From an uncultured virus (IMG/VR IMGVR_UViG_3300044825_001403) (taxonomy: Duplodnaviria; Heunggongvirae; Uroviricota; Caudoviricetes), in the IMG/VR virus record IMGVR_UViG_3300044825_001403, positions 1-64,000 of that record: a DNA stretch of 64,000 nucleotides; one strand, 5' to 3'. This document shows, piece by piece, positions 1 through 64,000 of the stretch. The position numbers were made by a program, and so were the translations under genes. Below the pieces are notes generated by a model, which saw only the letters and a program-made list of their open reading frames with translations, was not told the origin of the DNA and searched no databases. Position 1 is the first letter of the stretch. Every line of letters begins with the position of its first letter.

Positions 1-284
1 ACACGACATTTACTGGGAATGTGATGAAGATGACTTCTTGAAGTTTGCCCGAGCACTTTATGATGAGGGTTATACTAAAGGTTTCAAAGTAGGGCACGAT
101 TCTGGTTGGGAACTAAATGAAGAAGTATCACGCAGAGGATTATGACTTACGAAGTTCAAACTTGGGATGACGCAGATGAAACTGTGTATTATGAAACCGT
201 AAAGGATGCTATTGATTATGAGAGTGCTCGTGATATAATTGTAGAGAAGTATCCAAATCGTAAAGTAATTGCTGTGATTAGAAA

Positions 285-2373
285 ATGACTGACTTTCAAC
301 CAAAACCACAAACACCAGAGCAAGTAGATGAAGGTCTGCGTAATGCTTTTAGACAAGCAAAGAAAGATGGTGTGATGGATGCTACTCCTCATCTTGAAAG
401 ATGGAATAGTTATGATGGATTATTAGTAAAAGTTCCAAAAGAATCTGGTTGGAAGTGCTACTTATTCGGCAATCGTCCTGGTGGAAATGGTATAATGTAT
501 GTTCCATCCGAAGGACGAGTGCCTAATCGTTTTGTGAGGTTTATGATGCGTATTTGTTTTGATTGTATGTGGGTGAAGGAGAAATGACTGAAAAGGTAGT
601 ATTTCTTTCAATCTCCCGTGTGATTGATCCAAAGACTGGTATTCATTACCTTGATGCCATTGATGAAGATGGTATTCATTGGATGGCACAGATGGATCAC
701 AAAACAGAACCACATTTGTGCTTTATAAGAGAATGGAGAAAAGACCCACAGCAACCCAGAATCTATGACTGACCTCGACAAACTACTTGAAAAATTTAAT
801 AGTCGTCCTCCATCACTGTGGAATATCATGCGACATGAGTTAGGATATTCTATTGATATGTGTGATGAGATTGTAGAAGCAGTGGAGCGATGGTTGCCGA
901 AGGAAGACCCACGACCTTCATATGATACGATGCAGTGGGATAAATGTGTTAGAATGATGCGTGAGAAACTTTGGGAGCAATCGGAATGACTGAAAATGAC
1001 ATTCAACAAATTAAATTGATCATTCAAGCAGAAGCAGAAAATCTTGCTTGTATGTTTGGGGATGGTCCTGATGATGTGCCTTATCAACTACAGTATATCA
1101 CTCAACATTATGATAAACTTAACACTTTCCTGAAGAACAATGACCAAAGAACAAATTGAAATCCTACGCTCACTCATCCGTGGTGAGATTGAAGCAGCAA
1201 TACAAAATGAAAATGGGTATCGTTTTGCTTTTGAGCAAGAGCAATCAAATGATCAAGGATGGGAAACATTCATAGATAGTTTCACTCGACTTAGAATGAC
1301 AACAACTGGAGGTGATAGTATTGGGAATGTTTGACTGGTTTCGCTCATCATATGATTTGGGAAAACCATTTACCGAAACTACATGCCAATCTAAGACCTT
1401 TAACGAGCGTTACAGGGGGTTTCTAGAGCTTTATTGGCTCGACCCATCTGGACGCTTGTGGGTCGTTGATGAAGCCAACACTTATGATATATTGGAATCT
1501 GATGATGCCCTGTTGGGGCTGGAATGGGTTCCAAACGGCACTCATGGCAAGGTAAAGCCTTGCACAATCTCCAAAACTGTGGTAGTATATCCACAGAACT
1601 ACGATGGTCGGTGGGAAGACTGGCCAGAGTGTGCTCTTACCTTTCTTAACGGGAAACTACAACATTATGAAACAAGACCAAGACCTATTCCCTCACAGCG
1701 GATTTCCAGTGCGGCTGGAGTATCAAGATGGGAAAGAACATAAAATTTGTTGGTTTCAATGTCAGAATCATCTTGATAAACATTTGACTCGATACAACCT
1801 CAAGGCTAAGGATGTTACCATCCATTATCAAGATCCAGAGCTTGCTGTGCCACTTCCTGTAGTGGAGAAGGAAGAACCTGTAGAAACACCGAAGAAACGT
1901 GGCAGGAAGCCCAAACAACAACTATTCTCTTCTCTAGATCAATTCTTTGAACCAAATGAAAAAACTGTGGCACCTGTGGGCACTAGCACTGGGCGAGAAA
2001 GCACACAAAAAAGACGACGTGGCAGACCGAGTAGCAATCGTTAGAACGATTATATTTGCTACGTATTTAATTACGAATGCGTTCATCGTTGCTGGTGTTA
2101 TTCGCCATTGGAACGATGAACCAGCACAAATTATTATTGAAGGAGTACCTGATGAGCGACCAGAAAGAACAAACTTTTTATGATGAGGGAGCATTTTATC
2201 TAAAGAAAACTCCTTATGGACTTTGGCACTCTTTCGACAAAGATGAAAAACCTATTATCACATCTCTCACAGAAGAACAATGTGTTAATGCTACTCGATG
2301 CTATCTTAAATGGTTGCAAGAGGGATTCCCAGAAACAAAAAAACATGAAGGAACAGTAGGTGGAAAACTCTAA
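285..2373 (+). CDS. Run of small overlapping hypothetical phage genes (285-587, 584-772, 765-989, 986-1159, 1140-1334, ~1327-1743, 1667-2044, 1956-2183, 2152-2373)
   Basis: Tightly packed + strand ORFs, several coupled by ATGA overlaps; typical T4-like accessory region; no function recognisable. Confidence 0.7.
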
Positions 2374-2520
2374 ATATCCATATCATGTGTTGGATCCAAC
2401 GACACCATGGTATGACTGGCTATGCTATTGTGAAATCTGTCATCAGTTACAAGTTGTGAACCAGCCCAGTCTTGGGCGATTTATGCGTTATCGTAATTAC
2501 TTGAAAGAAGTTGGAGTCCT

Positions 2521-3033
2521 ATGAACATTTTTGTCACAAATCCATTTCCTGCCGAAAGTGCTATTTGCTTACCAGATAAACATATTGTTAAGATGCCCCT
2601 GGAATGTTGCCAGATGCTTAGTATTGTTGCTTCTCCTTGGTATCATTCTTACGGAACTTTGGGAAAAACAGACGGGACGCCCTATTCGACACAGAAAGGT
2701 GCTTTCCGCAATCATCCATGTACGAAATGGGCAGCAAGCACCGTGGATAATGCCTACTGGCTTATCAAGTGGGGAATGAATCTGTGTGACGAATATAATA
2801 TCAGATATAATAAAGTACACTCCTGCTATAAAACATTAGTTGATGCTTACTATCTCTTTCCAAAAGGTAAGATTACTAACGTAACACCATTTGCCCGTGC
2901 TATGCCTGATGAATTTAAACTTGACACAAGCATTGACACTTTTACTGCTTACAAGATGTATATTTCGTCCAAACCTTGGGTTGCATCTAATTATATTCGT
3001 ATGCCAGAACGTAAACCTGACTGGGTAGCATAA
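2521..3033 (+). CDS. denV: Pyrimidine dimer DNA glycosylase / endonuclease V-like protein
   Basis: MNIFVT..P..SA..LPDKHIVKMPLECCQMLS and NHPCTKWA motifs of the Pyr_excise family; GGAG RBS. Confidence 0.8.
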   Translation: MNIFVTNPFPAESAICLPDKHIVKMPLECCQMLSIVASPWYHSYGTLGKTDGTPYSTQKGAFRNHPCTKWAASTVDNAYWLIKWGMNLCDEYNIRYNKVHSCYKTLVDAYYLFPKGKITNVTPFARAMPDEFKLDTSIDTFTAYKMYISSKPWVASNYIRMPERKPDWVA

Positions 3034-3035
3034 TT

Positions 3036-3571
3036 ATGACTGATTATAACTTTGAATATCAATCTTTGGATGACAAAATTCGTAATCTTGAAATTGAAGT
3101 GGAACGATTGAAAAATGAACAAATTGAGACGGACAATACTCTGTATGAGATCCTGAACAGACTTGACATGATGGATCAAAACGAGTATACTCTCAGAAAC
3201 TACAACCTCGGAGATGCCTGATGACCACATACAGCGATGTCTGGAACAATATGAATGAACTGGACATGATGACATCCAAACTTGGATACATCAAAGAAAT
3301 GATAGAAACCGCTCTTGAGTATCTTGATAACAATGATAAAACCAGAGCAGAATCATTGATGTATGCTTCTTGTGATTATATCAAGTATTATCTTGAAGAT
3401 TATGATACCAATTTCCAACGTGCTTGGGGTACAGCAATTCAAGCAGGAAAAGAACTTGATGATGTAAGAGCAAAACTCTCTCGTTTTGAGAATCCAGATA
3501 ATCCTCAATACACTGACGAGGAAATGGAGGCAATGTCAAATCAAAATTATATTAAAGAGTTACTAGAATGA
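3036..3571 (+). CDS. Two coiled-coil hypothetical proteins (3036-3221, 3221-3571)
   Basis: Translationally coupled ORFs (TGATG), helical acidic sequences. Confidence 0.7.
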
Positions 3572-3840
3572 AGGAAATACATCTGTTCGTACAGGAAGGA
3601 TGCCGCCCTTGCATGTACGCCGAAACACAACTAAAGAAAATAGAAGGTTGGGAAAATGTAGTGAGCATTACTCCAGCGAAGCAAAACGGTGAATGGTCTG
3701 AATTTGCCAAGCAATGTGGTGTTGAAGCAACACCAACCCTTGTTGCGTTGATTGATGGCAACATTGTTGCTCGTATGGCTGGATCACAAAACATGACCAG
3801 TTCATTCTGGCAAACTACAATTAATAATCATGGAAAATAA
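3568..3840 (+). CDS. Thioredoxin/glutaredoxin-like protein
   Basis: CRPC active-site motif near N-terminus and V.ATPTLV cis-Pro motif. Confidence 0.8.
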   Translation: MKEIHLFVQEGCRPCMYAETQLKKIEGWENVVSITPAKQNGEWSEFAKQCGVEATPTLVALIDGNIVARMAGSQNMTSSFWQTTINNHGK

Positions 3841-4326
3841 TACTTTATTTGTTTGTCAATGTGGTGATGTGAGTCATCAACTAATCATTTCTTATGATTC
3901 AGATCCATTTTTGAATGATAGCATTTGGTTTCAAATTCATCTAGGTGATGTTGGTCTGTTGAGACGAATTAAATATGCTTTCTTCTATATTCTTGGCAAG
4001 AAATCAAAGTATGGTTGTGGAGCATTTTCTGAGGTTTTGTTTGACAAGAGCAAAACCAAACAACTGATTGATACACTTATTAAACACTATGAGGTAATGA
4101 GTTAATGGCACTATCTGAATCTGTAGCTACCAGTCTAAAAGAAGCAGAAGCATCACTTCGGAATGCTTTAGCGTATGCTGCTCGCCAAGAGCGTCCGCTT
4201 GTGTGTAAAACTATTTCTTCCATGATTGGTGAAATCGACACACTTATGAAAATTGATGATTTCATTGATAAAATGGAAGAGCGTCTAGGAGGTGATAGGA
4301 ATGGATGGGGACCTTTCACTAGTTGA
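3830..4326 (+). CDS. Two hypothetical proteins (3830-4105, 4105-4326)
   Basis: Coupled ORFs; the second (SL.EAEASLRNALAYAARQERP) resembles a common cyanomyophage protein. Confidence 0.7.
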
Positions 4327-5005
4327 TAAAATCGGTATAGATTTTAAACTACTTAAAGCATTAATCTATCACTATACAAAAATAGAAGGAATCATCAAGT
4401 GGGAAACTTGGGAAAAAATCATCGCAAGATCCTGTGATGGTGAATGGATTTCTGGTGATAAGTATATGGCAGATGCTATTAAATCTAACTACGGGTTTAA
4501 TATAAAATCTGTCAAAAAACCTTTCAGTAAGACAAAATTTGAGCAGTACATTGACTATATTCAGTGTCGTGTACCGATTCAAAATGAAAGCTCACTGACA
4601 GCAAATCAAATAGGTGATGAAATTATCAAAACTTTAATTACTAAAAAGAATGAAAGTTTTGATGATTTGAATATTGACACCATGATTGATGTGATCATCG
4701 TACATAATAGATTTGGCGATGATTATAACATCAGAATGTTCTTTGATTATCAACCAGATTATAGTCAGTACAACTATACATGGATTGATAATTGTGGATA
4801 CATTGACAATGATAAGAAATGGAAATTCAAGAGGAACAAACCAGACAAATATGGTCAGACAAGATTGAATGTAAAATCTAAATTGTCTTTATCCAATTGT
4901 GACTTGGATTTCAAGGTAGTTTGCCCTGTAAAACCAGATCCTACAGAAGAAGAACTACTATCAAATTATGACAAGTATGTAAATACAATCCGAAGAAAAT
5001 CTTAA
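4301..5005 (+). CDS. Putative restriction-endonuclease-like (PD-(D/E)xK) protein
   Basis: AT-rich 234-aa ORF with WE....A...G.W......AD......FNIKS spacing compatible with an E...D...xK nuclease core. Confidence 0.35.
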   Translation: MDGDLSLVDKIGIDFKLLKALIYHYTKIEGIIKWETWEKIIARSCDGEWISGDKYMADAIKSNYGFNIKSVKKPFSKTKFEQYIDYIQCRVPIQNESSLTANQIGDEIIKTLITKKNESFDDLNIDTMIDVIIVHNRFGDDYNIRMFFDYQPDYSQYNYTWIDNCGYIDNDKKWKFKRNKPDKYGQTRLNVKSKLSLSNCDLDFKVVCPVKPDPTEEELLSNYDKYVNTIRRKS

Positions 5006-5061
5006 GTTCTTTTATTACTGAGGTAAATAGTGTTAGGATATCAACACATTGCAATCACAAC

Positions 5062-5226
5062 ATGACTTTCCCCAAACAACCAAATAGCAATCTCAATCAA
5101 GAAGAATGGGCTGAAATGATTGCATTAAGAAATGCAATTCATGATCTCCCTCAATCAGTTTCTCCAGAAAAAATGGAACAATTTACAGAATATCTTGTGA
5201 GAAGCATACGAGAGAATGGTGGGTGA
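5062..5226 (+). CDS. Small hypothetical protein (54 aa, not in ORF track)
   Basis: ATG 5062 to TGA 5226, MTFPKQPNSNLNQEEWAEMIALRNAI... Confidence 0.6.
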   Translation: MTFPKQPNSNLNQEEWAEMIALRNAIHDLPQSVSPEKMEQFTEYLVRSIRENGG

Positions 5227-5280
5227 CAGTTAAGCAAGTGGCACAGGGGGCTTGACACCCCCTTTGTTTTGCCCTATATT
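5223..5280 (+). promoter_or_regulatory. Early sigma70-type promoter with upstream dyad element
   Basis: GTGACAG-N8-GTGGCAC (5223-5244), TTGACA 5252, 17 bp spacer, TATATT 5275. Confidence 0.85.
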
Positions 5281-5305
5281 AAGTGAGTCAACAACGGAGG
5301 ACCAC

Positions 5306-5719
5306 ATGGCAACCCGCTCACGCATCGGCATCATGCTTCCCGACGAGTCTGTGCTCTCGGTGTATCACCACTGGGATGGCTATCCCGAGTGGCTGGGTCG
5401 TATTCTTAAGACCCACTACAACAGCCGTGAGAAGGCTGCTGAGCTGATTGATGGTGGCGATATGAGCTGCTGCTGGACTGAGCTTCCCATGGATCAGGAT
5501 GGCAACCCTTCCGAGTATGGTCCTAACTACTACTCTCAGCGTGGTGAGGATTGCCCCCCTCGCCTCGATGCCAACAAGTATGATTACTTGGCAGATGGCG
5601 AAGAGTATGCTTACATCTTTACGCTCGATGATGAGTGGATCTGCTATGATCGTCACCAGTTTGAAGAGAACACTATGCCCACCATTGCCGAGATTCCTAC
5701 GGGAGCACTGGCAGTCTGA
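5306..5719 (+). CDS. Conserved phage early hypothetical protein
   Basis: GGAGG RBS; MATRSRIG...SVYHHWDGYP..LG and EEYAYIF motifs of a widespread phage family. Confidence 0.8.
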   Translation: MATRSRIGIMLPDESVLSVYHHWDGYPEWLGRILKTHYNSREKAAELIDGGDMSCCWTELPMDQDGNPSEYGPNYYSQRGEDCPPRLDANKYDYLADGEEYAYIFTLDDEWICYDRHQFEENTMPTIAEIPTGALAV

Positions 5720-5766
5720 CAACTGGCACACACCACCCCACATCGGGGTGGTTTCACCCCTATAAT
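5708..5766 (+). promoter_or_regulatory. Early promoter: dyad element, GC hairpin and TATAAT, no canonical -35
   Basis: CTGGCAG-N8-CTGGCAC 5708-5729; CCACCCC/GGGGTGG stem; TATAAT 5761. Confidence 0.75.
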
Positions 5767-5789
5767 GAGTAGGTACTCAAGCAAACGAC

Positions 5790-6666
5790 ATGGCTACTGA
5801 CACCACCCAAGACGCCCAGATTCGCCACACCATCCGAATGGCAGTGCTGGACATGGATCTTCGTCTGCTCCAGCGTATTGCCTACGAGGTTCGTTGTGAA
5901 GAGATGGGTATTCACCCTGACACTTGGCAACTGTATCCTATTGAAGACTAATTGTAAACCTTATTATTTTATTACCATGAGCAAGCAACTTCTGATCTCC
6001 ATGCTTCGTAAAGGTTCCAATGGCGAACAAATCCTGAGCATTCTTGATGTCATCACCAGTGATGTTGTGACTGAAGAAACCAGCGAATCATTTGCTGCAC
6101 CTACCCTTGAAGAAATTCCTTTCTGATTATGATTTCTCTTCCTGTAATCAATCAACCAATCGTTGAAGATACCAACGAGAATCTTCACATTGATCAGAAT
6201 GATCTTAGCATTACACTGACATTCAATGAGCATGAGATGCTCTGTGATGTGCTGCTTCAAGCAGTCAATATGATTGAATTTGCTTGTCCTTATGGGTATT
6301 TTGATTTGCCTATGGAGAGCGAACTAATCAAACGATTCTCTACGATTGAGAATCTTCGTGAACGCTTTAATGAATCTTGGTCCGACCGCTTTAACAAAAA
6401 TGAAATTCAGTGATCTTAATTTTCAGCCACATACAATTAGTGGTGGCGTTCAAGCACGACACTTTTTTCCCAATGGATACGGTGTGAGTGTGGTTCGTTT
6501 TCCTGGTTCATATGGTTATGTGCAGGGATTGTATGAAGTAGCAGTTCTCAAAGGTACTGAAAATAATTGGCAACTGTGCTATGATACACCTATCACCGAT
6601 GATGTTCTTGGTCATCGTGATGAGACTGATGTAGAAAATATTATGGAGGAAGTAGAAGCATTATGA
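5790..6666 (+). CDS. Four small early hypothetical genes (5790-5951, 5977-6126, 6129-6413, 6400-6666)
   Basis: Consecutive ORFs downstream of the promoter; starts reassigned to ATGs; last has F.NGYGVSVV...GSYG...GLYEVAVL phage motif. Confidence 0.7.
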
Positions 6667-6784
6667 TTACAACTATTATGGCTGCGTTTGCCTTTGGTTA
6701 TTGTGTTGCTGATATTATTATCAGCATCAATAACAAAAAACGTGACAAAGAACTTTTAGAACAAATTCTTGGAGAATCTAAACG

Positions 6785-7192
6785 ATGAAACAACAAAATG
6801 GTTTTCTGTCTGCTGAAGGTTATCTTTTTGTGACTGGTGTAGTTGTTGTGATTGCTGGTCTTGTATTTGGTCTGCCTCAGTATGGCGTATGGACTAAGAC
6901 TTTGAATGGCAAAGCACAACTTCAGGAAGCAGAATACACCCGCCAGGTTGCTGTGCTTGAGGCACAAGCAAAGAAAGATTCTGCTCAACAACTTGCTGAT
7001 GCTGAAATCATTCGTGCTACTGGTGTTGCCAAGGCAAACCAAATCATTGGTGATAGTCTAAAAGACAATCGTGAGTATCTACAGTATCTGTATATCACTG
7101 GTCTTGAAGATGGTAGCAAGAATGGTAATGTGACCATCTATGTGCCCACCGAAGGTGGAATGCCTGTCCCTACACTTCAAATGAACAAATGA
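6785..7192 (+). CDS. Membrane-anchored SPFH/prohibitin-like coiled-coil protein
   Basis: N-terminal TM helix then A.AEIIRA.GVAKAN.II..SL....YLQY..I pattern typical of prohibitin C-termini. Confidence 0.6.
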   Translation: MKQQNGFLSAEGYLFVTGVVVVIAGLVFGLPQYGVWTKTLNGKAQLQEAEYTRQVAVLEAQAKKDSAQQLADAEIIRATGVAKANQIIGDSLKDNREYLQYLYITGLEDGSKNGNVTIYVPTEGGMPVPTLQMNK

Positions 7193-7549
7193 TTGAACTC
7201 CTCGCTAGTGCTCTTATTGCTTCCAGCAATCAATCCGAGCAAATCAACCGATTCTGTGCTTATGTTGTGGGCATCCCATATGCTAGTGATAACTTCACTG
7301 ACGAGGAATGGGAAAGGTTTAAATACTGTAGAGAACGATTAGGATATGATAACTAAAGATGGATATGCTACGGTCCCCTGGGGGGACCGTTTTGTTTTAA
7401 TACATAATGGATTTCAACTCAGTGATCATAAGACAGATGCTGAGGCTATCGAAGCCCTTAAGAAACACAGAGAAAAAGAGAAACAAAAGCAAACACCTAA
7501 AAAGCCAAGGAAGAAAAAATAAATATCCATGAAGGAATAGTGCATTAGA

Positions 7550-9709
7550 ATGGCAGAGTATAAATTTAAGGATATTCTAGATCCTTCTCCAGTATCTGGA
7601 AAAACGCCAATTAAATTGTTTTTAAATGCCTGCCGTGAGAAACAATCATCAAACACCAAGTCAAAATTATATAAAACATTAGAACAAAAAGGTAATGAAC
7701 CATTATGTTATGAAATGACATTTAATGGCAAGAAATACATTACCTTTTATCGCAAAGCACTTGAGATCATTTCTAGTAAAAAGATAAAAACAGTATTCAC
7801 AACAAAAAGCATAGAAGCATTAATTAAAAGATTGCTTGGTGATTATCCACAAGGATTATCAAATGATGATTTTTTTGAAATGATTTCTATGAATGATAGT
7901 AAAACCACATCTGAAAAGCAAGACTTCACTTGCTATGCAGTGTGGTATTTTTTTAACAATAGAAATGATGCCATCTATGACTTCTATGAGAGTTTAAAAA
8001 CTACAAATGATTTGCTCTCAAATAACAAATCAAAATTATATGTTTCATCATCTTCAGATACGTTAAAGGAATTCTCGTTAATTCACAATTATTCTTATGT
8101 TTTAGACTCTGTAGCTGTAGCTAAGAGCATTATCAGGAATCGTAGCAAACTGAATATAAGAGGTTCGTTGTCTTCATATAATATAGCAGAAGAAGATTCA
8201 TCTGAAGGCATTCGATACAAATCAGTTCCATTCAAAAAGATTGCAAATACAGAGACAAATTATTATAATGCACCAGACAAACTAACGACAGCAGATATAT
8301 TCATCTATCGACCACAAGCAGAAGGAATGCGAACATTGAATCGAGTGTTCAGTGGTAGAACATTGACACATAAACAATATCAAAAGTTTATGGATGAAGG
8401 ATTTAAACGTGGTGACATCATTCCTATATCATTAAAACAATTAAGATTGACAACGATTAGTGATAATTTGATCACTAGTTTAATTAAAGTAATTGGTTCA
8501 TTTGATGATCTTAACAAAGATGTAAAAGATCCATTCTTCTCCACAGTATTACATCTACTATCAATTAAAGATAAACAAGAATTTGTTAATGAACTGGAGA
8601 AAGTAATTGAAATTGATAATAGTAGTTTCAATTACAAATTAAAAGAGATTGGTAGAACTACATTTGAATTTGGTATTAATTTTGTTGATTATAAGAAGAC
8701 TACACGATACCAAGCATTCTTGCAGTCTGGTCAGATATATTTGACACCGATTGAAACAACTGGTTCTGCTTCTGGTATTGGTGGTATCACAAGAGATTAT
8801 ATTAACTCACAAATCATTCGTAAATTGCCAGAAAAGAATAGATTATTTGCTAGCATCAAAGAAATACGAAAAGCAGCATTTCAGGACAAGTTTAATATCA
8901 CTGCTAACTTTACATCAAAGGAATTTCCTGCATTAACCTATTCAAAACCAACAATCAAAAAGAAAGAAGAACTTGTATCCGAAGCAGTTAAACTTGGTAT
9001 ATCCGATAGAAGAAGTGTAGAAAGAAACTTAAATCTTACTGATAAAAGAAAAGCACTTGTATATGAAACAAATTTAATCAATAAGATCTATTCTCTATCA
9101 AAAATTAATAAGCATACTCAATTAGTAAACATTGCAGTGAGATTTAAATTGCTTGATCGTACTACAGCAACACAAATGGAAATCAAAGATTTGGGTAATT
9201 TAATTGCTCAATCAAAAGCATACAATGGTCTATCAAACTATGCAGCATTGATGAAATCTGACTTGATGAGTCCAGGTGATTTAAGCACAGTATTTGCACA
9301 AATTGATGAAAGCTTACGACCAGTGATTGCTAGAAGATATATTGAGAATATTACTGCACATATGGGTGGTAAGGCAAGAGAAATCATAAATGATTTTGAA
9401 AGAGAATTTGAACGAAAGCCAGACTTCTTAAAGAATACCAAACCAAATCAAGCAAAGGTACAATTTTCAAACAACACAAAGATATTCTTTGAGAAACTAT
9501 CTTCATATGAAATGTTATACTTGTGTTCTGCAAATGAAGATGTAATCAAGAAATGGATTAAGAACTCATTCATTATGTCTGTATATGCTCTTGCTGCAGC
9601 ATATGGTGTGGTGATATTCGATGGAAAACGTTACACATTAAAGAGCGGCGATGCCACTTTTGTCAAGATGGTAAGGAAAAATCCAATCTATGTAAAGATT
9701 GGCGAATGA
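7550..9709 (+). CDS. Large AT-rich hypothetical protein, possible PD-(D/E)xK nuclease
   Basis: 719 aa; PDKLTTADIFIY...IIPISLKQ motif; preceded by AATAAATA late-promoter-like site at 7518. Confidence 0.5.
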   Translation: MAEYKFKDILDPSPVSGKTPIKLFLNACREKQSSNTKSKLYKTLEQKGNEPLCYEMTFNGKKYITFYRKALEIISSKKIKTVFTTKSIEALIKRLLGDYPQGLSNDDFFEMISMNDSKTTSEKQDFTCYAVWYFFNNRNDAIYDFYESLKTTNDLLSNNKSKLYVSSSSDTLKEFSLIHNYSYVLDSVAVAKSIIRNRSKLNIRGSLSSYNIAEEDSSEGIRYKSVPFKKIANTETNYYNAPDKLTTADIFIYRPQAEGMRTLNRVFSGRTLTHKQYQKFMDEGFKRGDIIPISLKQLRLTTISDNLITSLIKVIGSFDDLNKDVKDPFFSTVLHLLSIKDKQEFVNELEKVIEIDNSSFNYKLKEIGRTTFEFGINFVDYKKTTRYQAFLQSGQIYLTPIETTGSASGIGGITRDYINSQIIRKLPEKNRLFASIKEIRKAAFQDKFNITANFTSKEFPALTYSKPTIKKKEELVSEAVKLGISDRRSVERNLNLTDKRKALVYETNLINKIYSLSKINKHTQLVNIAVRFKLLDRTTATQMEIKDLGNLIAQSKAYNGLSNYAALMKSDLMSPGDLSTVFAQIDESLRPVIARRYIENITAHMGGKAREIINDFEREFERKPDFLKNTKPNQAKVQFSNNTKIFFEKLSSYEMLYLCSANEDVIKKWIKNSFIMSVYALAAAYGVVIFDGKRYTLKSGDATFVKMVRKNPIYVKIGE

Positions 9710-9721
9710 ACACACGAGGGC

Positions 9722-9749
9722 TTGACAGCCCCTCTCGCTGTGCTATGAT
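9722..9749 (+). promoter_or_regulatory. Sigma70-type early promoter
   Basis: TTGACA-N16-TATGAT with TGn extended -10. Confidence 0.7.
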
Positions 9750-9774
9750 ACGGGGGTAGTCAAGGGAGAACCCC

Positions 9775-12070
9775 ATGAGCACCACCACTAAAAAGCCTTA
9801 TCCTCTCGGTCTTGACAACCCCATGCTCATTCGTGCTAGGATTGGCACGACCAAATGGGAGATCATCGACCGTGAAACCCGCCAATGCCTCGGAGTTTAC
9901 CCGAATGAGCTTATCGCCTATGATTGCCGACGAGCCATGCTCCGCAACGCTGGATACGATGCCTGAAGACTTTGTACGTCTCAGTTTTGGAGAGCTTAGC
10001 TATCTTATCTCAGCTCTCCAGTATCTCAACAAACATATCCAAGTTCATCTGGAAAATCACACAGAAGTTGACGGTAACGAACTCTATGCTAAACTATTTG
10101 CTGCTTGGGAGGCACTTGAACCGAATGACTGACGAACAGTATGAACTCTATGTCACCAAAACAGGTGAGACTGACATTGATGCTCTCTTCTGGAAAGGTA
10201 TCGAGGAAGCTGCTGCGGAACTTGAGGTGACTGTAGACTATTATCTTGCGGAGTTTATGTAAATGAAGTACAAAGACATCACAAAGATGCGGAACTGTCC
10301 TGAATGTGGGACAAATTGGGTGGATAAACCCATTCCCAAAGAGTATCGACAGAACTATCGTCCTCCGTATTTCTTCTCTCGTGTAATTGGTATTGAGTTT
10401 CTTGGTGAGGATAGAATCAATCATTGGTTGTGTCCTGATTGCAAGCATGAATTTCCACGAGGTATGGGATGAAGTCGATCATTTTTGTTCTCATCGCTCT
10501 TGGTGTAGCATCTTATACACTACATCAAGATTCACAACTTGGTAAAATTCACTACAATAAATATCATTTGTCCCATGGCAACTAACATGACTAGCCTAGA
10601 ACAAGCAGAAGCTCTCATTAAAGAATATGCTGAGCTTATCAAAACACAACAAGGTGAAATCATTGGTCTCCAACGTGAAATCAAGCATCTTCGTGGTGAG
10701 ATTGATGAATTGCGTTTTGAACTTATGTCCGAATTGAATAAAGAATATGATTGCTGATTTAATTATTGATTTTGACAATAGTTTAAAGCATGGTCATGTA
10801 TATCTTGTTGAGGTAAATTTGCCTTGGCAAGATCATCCTGACGAAGCACCAAATTCGATTACTGCCGATGTATATGTCGTGGCAGCAAACTATTATCAGG
10901 CACAGTATATTGTACAAACTATGTACCCAGATGCTTTGGGCGTGAGCGTATATGAAGAACCAATCAACGAATACGAGTATGCTGCCCGAAGGAACAGAAG
11001 TGTATTATAGAGGCATGTATGGTCATGTAAGATTTGCCTGCGAGCAATATATGACAGTATGCATAAGAGAATTTCCAACTGAAAGAGTGAGGGATGTATG
11101 TTTAATCGTATATCCCCAACAATATAATGAACTTGAACTTGTACGAGGAAACCATTCACACGAACAATGACTTATTTTTCTGACTTTGACACAACTGAAT
11201 ACTACTACGATGATTACAACGTGAGGAAGAGTATCCTACGAAACGTTGAAGACATCTATCTTGAGGACAGTCACGAAACTGTCCCAATGGACCTGATCGA
11301 AGAGCTTGAGGAGCTACAATAACCTCAGTTCAACCAACACACCATGAGCACCAGCGAAATCACCACCCGCCAGCTTGAGAGTCTTCTGAGTGGGCTGGAG
11401 AAATCTCTTAGTGTGACCAAAGATCCCGAGACTCAGAATGAGAAGGGGTATCCTTATTGTTATGGTTATCTTGAGGCGACTGTAAGTAACGCCATCTATG
11501 AATTGAAAGCCATTCTTAAGAATCAATGAGTAAGTTTCAATCAACCATTTCTACGGTAGCAGCACTGGCTAGTATCTTCGGTGCTGCTGCCGCTGGTTAT
11601 AAACTGGCACAACAGCAGCCAGAACCAAAAATAGAGGAGCCACAGCCTGCTATTGAACAGAAGCTGACCCAGTTGGAGCAGAAGCTAGAAGAAAAGCTCT
11701 CCACACCCCTCCAGCAGCCCCTACAGCAGGCTCCAAGCACTCCACAGCTACCACCCACGCCACAAACACCTCCCCCCGCTCCAGAGCCACCTACACAAGA
11801 GGTAACACCATGAAAATGCGTATTATTCAAAAGCCATCTTTGACAAATCATCCTGATATTCATTGGTATCACGCTCAGGTCCGTCGATTTGGATTCTGGG
11901 TGAATTGTCGTGATGATTTGTTCATGATGTTAAAGTATACGAGTGACATGATGGCACAATCATGGGATACTAACATCGAACGAGTGGAACGTTTCGTGGA
12001 TCATGCCATGCGTGGGGAGGAAATGTATCCTAAATCAAGCAACAGAGTGGTGAAAGAGTACCACACTTGA
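9775..12070 (+). CDS. Cluster of small hypothetical genes incl. a Zn-ribbon protein (10263-10472) and a TM/Pro-rich protein (11526-11813)
   Basis: Packed + strand ORFs; CPEC...CPDC in 10263; hydrophobic N-terminus and PQ/PP-rich tail in 11526. Confidence 0.65.
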
Positions 12071-12095
12071 CACCATCCCCATAATCTGCTACACT
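12067..12095 (+). promoter_or_regulatory. Sigma70-type promoter
   Basis: TTGACA-N17-TACACT, followed by GGAGG RBS and ATG 12119. Confidence 0.75.
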
Positions 12096-12118
12096 CATAC
12101 CACACTCAACGGAGGAAC

Positions 12119-12806
12119 ATGGAACACGAGGAAATGTATTTCGTGATTGGCACGGAAGCCATCATGCTGGATGAAATCGGCACACCGATTGTGTGTGATA
12201 TGAACCCAGACGGTACGGTTGACTGGGATTCTTTTGATGTGATTGATTGGATGGATCTCAATCCGAATCAATATGATCTATTCAAAGCCTGTGTTGACTT
12301 TCTTCAACAGTACACCCCATCCATGTACGTCAAATGAACATCGTAGCAGATCATGTCAAGGAGCTAATGCTTCTGATTCCCCTTTCTCAAACTGAATACC
12401 GACCCATTCCCAAGGAATCACTGACTCCAAAGGAAACAGAATTGTTCTGGAGGTATCATGGGCATTTTCCGAATGACTTTGCCCGAGCGATTGCAGACTG
12501 TCTCCCAGAAAACCAAAAGTTCGTACAATACGATCATCTAAGTAATAGAGTTACAGTGGAGGCATTATGACCCCAGACGAAGAACAACGTCAACAAGAAA
12601 AAGAGTATGAGTCTGTGTCTGAGCAATCAGACCAGATTCTACTGTACATGCAAGATCGGTTTCAAGATCTAATGTCTGAGAATCGTGTGGATGATGCCAT
12701 TGCCATAGGTGATGAGTATCTAGAATGGATTGGTCAGTATCCAGATGAAGTGTTTCTTTATTACAATGAGAAAGAACTTCAACAAGACTACGAATCAAAA
12801 CGCTAA
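12119..12806 (+). CDS. Three coupled acidic hypothetical proteins (12119-12337, 12334-12570, 12567-12806)
   Basis: ATGA overlaps, RBS motifs. Confidence 0.75.
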
Positions 12807-12862
12807 TTTACTCAAGGGGACAGCTAACAACTGTCCCTTTATAGTATGTCGGATGAACTGAA

Positions 12863-13789
12863 ATGAATTACTACACTTATGCCTATTTGAGAAAAGATCG
12901 AACACCATATTATATTGGTAAAGGCAAAGGTAAAAGAGCATATGATAGTCGTCATAATGTAAAAGTTCCAAAGGACAAGAATAGAATACTATTGCTCAAA
13001 CAAAACTTAACTGAAGACGAAGCATTCAAACATGAAATCTATATGATTGCTGTGCTTGGTAGAAAGGATTTGGGGACAGGTATTCTTCGCAATCTTACTG
13101 ATGGTGGTGATGGGTGTTCAAATCCATCACCAGAATTAAGAAGAAAAAATTCAGAAAGAAATAAAAAAGCATATGCTAATGGAACTAATCCTTTATCTAA
13201 ATTAACCGAAGAAGAAAGAAAAAAATATCTAGCTATGGCTGGTCAATCAAGATTGAATAGTCAATGGTTAAAAGATAATCCAGAGTATAATGGTGGATCT
13301 CTTGGTAGAACACCAGAACAGCATAGTCTTGATAGTGCTAAAGCTATGGAACATGGATGTGCAAAATATTGGAAGTCTTTACCAGAAAAAGAAAGATATG
13401 CTCTTCGTGCTAAAAATGGAAAAAAGGGAGGACAAACAAATAAAGAACTTGGACTTGGGATATGTGGATTATCTTTTGATGAAAGATCAAAAATAGCAAA
13501 GAAAAAGTTTGAAAATCCAGATCTTGTTCAACAATATAAAGAGCAAGGTAAAAAACTATATTTGGAGGGGAAAGGAATTGCTGACCCTAAAGCAAGAGAA
13601 AAGTGTCGTCTTATTAATCTTGAACGAACATCTAAAGAATTTTGTGTTATGAGTCCAGAAGGAAAAATATACAAAGGTAAAGGAAGAAAACCATTTGCAA
13701 GAGAACATGGATTACCAACAACTTGTTTTAATAATTTGGTGAGAGGTAGAATAAAGTCTTATAAAGGATGGACTGTATATTCTCCTTAA
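12863..13789 (+). mobile_element. Free-standing GIY-YIG (Seg-like) homing endonuclease gene
   Basis: YYTYAYLR...PYYIGKG...R, E..A...E...I, L.NLTDGGDG core; basic NUMOD-like C-terminus ending in HTH-like FAREHGL...YKGW. Confidence 0.8.
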
Positions 13790-13842
13790 TAAAAAATTAA
13801 AACAGGATTATAAAACAAAATGATGATTTATTCTCTTTGTAT

Positions 13843-13900
13843 GTGACATTTATTAAACTGGCACACACCACCACACAATGCTCATTTTATACAGTACAAT
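13843..13900 (+). promoter_or_regulatory. Early promoter with dyad element, no -35
   Basis: GTGACAT-N8-CTGGCAC 13843-13864; TACAAT 13895. Confidence 0.65.
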
Positions 13901-13925
13901 TACAAGGTAAACAGTTCACCATATC

Positions 13926-14297
13926 ATGAACTCAAACATTTTTGATTCTTCATTCTTTGGTTATAGTAATGTACCTGATTCAATTGAATTAGATGATCGT
14001 AAACTCATACCAATTAAATCTCTTAAACTGAAGTATGAAGATCATAGTATGGCATACTCAGGTAAGCTATTTTCAGTCAGTACAATTAAAACAATTTGTT
14101 GGTTGACTGCAATAGAAGTACATAGACCAATAAAAGGATTGTATTGTGTAGAAGAAGAGGATGCTAAGTTCTTTGATTATCTTTATGAATTGCGAAGAAC
14201 GAATGTGATTCATGATTATATTGATTCTGATGATATTCACAGATTGTATGATGTTTTCCACAAGTCTCCGCAGTTGGTAAATGCTTGCTATAACTAG
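13926..14297 (+). CDS. Hypothetical protein
   Basis: 123-aa ORF directly after the promoter. Confidence 0.55.
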   Translation: MNSNIFDSSFFGYSNVPDSIELDDRKLIPIKSLKLKYEDHSMAYSGKLFSVSTIKTICWLTAIEVHRPIKGLYCVEEEDAKFFDYLYELRRTNVIHDYIDSDDIHRLYDVFHKSPQLVNACYN

Positions 14298-14365
14298 GAT
14301 GTTGTCAATGATACCTTTGAGTTTTCCACAGGGCTGTGGAAAAACCTGTGGAAAACTGTGGAAAA
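14254..14365. repeat. Five TTTTCCACA 9-mers (DnaA-box-like)
   Basis: Forward at 14254 and 14322; reverse (TGTGGAAAA) at 14335, 14347, 14357. Confidence 0.85.
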
Positions 14366-14476
14366 TTAAATGGTTAAAAAAACATATGTAAGTGAATTAT
14401 AAAGCTTTCGTATAATGTTGCTGAAAGCTTGGAAATCTACGGGGGTGTTGTTGTCTAAGCCCGCCAGCACCCGAAA

Positions 14477-14622
14477 GTCAAGTCGAAATGTGCCAGTTCT
14501 CAAAGTGGCACAAAGGGGCTTGACAAAACTCCCAGTCTCACTCTAAGACCTGTCAAGGGCTCTTAGGACACTTCAGGGACTGGCACAGGGGGCTTGACAA
14601 ACCTGGGCGAATGCCCTATACT
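14477..14622 (+). promoter_or_regulatory. Tandem dyad elements flanked by opposing -35 boxes; downstream TTGACA-N17-TATACT promoter
   Basis: GTCAAG-N7-GTGCCAG-N8-GTGGCAC-N7-CTTGAC (14477-14524); TGTCAAG-N7-AGGACAC-N8-CTGGCAC-N6-CTTGACA (14551-14599); TATACT 14617. Confidence 0.8.
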
Positions 14623-14763
14623 GTATTCATGAAGTTCGGAAATCTCAGAAATCGAGAAAACCCAAAAATTCCAAAAATTCAAAAACTTGATTTTTTAGAT
14701 TTTTGAGATTTTCCAAAAACTTCAAAATCATAAAAGTTAAATTTTAACAATTAACAGAGAACT

Positions 14764-14991
14764 ATGAAACTTATTGAAAATATCGATTCTACTGCTATCA
14801 ACGCCGTTCGTGCAGGTGATGATAGCATTGTAACTATTACCTTTAACAATGGTAAGAGCTACGATTACCGTGATACCACTGGTAATTTCGTAAATTCGGT
14901 TGAAAATGCAATGGAAAACCATCAAAGTGTTGGTCGTCTGTTCAATCGAGCACTGAAAGAGGACCAAACTCTTCAGATTGTCACTGTCTGA
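14764..14991 (+). CDS. KTSC-domain-like protein
   Basis: DSTAI..V......V.ITFNNGKSYDY...SVGRLFN..LK pattern. Confidence 0.55.
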   Translation: MKLIENIDSTAINAVRAGDDSIVTITFNNGKSYDYRDTTGNFVNSVENAMENHQSVGRLFNRALKEDQTLQIVTV

Positions 14992-15041
14992 CCACTAAAT
15001 ACTACAAAACACCCCAAAATAGGAGTCAATTGAGTTAAAAA

Positions 15042-15206
15042 ATGGCAAAAAGCACTCGTAAGTACACAGAATCTTTTAAAGATCTGAACCTTGAAGATGA
15101 ATATGAGGATTTCGGTTACGAAGTCCAGAATGCCAAACGATACTCCACAAGGAGTAATCGAAAGACTAAATTCAAGGATTACGATGAGTACAGTGATTGG
15201 GATTGA
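15042..15206 (+). CDS. Small charged hypothetical protein (54 aa)
   Basis: ATG 15042-TGA 15206; CTAAATA late-promoter-like site near 14995. Confidence 0.55.
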   Translation: MAKSTRKYTESFKDLNLEDEYEDFGYEVQNAKRYSTRSNRKTKFKDYDEYSDWD

Positions 15207-15216
15207 ATAATATTTG

Positions 15217-15238
15217 GGGGCAGAGATGCCCCTTTTTT
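15217..15238 (+). terminator. Rho-independent terminator
   Basis: GGGGCA-GAGA-TGCCCC followed by T6. Confidence 0.85.
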
Positions 15239-15297
15239 ATTACACATTCCTACAAGCCATTCCTAGCAGCTTTGAGATGCTTCGGTGGTGTGACACT

Positions 15298-15356
15298 GTG
15301 ACGGTTCTGTAAGTGGCACAGAGGGGCTTGCAGGGGGCTCTCAGGGGTGCCATACT
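15298..15356 (+). promoter_or_regulatory. Early promoter with dyad element
   Basis: GTGACGG-N8-GTGGCAC, TTGCAG-N17-CATACT. Confidence 0.7.
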
Positions 15357-15411
15357 ATGTGCATCGGAGGCAAGAGAGCTTCCGACCAAACAACTACCCC
15401 CGAGAGGATCT

Positions 15412-15588
15412 ATGACTTCCCAGCAACTCCTGCAGACCGCCCGTGATGTGATGGTGTGTGGTGCTGATGCTCGCCGTAAGAGCCTGCAGGACCATGCCAT
15501 TGCCCAGGGTCGCACCCAGGATCAGGTTCGCAAGGCTAGCACCATGCGTCTGGCACTGTGGAGCCGTGGCTTCAAGTCCGCCATCTGA
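15412..15588 (+). CDS. Small early hypothetical protein (58 aa)
   Basis: GAGG RBS; shares KAST.RLA.W with 19537-19833. Confidence 0.7.
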   Translation: MTSQQLLQTARDVMVCGADARRKSLQDHAIAQGRTQDQVRKASTMRLALWSRGFKSAI

Positions 15589-15589
15589 A

Positions 15590-15632
15590 GTGGCACAGGG
15601 GGGTTGACACAGCCCCCCACCCATGTTATTCT
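15590..15632 (+). promoter_or_regulatory. Early promoter
   Basis: GTGGCAC half-site 15590, TTGACA 15604-N17-TATTCT 15627. Confidence 0.7.
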
Positions 15633-15658
15633 TGATTTGTTCCTGAGGGATTCACCCC

Positions 15659-16517
15659 ATGGCAATGATCTGTGACAACGCTCATTTCTACAATCGAGCC
15701 AGTGCCCATGAATCTATCATGGATTCCTGTGCCCGTTGGGTCGATCACTACAACTTCATGGCATCGATTCCATGGAATACTGAAGCAGAAACCGAACAGT
15801 TTCTGTATGAAATGTCCGAGTACCTTTGCTATGATGTATGATGGTTGACACTTACAACTTTACTGGTGATGCTGTGACAGTTCTAGGACTGGTCGGTGTC
15901 ATCTCCACTGGCATCATCCTGGTGCTATGCTTCACTCGTTACTTCAATTCACCCTTGAGGAAATGACTCTCAAAGAGTATCACTTCACTGACGAACAAAT
16001 TGATTTCATTCTTGATCTTGTTCGTAACAATGCACAGTATGAAGAGGATGAAGATCGTGAGTGGATGGAGGAGTTAGCAAATCAAATTGAAGATCAAATT
16101 GTCAACCACCCCACCAATGATTGACAAAACACCAACATTCTCCACCATTCTCCAGTATCTCAGCAATCTAACAGATGATGAGTTAGAGATGCTGGATGAA
16201 GACAAATACGTTCAAGCACTGGTCACCATTTACCACGGCAAATGACTCTCACTTCAGAACAAATTAGTGACCTCTGCCAAGCACACTGCTATCGTGTGAT
16301 TGACCAAATGGACATGGATGATCTTGTGTCCTATGCTGTACAAATGATGTACAATTCATTCGACAAAAACTTTGGTGATGGCGACACAGATCTTGATATG
16401 TTAATCGAAGACATCTGGGTTGCTGAGGGCGAAGATGATGATTCTACAGAAGAGTTCATTGCTGGCATTGTTGGTAGTGATCTTGCCAGTGAAATTGTAA
16501 AAAATACACAATTCTAA
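15659..16517 (+). CDS. Cluster of small acidic early hypothetical genes (e.g. 15659-15841, 15963-16124, 16242-16517)
   Basis: Consecutive short ORFs after the promoter. Confidence 0.65.
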
Positions 16518-16524
16518 AAATCTC

Positions 16525-16573
16525 AAAAACTAAGAAATCTTAAAAATTCAAAAATTAAGATTTCTTAGTTTTT
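16525..16573. repeat. Perfect 19-bp inverted repeat
   Basis: AAAAACTAAGAAATCTTAA-N11-TTAAGATTTCTTAGTTTTT. Confidence 0.9.
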
Positions 16574-16637
16574 CAATAATTGACAAAATCAAGATTTTAA
16601 TATAAAATATAAATTATAACCTTCGCTTTTAATTCTA

Positions 16638-16766
16638 ATGAATCAAACATTAACATTTGAAGAATATGTAAAGAATGAATTGAAAGATGAAGATATAAAG
16701 AATAAAGAAATAGAGTATGATGATTATAGTATTACAGTAGAAGTAGATTATACTATACAAGAATGA
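16638..16766 (+). CDS. Small acidic hypothetical protein (42 aa)
   Basis: Follows TTGACA(16580)-N17-TAAAAT; MNQTLTFEEYVKNELKDED... Confidence 0.45.
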   Translation: MNQTLTFEEYVKNELKDEDIKNKEIEYDDYSITVEVDYTIQE

Positions 16767-16956
16767 TTGTATAGTATAAAGAATAAAGAACCCTAGTTTG
16801 TTATTCTTTATACAAACTAGGGTATTTTTGTGTGTTTGTCAAGAGGTGTTGTGCCACCTCTTGAACTGTCCACTACCCCTTGACCTTGGCTGTTGTTGGT
16901 GTTATTGTGTGTTCGTGGTTGAGAGATCGACCACTGCTGTTCAATTCTCTACAACA

Positions 16957-17250
16957 ATGAACACCCCAATTCTTCTCAACAATCCCATCGTCGAAAAGTA
17001 TAACGAACTGCTGGACATGGTTCGTGATAATGAAACCATCCAACAGATTCTTTATACAATCGCCACGGTGGTTGGATTCATCGTTGGCGTCACGGTTTGG
17101 GTTGCTAACCGTGTCAGCGATTGGTATAACAAAGGTGGGCGAGAAACCCTGCTTCGTTATACTCAACGTGTGCTGCTGTTTGTTAGTGTTACCACAGAAC
17201 GTGCCTACTATTGGGTGTGTGATGTGACAGAAAAGCAACTGGCACAGTAA
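16957..17250 (+). CDS. Hypothetical membrane protein
   Basis: ATG 16957; hydrophobic ILYTIATVVGFIVGVTVWV segment. Confidence 0.65.
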   Translation: MNTPILLNNPIVEKYNELLDMVRDNETIQQILYTIATVVGFIVGVTVWVANRVSDWYNKGGRETLLRYTQRVLLFVSVTTERAYYWVCDVTEKQLAQ

Positions 17251-17305
17251 CACCCACAGGGGGGCATTGTGCCCCCTATACTGAACAAGTCAACACAATT
17301 CTGTT

Positions 17306-17497
17306 ATGTTTGACCTCGCATTTGTGACACCCAAGAGTAAGAAAGCGAAGAACAGATTCGCTAATCTTATGAACAACAACCCAGAGTGTATTGTCGAGCA
17401 AATTAAAGAGAACCGTGTGTTCCTTCGTTCTCACAATGGTCGCAATTTCTTCTGGGTTGCTGTAAAGAATGACCCAGACTGGGCTGTAGACTTCTGA
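17306..17497 (+). CDS. Small early hypothetical protein
   Basis: V.PKSKKAKNRFANLM...C.VEQ....FL.S.N...FFWV....D.DW, recalled as a common cyanomyophage family. Confidence 0.75.
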   Translation: MFDLAFVTPKSKKAKNRFANLMNNNPECIVEQIKENRVFLRSHNGRNFFWVAVKNDPDWAVDF

Positions 17498-17585
17498 GGG
17501 TGTGCCACCTGGGGCACTGTCCACTCTGCCCCCACAGTGCCCCCACCCTGCCCCTATACTGATCAAGTCAACCAACGACAGAGCC

Positions 17586-18347
17586 ATGCTCACCTTCTCC
17601 AAAGGCAACGCCAAGCTGGGCACCCAGACCCTGATCTTCAACCTGCCCGCTGGCAAGACCTGCCCAGGTGCTATGTTCTGCAAGTCGTTTGCTGTTGTTG
17701 ATGCAAACGGCAAGCGTAGCATTCAAGACACCGAGCACACCCAATTCCGTTGCTTCGCTGCATCTTCTGAGGTGCAATACGATGGGGCATTCTACAACCG
17801 AGCAAACAACCTGCAAACCGTTGTAGACTACCTGCAGGTGGGTGTTGATCACGCTGCCGACCAGATTAACGTTGCATTGCAACACTTTAAGACTCGCAAC
17901 ACCAAGCTGGTTCGCATCCATGAGTCGGGCGACTTCTTCAGCCTCGCTTATCTTGAAGCATGGGTGAAGGTTGCACAGATGAACCCCAATCTCAAGTTCT
18001 ATTGCTATAGCAAATCGCTTCACATCTTCACCGAGTTCGGTGTAGCTAACCTGCCTGCCAATTTCTATCTCACTGCATCCTACGGTGGCAAGTTCGACTA
18101 CATGATCGACGAAGGTTTGTTCACTCGCTATAGCAAAGTGGTGATGACCGATGATGATGCAAACCGTCTCGGTCTTGAGGTTGATCACGACGACAGCCAC
18201 TGTTTCGGTGCTGAACCGTTCGCCCTCCTGGTGCATGGCACCCAGCCCAAGGGCAGCGACTGGGGCAAGGCGATCCGCCAGCGTCGCCAGGCTGGGCAGT
18301 TCGGAGGCTACAGCAAGGCGAACGCCAGCCAGGCTGTGCCAGTCTGA
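17586..18347 (+). CDS. Gp88-like (Cys-rich) protein
   Basis: GNAKL, FNLPAGKTCPGA..C, CFA, RIHESGDFFS, YCYSK motifs of the GP88 family; ATG at 17586 after the repeat leader. Confidence 0.7.
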   Translation: MLTFSKGNAKLGTQTLIFNLPAGKTCPGAMFCKSFAVVDANGKRSIQDTEHTQFRCFAASSEVQYDGAFYNRANNLQTVVDYLQVGVDHAADQINVALQHFKTRNTKLVRIHESGDFFSLAYLEAWVKVAQMNPNLKFYCYSKSLHIFTEFGVANLPANFYLTASYGGKFDYMIDEGLFTRYSKVVMTDDDANRLGLEVDHDDSHCFGAEPFALLVHGTQPKGSDWGKAIRQRRQAGQFGGYSKANASQAVPV

Positions 18348-18419
18348 CAACCTGCACACAGGGGGCAGCAATGCCCCCACCCCTGCCCCTATACTGAACA
18401 AGTCAACCACAGACACCCC

Positions 18420-19320
18420 ATGACCTACGCTTTCACCGACACCGTTCAGATCGACGAAGGCTGGGAGATCCCCACCGATCTTTACAACGAACTGGGCAAG
18501 ATCGAAGACCTGTTCAACGAAACCCACCCCTACATGTTGCCGCTGGACTTCCTAACTGGTGGCACCTGGGAGTGGGCAGAAGAGATCGCCATGGAGGGCA
18601 TTCTCTCACAGCGACCCCACCAGGAGATCGTTCGGGAGATCTTCGACGGGTACGACCCCACACCCTGAACCACCAGGGGGGCACACAGCCCCCCTCCCCA
18701 TGCTATACTGAACAAGTCAACCACACAGCCCCATGACCGCCACCACCCGCCAACGTGTGATCGCTTCCCTGGTCGCCATGTTCAACACCGAGCACGGCAA
18801 CACCGAGACCCCCGCCTGGCTGCTGGAACTGCACCACCGCTCCACCGATGCCGAGCTGCTCTCCCGCCTGGGCAACTGGCAGACCAACTATCCCCAACAC
18901 TACAGCCGCCACGGTCTCTATGTGATGTGATAGACTGAACCACAGCAACCCCACCCCCATGGCAAACGTTCTACGCCTCGCCCTGATCGCTGGCATCCTG
19001 CTCACCTTCTCTCAGACAGCAGGAGCGATCCTACAGACAGCCCAGACCCTGGACCGTGTGACAGCTGAGAAGGTGGCACAGATCAACGCCCTGAGCCACT
19101 GAGCTGCCCCTATACTGAACAAGTCAACCACGAAACGACCATGACCCTCGACGAAGCGAACACCATCTGGAACGCCTGCTACGGCAGCTGCCTCGCCAGC
19201 GAGACCGCCGAAGGCTGGGCAAAGTACACCTCCGCCCAACGCCTGGAGGCGATCGACACCCGAGACGCCCACGCCAATGGCGGCACCTGGGGCACCTGGA
19301 ACATCTCCGACCGAGACTGA
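18420..19320 (+). CDS. Four GC-rich small early genes (18420-18668, 18733-18930, 18959-19102, 19141-19320)
   Basis: Three start right after a leader repeat; 18959 follows a variant (TAGACTGAACC) and encodes a signal-peptide-like 47-aa protein. Confidence 0.7.
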
Positions 19321-19327
19321 ATCACAC

Positions 19328-19351
19328 GGGGGCAGCAGCCCCCCTTTTTTT
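19328..19351 (+). terminator. Rho-independent terminator
   Basis: GGGGGC-AGCA-GCCCCC then C and T7. Confidence 0.85.
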
Positions 19352-19536
19352 GTGCCTGCCTCCCTGGCTGTAGGTTCTACCTTCAATCTAGCACGGCACC
19401 GCCCCCCACCCGAGACCGTGTGCCAGTCTGCGAGGTGTCCCGATTCTGGCTGCAGACCCTCGACAGCCGCCCCCGATGCTGTAGGATACGTTCAAGCGAG
19501 GGGGACAGACCTCCACCACCCCCCGCCCCGAGAACC

Positions 19537-19833
19537 ATGATCAAGCTGATCCCCTCCACCCGCTTCGCCGCCTTCATGGGTGACGCCGAGCGTGTGGCTG
19601 CTCTCCTGATCGCCCAGCCCCGTGTGATCGGTGGCTACCGTGCCGCCCTCCTGCTGAACCTCGCCCAGACCAACCGCCAGGGGCGAGTCGCCCTCCAGCA
19701 GTGTGCCAAGGCTGCCCAGCGTCATCGGGTCATCCACGCCGATGGCTCGATCACCCAGACCGATCGGGTGTTCTCCAAGGCATCCACCAAGCGGCTGGCG
19801 ATGTGGGCACAGGATCGCAACTCCGCCCTGTGA
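19537..19833 (+). CDS. GC-rich early hypothetical protein (98 aa)
   Basis: Downstream of dyad 19420-19441 and TAGGAT 19482; C-terminal KASTKRLAMW. Confidence 0.7.
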   Translation: MIKLIPSTRFAAFMGDAERVAALLIAQPRVIGGYRAALLLNLAQTNRQGRVALQQCAKAAQRHRVIHADGSITQTDRVFSKASTKRLAMWAQDRNSAL

Positions 19834-19899
19834 TGTGGTAGGATAGCGAGCAACGGGGGCACCTCCAGCCCCCCTCCCATTCTCTACACTTTCCCCGAA

Positions 19900-20181
19900 A
19901 TGTCTCTCTCCTTCGTTATCACCAAGCGTCCCATCTATCGGACCTTCAGTATTGACGAATCCTCGGCAATCTACAATATCGAGATTGATGAGAATCTGGT
20001 GGAAATCATCTTCCACAGTAATACTGAAAAAGCCTACGTTTACGAGGGCTCAGATGTAGCAATCTCCAAGCTAACTGCGATGATTAAATCACCCGATCTT
20101 CTGGGAGAATCGCTGGGCAAGGTGAGAGCCAATCTGTGCAAATCTGGCGATCTTAAGCAAATCGAATTCGTGGAGGATTGA
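19900..20181 (+). CDS. Second KTSC-domain-like protein
   Basis: ESSAI..I......VEIIFHSN..KAY.Y...SLGK pattern parallels 14764-14991. Confidence 0.5.
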   Translation: MSLSFVITKRPIYRTFSIDESSAIYNIEIDENLVEIIFHSNTEKAYVYEGSDVAISKLTAMIKSPDLLGESLGKVRANLCKSGDLKQIEFVED

Positions 20182-20204
20182 GGGATAGTTAGTTATACTC
20201 ACGG

Positions 20205-20227
20205 GGGGCAAATCCTGCCCCTTTTTT
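20205..20227 (+). terminator. Rho-independent terminator closing the early region
   Basis: GGGGCA-AATCC-TGCCCC followed by T6. Confidence 0.85.
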
Positions 20228-20329
20228 ATTTTGTCTTTTTTTACAGTTAGCTATACTTTCCCACTAATCTGCAAATGCTCGATTATACCAATTAGCAAAT
20301 CTTTCAATTTATTAGTATTATCGAAAATC

Positions 20330-20425
20330 TAGAATTACAGGATAATAAGAATAAACAGATAATTAGAATTACAGGATAATAAGAATAAACAGATAATTAC
20401 AATTACACGATAATAAGAATAACAG
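20330..20425. repeat. 34-bp tandem repeat, about 2.8 copies
   Basis: TAGAATTACAGGATAATAAGAATAAACAGATAAT at 20330 and 20364, degenerate third copy at 20398. Confidence 0.9.
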
Positions 20426-20731
20426 TGTATTTTGATTTGTTTGATATTATTATTAATTTGTAATTGCGATTAGTTTGTTATTCTTTATAGCAGTTAATCG
20501 TATGTGTAAGTATAAAGAATTAACAGTTAATCGTAATCGTTCGTTTATTATAATAAACGCCGAGCGGGGGGGGGTCGATCCAAAAAAGTACCGTCTTTCT
20601 AAGCTATAAACGTTTCCCAGAGCCCTCTAAATATCCCCCCCGTTTCAAAAAATCTCCCAGGACTTGAAATCCCTCAAAGGTTTTGCTAAAATGGATCCCC
20701 GCCAACCCAAAAAATTTTCCCAGGTAAAAAA

Positions 20732-20974
20732 ATGCCCAGAAGTCGAATGACAAAAAGACCTCAGAACATGTGCTACAATTGCTGGTACACATGGTATCCC
20801 CGAGGGCATTCAGTGTCTTACAAGTGTCCATGCTGCGGCAGCACACGCACGGGTATAGACTTGTCTGGCGTCATCGCCATTGGTCTTCTATTACTTGCAG
20901 GGATTGCCATAGCATATTGGTATATTGTAATACCATTCGGAATACTTGGCTGGGTTATGTACAAAAATAAATAA
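20732..20974 (+). CDS. Zn-ribbon plus transmembrane hypothetical protein
   Basis: CYNC..TW.PRG......CPCCGS then hydrophobic C-terminus. Confidence 0.6.
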   Translation: MPRSRMTKRPQNMCYNCWYTWYPRGHSVSYKCPCCGSTRTGIDLSGVIAIGLLLLAGIAIAYWYIVIPFGILGWVMYKNK

Positions 20975-20994
20975 AGTATGAGTTACATAACACC

Positions 20995-21364
20995 ATGGAA
21001 CACAAAATTACATTCAAAACCAAAGATGGTACTCTAAAAGAGCAACGCTTTGATGACTTTAATCAATTCGCTGACACAATTGAAGAGGTAGCGATGGATT
21101 ATTATACTGGAGTACGCCCAGAAATTGAAGTTGAGACAATTTACCAAAACATGATCAAAAAAGAGAGGGTTACTGAAAATGGACGAGTTGAGACTGAAGC
21201 TGAGTTTCTTAGAGAGGAGAATTGAGAGAATCGAAGAGAAACTCAATCAGATTCCCGTTCCATTCAAATTAATGTACAAACCCCCCTACGAAGAGGAACA
21301 TTCAGACATTGTTGATGTTCTTGATCGTATTATACATAAGTTAAAACAGCTTGAAGATGGCTAG
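20995..21364 (+). CDS. Two small hypothetical proteins (20995-21225, 21179-21364)
   Basis: ORFs leading into the PAAR gene. Confidence 0.65.
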
Positions 21365-21680
21365 AAAACCAGTTTCAATTTATTTCGGGGTTGATAGTGG
21401 TGGTTCTGTATGTCCATGTGTGTCACCACCAAAGACTTTAGAACCACCTGTTGGTAATGTGTTTGCAAATCGTTCTGCTGTAATGGCAAATGGAGACGTA
21501 TTAACTCCTGCAATAGGTGAGACATGTTCAACTCCACCGTTTCCTTGTACAAATCCAAGAGTTGTGAAGGCAGCAAACTTCACTTTTGTCAATGGAGTCT
21601 CCATATCAACAGTTGGTGATGTATTGAATGCTACAGCAGGCATTACGATACCTCAAGGGAGCCCTTCCGTTTTTGCGTGA
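21357..21680 (+). CDS. PAAR-like spike tip protein (T4 gp5.4 equivalent)
   Basis: NVFAN......GD, FVNG.....VGD, I.QGSPSVFA repeats; position before gp25. Confidence 0.75.
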   Translation: MARKPVSIYFGVDSGGSVCPCVSPPKTLEPPVGNVFANRSAVMANGDVLTPAIGETCSTPPFPCTNPRVVKAANFTFVNGVSISTVGDVLNATAGITIPQGSPSVFA

Positions 21681-21720
21681 TCTATGCTATAATGGTCGGG
21701 TAGTTTACGGATGATATTCC

Positions 21721-21864
21721 ATGGCAAAGCGTCCCTCGTTCACTGGTGCGAATCAGATTGAGTCCAAACCCAAGAAATCCCGTCAGGGAGCTGGGAAGCA
21801 TACAAAGTATGCCGCAACCAGTCGAAACAATGCACGTAAAAAGTATCGTGGACAAGGTAACTAA
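21721..21864 (+). CDS. Small basic conserved cyanomyophage protein (47 aa, not in ORF track)
   Basis: MAKRPSFTGANQIESKPKKSRQGAGKHTKYAATSRNNARKKYRGQGN; TGCTATAAT upstream. Confidence 0.75.
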   Translation: MAKRPSFTGANQIESKPKKSRQGAGKHTKYAATSRNNARKKYRGQGN

Positions 21865-22279
21865 AGATCTCCAAGATTGGATTATAGGTCTTACAAAACC
21901 AAAGACTGAGCTGGGCAGGTTTGCTACTTGCCCTTATGCTCAATTTGCGAAGTATCAAATCGAAAAGCGTTCTATTAGCGACTTACAGCCTCTTGAAGGG
22001 GTTGAGGTCGCTATTTTTGTACTAGATGACTCTCATACGTTAGAAGACCTTCTAGAGGCTTGTAGAGCCCTTAACGAAGCTTACCCTGATTACGTTTTCT
22101 TAGATGATCACAAAGATGACCACTCTTATATCAATGGCGTTCAAACAAATAACGGAAAGTATAATTTGATCCTCTGTCAGAACAAAGCAAAACTATTAAA
22201 GGCAAGAGAGGCTCTTAGAAACACTCGGTACTATTCCTATTGGGAAAAATCGTTTTATAATAAAATTGTACAGGGATAG
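21830..22279 (+). CDS. Hypothetical protein (CPYA motif); start uncertain
   Basis: ORF 21746-22279; the upstream part overlaps the real 21721 gene so a later start is likely. Confidence 0.6.
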   Translation: MHVKSIVDKVTKDLQDWIIGLTKPKTELGRFATCPYAQFAKYQIEKRSISDLQPLEGVEVAIFVLDDSHTLEDLLEACRALNEAYPDYVFLDDHKDDHSYINGVQTNNGKYNLILCQNKAKLLKAREALRNTRYYSYWEKSFYNKIVQG

Positions 22280-22323
22280 CAACCCCTCTAAAAGTTCTGT
22301 TTAACCTTATACGGAGAAAACAG

Positions 22324-22506
22324 ATGGCTATGAGTCCAGTAGATAAAGGAGAGGATTTTTTGAAATCGGGTATGACTCTGATTTCAGAACTCTCGTCAGA
22401 AAAACATCTTAAAAAAGTTCGTTACAAAATTCCTGAAAATCGTTTATCAAGACCATGTGGCGGTGCTGGTGGTTTTGATGATTTTGTTGAAAGATTTGAA
22501 GAGTGA
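22324..22506 (+). CDS. Small hypothetical protein
   Basis: GGAG RBS; CGGAGGFDDFVERF. Confidence 0.65.
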   Translation: MAMSPVDKGEDFLKSGMTLISELSSEKHLKKVRYKIPENRLSRPCGGAGGFDDFVERFEE

Positions 22507-22536
22507 CCAACTAAATAACAATAAACTGTTATTTAA

Positions 22537-22929
22537 GTGGCCAAACTTCTTCCTTTTAAAGATTTGAAGGTTACATTCAAGCCTCATCCTATTACTGGCG
22601 ATATGCAAGTAGTTAAGGATGAGGCTGCGATTAAACAATCAATTGTTAATTTACTATTGACTGTAAAAGGAGAAAGATTTTTTAATGCTGATCTAGGCTC
22701 ATCAATTTCGTCATTATTGTTTGAACCATTGGATTTTGGTACTGCATCGTTAATTAGTACTGAAATTGATAACACTCTTGAAAGGTATGAGCCTAGAATC
22801 AATGTTTTATCAGTTGATGTCACACCAAATTTTGAAGAAAATGGATTTGAAGCAAGTCTATCCTTTGAAATCATTGGTCGAGAAGATTTTCCAATCGATG
22901 TAGAATTCTTTCTAGAGAGAACCCGATAA
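22537..22929 (+). CDS. gp25: Baseplate wedge subunit gp25
   Basis: F..HP.TGD....DE.AIKQSI.NLLLT..GERFFN..LGS, ERYEPRI; CTAAATA late promoter 22511. Confidence 0.93.
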   Translation: MAKLLPFKDLKVTFKPHPITGDMQVVKDEAAIKQSIVNLLLTVKGERFFNADLGSSISSLLFEPLDFGTASLISTEIDNTLERYEPRINVLSVDVTPNFEENGFEASLSFEIIGREDFPIDVEFFLERTR

Positions 22930-24729
22930 ATGCCTTACACTCAAGTATCAAATTTAGACTTTAATGAGATTAAAGTCGCCCTAAGAGATTACTTAAGGGC
23001 TCAGACAGATTTTACTGATTTTGATTTTGAGGGCTCTGTTTGGAGTAATCTTCTCGATGTTCTTGCATATAATACTTATTATACAGCATTTAACACTAAC
23101 TTAGTTGTTAATGAACTGTTTCTTGATTCAGCAACTCTTCGTGATAACGTTGTTTCATTAGCAAAGCAACTCGGTTATCGTCCTAAATCAAGAACCGCAC
23201 CAAAGGCAGTTGTTAACTTTAAAGCAAATTTTGGCAATAATTCGCCCTCACACATCATTTTAAAGAAGGGAACTGGTTTCATCACAACTTTTGATGATAC
23301 TTTATATCAATATGTCACTGTAGAGGACTATAAAGTACCTGTAATCGACTCTGTAGCTAACTTTACTGAAGTTGAGTTACATGAAGGTACATTCACATCT
23401 AATTTCTTTACAGTTAATACTACACAGTCTTCTCAGCGTTTTGTATTACAGAATCCTGGAACTGATACAAATTCAATTCGTGTTAAAGTCTATCCTTCAG
23501 TAAATTCGACTTCTTACGAGATTTATAGTCTTGCCACGAACATTTTGAATGTTAATTCAGAATCAAAGACATATTTTGTAGAAGAGACTGAAGATGAGAA
23601 GTATGAGATTTTCTTTGGTGATGGTGTTCTTGGTCGAAAATTAGAAAACGGTGAGTACATTGAGATTTCTTATATTACAACCAACGGACCAGTAAGCAAT
23701 GGTGCGAGAAGCTTTACATTTACTGGTGTATTAGAGGATATTAATGGCAATTCTAATTTCTCTGTATCCATCTCTGACGTAGCAACCGTCTCTGCGGCCT
23801 CTGGGGGCGAGGATATCGAGACTATCAAGAAGATCAAGTACAATGCCCCTAAGTACTTTGGAACGCAAGACAGGGCCGTTACAGCCGCCGATTACGCAGC
23901 GATTGTACGAAACATCTATCCATCGGTCGCTGATATCATTGTATTTGGTGGCGAAGATGCAGATCCACCAGAATACGGTAAAGTCAAGATTGCTGTCAAG
24001 CCAAATAATCTAACGAAGCTATCTTCTTTTACAAAGAAAGAAATTACGGATGCACTGAAAGATTATATGGTTGCTTCCGTCAAACCTGAAATTGTTGATC
24101 CTTCAATCATCTATGTTGAATTAACATCAAACGTTTATTACAATAAATCTGTTACAACTCAGACACCAGAGCAAATTCGATCAAAAGTGATTGCTGCTGT
24201 GGAAAACTATATTGATCTATCTGATACAGAAAAGTTTAATGGTAAGTTCAGATATAGTAAGTTTGTGGGTGTAATTGACGATGCAGATCGTTCGATTAAT
24301 TCCAATCAAACCACTGTGATGATGAGAAAGGATTTTTATCCTGGTATCAATTCTACATTCTATTATGAGTTATGTTTCCAGAATGAATTTGATCTAGATT
24401 GTGATCGTACTACAGTATCTTCTACTGGATTCAAAGTCGTAGAATATCCCAATTATACTGTGTATTTGGAAGATCGCAATGGCAAAATTGTCCTATATAG
24501 ATTAGATTCTCTATCTGGCGAAAAAATCGTATTAAACGATTCTATCGGTGATATTAATTACAAAAAAGGAGAGATTCAATTATATGATGTAACTATTATT
24601 CAAGGTAGTTTCTTTGATAATCGTATTGAGTTACGTGTTAGACCTGCTTCAAATGATATTATTGCAAGTCGAGAAGTATATCTAGACGTAGATATTTCAA
24701 ATAGTAAGTTTACAGCATATCCAGAGTAG
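22930..24729 (+). CDS. gp6: Baseplate wedge subunit gp6
   Basis: LDF..IK..L..YL......TDFDFEGS, LFLDSATLRDNVVSLAK.LGY.P, QDRAVTA.DY. Confidence 0.95.
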   Translation: MPYTQVSNLDFNEIKVALRDYLRAQTDFTDFDFEGSVWSNLLDVLAYNTYYTAFNTNLVVNELFLDSATLRDNVVSLAKQLGYRPKSRTAPKAVVNFKANFGNNSPSHIILKKGTGFITTFDDTLYQYVTVEDYKVPVIDSVANFTEVELHEGTFTSNFFTVNTTQSSQRFVLQNPGTDTNSIRVKVYPSVNSTSYEIYSLATNILNVNSESKTYFVEETEDEKYEIFFGDGVLGRKLENGEYIEISYITTNGPVSNGARSFTFTGVLEDINGNSNFSVSISDVATVSAASGGEDIETIKKIKYNAPKYFGTQDRAVTAADYAAIVRNIYPSVADIIVFGGEDADPPEYGKVKIAVKPNNLTKLSSFTKKEITDALKDYMVASVKPEIVDPSIIYVELTSNVYYNKSVTTQTPEQIRSKVIAAVENYIDLSDTEKFNGKFRYSKFVGVIDDADRSINSNQTTVMMRKDFYPGINSTFYYELCFQNEFDLDCDRTTVSSTGFKVVEYPNYTVYLEDRNGKIVLYRLDSLSGEKIVLNDSIGDINYKKGEIQLYDVTIIQGSFFDNRIELRVRPASNDIIASREVYLDVDISNSKFTAYPE

Positions 24730-24734
24730 ACTAA

Positions 24735-27700
24735 ATGGCGTCAAAAACGAGAAAAATTTCAGCCCTGATCGAGAATCAACTCCCAGGGTTTATCTCATCC
24801 GAATACGAAAATTTTTCAAGATTTGTAGAGAAATACTACGAACAACTTGAGAATCAAGGACAGCCGCTGGATATTATTAACAATATCACAAAATATCGTG
24901 ATATTGACTTTTATGAGGAAAACTTACTCAAGCAATACACAACACTTGCTTTAAATTTAAATGCATCACAGACTACAATTGTTGTAGCTGATGCGACTTC
25001 ATTCCCTAAGCAGAACGGTTATATTCGTATTGGGAATGAAATTTGTTTCTATCAAGAAAGAACAGACACAGAATTTAGATTTGTCTCTAGAGGAGTCAGT
25101 GGGAATACAACTCTAGGAGATCTTTATACCAAATCAGAATTTGTTACTACTCAAGCAGAATCTCATTTTGTAGGAGATCAAGTTTATAACGTCAGTAATT
25201 TATTCCTGTATGCTTTTGTAAAAAGCTTTGAATCCCAATACTTAGACTCTTTCCCAGAAAAATACTTAAAAGGAGAGGTTGATAAGAGAACTTTAATTAA
25301 AAATATAAGTAAATTTTATAAGGCAAAGGGTACTGATAAGTCAATCAAATTTATTTTTAATTCGATTGTTTCTCGTACACCCAATGATATTCCAGAAGTT
25401 TTCTATCCAAAAGATAGCACTATTCGTCCATCGACTTCAGATTGGGCAACAACCTATTCTTTAAAGGTCAAAATTCTTTCTGGATCTCCAGAGAATCTTA
25501 TTGGAGAAAAATTAGAACAACTTCCTGATCCAACTAGACCAGAAGTAAAGTATGCATCTGGCTATATTGATAACATTATATTTAAAGGAAACGATACCTA
25601 CGAGATCATTCTAGATCCTGCAACAGTAAATGGATCATTTAATGTCATTTCCAGAACTAAATTAACATCAACATTAACTAGCACTAGAACTATTGGTGAT
25701 AGAATTGATGTCGGCTCTACAATGGGCTGGAAATCATCTGGCAATCTTTTAATTGGCACCGAACAGTTTACATTCACAAATAAAAATGTAAACCAGTTTG
25801 TTATCGAATCTAGATCCGCTTCGCCTCAAACTCATCCAGTTGGAACAGATGTTTTTGGATTATTCCCTGTTAGAGCAAGACAAACATCATTTTTAATTCT
25901 TGGTGTTTTATACAACCTAAATTTAAAAAATGCTGCACCATATTCTGAGCTGGGCGATAAAATTCAAATTACAGAAGCTGGTGTTGAAAGTAGCAGCCCA
26001 ATAATTTTCGATAGAAGAATTAGTGAAAATCGTTGGTTAATTAATGAAACTAACACAAGACCAACTGTTTACCAAAATCCTTCTGTCCAAGAAGCAATTG
26101 ATGACTTAAATGCAGATGTTTCTGCAATTTATGAAGATGAACAGTATTTTTATATTTGTTCGTCAAGTTATCCTTCTCACAGAATTTTATCGGCTACTTT
26201 AGAGGATCTACCAAAAGATCAAAAAGTTCTTCGCTTAATTAGAAAATTCCCAACTACCACTACAGAAGTATACGAAACCCCTGCTAGAGATGTTGGTATT
26301 TTTGTAAATGGAACTCCTGCTTATGGCTGCAAAGATGAAGAATACGTTTTATATGGAAATATCGTAAGTTCTGAAGTTACATACAAGGGATCTGGATACA
26401 AAAAACCTCCTTATGTCTTAATTAATGAAACCCCAGGAAAGGCGTCAGCAAACGTCTCTGGGGAGGTTGTGGAGTCAATTGTAATTAATACTGACGAAAT
26501 ATACACAACCACTCCTAAAGTTGTCATAACTGCAGGTAGAGGAGCAAAAGCAAGAGCTGTTGTGACTAATGGGGAAATTACTGATATTATTGTAGTAAAT
26601 TCTGGAGAATACTATTCTTCTCCTCCTACAGTTAGAATTATAGATTTGGCAGGCAAAGGCAATTTTGCTGAATATAAAGCTAATGTATCTGAAAATGGTC
26701 AAGTAGTTGGATTTGAAGCAATTAATTTAGGTAAATTTTATACCCAAGCAAATGTTCAAGTTGAGTTAATTGAAGATGCTCAAGGAACGGAAGCAACTGC
26801 AAAAGTAGAAATCAGAAAATGGTATAAGAATAGATTTAAAAAATATCAAAACTTCTTAGACGATTCTTATGGTTATGTCTTTGCTGATTTTGCAACGAAA
26901 GATAAATCTGAAAAAACACTAGGATACGGTTACGTTGGCAATCCAAGAAGGCTGCGTATTCAATTAAATGATAATTTAACCAGTAGTTTTACGGAACCTA
27001 CTGAAAAAACACACTCTCCTATTATTGGATTTGCATATGATGGCAATCCAATATACGGTCCATTTGGATATACAAACCCACTAGATAATACGTCAGAAGT
27101 AATAAGATTGGCCAGTGGGTACGAATTAAAAGAATCAAGATCTGGAGGTCCATCTACAAGTCAATATCCTCTAGGTACTTTTGTAGATGACTATGTATGG
27201 ATTCCAAGAGCTACTTCTGATAAATCTTATCTTGATGAAAATAACGGTAGATTTTGTGTAACACCAGATTATCCAGAAGGAACGTATGCTTACTTTTTAA
27301 CTATTAATTTATTCAATCAACCAGTTTTTCCATATATTCTCGGTAAAAATTATTATTCATTGCCAGTGGATTCAAATTATAATTCTGCGATTAATCAAAA
27401 TGATCTTCCATTTAATGTAAAAAGATTAAGAACTAACTCTATTGAAAATAACGGAACAAGCACCATTGTCAAAATTAATAATATTACGACAGGAAATGTT
27501 TCTGATGTAGATATTCAAGATTCTACAGATAATTTTGAAGTTGGATCATTTGTTAGAGTTAACGACACAAATACTGGAGGTCAAGGTGCCTCAGCTCTTG
27601 TTTCTGAAGTTAATGGTATTCCAGTTAATTTAATTGATTGTATCGAAAATAAAGTGTTAGAAATTGCATTATTAGAAAATGCGTTTCTTTTTGCTGGAGA

Positions 27701-30700
27701 TATTATTACTCAAGCAAATACTAATGCTACTGGAGAATTAATTGGAGATGTAGTTAATTCAAATCAACTTATTTTACAAAATGTTTCTGGCAATTTTAAT
27801 AATATTGATTTAGTATCAGCAACTATTGATGTTGCTAATATTTTAGTTGATAAAAACTCTAATTTTACAAAAGATTTTGAAATTATTCAAACTGATAATG
27901 ATGGATCTACAATTGCTAGAGGTATTATTGTTGAATCTATAACCAATCAAAATTTAGTAAAAATTCGTGTGACATCTGGCCAATTTGCTGTTAATGATAA
28001 TTATGTACTAAAAAGTTCTAATTTGAATGACACTTTTGGAGCTAAAATTGTAACAGTATCTTCATTGAGCAAAAATCTCCAAGTCAATTTTATTGATGAT
28101 AAAATTGCAATTGTAAACACTGATGGAGATCATAATTTAACTCTTGGCGATAAAGTTAATGTAAACATTGTTCCAGATGACACACAAACTCAAACCACAT
28201 ACTATGTAAGAAAAAGAATTTATCAAAGAGTTAAATTGAATGTTCCTACATTTAATACAACAATAGATGATAGTGGCATTGGAGCTTTTGAATATTTAAA
28301 CGGAGGAGCAGATTACGAAACTGGCCAATATTTCAATGTAGAATTGGTATTTAAAGATTCTTCAAAAATTAGATCTACAGTTGGTGCCCCAGGAAATCCA
28401 AATAACGCAAAAGCAACAATCACTGTTTCTAATATAAATGGTTCTGGTTATGGTAGAGTAACTAGTGTTGTTATTACTAACAAAGGCTTTGGATATAAAA
28501 AAGGAGATATATTAACAGTTGTAGATGAAGATTTAAATAGAGATGAGGATAGCATATCTACTCAAAGATTAATTGTATCTGTAGATCACGTTGGGTTTTC
28601 TAAATCAAATACTTTATTACGTTTAACTAGTATTACTGGGTTGTCTGTTGATGATTTTCTCAAAATTGGATCCGAAATAGTAAAAGTAACAAACATAAAC
28701 ACAACAACAAAAACCGCAACTGTTTTGAGAGGGCAACATTCAACAAGTATTGTTGATCATTATAATAATCAAACTGTAGAACTTTATGATAATCAATATC
28801 GATTTAATTTCTCATTTCAAATATTAGGACAAGGATTTACTGATCCTTATGTGTTTGATTACGATAAAGAAACACAACTATTAACTGTAGTTTATAACTA
28901 TGGGTTAACTACAAATATTAATACAATTAAAAAAGGAAATGTTTTTTATGATAATAGTGTTCCCCAAAAAATTGTCACTATCTCATCTGTCGAAAATCCA
29001 GAAGCAGATTTTCAGTTTGCGTTAGAAAATACAGACATAGCATTTAAATCAAATCCAATTATTGATATAACTAAGTATTACAAATATAAATTTGATACTA
29101 GTCATTTCTCAATGAGTGGTACTTATTTAGATTTTTCTCCAAGTTTTTCTTATAATATTTCGCCAATAGAAGTTCAATCTAATGATATAGAGCCAGGTCA
29201 ACAGGATTCTGCTATTTTTGTTAAATTTGGATTTAATAATACTTCATACACTGAAAGAAATATAACTATCGATCCAATTATCGATGATTATATTGTTGAA
29301 GTTGAATTAATTGTTGAAGATGACTTCTTCTTAACAGAAAATATCTTAGAAGATAAGAATAATAAAAAAACAGAAACTAACTATCTAAAATATTATTACT
29401 TTGATAAATCAAAATCTTTAAAAACAAGAAATGGTTATTTAAGAATTGTAAATGATCCTCTCCAAGGCGAAAAAACAGTTTATTATACAACAAATAATAA
29501 ATTTGTTTATAAGATAGATCAATATCCAAAATATGATGGAAAAGGATCTATAACTTATACAACGTCTTCTAAATTTGCAATTGGTTCAATAAGTAAAATT
29601 AAATTAGAAAATTCTGGAGAAAATTATTCAAGAATTCCTATTATATCTGGTGTTGATATCGCAAAAGAAAGTGAAGCCATTGTAAAAACTACGTATAATA
29701 ATATCAAAAATTGTGTAGATTTTGTTGAGGTTTTGGATGGGGGAAAAAATTATTCTAAACCAAAAGCAGTTGTTGTTGATGGAGATGGATTTGGAGCGGA
29801 ATTTTCTGTATTTTCACGAGATGGCAAAGTTCTTCAAGTTAATGTTATAAATGGAGGAAAAAATTATTCATATCCACCAACAGTAAAAATTATAGAATCT
29901 GATGTAAAATTATATTTTAAATCAGAAAATATTGGTATTCCTAGAAGTGTAGAAATTGTTGATAATGGTTTTAATTATCATTTAGACCAAACACTAGTAT
30001 CAAATTATACTTCCAACTTAGTTTTATTATTGAAAAACCATATTGATGATGCTTTTATGATTGGTGAGAAAATTATTCAAACCACTGTTGTTAATGGTCA
30101 AACTGTAGAAACAGCATATGGCTTTGTATCCAAGAACGGTTGGAGACCAGGAAGTAATATTCTACGTTTAGAAAATATTAGTGGCTCTTTTGATAATAAA
30201 ATTCAAATTCTTGGCGAAGTTAAGAGAAATACTGCAGACATTATCAGTATTTTAAATGCAGATTTTGATTCCGATATTAGAGGTTATTTTGATAATCTAG
30301 GAAAATTTAATTCCGATAAAGGATATTTGAGTAGTTATTCTCAGAGACTGACAGACTCTTATTATTATCAGGATTATTCGTATGTAATTAAATCAAAAAC
30401 TCCAACCAATGTTTGGAGAGATTTAATTAAACAAACTACTCACCCCGCTGGATTTAAACTTTTCGGAGAAGTTTTAGTGGAATCTGAGGGCACTGTTACT
30501 ATGCCTTCTGGTGAGTATGCCAATGCTGAGAAAATTAAAATTATTAACCTAGAATCTAAATTAGTAGAATTAAAAAATATTAAGAGACAAGTTACACAAT
30601 CCGTTTTAAAATTCAATGATTTAAATGTAGAAAAAGGTATTGGTAGTGTTGCTCTTAATATTGAGTCTAATTCCGAAACAGTAGCAAGAGAACTAATTCT

Positions 30701-33359
30701 TGCTGCTCCTTTTAATGGAGATTTTGATCCATTTAATGGTCAATTAATAGGAACAAAAACTTTCACATTATTGGAAAAGGAAACCAACTTGCCTTATGCA
30801 CCATACAATAATCAACAATTGATTATAACATTGGATGGTGTTATGCAAGAGCCAGGTGTTTCATATAAAGTTGTGGGGAATCAAATTACTTTTGCAGAAC
30901 CTCCTTTTGGAGAAAGAATTGCTGAAGGACAAGTAGTTCCTGGCCAAAGATTTTATTGTAGATCTATTAAATTTAAAAACAATGACTTAAATCAAAGATA
31001 TTTAAGAAAATTAAAAACATTATCAACTGAATTTGATGGTGTTACTAAAGTTTTTGATCTGTATTATGAAAATGGAGACATTGTTAAAACTGATATTAGA
31101 GAAAATTTACTAGTTACATTAAACGGTGTTTTACAAAAGTCTAGAGAGTTTGCTAATAATCCTTTTGGAAATTCTTATCACATTATAAGAAATCCTGATC
31201 CAAACATTACGGACAAAATAGAATTTTCACAGGCACCAATTAATCACGAAGATTTGTATGAGAATATCAATACAGAATTAAATGGTACAGAAAAATGTTT
31301 CATTTATGGAGTAGGAAACTACAAGAGATTGTCTATTGATTCTCGTCAAATTCCAGCTAAAGCAAATGGGCCATTTTTACTGTATAATGAAGTCTCCAGA
31401 ACTATCGAAAAAGTAGAAGATAGTAGATACGCACTCGTTTATATTGATGGTGTTCTCCAGATTGAAGGAGAATCATATGAAATTATTGGTTCTACTATAA
31501 CATTTAGAAAGCCACTGACATACTATATTGCTGAAAGTGGAGAGACTGTATTACCTGATGTTTCAGTGATTGTATTCTATGGAAGAGACATCTTCCAAGG
31601 TCTTACTATGTTTGATTTTGAGCCAGATGTTTATTATAACATCATCAAATTTAATCTTCAGGGAACTGATATATTTGGAACTATAAAAAATCTTGAAGTT
31701 CTCCCAAATAAAATGTTAAGTACTCAAAATATTTGGTTATACCAAAATGAGTATTTGCTTGGGGAATTAAAAGAAATAAAAGCACTTTCAAATGATGAAG
31801 TTGAGTTGACTGTAGTTAATACAAAAAATTTAATTAACGATCAATTTACAACAGATAATTTAACTTTCTTAATTAACCGAGAACAAATTAAAGAACTCAC
31901 AGGTGATTATAGTATTTCATATGTTTATTCTTACGATGAAGATGGGAATCGTCTTTTAAAAGCAAAATCAAATGCTCCTATTTGGCTATACAATACAAAA
32001 TTAGGACAAGAAATAGAAGAAACAAAGAGATACAGAAAAATTTCTAATATAGTTCCAGGAGATTTTATTAAAGTTGATGGCGAAAATGAATATAGACAAG
32101 TATTTTCCGTGCCATACGAAGCAAAAACAAGAAATTTCCTAGAAGGAGAAATTCCTTCGCAGGAAATATATGCTACAGTTTCTTGCTCAAATTATAATGG
32201 TATTACTAGAGGCGAAGGATTAAGTATTGGTGCCGAAATTTTTGGTGGCGAGGTTGTATCGCTGAAGTGGAATAAGAGAGAATTAGAATTATATCTAAAA
32301 AATAATATTTTAGTTCAGCCAACTGCATATCAATATTATACAAATCCTGTAATCAAATTTATTCCAGTTGATGGTAATGGTGGTGGAGCTAGAGCCGAAG
32401 TAATTATTTGTAATGGTCAAGTATTGGATGTAATTCTTTTAGATGGTGGATCTGGTTATACTTCAGAACCAAAAGTTGTTGTATCAAGAAGATTTAGTAT
32501 TATAAAGAAAAATTCAAGAAAAATACAATCTCATCTTGCTTTACTTCAAATTATTCCCAAATTAAATCTAAACTTCTCAGTAATATCTCAGATACAAGTC
32601 AAGCAAGATGATGATAATGTAGTTTACATTTTTGATATTATATCATTTACACAAGATTTTGATATTAACACAAATATTATTAATCATATTTGGCCAGTTC
32701 CTAAAGAAGTAAGAATTACAAATCCAGATAGAACTGTATTAACTTATATTTTAGCATCTCTAGGATCATTTGAAAGTATTGTTACTAGCAAAACAAATAT
32801 TACCAATAGATTAGAAATACCCGTAAAGAATATTTCTATTGAAAGACTTGATAAACAACTTGAAAAAACTGTGTTTGTTGGTACAGTTGACAAAGTACTT
32901 GATGGAAATTATATCCCTGGATATTACAGTCAGGATATTTTAGGCAATAGACTTGCTGTATATGAAACTGCTAAATTTATTGATACAGGATATTCTGATG
33001 TATCCAAACTAACAATAGAAGAATTTAGTTTAATCTATCCAGATTCTATTATTCAAGATTTTGATATTGGAGGAACTACCAAAATTACTGCCAATCCAAA
33101 GAATACATTCAATCTTTATTATAGTTCTATTCAGGAATTTGGTGCTTATCTTGACATTGAATTATCAGAAGAAGATAATACTGTTTATATTGCCAATACT
33201 TCTAGATTCCCATCCCGTGGAAAAATTCTTATCGGCAAAGAAATTATTTACTATGAAAATAAATTAGCTGATCGTTTTCTCTTTGTTTCTAGAGGATGGG
33301 ATGGAACTAAAGCAACATCTCACCCAGCTGGACAATATATTAGAACGATACCACAATAA
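24735..33359 (+). CDS. gp7: Baseplate wedge initiator gp7 (large cyanophage type, with YHYH-like insert)
   Basis: Synteny gp6-gp7-gp8; FYKAKGT, DSYYYQDYSYVIKS...HPAGFKLFGE; HSPIIGFAYDGNPIYGP...LDENNGRFCVTPDYPEGTYAYF. Confidence 0.88.
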   Translation: MASKTRKISALIENQLPGFISSEYENFSRFVEKYYEQLENQGQPLDIINNITKYRDIDFYEENLLKQYTTLALNLNASQTTIVVADATSFPKQNGYIRIGNEICFYQERTDTEFRFVSRGVSGNTTLGDLYTKSEFVTTQAESHFVGDQVYNVSNLFLYAFVKSFESQYLDSFPEKYLKGEVDKRTLIKNISKFYKAKGTDKSIKFIFNSIVSRTPNDIPEVFYPKDSTIRPSTSDWATTYSLKVKILSGSPENLIGEKLEQLPDPTRPEVKYASGYIDNIIFKGNDTYEIILDPATVNGSFNVISRTKLTSTLTSTRTIGDRIDVGSTMGWKSSGNLLIGTEQFTFTNKNVNQFVIESRSASPQTHPVGTDVFGLFPVRARQTSFLILGVLYNLNLKNAAPYSELGDKIQITEAGVESSSPIIFDRRISENRWLINETNTRPTVYQNPSVQEAIDDLNADVSAIYEDEQYFYICSSSYPSHRILSATLEDLPKDQKVLRLIRKFPTTTTEVYETPARDVGIFVNGTPAYGCKDEEYVLYGNIVSSEVTYKGSGYKKPPYVLINETPGKASANVSGEVVESIVINTDEIYTTTPKVVITAGRGAKARAVVTNGEITDIIVVNSGEYYSSPPTVRIIDLAGKGNFAEYKANVSENGQVVGFEAINLGKFYTQANVQVELIEDAQGTEATAKVEIRKWYKNRFKKYQNFLDDSYGYVFADFATKDKSEKTLGYGYVGNPRRLRIQLNDNLTSSFTEPTEKTHSPIIGFAYDGNPIYGPFGYTNPLDNTSEVIRLASGYELKESRSGGPSTSQYPLGTFVDDYVWIPRATSDKSYLDENNGRFCVTPDYPEGTYAYFLTINLFNQPVFPYILGKNYYSLPVDSNYNSAINQNDLPFNVKRLRTNSIENNGTSTIVKINNITTGNVSDVDIQDSTDNFEVGSFVRVNDTNTGGQGASALVSEVNGIPVNLIDCIENKVLEIALLENAFLFAGDIITQANTNATGELIGDVVNSNQLILQNVSGNFNNIDLVSATIDVANILVDKNSNFTKDFEIIQTDNDGSTIARGIIVESITNQNLVKIRVTSGQFAVNDNYVLKSSNLNDTFGAKIVTVSSLSKNLQVNFIDDKIAIVNTDGDHNLTLGDKVNVNIVPDDTQTQTTYYVRKRIYQRVKLNVPTFNTTIDDSGIGAFEYLNGGADYETGQYFNVELVFKDSSKIRSTVGAPGNPNNAKATITVSNINGSGYGRVTSVVITNKGFGYKKGDILTVVDEDLNRDEDSISTQRLIVSVDHVGFSKSNTLLRLTSITGLSVDDFLKIGSEIVKVTNINTTTKTATVLRGQHSTSIVDHYNNQTVELYDNQYRFNFSFQILGQGFTDPYVFDYDKETQLLTVVYNYGLTTNINTIKKGNVFYDNSVPQKIVTISSVENPEADFQFALENTDIAFKSNPIIDITKYYKYKFDTSHFSMSGTYLDFSPSFSYNISPIEVQSNDIEPGQQDSAIFVKFGFNNTSYTERNITIDPIIDDYIVEVELIVEDDFFLTENILEDKNNKKTETNYLKYYYFDKSKSLKTRNGYLRIVNDPLQGEKTVYYTTNNKFVYKIDQYPKYDGKGSITYTTSSKFAIGSISKIKLENSGENYSRIPIISGVDIAKESEAIVKTTYNNIKNCVDFVEVLDGGKNYSKPKAVVVDGDGFGAEFSVFSRDGKVLQVNVINGGKNYSYPPTVKIIESDVKLYFKSENIGIPRSVEIVDNGFNYHLDQTLVSNYTSNLVLLLKNHIDDAFMIGEKIIQTTVVNGQTVETAYGFVSKNGWRPGSNILRLENISGSFDNKIQILGEVKRNTADIISILNADFDSDIRGYFDNLGKFNSDKGYLSSYSQRLTDSYYYQDYSYVIKSKTPTNVWRDLIKQTTHPAGFKLFGEVLVESEGTVTMPSGEYANAEKIKIINLESKLVELKNIKRQVTQSVLKFNDLNVEKGIGSVALNIESNSETVARELILAAPFNGDFDPFNGQLIGTKTFTLLEKETNLPYAPYNNQQLIITLDGVMQEPGVSYKVVGNQITFAEPPFGERIAEGQVVPGQRFYCRSIKFKNNDLNQRYLRKLKTLSTEFDGVTKVFDLYYENGDIVKTDIRENLLVTLNGVLQKSREFANNPFGNSYHIIRNPDPNITDKIEFSQAPINHEDLYENINTELNGTEKCFIYGVGNYKRLSIDSRQIPAKANGPFLLYNEVSRTIEKVEDSRYALVYIDGVLQIEGESYEIIGSTITFRKPLTYYIAESGETVLPDVSVIVFYGRDIFQGLTMFDFEPDVYYNIIKFNLQGTDIFGTIKNLEVLPNKMLSTQNIWLYQNEYLLGELKEIKALSNDEVELTVVNTKNLINDQFTTDNLTFLINREQIKELTGDYSISYVYSYDEDGNRLLKAKSNAPIWLYNTKLGQEIEETKRYRKISNIVPGDFIKVDGENEYRQVFSVPYEAKTRNFLEGEIPSQEIYATVSCSNYNGITRGEGLSIGAEIFGGEVVSLKWNKRELELYLKNNILVQPTAYQYYTNPVIKFIPVDGNGGGARAEVIICNGQVLDVILLDGGSGYTSEPKVVVSRRFSIIKKNSRKIQSHLALLQIIPKLNLNFSVISQIQVKQDDDNVVYIFDIISFTQDFDINTNIINHIWPVPKEVRITNPDRTVLTYILASLGSFESIVTSKTNITNRLEIPVKNISIERLDKQLEKTVFVGTVDKVLDGNYIPGYYSQDILGNRLAVYETAKFIDTGYSDVSKLTIEEFSLIYPDSIIQDFDIGGTTKITANPKNTFNLYYSSIQEFGAYLDIELSEEDNTVYIANTSRFPSRGKILIGKEIIYYENKLADRFLFVSRGWDGTKATSHPAGQYIRTIPQ

Positions 33360-33360
33360 A

Positions 33361-33368
33361 TATAAATA
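33361..33368 (+). promoter_or_regulatory. T4-type late promoter
   Basis: TATAAATA upstream of gp8; related nATAAATA/CTAAATA sites at 22511, 43537, 53848, 57145, 60928, 62183, 62560. Confidence 0.8.
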
Positions 33369-33403
33369 TAAATAACTCAGAAAAATAAGAAGAGATTTTT
33401 TAA

Positions 33404-35266
33404 ATGGCTGCTATAATCTCAGATAAATTTAGAATTTTTAATGCTCAGCAATTTTTGAATTCGCTAGGCGATGACTATTATGATGATAATACTCTGGAGC
33501 TTGAAGCTGGTCCAGATGATGAACTAACTAGAATGTATTTTTTCGTTGGGAGACCCCAACGTTGGGATGCATATCTAGAAATTTATAATACAAATACAGT
33601 TGCCTTTGAAGTCAATGACTTTGTATACACAGGAACTTCATTTGCAAATGCTAATTTTAAAGCTTCCGTAAAAAGAATCAATGAAAACAGTTTAGTTTTA
33701 GCGAACATTGGTCCTACGTTATCTTCTGCTCCTGCTTTAGGTTCTCTTCTAAAAGGCTGGAATGGCACAGTAAATACAGGTGCAGAGGCTTTAACTGGCG
33801 TATATCGTTACGGCAATGAAGAGCTTCCACCAGTTCCATATGACAACCAGAAAGAAAAGTATGACATTTATGATGATATTGTAGCAGCCAAAAGAATCAC
33901 TACAAAATATGCAAGGTCTGTAATTAGACGTTATAACTGGAACGTAATTGCAAACCCTAAATTTGATATGTGGAAGCCTGATTATTCTCCGTCAACAGAT
34001 GGATTTCAGACAGGTAAGCAAACTGCAACTGGTGCCGCATCTCTTTACGAAGGAAAGTATTACGTAATTAACTCAGAATACGAAGTCTTCAAATGTCTTT
34101 ATAATGGAGAATCGCCAGCATTCCCAACTGGAAGACAAGCAACATATGAGCCAAAAACTCTCCCTGGAGCTGGTCAGGGTACTTTCTCGGCTGGTATCTT
34201 TAGAGAGCCTGCAGGAACTGGCGAGTACATCTGGAAGTACATGTACACTGTTTCTACAGATGATGTTTTAAAATTTGTTTCTACTGATTTTATTCCCATT
34301 GCAGCGAGAACAAATCCATCTAGATTAGTTACAGAAGCTGCTGCAATCGATGGAGCTATTGATGTAGTACTTATAGAAAATGCAGGATCAAATCTTCCAA
34401 ATGGAGATTTATATGCACCAATTATTGGTGATGGAACTGGAGGAATTGTAAAAATTACTGTTTCTGGTGGTTCTATTACTAAAGCTACAATTGAAGAAAG
34501 AGGACAAGGTTATACTTATGCATCAATTCCCCTCGTAAATGGCACTGGAAGCGAAGAAACTGCATATGGTCTATTTACTAATGATACTCTTTTAACACCT
34601 GTTACAACCGTTGGTTCTAACGCTACAGGAGCACTTGAGGTTGTTATTCCTCCTCAAGGTGGTCATGGTTCCAATATGGAGCAAGAGTTAAATGGTAAGC
34701 GTGTAATGTTAAATATTCGTCTTACCTATGACGAAGGTTCGGGTGATTTTCCAGTAGATAACGATTTCAGAAGAATTGGTATTCTAAGAGATCCTGTAAT
34801 CAACGGAACTACGAATTTAGCTACTGCTAATACACTTTCAGGTTTATACGCATTGAAAATTGAAGGTGCTACGGCAGATTATCAACCAGATGAAATCATC
34901 TCTCAAACGGTAGATGGCGGAACTGCATATGGTACTGTTGTATCTTGGACTTTAGATGCAGATAGTACTACAGATGGAGTTTTAAAGTATATTCAAAACC
35001 CAGAAAATCATACTGATAGCGGTGTTGTTAGACCTTTTGAAGCCAACCCAGCGAATGCTATTGTTGGTGAATTGTCTGCCGCTTCTGGCACTGTAGACAC
35101 TGCTTTAGCTGATGGAACAGTTATTTTAGGTTGCACATTTAATAATGGTGCATCAGTTCCAGAAATTAAAAATAACTCTGGAGAAATCATATACATAGAG
35201 AATAGAAGAACGATCACAAGGGCTCCTGACCAAATTGAAGATATCAAATTAGTTATTGAGTTCTGA
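33404..35266 (+). CDS. gp8: Baseplate wedge subunit gp8
   Basis: MAAIISDKFRIFNA, YVINSEYEVFKCLYN, YIWKYMY, NDFRRIG, IIYIENR..ITRA.DQ.EDIKLVIEF. Confidence 0.93.
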   Translation: MAAIISDKFRIFNAQQFLNSLGDDYYDDNTLELEAGPDDELTRMYFFVGRPQRWDAYLEIYNTNTVAFEVNDFVYTGTSFANANFKASVKRINENSLVLANIGPTLSSAPALGSLLKGWNGTVNTGAEALTGVYRYGNEELPPVPYDNQKEKYDIYDDIVAAKRITTKYARSVIRRYNWNVIANPKFDMWKPDYSPSTDGFQTGKQTATGAASLYEGKYYVINSEYEVFKCLYNGESPAFPTGRQATYEPKTLPGAGQGTFSAGIFREPAGTGEYIWKYMYTVSTDDVLKFVSTDFIPIAARTNPSRLVTEAAAIDGAIDVVLIENAGSNLPNGDLYAPIIGDGTGGIVKITVSGGSITKATIEERGQGYTYASIPLVNGTGSEETAYGLFTNDTLLTPVTTVGSNATGALEVVIPPQGGHGSNMEQELNGKRVMLNIRLTYDEGSGDFPVDNDFRRIGILRDPVINGTTNLATANTLSGLYALKIEGATADYQPDEIISQTVDGGTAYGTVVSWTLDADSTTDGVLKYIQNPENHTDSGVVRPFEANPANAIVGELSAASGTVDTALADGTVILGCTFNNGASVPEIKNNSGEIIYIENRRTITRAPDQIEDIKLVIEF

Positions 35267-35299
35267 TTGTTAAAATCCAAAATTAGTTAGAAATTTACG

Positions 35300-38200
35300 A
35301 TGTCACAAAAGACAAATCTAAACACGCCTCCATACTTTGACGATTATTCGGATAGTAAAAATTTCTACAAAATTCTTTTTAGACCTGGATATCCTATCCA
35401 GACAAGAGAATTAACAGGATTACAATCTATTCTTCAAAATCAAATTGAAAGTTTTGGCAAATTCCAATTTAAGCAAGGCGATTTGGTAGTGCCTGGCGAA
35501 GTTGGATTGAATACTCGTTTAGATTTTGTCAAATTATCTTCTATTTCAGAAGTTCCTGTAAATCAAAATGGACAAATTGTATATAAAAAATACGACATCA
35601 AAGATTTAATTGGAACTAATTTAAGAGGAATTACTTCTGGAGTTACTGCTCTAGTAATTGAATCTGATTACGCAACAGATAATCAAGCCGATACTTTATA
35701 TGTAAAATATACAAATAGCGGCAACTCAAGCGACGAGCAAACTTTTAGACAAGGCGAAACTCTAGAAGTAATTGATGGGGTAAATACTCCATTATTGGTT
35801 GTTGGAACAGATGGTAGTGTTTCTCCAACTTCAATTGAAGTAGTTGACCCAGAAACAAAAACTTCATTCTTTTTAGAAAGCCCAGCAATGGGTTATGCTA
35901 CTGGCGTACAAGTACAGGAAGGTATTTATTTTGTAAATGGTTATTTTGTACGCAATGAGGAGCAATTAATCATTGTTGACAAATACTATGATAAACCATC
36001 TGCTAAAGTTGGTTTTAACATTGTAGAAGAAATTGTAACACCAGAACAAGACTCTTCTTTGTATGACAATTCAAGAGGTTATTCTAATTCTGCTGCACCT
36101 GGAGCACACAGATTTAAAATATCATTGCAACTTAGAAAGTATGCATATGATGCGATTACCGATAAAAATTTCATTCAATTAATAACCATTAAATCTGGCG
36201 TAGTACAAAAGCTCATTAAACAGGCTGATTATACTTTACTTGAAAATACTCTTGCCAGAAGAACTTATGATGAATCTGGAGATTATGTAGTAAATGATTT
36301 CCCCTTTGATGTAAGAGAATATTATCAAAAAAATGGAAATCTAGGTGTATATTCAAAAGATACCCAAACAAATCTTGTTAATGGTCTAACCGAAGAGGAA
36401 GCAAACAATAAGTTATCTGCAACTGTTGGTCCAGGTAAAGCTTATGTTAGAGGTTTTGAAATTGTCAATAATGAAACAAAATATCTAACTTTAAATAAAG
36501 CAAAGGATACAATTACACGAGATAATGTTGTATTAAAAACTAAAGGTGTTTCTGAATTTAAAGTCACAAATCTTTATGGCACAATTCCGTTAAATGATGA
36601 GGGTCAAGATTTAACTTCTTCTCCAACAATTTATTTGAATTCTGTATTCAATGATGGCTCTGTTGGATTTAATGGCACCGAAAACGACCTAAATTCCAAA
36701 CAAACCGTAAATAGAAGAGGACAAGGTTTTGAAGTTGGCTATGGTATTAAGACCATATACATTCAAGTTACAAACACACTAACTCCTCTATCAGCATTAA
36801 ATGATAACAATTTTACTAGTTTATTAAATGATCTTTGGTTTGTAAAGACTAGAACTGAAGGAGAACCTTCATTAGTAGACTATGTAACTCCTATAGCTTA
36901 TTCAAAAGTAATAAAGAAAGAAATTGACGAAAACGCAGAATTTTTAGAATTAACTGTTTATGGTGCCACAAATCTTTTAGATTTATATTTAAAAGAATAT
37001 GAAGATGAAGCTTCTTCCAAGCTTAGATCTGTTTATTTTTCACAATCTGATGCATTAAATGAAGACAATGCTATTGGAAGAATAATTGATTATAATGAAA
37101 TTATTACACCAGTAATTGGTGTAGCTAAGCCAAAAAATATTTCCTTTATTAAGTACGGCAAAGGATTCAATCAAGATACAGACATTATTCTATCTAAAGG
37201 AAAAACTGCAGATAGTGATTCTATTTACAATAGTACTTTTGGATTTAATTATTTCAATCCAGTATTTTTTACTAGACTATTATTAGATAGTACAAATTCC
37301 CAAAATAATTTCATTAATCAAAAGTTTGGTGCTGGTAAGTATATTACTGGTATAAAGAGCGGAGCATATGCCGTTATTGAAGGTTCTTTAACTCAATCAT
37401 ATTCTTACGGCAATGTTTTATTCGTAAAAACATTATCAGGAACATTTTTACCTGGCGAAAGTATTATTGATGAAGATGGCAATATTTTAAGAATTGCAAA
37501 CGAAAATACAATTTCTCACTTTATTGTATCAAATAGAGGTTCTGGTTACACTGCACCAAAAATTAATATTGATGGTGTTGAATACGACGAATCTAAAGTA
37601 CAAATTTTTGTAGAAGGAAGTTCAGTATATAAAGTAAATGTTGTAGATAGAGACAGTTTACTTACACAATATTCTCAACCTCCTGTAGTTACTATTACTT
37701 CAGAATCGCAAATAGTTACTCCTTGTTCAGTAACACCTGTATTGTTTAGAAATACCGTATTAACATATGGCCAAGAAAATGTAAAATCTTTCTATACTTC
37801 TTACGGTTCATCAAATTCTAATAAATTTTCTGCTGATATCGAAGCTACAGAAAGCGAATTTTATCTATCAAAAACTGTAACCAATTATAATTTTAGCGGT
37901 AGCAGAGGATTAAAATATATTGAATGTACTGGTTTTGATGGAGATGCGTCAAAAGATCTAATCCAGGGAGATTTGGTTCTATTTACGGATGTCGAAGGTA
38001 ATCTTTTTAGAAGTGTAGTTCAATATGCTACACAGCCAAATGGCCCAAGAAAATCTAGAATTTATTTGGATCGTTGTTTAATCAACGATGTCAATAATGC
38101 TAGTGTTATTAGAATCAGACCAAATATTGATAACGTAAATACGTCTAGTTTAATTTTCCCAACTGGCAGTAAACAAATCAGATCTTTAATTAAGAATATT

Positions 38201-41200
38201 GAAGATTCTAAGTTTAAATATTATGCTAGAAGAGATTTTGTTACCACTGGTTCTTCAAGCGGAGGTTTAATTACTTTTGCTGCTCAACTAGATTTTGGTA
38301 CTCAAAGATTTGCTATTCCTACAACAGAAAACTTTATCGTAACCGTATTAGATAAAGGAAGCTCTACTGTAGTAAATAATGGAGATATTTTATACATTGA
38401 TCCAAGATATATTAATTTACAATCTTCTCAAGAATCTACTAGTGGTTTAACCGCTGGTAGTATTACAATTAGTTTACCTAATAATTTCTTTGGAAATATT
38501 ACTTCAAATTTCCCCAAATTAAAGCTTTCGGCAACAATTGAAATTACTAAAGCAAAGCCAAGAATTAAAACTGTTGTTAGAAATAAAAGAATTGTTATAG
38601 TATCTTCTGGAGATAAAATTATCCCCTTGCGTGGACAAGATTATGACACTGAAGAAGTAGATATCTTTAGTTATTCTGATGTGTTCAAAATCAGATACAT
38701 TTACGAAGGCTCATCAACAAACCCTCCAGTAGTTGATAATGAAGGCATTCTAATTTCTGGTACTGATGTAACAAATAGATTTACTTTTGATGATGGTCAA
38801 AGAGACACACTTTATGATGTTTCTCGTATTGTTCTCAAGCCAGGCTTTGATGCTCCTGTAGGACAGTTAGTGGTTGGCTTTGATTACTTTGATCATTCTC
38901 AAGGAGATTTCTGCACAGTAGATTCTTATCTACATGAAGCTGGTGTTCTTTCCGAAGAAATTCCTTCGTTTAATTCAACTGTTTACGGTAATGTTTCCTT
39001 AAAAGATGTTATTGATTTTAGACCAAAAGTAGATAGCAATTCAATAATTTCTGGATTCCAAGATAAGTCAATTTTAAGTCAGCAAAATTATATTAATTTT
39101 AACGGTCCTTCTGGAATTTTTGCAAGTACTCCTGCTTCAGATAAAAACTTAGAATTTACTTTCTCATTTACAGAATCTCAATATCTCGATAGAATTGACG
39201 GAATTTTCTTAGACAAGCAAGGAAACTTTATTGTTAAAGAAGGCAATTCTTCTCTATCTCCAGCAAAACCAGAAATTATTGATGATGCAATAGCACTTTA
39301 CTATATTCATATTCCTGCATTTACAACTAGCAATAAAGATGTAAGAGTTATTCCAGTTGATAATCGTAGATATACAATGAGAGATATCGGTAAGCTAGAA
39401 AAGCGTATCGAGCGTTTGGAATATTACACAACACTAAGCATTCTTGAACAACAAACTTTAAATATGCAGATCAAAGATGAAATTGGTCTTGATAGATTCA
39501 AGAGCGGTTTTATTGTAGATAACTTTGAATCCCATAGAGTTGGTAATATTTCTTCAATTGATTATAAGTGTTCAATTGATACCCAACAGTCTGTTTTAAG
39601 ACCTCAAGTAAAAGAAGATAATTTCCGATTAAGAGAACTTTATACACGTTCTGATGAAAGAAATAATGCAGGCTATCAAAAAACAGGAGATGTAATCACA
39701 CTTCCATATTCTAAAGTTAAATTATTGGGAAATGATTTTGCTACAAAAACAATTAATCCAAATAACTTTGTAGTTCTTCAATATGTTGGAGATGTATCAT
39801 TATCACCAACCGTAGATCAATGGTTTGATACCACTGTAGTTCCTTTAATTACTGATAATAATACAAAACTATTTTCTATCTTTTTGAGCAAAGAAGATTC
39901 AAGAGATGCTTTCTCTAGTTTCTATAATTCATTTATTGTAAATTGGATTGGATCTAACAGAACATTCTTTAATATTGGATCTTTATCGGATATTAACACA
40001 GAAGATTCTCAATCTACTGTACAACTAGCATCTGTTTCAAGTTCTTCTAATATTAGTCCACAGAATAATGAAACTGCTAAAGGTGTTACTAACAGAAATA
40101 ATAATGGCAATTCAGTAATTTCTTCTATTCAATATTTTACTCGTTCCATTCCTGTCAAATTTAATATTACTAGAATGAAACCAAAAACACAAGTTTATGT
40201 GTTTATGGAAGGTATTAACATTGGAAGATGGGCAAACCCAGATATTAGATATACTGGCATTCCAGGAAATTCATTAACAACCTTTAATTCTCCAATTATT
40301 ACTGATGAGAACGGTAATGCTAGCGGTATTATCTTAGTTCCTTCTGGAAAGGCACCAACAGAAAATGCTTCTTGGACTGGGGATATTAAAACAGTTTCTT
40401 ATGACGAGTCTTCTCAAGATGTTTACTTAACAACTGGTATAAAAACGATTCGTTTTACTTCTAGTTCTACAAATGAAGATAAAGATACTGTAGATACATA
40501 TACAGAAGCAAAATATTATTCCACTGGTTCACTTCCACAAAATCCATCTAGCATTATTTCAACTCTACCAGCTTATTTTAAGGCAAACGAGGGTGTGCAA
40601 ATTGTTGACAACACAACAAGTAACAAAGATAAGCCAAATCCACTAAGCCAAACATTTAAAGTTGAAAATTATGATGGCGGTGTATTTGTTACTGGATTGG
40701 ATCTTTTCTTTAATAAAAAGAGTTCAAATATTCCACTCAGAGTATATCTAACAAATGTCGATGTAGGAAAGCCAGGAAAATATATTGTTCCAGGAACAGA
40801 AACTGCACTTATTCCAGATACCTATCTAAAAGTTTATGCTAGTGCTCCACTAACAATATTTGTTGGAGAGACAGTAAAAGGAAAGACTTCTGGTGCATCT
40901 GGTCCTATTTCAAAGGTAATTGATAAGAATGGAAATCAAGTACTACCTTCAACTGAAGGTGAAATTTCTCTCTCAAATAATCAAGTTTATTCATTAGTTC
41001 TAAGTAATCACAATGGTTTGACATTCTTACCAAATGAAGTATTAGATATTCCATCATTGACATTGTTTAATAATACTAATGCACAAAATTTAACATTAAC
41101 TATTGCAAAAGATTCTGGAAAATTAGTAGATCTAAAAATTAAAAACGTTGGTTTAAATTATGAAAGTGCTATCATCACAATCGAAAGTCCTCAACTTCCA

Positions 41201-43405
41201 GGCGGAAGTACTGCCACTGGTGTAATTGATGTCTCTAATGGCAAAATTTATAATGCAGATATTGTTCTATCAGGTAATGGTTATACAGAACCTCCTTCAG
41301 TTGTCATTAGAGGAACTGGAACTGGTGCTAGTGGTGCAGTAATCGAATCGGTAATTGAAATTGATTCGCCTGCAGTTAGAATGGGTATTTCTACCGACCT
41401 ATCTGGAGCTACTCCTTCTACTACACCAACTCATTTTAATTTTGAACATCCTGTATACCTACAAAATAATACAGAATATGCATTGTGCATCGAAACTGAT
41501 TCTACAGAATATCAACTGTGGGCATCAAGGTTAACTGAGACTGAAGTTTCTACAGGATCTTCTGTAACAACACAGCCACTATTGGGATCTGTATACAAGT
41601 CACAAAATGTAGATAATTGGACAGAAGATTTATTTGAGGATATTAAATTTACTCTGTATCGTGCAGAGTTTGATATCAGTAGATCTGCAGAATTACTATT
41701 GGTAAATGAAAATCTTGGTTATGAGAGGATGGAATTAGATCCAATTGAAACTTATTCTTTATCTAATACTAGTGCAACTTCAACATTGTTTAGAAACAAC
41801 AACTCTATTATTAAAGTAAGACATAGAGACCATGGTTTTGAAAATTCTGGAAAGTCTTATGTATTCTTTAAAGGTTTAGAAAATGTTGGTGGATTTACAG
41901 CTAATGCTTTAAATAGCAATCTGTTTAAAGTTTCTAATATTGGTCTTGATTCATACACAATTATTGGTCCTAATAGAGCTGGTTCCAATTCAATTGGTGG
42001 TGGCAAGAATGCTTTAGTAGCTTACAATAGAAAATTTGAAAAACTTTTTGCTCATGTAAATTATATTCAAGCACCAAATACTAAGATTGATACTTTTGTT
42101 AAAACTACTAATGTAATTCCAGTAGATTCAAATACAACTAATTACATTTCTTACGCTCAAAGTGATTACGAAAAAACTTTCTTAAATGAGGAGCACTTCT
42201 TCACAAATCAAAAAATGATTTGTTCAAGGATTAATGAGATTATGAACGGCATATCTCATTCATTGGTTTACAAATTTAATCTTTCTTCGGAAAAGTCTTA
42301 TCTATCTCCAGTTGTTGATTTAAGAGTATCTTCGATCAAAACTTCAACAAATCGTGTTGAAAATGCTTCTGGTCAAGAAGATAGATTTGGTAAGAGATAT
42401 CAAATTATTAAATTACTACCAATTTATATTCTTGATCTATCCAACTTGGGAACTAATAGTGTTTTAATTAATCAAACAGCTCAAGGATTAGCTTCTGGTG
42501 CAAGAGGAGAAATTATTAAATTTCAAAACAATAAAATCTGGATTAAACTATCAAGTCCAAGTACATTCATTCCTGGAGAGGAATTATTCTTCTCTACTCA
42601 ATCTCAAGAAGGTGGCAATTTAGAATCTTTAAATATAACAATTTCTAATAATGGTATTTCGCAATTGACATTTGATTTTGAAATTGGATCTACAATTGTC
42701 GCATTTAATCCAAGCAACACAAATCAAAAGTATGATAATATTATTAGTGGAAAAATTATTAACTGGGATTCTCTATCAAAAGAATTAATTGTAGAGAATG
42801 ATAAAAAACCAATTAATGATGATTATACCAGCAAGATTACGATTGGTAGTGTATTTGCCAGAAATGCAACTATTACTAGCCAAGTCCCTGATATCTTTAG
42901 AGTTGGTGATATAATTTATTATGATGATATTCCTACAGGTCAAGAAAAATTTGTGGAGATTGGAACAATGTCATTTACAAATGGCGTTGATTATTCTCCA
43001 GAAAATTCTTCTAAGAATAGTTCTGCTATTGCAAAATATACTACAAAAGAAGTTACTATTAATTCTCCAGGAACTTCTATTGATGTTAGATTAACAGCAA
43101 ATCTAAAGGATATACAGAACGTTAAAGTATTGTATAGATACAAAGAAGTTTCATCTCAAGTAAACTTTGATGATATCGAATGGAAATATTTTAACGAAAA
43201 TGGAAATCCAGATATAGATGTATTAGCAAATTATAGTAATACTGTTTCTGCTCAATTTGAATCACAAGCATCTTACCAGGAATTAAAATATAGTGTTTCA
43301 AATTTACCAGAATTTACATCATTTGCCGTTAAATTAGTTATGCAAACTACTGATCCAGTTTATGTTCCTAAGATTCAGGATATTAGAGCAGTTGCATCTT
43401 ACTAA
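35300..43405 (+). CDS. VrlC-like / DUF4815 large virion structural protein
   Basis: TNLN.PPYFDD......FYKILFRPG.P.Q.RELT.LQS.LQNQIE, LARRTYDESGDY, RRYTMRDIGKLEKRIERLEYYT. Confidence 0.88.
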   Translation: MSQKTNLNTPPYFDDYSDSKNFYKILFRPGYPIQTRELTGLQSILQNQIESFGKFQFKQGDLVVPGEVGLNTRLDFVKLSSISEVPVNQNGQIVYKKYDIKDLIGTNLRGITSGVTALVIESDYATDNQADTLYVKYTNSGNSSDEQTFRQGETLEVIDGVNTPLLVVGTDGSVSPTSIEVVDPETKTSFFLESPAMGYATGVQVQEGIYFVNGYFVRNEEQLIIVDKYYDKPSAKVGFNIVEEIVTPEQDSSLYDNSRGYSNSAAPGAHRFKISLQLRKYAYDAITDKNFIQLITIKSGVVQKLIKQADYTLLENTLARRTYDESGDYVVNDFPFDVREYYQKNGNLGVYSKDTQTNLVNGLTEEEANNKLSATVGPGKAYVRGFEIVNNETKYLTLNKAKDTITRDNVVLKTKGVSEFKVTNLYGTIPLNDEGQDLTSSPTIYLNSVFNDGSVGFNGTENDLNSKQTVNRRGQGFEVGYGIKTIYIQVTNTLTPLSALNDNNFTSLLNDLWFVKTRTEGEPSLVDYVTPIAYSKVIKKEIDENAEFLELTVYGATNLLDLYLKEYEDEASSKLRSVYFSQSDALNEDNAIGRIIDYNEIITPVIGVAKPKNISFIKYGKGFNQDTDIILSKGKTADSDSIYNSTFGFNYFNPVFFTRLLLDSTNSQNNFINQKFGAGKYITGIKSGAYAVIEGSLTQSYSYGNVLFVKTLSGTFLPGESIIDEDGNILRIANENTISHFIVSNRGSGYTAPKINIDGVEYDESKVQIFVEGSSVYKVNVVDRDSLLTQYSQPPVVTITSESQIVTPCSVTPVLFRNTVLTYGQENVKSFYTSYGSSNSNKFSADIEATESEFYLSKTVTNYNFSGSRGLKYIECTGFDGDASKDLIQGDLVLFTDVEGNLFRSVVQYATQPNGPRKSRIYLDRCLINDVNNASVIRIRPNIDNVNTSSLIFPTGSKQIRSLIKNIEDSKFKYYARRDFVTTGSSSGGLITFAAQLDFGTQRFAIPTTENFIVTVLDKGSSTVVNNGDILYIDPRYINLQSSQESTSGLTAGSITISLPNNFFGNITSNFPKLKLSATIEITKAKPRIKTVVRNKRIVIVSSGDKIIPLRGQDYDTEEVDIFSYSDVFKIRYIYEGSSTNPPVVDNEGILISGTDVTNRFTFDDGQRDTLYDVSRIVLKPGFDAPVGQLVVGFDYFDHSQGDFCTVDSYLHEAGVLSEEIPSFNSTVYGNVSLKDVIDFRPKVDSNSIISGFQDKSILSQQNYINFNGPSGIFASTPASDKNLEFTFSFTESQYLDRIDGIFLDKQGNFIVKEGNSSLSPAKPEIIDDAIALYYIHIPAFTTSNKDVRVIPVDNRRYTMRDIGKLEKRIERLEYYTTLSILEQQTLNMQIKDEIGLDRFKSGFIVDNFESHRVGNISSIDYKCSIDTQQSVLRPQVKEDNFRLRELYTRSDERNNAGYQKTGDVITLPYSKVKLLGNDFATKTINPNNFVVLQYVGDVSLSPTVDQWFDTTVVPLITDNNTKLFSIFLSKEDSRDAFSSFYNSFIVNWIGSNRTFFNIGSLSDINTEDSQSTVQLASVSSSSNISPQNNETAKGVTNRNNNGNSVISSIQYFTRSIPVKFNITRMKPKTQVYVFMEGINIGRWANPDIRYTGIPGNSLTTFNSPIITDENGNASGIILVPSGKAPTENASWTGDIKTVSYDESSQDVYLTTGIKTIRFTSSSTNEDKDTVDTYTEAKYYSTGSLPQNPSSIISTLPAYFKANEGVQIVDNTTSNKDKPNPLSQTFKVENYDGGVFVTGLDLFFNKKSSNIPLRVYLTNVDVGKPGKYIVPGTETALIPDTYLKVYASAPLTIFVGETVKGKTSGASGPISKVIDKNGNQVLPSTEGEISLSNNQVYSLVLSNHNGLTFLPNEVLDIPSLTLFNNTNAQNLTLTIAKDSGKLVDLKIKNVGLNYESAIITIESPQLPGGSTATGVIDVSNGKIYNADIVLSGNGYTEPPSVVIRGTGTGASGAVIESVIEIDSPAVRMGISTDLSGATPSTTPTHFNFEHPVYLQNNTEYALCIETDSTEYQLWASRLTETEVSTGSSVTTQPLLGSVYKSQNVDNWTEDLFEDIKFTLYRAEFDISRSAELLLVNENLGYERMELDPIETYSLSNTSATSTLFRNNNSIIKVRHRDHGFENSGKSYVFFKGLENVGGFTANALNSNLFKVSNIGLDSYTIIGPNRAGSNSIGGGKNALVAYNRKFEKLFAHVNYIQAPNTKIDTFVKTTNVIPVDSNTTNYISYAQSDYEKTFLNEEHFFTNQKMICSRINEIMNGISHSLVYKFNLSSEKSYLSPVVDLRVSSIKTSTNRVENASGQEDRFGKRYQIIKLLPIYILDLSNLGTNSVLINQTAQGLASGARGEIIKFQNNKIWIKLSSPSTFIPGEELFFSTQSQEGGNLESLNITISNNGISQLTFDFEIGSTIVAFNPSNTNQKYDNIISGKIINWDSLSKELIVENDKKPINDDYTSKITIGSVFARNATITSQVPDIFRVGDIIYYDDIPTGQEKFVEIGTMSFTNGVDYSPENSSKNSSAIAKYTTKEVTINSPGTSIDVRLTANLKDIQNVKVLYRYKEVSSQVNFDDIEWKYFNENGNPDIDVLANYSNTVSAQFESQASYQELKYSVSNLPEFTSFAVKLVMQTTDPVYVPKIQDIRAVASY

Positions 43406-43408
43406 AAT

Positions 43409-43615
43409 ATGAACAATTACATTAAAGTTGAAGGTCATGAAAATTTATATCGAGATCCTTCCACTGGTGCCATAGTTAATACAGGTGTTCCAGCCAAGAA
43501 TACATTATCAAAAACTGTTAACACTGTAGTTGATGACATAAATAATTTGAAGAATGAAATTTCTGAAATCAAATCTCTTCTAAAAAATATCGTAGAAAAT
43601 GGCATTAAATCGTAG
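43409..43615 (+). CDS. Small conserved coiled-coil protein
   Basis: KVEGH.NLYRD..TGAIVN, DI..LK.EISEIKSLL; usual neighbour of VrlC-like genes. Confidence 0.8.
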   Translation: MNNYIKVEGHENLYRDPSTGAIVNTGVPAKNTLSKTVNTVVDDINNLKNEISEIKSLLKNIVENGIKS

Positions 43616-46600
43616 AGAAGTACTAAAAACGAATACGTTTGAAGAGCAAAGGCTTGAGATAAATCGATTAGCTCAAGACGTTTACGATGTCTTTACGGGA
43701 GAAGAGGGTGTAGAAGCTATTCAGATCGATGGTCCTATTATTGATGGGACAGATAAAACAGGAACTCAAGGTCAAGTATTATTATCAACTGGATCTGGTG
43801 TTCTATGGAAAACATTATCAATCTCTAATGTTCTTTGGGTAACTAAAGATGGTGATGATGACAATGATGGTTTAAGTCAAGAAACAGCAAAGGCATCTAT
43901 TGGATCAGCTCTTAGAGCCGCTAATTCTGGATTTCTAGGAAAACTTCAAGACGCATCAAATCAAATTTTAGCTAACAAAAAATTAATCCAACAAGAATCT
44001 ATTGGCTGGCTGCTCACAGAATATCTTAAAGAAGGAAATGGAGATAAACAAATTGATGCAGCTAATTTAATAACTGCAAACAAAGATTTTATTGCTAATG
44101 AAGCTGTCGAAAGAATGCTCGGAGAGTATTCTGAATTTACAATTCCTGGAGGAAATCAGCAGTGTGTTAGTGATGTAATCAAAGTATTAGATGCTGTAAT
44201 TTTTAATTTGAGATATGACGGCAATAATAAAGTATATGAAGCAGCAAATGTATATGTAACAAATCCATCTTTATTGGCTGGAGAAAGAGAACAGTCAGTA
44301 GCTGTTTATGAATATGCAAGAGATCTAACAATTTCTGTAATGAGAAATCAACCAATCACTGTGCAAGGGTCTCATGGATATACACAATTTATTGACAACA
44401 CTATCATCGGTGATGCTTCAAATCAACCAGGAATTTATAATTTTTTAACAGATTGTGCCGATATAGCAAGTTCTATTACTTCGCTATATGCAATAATTTT
44501 ACAAGCTATTGGAACAGAAGCATCTCCAGGAGATCTTGATGGAATTACAAAAACATATCCAAATAGATTTACATTTCCAAATAGTCCACCAGAATCTGGA
44601 AGATATAAGGATGCAAGAAATTTAATTTATAGAAACATTGATGAAATTGCTGATAGAGCACTTGCAGAAATTGCAATTCAGTATGACGAATCTACCTGGG
44701 GAACTGATTGGACTTTCCCGAGTGCTTCTCTTTCTGCAGAAACACAGCGTTATAAAGATGCTTATAGATTAATACAAAATAATAGAGCTTATATTATAGA
44801 AGAAGCATTTAACTTTTTATTAGTAAATTATCCTTCATTTGTAAATCCTGATAGTGATAAATGCAGAAGAGATCTTGGTTATTTTATTGATGCAGTATCA
44901 TTAGATTTATTCTTGGGAAGCAACAAATATTCAAGAAAATTTGCTTCTTTCTATTATAGTGGTGCTAATGTTCAATATTTGGAAGATGAAGTTACTGAAT
45001 CTGTAGCAGCTTTTGAAGCTGCAAAAGATTTAATGATTGACGCAATGAAAAATCTTTTACCATATCAAGATTTGAGCATTACTGTAGATAATGACCCAGA
45101 TGGAGTTTGTTTAAACGTAGAGCAATCAATCAATACTTTATTTACTATTATTTCTGATGTGCTATTAAATGGTATAGATGAATTACAAGCATATCCAGAA
45201 ACACCAAGCAATTTATTTGTAAACGAATCAAAATGTCGTAGAGATATAGAATATGTTGCCCGTAGCATTGCAGATGATTTATATAACGGAGGCAACATAA
45301 ACACAATTAGAGCAGCAAGAAAATATTTTGATATTGATGGAGAATTTATTTTAATTGATGGTGAAGGTGTTCAATCACTCATAGCTTTCCAAAAAGCTGG
45401 TGAAATGATTAACAAAGCTTTAACCAACCAGCTTTATGAAAAGAATTTAACTTTACCAGAAGCAGCAGCAGAATATGGTGGAGAAGGTGAAGTTATTCCA
45501 TATGGGGTTTCTGGAAATGAAAATACATGTATAGATGTACAAAATACCGTCAATACATTAATTCAAATTTTAACTACAGTTATAGAAGACGAAACTTTAA
45601 TATCACTAACTGGCATAGAAGAGAACGAAGGTATTTGGGCAGAATATGAAAATATTTGCTTGAGAGATATTGGGTATATTATTGATGCTGTCGCATCTGA
45701 TTTAAAACAAGGCGGAAATGTAAACTGTGTAGATGCTGGTAATGCATACTATAAAGGTAATGAACTAGTCTTTATTGATGGAGAAGAAAGACAGTCATTA
45801 GCTACTTTTGAAAAAGCTAAAGAATTGATGATTTTAGCTATGCGTAATTGGAGTCTTAATATAGATGGAGATACATATCGTCCAAAATATACCTTTATAG
45901 AACCATACATTGACTCATCGTTAATTATTGATACAGAGTTAAATGAAGAAAATCAATCTGTATTAGTATATCCGCCATGCAGTGATGTAGCTTCCTCAAT
46001 TGAAAACTATTTTAATATTATTGAATATATTATTAAAAATGGAGAAAACTCTGTAGCACAACAACTACCTTCATTTAAGACTACAGTATTTGTTAAGTCA
46101 GGGGTTTATGTAGAGCAAAACCCAATGACATTACCACCAAATACAGGTATTGTTGGCGACAACTTAAGAGAGGTTAGTATTTTGCCAGCTATTCCTACCG
46201 TTGATATGTTCTATATGAACAATGGTAGTTATATTACTGGGGCTACATTTTCTGGACATTTGGCTCCATCTGCAATTGGATCATTCCCCAAAGTATTAAT
46301 TGGTAGCCCAGTAAACTTACCTTCTTGCTCTGGAATATCAAATTCATATACTATTACAGTTCCAGGTACAAATAACCTTGTTCTTGGAATGACTGTTAGT
46401 GGAGATGGTATTGGTACGGGAGCTGTAATTACTAAAATTAGAGGTTCGCAAGTAACGTTAAGTGTTGCAAATAGAGAATCATTTACAAATAGAACTATTA
46501 AATTTGAAAACTATGTTGGTCTTACTGGAGTTATTACTCGTTCTCCATATATTCAAAACTGCACCAGTTTAACAACTACTGGTGCAGGTCTTCGTGTTGA

Positions 46601-47597
46601 TGGTAATTTAGCTAGTGGAACCGCATCTTTCGTTCTTGACTCATACACTCAATACAATCAAGGTGGTGATGGTATTGTTATCGTAAACCAAGGTTATACT
46701 CAGTTGGTATCTATCTTTGAAATTTGTTGTGATCGTGCTGTTTATTTGTCTGGCGGATCTACTTGTTCGATTACAAACTCAAACACAGACTTTGGTAATT
46801 TTGGATTGGTAGCTGATGGAACAAGTCCTTTGCAATATAAAGCAAATATTGACTTTAATCAATTAAGAGGCAGTACTTTTAAACTCAAAAATTTAAGAAC
46901 AGAGCCTTATGTAGGACAGGTAATTACTTTTGGTAATAATGGGGATCCATACTATTTTATTCAGGAGATAAATATAACTAATAGTGGTTCTGGATATAAT
47001 CCAAATGATCCACCTACTATTGTCATTGATGCACCAACAGGTCCAGATGGTATTACAGCCCAAGCAATAGCTAATATTGAAGACGGCGAAATTACATCAA
47101 TTACATTGATTTCATCTGGTTCTCAGTTTATCACTGCTCCAAATATTCAAATTGTGGGTGGTGATCCTGATACTCCTGCTACAGCAATAGCTAAAATGTA
47201 TCCTCAATATTATAGTATTATTGCTACTACTGATGTTGATGGAGGAAAATCTACCATTACATTGGATGAAACAGTTCCTTTTGATTTGAATGATAATACA
47301 GAAGTTTACTTCTATCAAGTAACTAAGATTATTGCTAACTCACATTGTTTTGAATATGTTGGTGCAGGAACACAAATTAATAAGGCTATCCCAGCCAAAG
47401 GTGGTGTTCCGTCCCAAGCCTGTGAAGTTGTTGAATTGAATGGTGGTAAAGTTGCTTTTACAAGTACAGATCACCTAGGTAATTTTAGAATTGGTACAGG
47501 TATTCAAATTAACCAAAATACTGGTACATTATCTGGCGACTCCTTTGAAAGAAGTCTTTTCGTAACAGTAACCCCATTCATTCTAGCCCTATCCTAA
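43599..47597 (+). CDS. Virion structural/fibre protein: pectin-lyase-like beta-helix carrying four inserted helical (phycobiliprotein-like) repeats
   Basis: TNTFEEQR.EIN N-terminus; V.KDGDD.NDG...A.SI..A ... VFVKSGVY.E..P......G.VGDNLR; SPYIQNCTS; C.RD..Y..D repeats. Confidence 0.8.
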   Translation: MALNRREVLKTNTFEEQRLEINRLAQDVYDVFTGEEGVEAIQIDGPIIDGTDKTGTQGQVLLSTGSGVLWKTLSISNVLWVTKDGDDDNDGLSQETAKASIGSALRAANSGFLGKLQDASNQILANKKLIQQESIGWLLTEYLKEGNGDKQIDAANLITANKDFIANEAVERMLGEYSEFTIPGGNQQCVSDVIKVLDAVIFNLRYDGNNKVYEAANVYVTNPSLLAGEREQSVAVYEYARDLTISVMRNQPITVQGSHGYTQFIDNTIIGDASNQPGIYNFLTDCADIASSITSLYAIILQAIGTEASPGDLDGITKTYPNRFTFPNSPPESGRYKDARNLIYRNIDEIADRALAEIAIQYDESTWGTDWTFPSASLSAETQRYKDAYRLIQNNRAYIIEEAFNFLLVNYPSFVNPDSDKCRRDLGYFIDAVSLDLFLGSNKYSRKFASFYYSGANVQYLEDEVTESVAAFEAAKDLMIDAMKNLLPYQDLSITVDNDPDGVCLNVEQSINTLFTIISDVLLNGIDELQAYPETPSNLFVNESKCRRDIEYVARSIADDLYNGGNINTIRAARKYFDIDGEFILIDGEGVQSLIAFQKAGEMINKALTNQLYEKNLTLPEAAAEYGGEGEVIPYGVSGNENTCIDVQNTVNTLIQILTTVIEDETLISLTGIEENEGIWAEYENICLRDIGYIIDAVASDLKQGGNVNCVDAGNAYYKGNELVFIDGEERQSLATFEKAKELMILAMRNWSLNIDGDTYRPKYTFIEPYIDSSLIIDTELNEENQSVLVYPPCSDVASSIENYFNIIEYIIKNGENSVAQQLPSFKTTVFVKSGVYVEQNPMTLPPNTGIVGDNLREVSILPAIPTVDMFYMNNGSYITGATFSGHLAPSAIGSFPKVLIGSPVNLPSCSGISNSYTITVPGTNNLVLGMTVSGDGIGTGAVITKIRGSQVTLSVANRESFTNRTIKFENYVGLTGVITRSPYIQNCTSLTTTGAGLRVDGNLASGTASFVLDSYTQYNQGGDGIVIVNQGYTQLVSIFEICCDRAVYLSGGSTCSITNSNTDFGNFGLVADGTSPLQYKANIDFNQLRGSTFKLKNLRTEPYVGQVITFGNNGDPYYFIQEINITNSGSGYNPNDPPTIVIDAPTGPDGITAQAIANIEDGEITSITLISSGSQFITAPNIQIVGGDPDTPATAIAKMYPQYYSIIATTDVDGGKSTITLDETVPFDLNDNTEVYFYQVTKIIANSHCFEYVGAGTQINKAIPAKGGVPSQACEVVELNGGKVAFTSTDHLGNFRIGTGIQINQNTGTLSGDSFERSLFVTVTPFILALS

Positions 47598-47606
47598 TTA
47601 AATAAA

Positions 47607-47939
47607 ATGGCTGCATTACCGTTAAATAATTTTAGAACAATAGTTAGTGTTGTAGACACGGATGAAACTATTGTATATACTTGTCCTTTGGGTTTTAAGG
47701 CAGTATTTTTGATGGCTCAAGTGACTAATATTGGCACTCAAAATCATACAGTAACTTTTCTACATACCAGAGGAATCACTGATACTGAAATTGTTTATGA
47801 TTATACTGTTCCTCCAAAAGATACATTAAATTTATTGACTGGCAAATTAGTATTAGAAACTAATGAAAGTATTAAAATTGTTGGATCCAATGCATCCAAT
47901 CTAAAATTTTTGGCCAGCATTCTAGAAACATCAGCTTGA
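47607..47939 (+). CDS. Small virion structural protein
   Basis: VYT.P......L..Q.TN, GKLVLET...I, S.LE beta-sandwich family pattern. Confidence 0.75.
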   Translation: MAALPLNNFRTIVSVVDTDETIVYTCPLGFKAVFLMAQVTNIGTQNHTVTFLHTRGITDTEIVYDYTVPPKDTLNLLTGKLVLETNESIKIVGSNASNLKFLASILETSA

Positions 47940-47945
47940 CGATAA

Positions 47946-50900
47946 ATGGCAGAATTATTAAGTCGTAGAGTACGAATTAAACCAGCAGCCGAGGTTGATC
48001 AATCTCGGTATGAATATTTGGGATTAAATCAAGCTGAGCCTAATTTAGGTACTCCGCCAGATGATGTTCAAATTTATTTTCTTGCGTCTGATATTAATGG
48101 TGTAAGAAGATGGGAATCTGGTGTACAAGGTCCACAAGGTATTCAGGGTATTCAGGGTACTAAGGGGGATCCTGGTCCCCAAGGTATTCAGGGTTTACAA
48201 GGCATTCAAGGTATTCAGGGTATTCAAGGTTTAGCTGGTACTTCTGTAAAAATTCTAGGTACAGTTCCAACACCAAACGATCTTCCTGGATATAACCCAA
48301 CTGGTCCAGATACTTATACTGGTGATTACGGAGATGGTTATATTGTTTCTAGTACAGGAAAACTTTGGGTTTGGGCTGTATTAAACAATGAATGGTATGA
48401 AGTAGGAAATATTGTTGGTCCTCAAGGTGCTCAAGGTCGCCAAGGTACGCAGGGTATTGGTGGTTTTGGTGCTCAAGGCACTCAAGGTTTGCAAGGTATT
48501 TCTGGAACAATTGGTGCCCAAGGTGTTCAGGGTCGTCAAGGAACGCAAGGTATTCAAGGTGTTTCTGGGCAAGGTGTTCAAGGTGCTCAAGGTACTGGTG
48601 GATTACAAGGCGGACAAGGTACTCAAGGTATCCAAGGATTTCGTGGTTTGCAAGGAATTCAGGGTGTACAGGGAAGAACAGGAATTCAAGGACCTACTGG
48701 TATTCAAGGTATAAGTGGAGAATTTGGTGGCCAAGGGACTCAAGGTTTGCAAGGAACCACGGGTTCTCAGGGTCCTCAAGGAATTCAAGGACTAAGAGGA
48801 TTTCAAGGAATTCAAGGAATTCAGGGAGCTATTGGTTCTCAAGGTACTCAGGGTAGGGCTATTCAAGGTACTCAGGGTGCTATTGGTCCACAAGGAATTC
48901 AAGGAAGAACTGGATTCCAAGGTGTTCAAGGTTTAGCTGGAACGTTAGGTGCTCAAGGTGCTCAAGGTATTCAAGGTTTCAGGGGCATTCAAGGAAATCA
49001 AGGTATTCAGGGTTTAATTGGACCACAAGGAATTCAAGGTCCTCAGGGTGCTCAAGGAACTAGAGGATTTATTGGCGAACAGGGTGTTCAAGGTATTCAA
49101 GGCACACAAGGAGTTCAAGGTACTCAGGGTATTCAAGGTCTTCTTGGATTCCAAGGTGTTCAGGGTGCTGCAATTCAAGGTACTCAGGGTATTGGTGGTA
49201 CTAGTATTAATATTCTAGGTAGTGTAAATACATTTTTGGACCTTCCTGGGTATCCAAATACTTATACTGGTGTTATTGGTGATTCTTATATTACTAGTGA
49301 TAACGGAGAATTGTGGACATGGAATGGTTCTAATTGGATTAATGCTGGCACGGTAAGAGGTCCCCAAGGTTTACAAGGAGTACAAGGAACTCAAGGAATA
49401 CAGGGCGTACAAGGCGTCCAGGGGCCTCAAGGAGTACAAGGACGCCAAGGTACTCAAGGTTTATCAATTCAAGGTATACAAGGCGTACAGGGGCCACAGG
49501 GAATACAGGGAGTACAGGGTGTACAGGGCCTTCAAGGATTTTCTATTCAGGGTATTCAAGGTATTTTTGGTATTCAAGGTACTCAAGGACCTCAAGGTTT
49601 ACAAGGAATTCAAGGTGTTCAAGGTCCAAGAGGACAGCAAGGTATCCAAGGAATCCAAGGAGTACAAGGACCCCAAGGTGTTCAAGGTGGTGCTGGCACA
49701 TCAGTAAGAATTTTAGGAAACGTAGCAACAGAAAATGCGTTGCCAGGTTATCCAACTTCTTATAATGGAACTGTTGGCGATGCTTATATTGTAAATACAA
49801 CTGGTTTCTTGTGGGTTTGGTCTGGTACTGCTTGGATTGAAGCTGGTAGAATTTTAGGTCCTCAAGGTGCTCAAGGTGTTCAAGGAACTCAAGGTATTCA
49901 AGGTCCTCAAGGATCTCAAGGTATTCAGGGTCCTCAAGGTGTTCAAGGACCTCAAGGTTTACAAGGAATTCAAGGACCTCAGGGGGTTCAGGGAGTACAA
50001 GGTGTACAAGGAGCACAAGGTCGTCAAGGAACACAAGGATTGCAAGGTCCTCAGGGTATTCAAGGATTTAATGCAATTACAGTAGTTAATGATATCAGCA
50101 CAAATGCTGATAGATATATTGTTTTTGAAGAAGCTACTTCTGGTGCTCAAACAGTAATTAATGTTTCTTCCACTAAACTAATCTTCAATCCTTCCACAGG
50201 TAATTTGACCGTTGGTGGTGACACTAGAGCAAATACATTTATTCCTTTAAGTTCTTCTGTACCTTCTTACGGAATTTATCAGCCTGTATCTGGTGCTGTC
50301 GGTATTTCAACAAATAGTCTAGAAAGATTTAGATTAGATACTTCAGGTAATGTTCTGATTGGTACTACAACAAATACTAATTCTTCCAGATTAGTTTCTG
50401 CTGGCACTATTTCTGAAACAGTTAATGCAGAACAATTTTTAGTAGCTTCTCAATTTGACGTTGGTGTTGCACCCAACCAAATTCCACTTAATCAATATCT
50501 TGGACAATTAGCGTTCTTGGATATATACAGTCCATACGCATTAAGAAGAGATGGCGGAGGATCTGATGATGTAACGGTAGATTCAAATGGTAATTTAATT
50601 ACAATTAATGAACTTTGTCTCAGCACTGATCGTTATAGATTAGCTTCTTCGCAAGCAAATTATACTTCATCTACTATTCAAACTTTAGATTCTATATCTA
50701 CAGCAACTTATAGATCAGCTAAGTATTTTGTTCAAGTAACTGCAACAAATCAAATTGCTACATTTGGAACAATAACTGGAGGAAGTTTCTATCTAGCAGG
50801 AACTTATGTAAATGTTCCTTTAACTGGAGGAACTGGTTCTGGAGCAGTTGCAACAATTACTGTTAATGGTTCTTTATCCAATATTACTTCAGTTGCATCT

Positions 50901-51452
50901 AGCGTATTTACATCAAACGGTCATGGATTAACGGCAAACCAACCATTAAGATTTAATGCCACTGTTGCAGGTACTCCTGGTGTTACTTCAACGTCAGCAG
51001 TTTATTATGCAATTGTAGTTGATGCAAATACTTTCCAAGTTGCAACATCTTCTGGAGGTACTGCTGTAACTGGATTCACTGATAACGCAGCATTGAACGT
51101 AAGTATTACTAAGTCTGGTGGTGTTTCGAGCATTACTTTAGTTGATGCTGGTTCTGGATTTACTGTAAATGATTCAATGACTGCTTCGGTTTCTAATTTA
51201 GGTGGTGCTACTGGAGGATCTGGATTTACTGTTCCTGTTGCCACACTAACATCAAATCATATGGTTTCGGATATTATTTTAATTCATGACGGAACTACTG
51301 CAGATATTTTAGAATTAGCTAATATGAGCACTGCAAATATAACATTAGGAACATTCTCTACAGATATTTCAAGTTCTACTATGAGACTAAGATTTACTCC
51401 AGCATATCAATACAATACAATTAAAGTCGCAAGACATGCATTTACCGTCTAG
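47946..51452 (+). CDS. Collagen-like tail fibre protein
   Basis: Long Gly-X-Gln tracts with three globular interruptions; C-terminal YRSAKYFVQ fibre domain. Confidence 0.88.
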
Positions 51453-51460
51453 GAGTAGTC

Positions 51461-53851
51461 ATGGCAATATCTCAAAATTTTCCTAGTGAAGGTCCTAATT
51501 TATATGTCAATTTTGCTGGTTCAAAAACTTTAGATCCTAGGATTAATTTTTCTAGAGCTAGTACAGGAACTTATGTTGATGCAGATGGATTAATTAAAAC
51601 TGCTGCAATTAATAGACCTAGGTTTGATCATAATATTCTTACAGGAGAATCTTTAGGACTATTGGTAGAGCCAGGAAGAACTAATTTATTAAGACAAAGT
51701 ATTGTTAGACCAGATTTACCTGGAGATACTTATTCATTTTGGACTTCATTTATAGGCGGAACTACAATTAGACCATATGCTGAATTATCTCCAGATGGCA
51801 CATTCAATGCAGCATTAGTTCAGAACTCCACTGCATCAATTGGCGACATGTTGTTACGTTATGAACAATCTCTTGCTGGTGTTTCTGGGTTGGTTGACTC
51901 GATTTGGGTCAAAGCAGTTAGTGGTACTGTCACTGTTGCTATGTATGGCAGCCCAACGGCCCAAGACACAGTTACAAATGTGACATTTGGAACGCAATGG
52001 ACCCGCCTTTCGATGAGAAGACCGTCTTCAGCTAACTATTTTCTCAAATTGATAAAAATAAGTGCAACTCCAGTATCTTTTTATGTATGGGGAGGACAAT
52101 GTGAAAGTGGTACTTTTTCAACTAGCTTTATTCCAACTTTACCCACATTTACTTCAAGGGCTTCTTCAGCAACTTTTTACGACTCTACAGGAATCCTAAG
52201 AACTGCAGCAACTAACGTAGCAAGAAGTAATGCGTTTTTTCCAGATAGTTCTGGGGTGTTTAGAAGTGGTGGGTTGTTGCTTGAATCTGCTGCTACAAAT
52301 TTGTGTATTAGATCAGAAACATTCACTGCAGCTCCATGGACAGACTTTACTGCAAATGTAAGCATAACAGCAAATCAATTAGATCCTGCTGGTGGAACTA
52401 CAGCATCACTAGTAACTCATACCGCAGGAACAAGTCGCCACAGAGTATCAGAAAAAATTTCAACCACAAGAGTATCTAGAAGTTTTTATGTAAAAAAAAC
52501 AAATCAACGTTACATTTATGTTGGAGATCAAAATGCCAGTAATTATAGTCCAAATTATAGATTTGATTTAGATACTGGTACTGGTGCTGTAATTGCGGAT
52601 TCATTTGGATATAATTATGGGTATTCTATAACTAAAGTTGCAAATGAATTTTACAGGATCTGGGTAGATTGTGTATCACAAGATATAACTCAAATAGTTG
52701 CATCAAATACTTTATCATCATCAGGAACAAATCCATTATCAACAAATGAAACCGCAACAGGTACAGAATCTTTTATTATTTGGGGATATCAAGTTGAAAC
52801 AGGAACTTATTTCACTTCATACATTCAAACAACAGGAGCAACAGCAACAAGAGCAGCAGATGTAACAACAAGTTCTGCAGTAACTCGTAGTGCGGATATA
52901 GTAAGTTTATCAGGAACTTCGTCAATTGTAAATACTTCTGGAGGAACTTTATTATCTTTAAGTAACCAAACTTCTCCTGTAATCGATACAACATCTTTAT
53001 CAATTAATTCAACATCATTATCAACTTCCAGACCAGTTAGAGAAATTTTATATTATCCTACAGTATTAACTTCAACTACCATAAAACAAATTAAAGCTTT
53101 TCCTTCATTTGTTACTAATGGTTTGCAATTACATTTAGATGCTGGCAATACTAGTTCTTATTCAGGATCTGGAAGTACTTGGACAGATTTAAGTGGTAAC
53201 GGACGTAACTTTACTTTAGTTAATTCTTCTTATTATGCATTTGATTCTGCTAATGAAGGTTCTATAAGATTGACAAGAACATTACCCCCTACAGCAGAAA
53301 CTGGAGGTTATGCAGAACATACTGGTTCTGGAGCATTAGCGGTTACTACGTATCTTTATAATAATCATACTACAGAAATTTGGGCAAGAATTAATGATAG
53401 AAATCCAACAAACCATACTGTAAATGAAACTCAAAGTGCATTATTTGTTTATCGTGGGTGGCATTCTATGTTTTACTATGGATCTAGTGCATTAACTTAT
53501 ACAGTTTATGATGGTGCTTCAACTGCAAGAGATGCAGTAGGGTTATCAATAGGAACATCAGGAACAGATATTATTCAAGGAACATGGTTTAATGTAGTAG
53601 TTACAAGAAATGGAAATATTTTTAGTACTTATATTAACGGAGTTTTAAAAGGATCAATCACATTAATTACTAGTTCTTCTGGTGTTAATACAACGAATAG
53701 TATTAGAATCGGAATGGCAAATCCATCAGGTGAAGATTTTAGTTGGCACGCAGATGCTAATGTTTCATGTGCAAGGATGTATAACATAGCTCTTACTGCG
53801 TCTGAAGTTGCACAAAACTTCAACGCCCTTCGTGGTCGTTATGGTATCTAA
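51461..53851 (+). CDS. Lectin-like fibre protein (2 carbohydrate-binding-like modules + C-terminal LamG/ConA domain)
   Basis: FSRASTGTY...PRFD...GLLVE..RTN; GL.LHLDAGN..SY.GSGSTW.DLSGN; YN.AL...EV.QNFNA.RGRYGI. Confidence 0.8.
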   Translation: MAISQNFPSEGPNLYVNFAGSKTLDPRINFSRASTGTYVDADGLIKTAAINRPRFDHNILTGESLGLLVEPGRTNLLRQSIVRPDLPGDTYSFWTSFIGGTTIRPYAELSPDGTFNAALVQNSTASIGDMLLRYEQSLAGVSGLVDSIWVKAVSGTVTVAMYGSPTAQDTVTNVTFGTQWTRLSMRRPSSANYFLKLIKISATPVSFYVWGGQCESGTFSTSFIPTLPTFTSRASSATFYDSTGILRTAATNVARSNAFFPDSSGVFRSGGLLLESAATNLCIRSETFTAAPWTDFTANVSITANQLDPAGGTTASLVTHTAGTSRHRVSEKISTTRVSRSFYVKKTNQRYIYVGDQNASNYSPNYRFDLDTGTGAVIADSFGYNYGYSITKVANEFYRIWVDCVSQDITQIVASNTLSSSGTNPLSTNETATGTESFIIWGYQVETGTYFTSYIQTTGATATRAADVTTSSAVTRSADIVSLSGTSSIVNTSGGTLLSLSNQTSPVIDTTSLSINSTSLSTSRPVREILYYPTVLTSTTIKQIKAFPSFVTNGLQLHLDAGNTSSYSGSGSTWTDLSGNGRNFTLVNSSYYAFDSANEGSIRLTRTLPPTAETGGYAEHTGSGALAVTTYLYNNHTTEIWARINDRNPTNHTVNETQSALFVYRGWHSMFYYGSSALTYTVYDGASTARDAVGLSIGTSGTDIIQGTWFNVVVTRNGNIFSTYINGVLKGSITLITSSSGVNTTNSIRIGMANPSGEDFSWHADANVSCARMYNIALTASEVAQNFNALRGRYGI

Positions 53852-53877
53852 ATAATTAATAAAATAAATTTAAGACT

Positions 53878-54132
53878 ATGTACGAAAATCGACAGTTTGC
53901 TATATTTGCAACATCAGAATTAGATAAAATTGATTTCACTCAAGTTTTAGAAACTTCTGTAGATACTGTAAGAAAATCTGTAGATGGAACTAAGACTTTT
54001 GTAAAGTGGGATTCTGAAGAAATTCCTACATGTATTCAAGAATTAACTACACTTCAAGGTTATTATACTTATGAACAAATGCTTGAGCTTTTAAATACTT
54101 CTGAATGGTCATCTAAGGAACAGAGTGTATAA
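53878..54132 (+). CDS. Small fibre-associated protein
   Basis: EL.KIDF.QVLETS..T.RKSVDGTKTFVKW; own late promoter. Confidence 0.75.
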   Translation: MYENRQFAIFATSELDKIDFTQVLETSVDTVRKSVDGTKTFVKWDSEEIPTCIQELTTLQGYYTYEQMLELLNTSEWSSKEQSV

Positions 54133-57100
54133 ATGTCATTTACACAGAATATTCAATCCGTTGCTCCTACATTAAATATAAATTTTACTAAATCTAATCG
54201 ACTAGATTCTCGTATTAGTTTTAGTAGAAGTAGCTCTGGCACTTATTTTAATAGCCAAGGTGTTTTAACTACTGCAGCAACTAATGTACCAAGATTTCAA
54301 AATGAATTTAATTCAACTTTAAATCGTTGGGTTCCTAAAGGATTGTTGGTTGAAGAAAGTAGAACAAATAAAGCATCAAATTCAGTAAACTTTATTTCTG
54401 GTTCTACCATCATTCCTTATTATGAAATTGCTCCAGATGGCACTCTTACAGCTTTAGCTTATCAACCCCCAAGTGATGCTAATAGTGCAGGAACTCACGA
54501 AAAATATGCAATATTTCCTGGGCTAACAATTAATGTAGGAGATACTGTAACTATTTTTGCAAAAAGAAAACCAGGATCAGCTTTAAAATTTTTGCACCTA
54601 AGAATATTTACTAGTGGTTGGCTTAATTCGTATAATTTAGAAACTGGTGCAGTGAGTATTAATGACCCTGCTATGCCTGGATCTATGACAAATGTAGGTA
54701 ACGGATGGTGGAGATGTGAGTTTACTAATTTTGCTTCTGCAGGAAATACAACACTCCTAAGAATATGGGTTAGCACTAATGGTAGTATAGGAAATGCAAC
54801 TAATGGAGATCCTATGTATCTTTGGGGTCTTCAATCAGAAACTGGTATCAATCCAACTTCATACATTTCAACATTTCCTTTATTTTCTTCCAGGGCTTCA
54901 TCTGCAACCTATTATGATTCTACTGGAATTATTAGGACAGCAGTAACTAACGAAGCGAGAAGTGCAGCATTTTTACCAAGTAGCACAGGAACATTTGCAA
55001 GAGTTGGAACTTTACTTGAAAGTGCTGCTACTAATTTACTTCAATATAGTGAAGACTTTAGGAATGCTATGTGGTCAAAAAGTGAGGTAACTTTAATTAG
55101 CAATACGCCAGCAACTACTGCTCCAGACGGATCACTAAATGCAACTAAACTTGTTGAAACTAGTGCAACATCAGTACACAGACTTAGTATGTCAGTGAAT
55201 CCTTCTGGTTTTCAAGACTGGGCATTAAGTGTATTCGCCAAAGCTGCTGAAAGAAGCGTACTTACATTGATGCCTGCTACCACAGGTGGCGGAGATTCCC
55301 CTGTTTATTTTGACCTATCTGCTGGCACATTTACCATTGCTGGATCTAGTGCGGTTAATGCTTCTATGCAAAAGCTGTCTAATGGTTGGTATCGGTGCTC
55401 TGTTTATGATGGTGCTGCTGGGTTTGGCTATCCATTTATTGGTCTTGTTGCTACATCTGGAACTCATTCATATACAGGTGATGGAACTTCAGGTGTATAT
55501 ATTTGGGGTGCTCAGTTAGAAGTAAATTCATTTTCTACGTCATATATTAAATCAATGCCTTCATTTACATCAAGGGCATCTTCTGCAACTTATTATGATG
55601 TCAATGGAATTTTAAGAACTGCTGCTGTTAATGAAGCAAGAAGTAATGCATATTTACCAGACAGTTCTGGGGTGTTTAGAAGTATTGGATTATTATATGA
55701 AGGTGCTGCAACAAATCTTGCTACCCATAGTGAACAACTAAGTAGTTGGGGTAACAATGGAAATGGTATAATAATTACTACAAATTCAGAAATTGCTCCA
55801 GATGGAACTTTGACCGCAGATAGATTATCTCAATCTTCTGTCACTAATGCAAATAGAACTTTGTTTAATCCTGCTAGTACCGTAAGATCAGGACAAATAC
55901 TTACAACAAGTTTTTGGATGAAAAAAGTGAGTGGGACTAACACAGAACCATCTATTTCCGTATGTGGTATTGGTGGTGGTCCTTGTCAAACTATTACTGT
56001 TACATCTGATTGGAAAAGATATACATACACTTTTACTGCAATCAATGATGGGGGAAATTATGAAGTAGGATCTATTAACATTGGTTGGAATCTCAATGGT
56101 GCGGCAAATAATAATGTGTATGCTTTATGGGGATTCCAAGTTGAAGTTGGTTCTTTAGCAACATCATACATCTCAACGACAAATGCAACAGTAACAAGAT
56201 CTGCTGATGTAGTTTCAAGTTCAACTGTAACAAGAGCAGCAGATGTAACTACTAGTGCAACAGCAACGAGAGCTGCAGATAATGTAAGTATTAGTGGATC
56301 TAATTTTACAAATATTCATAATCCAACGGAAAATACTTTAGTTTCTATTGGAGAAGAAAATCTTTATACATTATCTTCAACTGCATTAACAATAAATTCA
56401 AATTCTAAATTAGATAGTACAGTTTCTAATCTAATATATTATCCAAAAGCACTCCAATATGCTTCATTAAAATCATCTAGTGCATATCCTGCTATTATTT
56501 CTGATGGTTTAGTATTAAATCTTGATGCAAGTAGTAGAAAATCATACAGAACTCCTGGTGCTACTTGGAGAGATTTGAGTATTAATAATATTAGTGCTAC
56601 ATTATCTAACGGTCCTACTTTTAATAGTTCTAATAGTGGTTCAATTGTTTTTGATGGTGTTGATGATCGAATAACCTTAGGAACTCCAACAGCACTAACT
56701 GCTTTATTTGGAACTAATGCAGTTTCTGTAGAAGTTTGGTTGAGAAGATCAGCAAATATTACTTCGCAAAAAATTGTATTTGATTCAGGAACTAATGAAT
56801 ATATTCAGATGGATATAAATTCAAATCAATTATCTTTTGCTATAGGAACACCAACAAGCGTTAGATCTGCTAGAAGTGCTACTTTAGATTTAGATGTTTG
56901 GTATCATTATGTTGGTGTGTACAATGGAACAACAATTACAACATATTTAAATTCTGTCCAAAGTTCTCAGATAGCACAAACTGGAAATATTGCAACTGAC
57001 AGTGGAGGATTTTTTATAGCATCTTATACATCAGGTTTTAATTTTCCTGGAAGAATTGCTTCGGTTAAAGTTTATAACAAAGCATTATCTTCTACAGAAG

Positions 57101-57144
57101 TTACTCAAAACTTCAACGCACAACGTAGACGTTTTGGAATCTAA
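54133..57144 (+). CDS. Lectin-like fibre protein (3 modules + LamG/ConA domain)
   Basis: Paralog of 51461; three SRASS...GLL.E...TN...WG.Q.E...TSYI units. Confidence 0.8.
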   Translation: MSFTQNIQSVAPTLNINFTKSNRLDSRISFSRSSSGTYFNSQGVLTTAATNVPRFQNEFNSTLNRWVPKGLLVEESRTNKASNSVNFISGSTIIPYYEIAPDGTLTALAYQPPSDANSAGTHEKYAIFPGLTINVGDTVTIFAKRKPGSALKFLHLRIFTSGWLNSYNLETGAVSINDPAMPGSMTNVGNGWWRCEFTNFASAGNTTLLRIWVSTNGSIGNATNGDPMYLWGLQSETGINPTSYISTFPLFSSRASSATYYDSTGIIRTAVTNEARSAAFLPSSTGTFARVGTLLESAATNLLQYSEDFRNAMWSKSEVTLISNTPATTAPDGSLNATKLVETSATSVHRLSMSVNPSGFQDWALSVFAKAAERSVLTLMPATTGGGDSPVYFDLSAGTFTIAGSSAVNASMQKLSNGWYRCSVYDGAAGFGYPFIGLVATSGTHSYTGDGTSGVYIWGAQLEVNSFSTSYIKSMPSFTSRASSATYYDVNGILRTAAVNEARSNAYLPDSSGVFRSIGLLYEGAATNLATHSEQLSSWGNNGNGIIITTNSEIAPDGTLTADRLSQSSVTNANRTLFNPASTVRSGQILTTSFWMKKVSGTNTEPSISVCGIGGGPCQTITVTSDWKRYTYTFTAINDGGNYEVGSINIGWNLNGAANNNVYALWGFQVEVGSLATSYISTTNATVTRSADVVSSSTVTRAADVTTSATATRAADNVSISGSNFTNIHNPTENTLVSIGEENLYTLSSTALTINSNSKLDSTVSNLIYYPKALQYASLKSSSAYPAIISDGLVLNLDASSRKSYRTPGATWRDLSINNISATLSNGPTFNSSNSGSIVFDGVDDRITLGTPTALTALFGTNAVSVEVWLRRSANITSQKIVFDSGTNEYIQMDINSNQLSFAIGTPTSVRSARSATLDLDVWYHYVGVYNGTTITTYLNSVQSSQIAQTGNIATDSGGFFIASYTSGFNFPGRIASVKVYNKALSSTEVTQNFNAQRRRFGI

Positions 57145-57171
57145 AATAAATACTGATAAACATCAATACCC

Positions 57172-60100
57172 ATGAGTATCTCACAAAATTTATCATCCAT
57201 TAGACCTACTTTAAATTTAAATTTTGCGAGATCTAAAAATTTAGATCCTAGAATTACTTTCACTAGAAGTAGTTCAGCAACTTATATTGATAAAAATGGT
57301 ATATTAAAAACGGTTGCTACTAATATTCCTCGTTTTGGTTATAATGGATTAACTGGAGAATCTACAGGATTATTATTAGAACCAAGTAAAACAAATTTAT
57401 GTAACTATACTAATTATGTAAAATTGTGGGCTAATAAAGATGGTATTCCTCAGATGATAAGTGAAAATACCGATCTTGCTCCAGATGGAACATATACTGC
57501 TACCAGAATAATTTTATCTCCAGTAAATTATTTTACTGGTAAACTATTTACATTTTCTTTTACTAGCACAGTAAAGTGCTTAAGTATTTTTGCTAAAAAT
57601 CCTTTATCAGGTACTAATTCTTTAGCTATTGAAGGTGCAGGTAGAATTTTAATTAATTTTAATGGACAAAGTATTACAAGTATAAGTGTCGATAATGGTT
57701 CTCCATCATATACTTATGATACACTAGCAAATGGGTGGTATCGTTTTACTATTATTGAGGATGGAACTAGTAATAATAGATTTACTATGATGGGGTGGTT
57801 TAATGGAACTGGTAAACCAATTCTTCTTTGGGGAGCAATGGCTGAATATAGTCCCCGCCCGACATCACATATACCAGCCCCAGCAACATTTACTTCAAGG
57901 GCTTCTTCAGCAACCTTCTACGATTCTACAGGAATCTTAAGAACTGCCGCAACTAATGTAGCAAGATCAGATGCTTATTTTCCTGACAGTTCTGGTGTGT
58001 TTAGAAGCACTGGGTTATTACTTGAAAACTCAGGAACTAATTTACTTTATTATAGTCAAGATTTTGATGTGACTTCTTGGTGGGGATCTACTGGGGCAAA
58101 TGTGTTTAAAGCCCCGCAAACATTAGCTCCAGACGGAACATATACTGCAGACTTTTTGGTAGAAGATACTTCAACTGGAAATCATAGTTTATCAACTACG
58201 AATAATGTTTATACCGTAGTAGCTGAATATTATACTCATAGTGTATATGTTAAAGCTGCAGGAAGAACTCAGATTGGTATAGGATATAGAGATTCTGGAT
58301 TTACATTATTTGATTTAACAACCAAACAAATAACAATTGTTCAGCAGATAGCAAACGGATCTATTGTAGCAAATAATATAGATACATTACCAAATGGATG
58401 GTTTAGATTATCGTCCACTATTCTGGGTAGTGGTGTTAATTATAACCGTAGGGCTCAAATATTTTTATGTAGTGGAGGAACTGCTTCGTATGCGGGTGAT
58501 GGTGTTTCTGGTGCTTATATATGGGGATATCAAGTAGAACAAAGTTCATATGCGACATCTTATGTTCCTACACCAGCTGGATTTTCTTCTAGAGCATCTA
58601 CTGCAACTTACTTTGATTCTACTGGTTCTTTACGAACTGCGGCAATAAATGAACTTAGAAATAATGCTCATTTTCCTGATAATTCTGGAGTTTACAGAAA
58701 TGTAGGAAATTTATTAGAACCAGCAGCAACAAATTTAACAGGAAGTTCTGTATTTTCAAATGGTTGGAGTCAATTAGGATCTGGTAGATTTACAGCTGCT
58801 GCTGATCCTGTTGGTGGTATGCAAGCTACTTTAGTTACACCATTATATACTACTTCATATAATGGTTTTCAAAATAATGCAAGTATTGCTGGAGGAACAT
58901 ATATCGTTTCTTTTTATGCTAAAGCAAATGGATACAACTGGGTTGGATTAAAAGCCTGGGCAGGAAATCCTTGGTTTTATACAGCCGCTGGTTATAATTT
59001 AAGTACTTTAGCACCATTTACTTATATTCAAGGTGGTCAAACTGATTATATATTCACTCCATTTAATATTCAAAATGCTGGTAATGGATGGTATAGAGTT
59101 AGTTTTAAAGTAGTTGCTTCTGGAGGGTTTAGTAGCCAACTTCAAATTCTTGTTTATTCTGATTTACCAAGTCAACATGCTATTAATTGGACGCCAAATG
59201 GAACTTCAGGTGCATTTTTTTGGGGGGTTCAAATTGAATCTAGTCCAATAGCTACATCATATATTCCAGTATTACCAACATTTACATCAAGGGCATCCAC
59301 TGCAACTTATTTTGATTCTAATGGTATTTTAAGAACTGCTGGGGTTAACGTTGCTAGATCTGATGCATATCTTCCAAATACAAGCGAAGTTTATAGACCA
59401 GTAGGTTTATTGTTAGAAGGATCCTCAACTAATCTAGCACGAAACTCAGAAGACTTTACGCAATGGGCATCTAATGGAAATGGCATTGGTGTTTCTGCAA
59501 ATCAAAGTGTTGCATTAGATCGCACAACTACAGCAGATCATTTATTTCAAACTGCTGCTACAGGAGCTGGTCGTTGGATTGGTTCAGTTTCAAGAACAGT
59601 TACTGGAGGAACTACTTATACTATAAGCTGTTGGGTAAGAAGAGTTAGTGGTACTGATGGTCAACCATCAATACAAATGGGATTTATTAATAGCGGAGAA
59701 TATGGTACAAGTATAACTTCTCAAGTTACTTCTTCATGGAAACGTTTTTCTGTTACAGTTACTCCAGTAGCCACCGTAAACACATGGATAGGATTTAGTA
59801 TTGGGTGGAGTGATTCTGGAGTTGCAAATAATAATGTTTATGCTGTTTGGGGATTCCAAGTTGAAGTTGGTGTTACTGCTACATCATATATTCCTGTAAC
59901 TAATGCAGATGTAACCCGTGCTGCTGATGTTTCTACTTCAGCATCGGTAACTAGATCTGCCGATATCTTAACTACTCAATCAACGGCAACAAGAGCCTCA
60001 GATGTATCATCAAGTTCTGCAGTAACAAGAGCAGCAGATTCTGCAAGTATTACTGGAACAAACTTTAGTAGTTGGTATAATTCTTCTGGCGGTACATTAT

Positions 60101-60927
60101 TATCTTTAAGAGAAGGTAACTCTTCGGTATTAACGACATCTTCATTAACTTTAAACTCTAGTTATACAAAAACTAATACTATTTCAAATCTTCTATATTA
60201 TCCAACGGCACTTTCATATAATGCAATTGAAAGAATGAATGGATCTATGCCATTAGTGTCTTCTAATTTAGCTTTAAATTTAGATGCAGGGATATTATCA
60301 TCTTATTCAGGTCTTGGTACGACTTGGACAGATTTAACAGGAAACAATAATAATGGAACATTAACAAATGGTCCAACATACAGCTCATCTAATCAAGGTT
60401 TTATCAGATTAGATGGTGTAAATGACTTTATAGATTTTGGAAATAACACGACATTATATAATGCTTATGATACATCATTTACACAAGAGTTTGCAGTAAG
60501 AATGCTATCTGGTGCTTCTACATTCAGAACACTGTTTAGAGTTGATGATTGGTCTAGAATTTCTACACAAATTTCTATTCTAGGAATAGCATTTACAATT
60601 GGATATTCTACCCCATCTGATAATTTAATTCATAATACTTCACTAGATTATAATCAATGGTATTTGGTTACTACTGTATGGTCTAAATTAAATACACAAA
60701 AAATTTATATTAATGGAATTTTAGTAGCACAAACTATACCAACTATTTCTAATTACACAGGAATTCAAGGAACAGCGGGAGGAGTAAATATTGGTAGAGG
60801 TCATTCAGATCCATTTACAAATAATCTTAATGCAGATATAGGGTTCTTTAGACATTATACAAGAGTTTTAACAGACTCAGAAATTAGACAAAATTATAAT
60901 GCTACTAAATATCGTTTTGCTGCTTAA
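57172..60927 (+). CDS. Lectin-like fibre protein (4 modules + LamG/ConA domain)
   Basis: Paralog with four units. Confidence 0.8.
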   Translation: MSISQNLSSIRPTLNLNFARSKNLDPRITFTRSSSATYIDKNGILKTVATNIPRFGYNGLTGESTGLLLEPSKTNLCNYTNYVKLWANKDGIPQMISENTDLAPDGTYTATRIILSPVNYFTGKLFTFSFTSTVKCLSIFAKNPLSGTNSLAIEGAGRILINFNGQSITSISVDNGSPSYTYDTLANGWYRFTIIEDGTSNNRFTMMGWFNGTGKPILLWGAMAEYSPRPTSHIPAPATFTSRASSATFYDSTGILRTAATNVARSDAYFPDSSGVFRSTGLLLENSGTNLLYYSQDFDVTSWWGSTGANVFKAPQTLAPDGTYTADFLVEDTSTGNHSLSTTNNVYTVVAEYYTHSVYVKAAGRTQIGIGYRDSGFTLFDLTTKQITIVQQIANGSIVANNIDTLPNGWFRLSSTILGSGVNYNRRAQIFLCSGGTASYAGDGVSGAYIWGYQVEQSSYATSYVPTPAGFSSRASTATYFDSTGSLRTAAINELRNNAHFPDNSGVYRNVGNLLEPAATNLTGSSVFSNGWSQLGSGRFTAAADPVGGMQATLVTPLYTTSYNGFQNNASIAGGTYIVSFYAKANGYNWVGLKAWAGNPWFYTAAGYNLSTLAPFTYIQGGQTDYIFTPFNIQNAGNGWYRVSFKVVASGGFSSQLQILVYSDLPSQHAINWTPNGTSGAFFWGVQIESSPIATSYIPVLPTFTSRASTATYFDSNGILRTAGVNVARSDAYLPNTSEVYRPVGLLLEGSSTNLARNSEDFTQWASNGNGIGVSANQSVALDRTTTADHLFQTAATGAGRWIGSVSRTVTGGTTYTISCWVRRVSGTDGQPSIQMGFINSGEYGTSITSQVTSSWKRFSVTVTPVATVNTWIGFSIGWSDSGVANNNVYAVWGFQVEVGVTATSYIPVTNADVTRAADVSTSASVTRSADILTTQSTATRASDVSSSSAVTRAADSASITGTNFSSWYNSSGGTLLSLREGNSSVLTTSSLTLNSSYTKTNTISNLLYYPTALSYNAIERMNGSMPLVSSNLALNLDAGILSSYSGLGTTWTDLTGNNNNGTLTNGPTYSSSNQGFIRLDGVNDFIDFGNNTTLYNAYDTSFTQEFAVRMLSGASTFRTLFRVDDWSRISTQISILGIAFTIGYSTPSDNLIHNTSLDYNQWYLVTTVWSKLNTQKIYINGILVAQTIPTISNYTGIQGTAGGVNIGRGHSDPFTNNLNADIGFFRHYTRVLTDSEIRQNYNATKYRFAA

Positions 60928-60954
60928 AATAAATACCAATAAACATTCAATAAA

Positions 60955-62181
60955 ATGAGTAAGTTTCAAACTATAACTTCTAGTGCTGAGTTAGATTATC
61001 CTAAAGTTCTTCCAACTTTAGATCTTAATTTTGATGCAACAAAAACATTAGATCCTAGAATTATTTTTACTAGAAGTTCTGGAGGAACTTATGTTGATGA
61101 AACTGGTATCATTAGAATTGCTGGTGTTAACCAACCAAGATTTGATCATAATCCTTTGACTGGTGAATGTCTTGGTTTGTTGGTGGAAGAGAGTAGGAGT
61201 AATAACCAAGCATTCAGTAATACTTTTAATTCAGCAGGATTATCTGGAGCCGATTATAGGTGGCAAGATATTGTTGCAGTAACTGCACAAAATAATTTAT
61301 ATCCCGATCCATTCGGTACTAATACTGCAACAAGAATCATTCCTACAACTACTTCTACTTCACATTATATTGGTAGATATCAAGCATATGGAACTGCAGC
61401 ACATGCACATTCTGTATTTTTAAAACCTGCTGGATATAGTAGAGTATTGGTAGAAGTAAACGGAAATACATTTACTGCAAATCTTTCTGGTAGTGGTAGT
61501 TTTGCAAATAATAATTCTACTACATATGCAACAAAAATTCAAGCATTTTCAAACGGGTGGTATAGATTAGAATGGATTTGGAATAATACTGGCGGCGGTG
61601 GTGCTAATACGACAATGCCAAGAATTTTTATTTTAGACAATTCTGGTAATTCTACATTTGCTGGAAATGGTGCATCAGGCATTGATTTTTTTGGATATCA
61701 GCAAGAATTTGGTTTCTTTTGTACATCATACATCCCAACAGGAGCTTCTGCATTAACAAGGGCTAGAGATAATTTAAGTATTTCTTTAACACCTTGGTAC
61801 AATAACAATGAAGGCACAGTATTATTTAATTCTTCTCTTTCTGACAGCACTGATGGCACACCATCTATAATTTTTGGTCCATATCTTTGGGCCACTGCTC
61901 CTAATTTATGGAGAACAAGTGGAAATCAAGGTATACTAAATACTAGCTCTTCAAGGACAACAAGAACTAGACATATATTTGCACTTAGACAAAATGATCA
62001 TGCTCTTTGTATTAATGGAGGATCTGTGTCAACACCTTTTGCAAATAATTCTCATTCTCCATCTGGAGGTTCTGTAGTAGGATTTAACAGTAGTGGATCA
62101 ACACTAAATGGATATTTAAATCGTTTAACATATTGGCCTATAAGATTATCCAATCGGACATTACAAAGACTTACCGAATAA
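60955..62181 (+). CDS. Lectin-like fibre protein (1 module)
   Basis: PTLDLNF...KTLDPRI.FTRSSGGTY...; C-terminal LNGYL.RLTYWP.RLSN..LQ.LT. Confidence 0.8.
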   Translation: MSKFQTITSSAELDYPKVLPTLDLNFDATKTLDPRIIFTRSSGGTYVDETGIIRIAGVNQPRFDHNPLTGECLGLLVEESRSNNQAFSNTFNSAGLSGADYRWQDIVAVTAQNNLYPDPFGTNTATRIIPTTTSTSHYIGRYQAYGTAAHAHSVFLKPAGYSRVLVEVNGNTFTANLSGSGSFANNNSTTYATKIQAFSNGWYRLEWIWNNTGGGGANTTMPRIFILDNSGNSTFAGNGASGIDFFGYQQEFGFFCTSYIPTGASALTRARDNLSISLTPWYNNNEGTVLFNSSLSDSTDGTPSIIFGPYLWATAPNLWRTSGNQGILNTSSSRTTRTRHIFALRQNDHALCINGGSVSTPFANNSHSPSGGSVVGFNSSGSTLNGYLNRLTYWPIRLSNRTLQRLTE

Positions 62182-62215
62182 TCATAAATAATTAAAAATA
62201 ATAGAGAGATCTATC

Positions 62216-62563
62216 ATGCTTAAAGATTATTATTTAAAATTTGCTTCCAAAGAAGAAGCTCTTGAAGTGTTTTCTTCAATTTCAGAGCATACTATTACTA
62301 ATCCACAAACTCAAGAAGTAACAGTTTCTCAAGGTAACGGAACTTTTGCAATTGATGAAGTTGGTGTTATTTACAATAATGATGCAGTTTTTTCAACTGA
62401 TCAAGAAACTGGAGAAATTACTTTAGTAACTCCAGCAACTTCCGTAGAAGGTTATCATTATAATTATAGAATTGTATTTGGTAACAATGAAGAAATTCCT
62501 CTACCAACTGAATTAGAACCATACATAGTAACTCCCCAAACACCTGTTAGAGTTTGGTTCTAA
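62216..62563 (+). CDS. Small fibre-associated protein
   Basis: DYYLKF....EA, GYH.N.R, L.PY.V.PQTPVRVWF. Confidence 0.75.
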   Translation: MLKDYYLKFASKEEALEVFSSISEHTITNPQTQEVTVSQGNGTFAIDEVGVIYNNDAVFSTDQETGEITLVTPATSVEGYHYNYRIVFGNNEEIPLPTELEPYIVTPQTPVRVWF

Positions 62564-62602
62564 ATAATTAAAATTTTTCTGTACTACAGAGGTAACTAAT
62601 AA

Positions 62603-63010
62603 ATGGCTAGTTTGATTGGATCAGCACCAAACCAAATTTCAACCAATGGAATGCTTGGTGAATTGGCATTTATGAATTCTTCTGGGATTACAGTAGAAAG
62701 AATTCAATCTACTGTTGGTTTATCACAGACCTCACCAACATTCACTGGTGCTACAGTTACAACTAATGATTTTACTAACCTTGTTTTACAGCCCCAAGGA
62801 GGAAACGTAGTCGTCAATGGTTCTGGTTCTGCACTAGCCACTACAACTACTTCTGGTTTTCTGTGTATAACTAGTTGTGCAGGAATTCCTTCTGGTGCTC
62901 CTGCTTCTGGTGCAATTCCCACTGGAATGGTTCCAATGATTGTTGATTCAACAAATAACAGATTGTATTTAAGAATTGGTTCTACTTGGCGTTATGCTAC
63001 ATTAACGTGA
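62603..63010 (+). CDS. Short fibre-like structural protein
   Basis: IG.APNQ..TNGMLG.LAF N-terminus; P.G......DSTNNRLY......W C-terminus. Confidence 0.7.
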   Translation: MASLIGSAPNQISTNGMLGELAFMNSSGITVERIQSTVGLSQTSPTFTGATVTTNDFTNLVLQPQGGNVVVNGSGSALATTTTSGFLCITSCAGIPSGAPASGAIPTGMVPMIVDSTNNRLYLRIGSTWRYATLT

Positions 63011-63020
63011 GGAATTTGGT

Positions 63021-64000
63021 ATGAGTATAGACAATTTATCTGGTTCTACTGCGTCTTTAGATTATCCAGAATTTAGACCAACGTTAGATTTAAATTTTGC
63101 TAGAACAAAAACATTAGATCCTAGAGTTACTTTTAGTAGAAGTTCTGGTGGTACTTTTGTTGGTCCTGATGGGTTGATTAAAATTGCTGGCGTAAATCAA
63201 CCAAGATTCGATCACAATCCTATTACTGGGGAATCTTTGGGATTGTTAATTGAAGAGAGTAGAATTAATTATGCAAGTCAATCTTTTGTTGCTATCAATT
63301 CAACATTAGTTTCTTCTAACGATACAACATATCAACCTGTGCAAGGAGGTAGTGTTTATAGATTTAGAATAGGGGCAAGTGGATTACAATTTTATATTCC
63401 TTTATTTAATGCCCCTGGTTATTCTAGTACTGGATTATCTGATGTTTTAACATTTTATTTAAGATCTGATTTACCCGTTACTATTACTTCAAACGTTGAT
63501 GGCGGGAATGCATTGAATTCAGGATTATATTTTAGTAACGGAACAACAACTAATTATAGTACATCTATTACTTCGCAGCCAGAACTACTAGGATTTACTA
63601 AGTATACTATAGTTTATACTGCATTACAGACGAATGGCAATAATATTTCTAGAGCACAAATTAATGTAAGTGGTACTCAAGGAACTGATTTCTATGTTTT
63701 TGGTGCTCAATGGGAAAGTAGATCTATATACCCAACTTCATATATTCCAACTACCACTGCGTCCGTAACAAGAGCAGTTGATGTTGTTAATATGACTGGA
63801 TCTAATTTTAGTAGTTGGTTTAATTATAATTCATCTACTTTATATTACGAAGGAATTGTAAAAAGTGATTTTTACAATGGAACTCATTCTTATATAGCAA
63901 CCATTGATAGTGGTACAAATGATGGGTCTTTTTATATGAGAGATAGAATTGTATTATCTGGCAATACAATAACTTTCCAATCTACATTACCTTCTAGTGG
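63021..64000 (+). CDS. Lectin-like fibre protein, partial (runs off window end)
   Basis: ATG 63021, MSIDNLSGSTASLDYPEFRPTLDLNFARTKTLDPRVTFSRSSGGTF...; paralog of 60955. Confidence 0.8.
   Translation, partial: MSIDNLSGSTASLDYPEFRPTLDLNFARTKTLDPRVTFSRSSGGTFVGPDGLIKIAGVNQPRFDHNPITGESLGLLIEESRINYASQSFVAINSTLVSSNDTTYQPVQGGSVYRFRIGASGLQFYIPLFNAPGYSSTGLSDVLTFYLRSDLPVTITSNVDGGNALNSGLYFSNGTTTNYSTSITSQPELLGFTKYTIVYTALQTNGNNISRAQINVSGTQGTDFYVFGAQWESRSIYPTSYIPTTTASVTRAVDVVNMTGSNFSSWFNYNSSTLYYEGIVKSDFYNGTHSYIATIDSGTNDGSFYMRDRIVLSGNTITFQSTLPSS

Follow-up and report, generated by a model that had tools for sequence, protein, structure and literature searches.

Phycobiliprotein-type domains predicted to nest within one another in the beta-helix of a cyanomyovirus tail-fibre-like protein

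How does a phage tail-fibre-like protein come to carry two kinds of helical repeat whose order along the chain reads as a balanced string of brackets? The question is raised by a gene in a 64,000-nucleotide stretch of DNA from an uncultured tailed virus (hereafter the window). Its product (P0001) belongs to a T4-like cyanomyovirus and resembles a tail fibre: it matches tail-fibre families of PHROG with E values from 4e-126 to 3e-108; tblastn recovers 441 phage records, nearly all of them cyanophage and labelled as tail fibre or structural protein; and the gene lies downstream of baseplate wedge genes and upstream of a collagen-like fibre gene. Baseplate and tail-fibre families of PHROG also match aa 1235-1315, and aa 977-1331 are 46% identical to residues 171-524 of P0197, a relative of 526 aa. 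A more specific label, that of a T4 gp12-type short tail fibre, has PHROG 4527 (“short tail fiber protein”, E 4e-126) as its only source, and the best-matching stretch, aa 479-674, lies within the modules. No phage record matched the gene by megablast, a fold search of BFVD led to nothing but cyanophage tail or structural proteins, whose names are uninformative, and a GC-rich island had no match in Rfam.

An array of two repeat types and its insertion site

We compared eight segments of P0001 with the whole protein by self-BLAST and built HMMs from its units, which were iterated on 100 homologues. Both divide aa 112-818 into eight units, four of a short type (N) and four of a long type (C) (Table 1), in the order N1 N2 C2 N3 N4 C4 C3 C1 already given by the initial annotation; the iterated HMMs return the unit string NNCNNCCC. 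The C units match each other pairwise with E values from 5e-3 to 9e-18, and every one of them opens with a C-x-x-D motif; N2, N3 and N4 match one another (E 1.7e-4 to 5e-4), and N1 is similar among the N units to N4 alone, weakly (E 0.009-0.013).

Table 1. Features of the P0001 gene, with positions in the window and residues of the protein
Feature	Position	Strand	Residues and marks	Basis
Tail-fibre-like protein gene (P0001)	43599..47597	+	1332 aa	ORF
Beta-helix domain start (first strand and cap helix), upstream flank	43827..43931	+	77-111, with KASIGSALRAA	P0197 alignment
N1, predicted helices A-B, outermost module	43932..44042	+	112-148 (self-BLAST segment from 108)	self-BLAST, HMMs
N2, predicted helices A-B, module 2	44043..44156	+	149-186	self-BLAST, HMMs; PF00502 positions 27-68 / 30-76
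C2, predicted helices E-H, module 2	44157..44528	+	187-310; CVSD at C189, second Cys C286	self-BLAST, HMMs
N3, predicted helices A-B, module 3	44586..44714	+	330-372	self-BLAST, HMMs
N4, predicted helices A-B, innermost module 4	44730..44852	+	378-418	self-BLAST, HMMs, Pfam, N4+C4 structural match
C4, predicted helices E-H, module 4	44853..45188	+	419-530; CRRD at C422, second Cys C504	structural match
C3, predicted helices E-H, module 3	45219..45602	+	541-668; CRRD at C546, second Cys C644	self-BLAST, HMMs
C1, predicted helices E-H, outermost module	45642..46052	+	682-818; CLRD at C687, second Cys C794	P0047 C unit 75% identical
Presumed right-handed beta-helix body, downstream flank	46080..46928	+	828-1110, opens with TTVFVKSGVYVE	P0197 from residue 96
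Second insertion in beta-helix, unrelated	46260..46526	+	888-976, ~89 aa	P0197 has only residues 156-170 there
C-terminal part	46929..47594	+	1111-1332	common to insertion-free fibre proteins

The reading that we favour, with a probability of about 0.8, is that this array consists of four phycobiliprotein-type domains nested as ( () (()) ), which together form a 716-residue insertion in the beta-helix domain of a virion fibre or baseplate-associated protein. In each domain the B-E loop would separate an N half of ~35 aa (helices A-B) from a C half of ~120 aa (helices E-H) that begins with a Cys84-x-Arg86-Asp87 motif, and this loop would be occupied by another complete domain. Module 1 (N1...C1) would thus enclose module 2 (N2C2) and module 3 (N3...C3), and module 3 would enclose module 4 (N4C4). 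On this arrangement the chain would go outward through the N halves and come back through the C halves, so that the ends of the array would meet and the array could fit into a loop of the beta-helix. We further infer that the array would project as a rigid, branched structure, sized by how many whole modules are gained or lost (close relatives have 1, 3, 4, 6 or 8), and that it would contact the host surface.

The site of insertion can be read from relatives that lack the array. In the insertion-free P0197, residues 53-95 correspond by BLASTP to aa 69-111 of P0001 and residues 96-155 to aa 828-887, and hence 716 residues of P0001 stand where insertion-free proteins have none. The two flanking motifs, KASIGSALRAA (aa 98-108, nt 43890-43922) and TTVFVKSGVYVE (aa 828-839, nt 46080-46115), are three residues apart in the insertion-free homologues, and the start motifs are likewise adjacent in the N-termini of P0188, P0167, P0201, P0208, P0153 and P0111. 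The proposal that the block separates normally adjacent start motifs of a beta-helix accordingly holds; its placement in the first coil is right in so far as it lies between those motifs, but more exactly the block follows the N-terminal cap helix and precedes the first strand. The start motif itself (strand, Asp/Gly-rich turn, cap helix and first rung) is found in P0001, aa 69-111 and 828-887 aligning jointly with P0197 53-155, and homologues carry a DUF1565 or pectate-lyase-like N-terminal motif at the upstream flank, DUF1565 covering the start motif in P0137, P0081 and P0052 (23.5-30.9 bits against a cut-off of 20.3). In P0081 and P0052 the start motif is unbroken and the modules lie elsewhere in the protein. 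The fibre resembles right-handed beta-helix tailspikes and fibres in a start motif that aligns with insertion-free fibre proteins and in homologues that match DUF1565 and Pect-lyase_RHGA_epim; it differs from them in that its start motif is broken by 716 residues and that its Pfam Beta_helix scores (9.8 and 11 bits, E 0.76 and 0.32) fall below the cut-off of 25.9. The beta-helix part of P0001 has no match among PDB sequences, and the corresponding part of the model of its relative P0047 is strand-rich with low pLDDT (56.4 overall).

The predicted phycobiliprotein-type fold and its bilin-site residues

The initial annotation had seen the repeats and their nesting but had not recognised the fold of the unit. 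On the predicted models, one N and one C unit together are a phycobiliprotein-type globin domain, with N supplying helices A-B and C supplying helices E-H. PF00502 matches P0001 with an E value of 1.1e-9 (38.9 bits; gathering cut-off 22.2), and single modules score 22.2 bits (N2C2) and 20.1 bits (N4C4), or 24.3 and 19 bits in a PF00502 scan of the virus's own genome; the N4-C4 match covers positions 31-103 of the profile and so crosses the junction between the N and C units. A profile built from 16 diverse contiguous NC units finds CpcA with an E value of 2e-4, the Cys of the unit being aligned with the Cys of KCARDIGYY. The profile of the full-length alignment A2 gave, against PDB sequences, one weak CpcA match (E 0.26) and no beta-helix match.

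The AlphaFold2 model of aa 95-830 (pLDDT 77.2, pTM 0.69) is all-helical, its N3 unit comprising helices at aa 333-345 and 347-360, and its top Foldseek matches are all phycobiliproteins. With VIA-align it reaches a Z of at least 8 in 257 of 996 chains, and N4C4 (aa 377-523, model residues 283-429) superposes on residues 28-176 of 8u0f_C with Z 17.7 and an rmsd of 2.1 Å over 136 aligned residues. A globin-like fold with helices A, B, E, F, G and H is found both in this predicted module and in the modelled N1C1 of P0047. These helices are shared with the phycobiliprotein beta subunits (CpcB, CpeB; PF00502), as are the Cys84-x-Arg86-Asp87 motif and residues aligned with Asp39 and Cys153/155. Unlike those subunits, the modules lack the X-Y helical hairpin, the superpositions beginning at chain residue 28-33; their B-E loop is ~7 residues shorter in contiguous units; they are repeated and nested in one chain of a virion protein; and their sequence identity to the subunits is only 15-20%. 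In some superpositions another helix, from the parent module or the cap, stands at the X or Y position (model residues 252/253 on chain residues 3-7; P0047 residue 101 on chain residue 20). The domain may have been captured from a cyanobacterial beta-type phycobiliprotein without its X-Y helices, and assembly into (alpha-beta)3 phycobilisome rings is unlikely given the absent hairpin and the virion context. The fold of the host's light-harvesting antenna would in this way be present on a virus particle. Our literature search, weak on subscription journals, turned up no paper that describes phycobiliprotein-like domains in the virion proteins of phages.

By alignment, the C-x-R-D of the C units is the Cys84/Arg86/Asp87 bilin-attachment motif. 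Across 277 distinct C units the Cys and Asp are invariant and the Arg is kept in 83%, while 88% have a second Cys where the last helix begins; all 225 distinct N units have an Asp in helix A and an Asn (100% each). HMMER places the N-unit Asp on residue 39 of a phycocyanin beta chain. It pairs the second Cys with Cys153 of GDCSALAAEI, in an alignment that by itself scores only 1.0 bit. If the helices are ungapped, the superposition of aa 379-523 on 2vjr_B 31-172 puts C504 at 153 and D387 at 39. The roles of Asp39 and Asp87 at the bilin site are taken here from general knowledge.

Such conservation may mean that a ligand is still bound, and the modules might then be functional bilin-binding domains and not spacers only, carrying bilin at the Cys84-like and Cys155-like cysteines. 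We regard this as possible though doubtful. It is favoured by the conservation of the residues aligned with Cys84, Arg86 and Asp87, of the second Cys and of the helix A Asp, and by the agreement of the superposition endpoints with the HMMER placing of the second Cys and the Asp. Statements in two papers point the same way, namely that T-type lyases act specifically at beta Cys-155 (passages of PMC2327270) and that cpeT occurs, among the cyanophages, in myoviruses only (passages of PMC10452541). Yet neither cpeT nor a bilin reductase is found in the source record, a fragment of 127,664 bp with an estimated completeness of 67%; module 2 reads CVSD, without the Arg; the conserved residues could be structural; and a child domain in the B-E loop adjoins the site and might occlude it.

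Balanced unit strings in relatives and the growth of the array

The pairing of the separated halves is best seen in the orthologue P0047 (796 aa). It matches P0001 over aa 1-140, to the end of N1, and again over aa 682-1332 with 75% identity (997 bits), and its N unit is almost identical to N1. In P0047 the N and C units are contiguous; in P0001 ~540 residues separate N1 and C1. The AlphaFold2 model of P0047 as a whole is poor (pLDDT 56.4, pTM 0.44), and only its module region was used: aa 112-278 superpose on residues 33-177 of a phycobiliprotein beta chain with Z 17.2 and an rmsd of 1.9 Å over 138 aligned residues. N1 and C1 thus form one domain in this orthologue, on the predicted model, which supports the bracket topology of the initial annotation; module 1 is the only parent whose halves are found contiguous, and as one domain, in a relative. 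As for module 3, N2-C2 and N4-C4 are contiguous and so N3 and C3 remain for each other. That they pack together is what we infer from this elimination and from a weak complex prediction, in which the N3+C3 pair scored 0.48 against 0.01 for the best of three controls, with one of three runs at 0.15. Of 157 solved complexes, 116 attained the mark used, as did 2 of 215 mismatched pairs, and scores of 0.60 or less include 18 of the 157 solved complexes along with both mismatches that passed; the N3+C3 runs, made with a custom alignment, had a contact agreement of at least 61% and a partner pLDDT of at least 49. The pass of this pair may stem from its likeness to solved phycobiliproteins.

N and C counts are balanced throughout the close family. 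In 27 of its 28 orthologues (first N unit at residue 115-122) the strings are clean and balanced, which means that the bracket order of P0001 is not chance, and the remaining one, P0019, is balanced when a split C unit is counted once. Orthologues with 1, 3, 4, 6 and 8 modules are all balanced bracket strings, the architectures found including NC, NNNCCC, NNCNNNCCNCCC and NNCNNNCCNNCCNCCC besides that of P0001. They differ by whole balanced blocks: their indels are contiguous balanced stretches of 179, 340 and 341 alignment columns, the first being the N2-C2 block, which is missing from the 1140-aa and 796-aa orthologues. This series of 1, 3, 4, 6 and 8 modules is a natural one for the folding of discontinuous domains and for the tuning of fibre reach.

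In the 100 homologues used for iteration, 56 strings are clean and balanced, with 15 distinct balanced architectures; 5 are clean and unbalanced, and 39 contain partial hits. Linkers are uniform in the 56 balanced proteins, with medians of 10 aa from N to N, 3 aa from N to C and 20 aa from C to C. The distant relative P0235 reads N10 C7 N2 C5, each match with an E value of at most 5e-7, and reaches depth 10. Strings are less clean in the wider family, whose 146 representatives comprise 14 clean balanced, 12 clean unbalanced and 120 partial ones (18, 43 and 85, respectively, with broadened HMMs); broadening on 246 proteins together with merging of split C hits did not clean them, and it lost one N of P0235. 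C units outnumber N units in 122 of the 146 representatives, an excess that fits a short N model missing units, orphan C units being another possibility. Many tandem arrays finish with an additional truncated C, and upstream of “(NC)nC” arrays we found no missed outer N, an H-helix-like piece standing there instead.

It had also been suggested that linear HMM searches would miss a protein built in this manner. Pfam does see the contiguous N2C2 and N4C4, whereas C3 and C1, which stand alone, go undetected; as the contiguous unit of P0047 escapes it too, divergence also matters. The caution for annotation is that linear profile searches detect the innermost contiguous copies only.

Growth of the gene by repeated insertion of the domain into its own loop, as first envisaged, is plausible but is not separated from other routes of duplication. 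The N and C halves might instead have been duplicated separately in tandem (N to NN, then C to CC), with selection keeping the balanced outcomes and without any self-insertion of whole domains. We hold this to be unlikely, although several observations lean towards it: runs such as N10 followed by C7 are very regularly spaced, neighbouring units are often mutual best matches (C4-C5 of P0007 score 355 and C3-C4 of P0028 score 365), a few strings have unequal N and C counts, and the similarity matrix of the N units agrees only loosely with that of the C units. Mantel rho, with the permutations out of 5000 that reach it, is -0.31 (2890) for P0001, 0.15 (1662) for P0007, 0.48 (196) for P0003, 0.56 (234) for P0028 and 0.50 (438) for P0026, and this congruence did not decide between the growth routes. 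Weighing against separate duplication, close orthologues differ every time by a single contiguous block that is balanced (N2C2 with 179 columns; (()) with 340 and 341), none of the 28 orthologues is an unbalanced intermediate, and the return linker before a parent C half repeats the loop motif of the contiguous unit (aa 526-546 versus 409-422). The DNA repeats in 43800-46200 fall into three short families, at best 53 nt at 75% identity, and give no sign of a recent duplication in the gene.

An ordinary linear rod of two helical repeat types, with equal counts by coincidence and no nesting, would agree with the all-helical AlphaFold2 model of the insert region but is very improbable, given that N1 and C1 are one contiguous globin-type domain in P0047, that contiguous NC units match a compact fold with Z 17, and that there are 15 distinct balanced architectures, N10 C7 N2 C5 among them.

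The nested reading of P0001 would take a rule of protein architecture unusually far. The equatorial, intermediate and apical domains of GroEL are discontinuous and nested, and as in that case the chain would leave one domain, build another whose ends lie close together, and return. In the nested-domain cases known to us the domains are mutually unrelated and only a few levels deep. Here, unlike in GroEL, a single family would be placed repeatedly within its own loop, as a balanced bracket string of depth 3 with a sibling branch in P0001 and of depth 10 in P0235. Another likeness is offered by ApcE, the core-membrane linker, whose PB-loop is located between helices B and E of its alpha-APC domain. 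Passages of PMC11789067 describe this phycobiliprotein domain as tolerating an insert of 50-70 residues with its bilin still bound. ApcE differs in being cellular and in that its insert is a loop at one level and not a folded copy of the domain itself.

Light-dependent adsorption

If the modules bind bilin, they would be a possible substrate for phage CpeT and a candidate molecular basis for the light-dependent adsorption of cyanophages. According to parts of PMC6628666, S-PM2, P-HM1 and P-HM2 adsorb in light only and P-SSM2, P-SSP7 and P-GSP1 adsorb in the dark, the cause being left there between light-sensitive receptors and/or tail fibres. The module profile has 12 matches in S-PM2 and 5 each in P-HM1 and P-HM2, such that all three phages given there as light-only carry modules; it has none in the three dark-adsorbing phages. 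Across five phages checked, cpeT is present in S-PM2, P-HM1 and P-HM2 and absent from P-SSM2 and P-SSP7. The match of adsorption, modules and cpeT is anecdotal, the sample being tiny and the phages not independent. We consider it quite improbable, though conceivable, that the virion displays these modules as photoreceptor domains carrying bilin, attached by the phage's T-type lyase CpeT or by host lyases, and that they are the long-sought light-sensitive element on which the light-dependent adsorption of some cyanomyoviruses depends. In S-PM2, cpeT lies ~1.4 kb upstream of a module-bearing gene that encodes 3779 aa.

Halves, pairs and nesting in the fibre protein

Self-BLAST of the 1332-aa tail-fibre-like protein (P0001; residue numbers refer to it unless stated otherwise) uncovered four long helical halves, the C units (residues 187-310, 419-530, 541-668 and 682-818), which match each other at E from 5e-3 to 9e-18, and four short ones, the N units (108-148, 149-186, 330-372 and 378-418), of which N2, N3 and N4 find one another at E about 1e-4 and N1 finds N4 only, at E about 0.01. 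Every C unit opens with a C-x-x-D motif: CVSD (C189), CRRD (C422), CRRD (C546) and CLRD (C687). HMMs of both units, iterated on 100 homologues, read P0001 as NNCNNCCC; the order N1 N2 C2 N3 N4 C4 C3 C1 proposed in the initial annotation is thus borne out by both approaches. As a bracket string this is ( () (()) ), with module 1 (N1...C1) holding module 2 (N2C2) and module 3 (N3...C3), and the latter holding module 4 (N4C4).

For this nesting, a series of natural deletions among the orthologues is the decisive evidence. In the 796-aa orthologue P0047, residues 1-140 match residues 1-140 of P0001, with N1 nearly identical, and residues 151-796 match 682-1332 (75% identity, 997 bits); hence its N and C are contiguous, as against about 540 residues between N1 and C1 in P0001. 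The model of the whole of P0047 is poor (pLDDT 56.4) with a usable module region (block means 64-85), in which residues 112-278 superimpose on residues 33-177 of phycobiliprotein beta chains (Z 17.2, rmsd 1.9 A, 138 aligned). Thus, a single domain is split between N1 and C1, and, since N2C2 and N4C4 are contiguous, N3 and C3 are left for each other. Complex prediction for N3 (328-372) and C3 (538-668) lends this last pairing weak support: it scored 0.48, against 0.01 for the best of three controls, with contact agreement of at least 61% and partner pLDDT of at least 49 across runs. The mark applied is reached by 116/157 solved complexes and 2/215 mismatches; scores of 0.60 or below hold only 18 of those 157 complexes, yet both mismatches that passed. 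The prediction used an alignment of our own making, and resemblance to phycobiliproteins of solved structure could explain its pass.

In the orthologous group (28 proteins in which the first N begins at residue 115-122), 27 members give clean balanced strings, in the series NC, NNNCCC, NNCNNCCC, NNCNNNCCNCCC and NNCNNNCCNNCCNCCC; the differences between them are contiguous balanced blocks (the 179-column N2C2, N3...C3, and (()) of 341 and 340 columns). Of the 100 homologues surveyed, 56 give clean strings with the expected balance of N and C counts, in 15 different architectures; five are clean and unbalanced, and the other 39 have partial hits. Under relaxed thresholds several misfit strings resolve, P0076 becoming a run of NC; P0019 is balanced if a split C is taken as a single unit, P0046 represents a truncated prefix, and P0063 and P0067 are unbalanced even then. 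Linkers are uniform across the 56 balanced proteins (medians of 10 aa from N to N, 3 aa from N to C and 20 aa from C to C).

The phycobiliprotein-type fold and its bilin-site residues

One N and one C together constitute a phycobiliprotein-type globin domain, an identity that had gone unrecognised in the sequence-only initial annotation. The Pfam Phycobilisome protein profile (PF00502) matches P0001 with 38.9 bits (E 1.1e-9; cut-off 22.2). Of the pieces taken separately, N2C2 (22.2 bits) and N4C4 (20.1 bits), the contiguous ones, are the only two to match, the latter over profile positions 31-103, which span the N|C junction; lone C3 and lone C1 gave no match. An AlphaFold2 model of residues 95-830, built on a 24-row alignment (pLDDT 77.2, pTM 0.69), retrieved with Foldseek best PDB matches that are all phycobiliproteins (best E 0.011, target TM 0.57-0.72). 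In VIA-align, residues 377-523 (N4+C4) superimpose on residues 28-176 of 8u0f_C (Z 17.7, rmsd 2.1 A, 136 aligned); Z was 8 or more for 257 of 996 chains, and the 50 matches listed consist entirely of phycobiliproteins and a related fluorescent protein. From the superposition and the profile matches, the N half provides helices A and B of the fold and the C half helices E to H; unlike true phycobiliproteins, the phage unit is devoid of the X-Y hairpin. A profile built from 16 varied contiguous NC units matched CpcA at E 2e-4, with the Cys of the unit aligned to that of KCARDIGYY.

This Cys is present in 100% of 277 distinct C units, Arg at +2 in 83%, Asp at +3 in 100% and a second Cys, where the last helix begins, in 88%; helix A of the 225 distinct N units has an Asp and an Asn, both in 100%. 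In HMMER, the helix A Asp falls on residue 39 of a phycocyanin beta chain and Cys153 is the counterpart of the second Cys (1.0 bit for that alignment alone), and the superposition endpoints are consistent with both assignments. Asp87 and Asp39 are the residues that hold the bilins at beta-84 and beta-155 by their pyrrole nitrogens. The domain was most likely derived from a host beta-type phycobiliprotein: it is beta chains that rank highest in the structural comparison, and the second conserved Cys falls on beta Cys153.

Published work describes beta Cys-155 as the specific target of T-type lyases (PMC2327270), and cpeT among cyanophages as confined to myoviruses, in 31/153 genomes (PMC10452541). 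It further describes adsorption only in the light for S-PM2, P-HM1 and P-HM2, adsorption in the dark, less than in light, for P-SSM2, and dark adsorption for P-SSP7 and P-GSP1 (PMC6628666). The module profile matches S-PM2 12 times and P-HM1 and P-HM2 five times each, with no match in P-SSM2, P-SSP7 or P-GSP1; cpeT was found in the first three and was absent from P-SSM2 and P-SSP7, the two others in which it was sought. In S-PM2 (AJ630128.1, 160000-178000), cpeT (S-PM2p215) lies about 1.4 kb upstream of the 3779-aa module-bearing gene S-PM2p218, which is followed by gp12. With six phages compared, two belonging to a single species and two being podoviruses, a link of the modules and cpeT to light-dependent adsorption is a lead rather than a result. 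Neither cpeT nor a bilin reductase was seen in the window's own record (127,664 bp, rated 67% complete). Within the S-PM2p218 CDS, AJ630128.1 carries 16 annotated tRNA features, which look like stale coordinates.

Both domain insertion and phycobiliproteins are already known, and the PF00502 match is visible in precomputed annotations of these module-bearing proteins. A full-text literature search, its coverage taking in few subscription journals, returned neither recursive self-nesting nor a phycobiliprotein fold in virion proteins.

Insertion into the beta-helix start and the wider family

Shorter homologues of the C-terminal part of P0001 are numerous (1609 at E<=1e-10). BLASTP aligns residues 53-95 of one of them, P0197, with 69-111 of P0001 and residues 96-155 with 828-887; therefore, a 716-residue block interrupts the beta-helix start, after the cap helix and before the first strand. 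The two motifs lie within three or four residues of each other in seven insertion-free homologues (P0197, P0188, P0167, P0201, P0208, P0153 and P0111), which, with the P0197 alignment, confirms the earlier proposal that the block separates normally adjacent motifs. In homologues this start matches Pfam DUF1565 and a pectate-lyase-like family; for P0001 itself, support for a beta-helix body is weak. In the relatives P0081 (68-134 and 363-687) and P0052 (503-556 and 798-1319), nothing interrupts the DUF1565 start motif, and the nested modules (NNCC, NNNCCC) sit 230-250 residues downstream. Thus, the cap-helix/first-strand site is particular to the orthologous group, and fibre proteins have received the array at more than one site. 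The beta-helix body has a second insertion (window 46260-46526; residues 888-976), about 89 aa long and unrelated to the helical modules, at a place filled in P0197 by residues 156-170 only.

Building on the demonstrated topology and fold of the modules, it is probable that the chain runs out via the N halves and returns via the C halves, so that two strands would hold each module and the array ends would meet at the beta-helix. The resulting projection would be stiff, branched and variable in size by whole modules; in folding, the innermost contiguous unit could go first, with the outer units closing around it.

An exhaustive profile search with the module recovered 1568 representatives at E<=0.001, of which 661 reach E<=1e-30; some are about 6000 aa long and have up to 37 matched stretches. 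Among the top 146, tandem arrays prevail (running depth 1 in 111) and the short N model resolves units poorly: 14 strings are clean balanced, 12 clean unbalanced and 120 partial, or 18, 43 and 85, respectively, with broadened HMMs. C units outnumber N units in 122 of the 146, an excess that fits missed N units; real orphan C units are a possible alternative. Many tandem arrays end in an extra truncated C. Deep nesting also occurs: P0235, a family member, reads N10 C7 N2 C5, a depth of 10 with 12 units of each kind, and none of its hits is weaker than E 5e-7. In P0225, P0233, P0243, P0275 and P0285, a piece resembling the last helix of the C unit precedes a long tandem (NC)n array that ends in an extra C unit without that helix, as if circularly shifted.

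Genomic setting

By their sequence matches, the neighbouring genes identify the virus as a T4-like cyanomyovirus.

Fibre gene and neighbours, in window coordinates
Feature	Position	Strand	Basis
Subject gene (single ORF, 1332 aa)	43599..47597	+	ORF and translation
Baseplate wedge genes			PHROG 219 and 438
Two giant structural proteins (2874 and 2701 aa)			
Collagen-like fibre, next large gene (1168 aa)	47946-51452		PHROG collagen-like tail fibre families
Four consecutive paralogous tail proteins (796, 1003, 1251 and 408 aa)	51461-62181		N-termini of all four match PHROG 5939

Tail-fibre PHROGs match P0001 at E 4e-126 to 3e-108. Megablast of the gene against phage records found no match; tblastn with the protein reached 441 records, each at <60% identity; almost all are cyanophages, and the annotations read tail fibre or structural protein. 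The 1168-aa fibre has long collagen-like G-x-y runs broken three times by a conserved globular segment. Elsewhere in the window, a GC-rich island (17300-20000; GC 0.60 at 18001-20000 vs about 0.30-0.42 elsewhere) has ORFs overlapping on both strands; Rfam gave no match over 16500-21000, and the + strand ORF 17502-18347 matches Pfam GP88 (PF17338, E 7.8e-42). Inserted foreign DNA or a chimeric assembly might account for the island.
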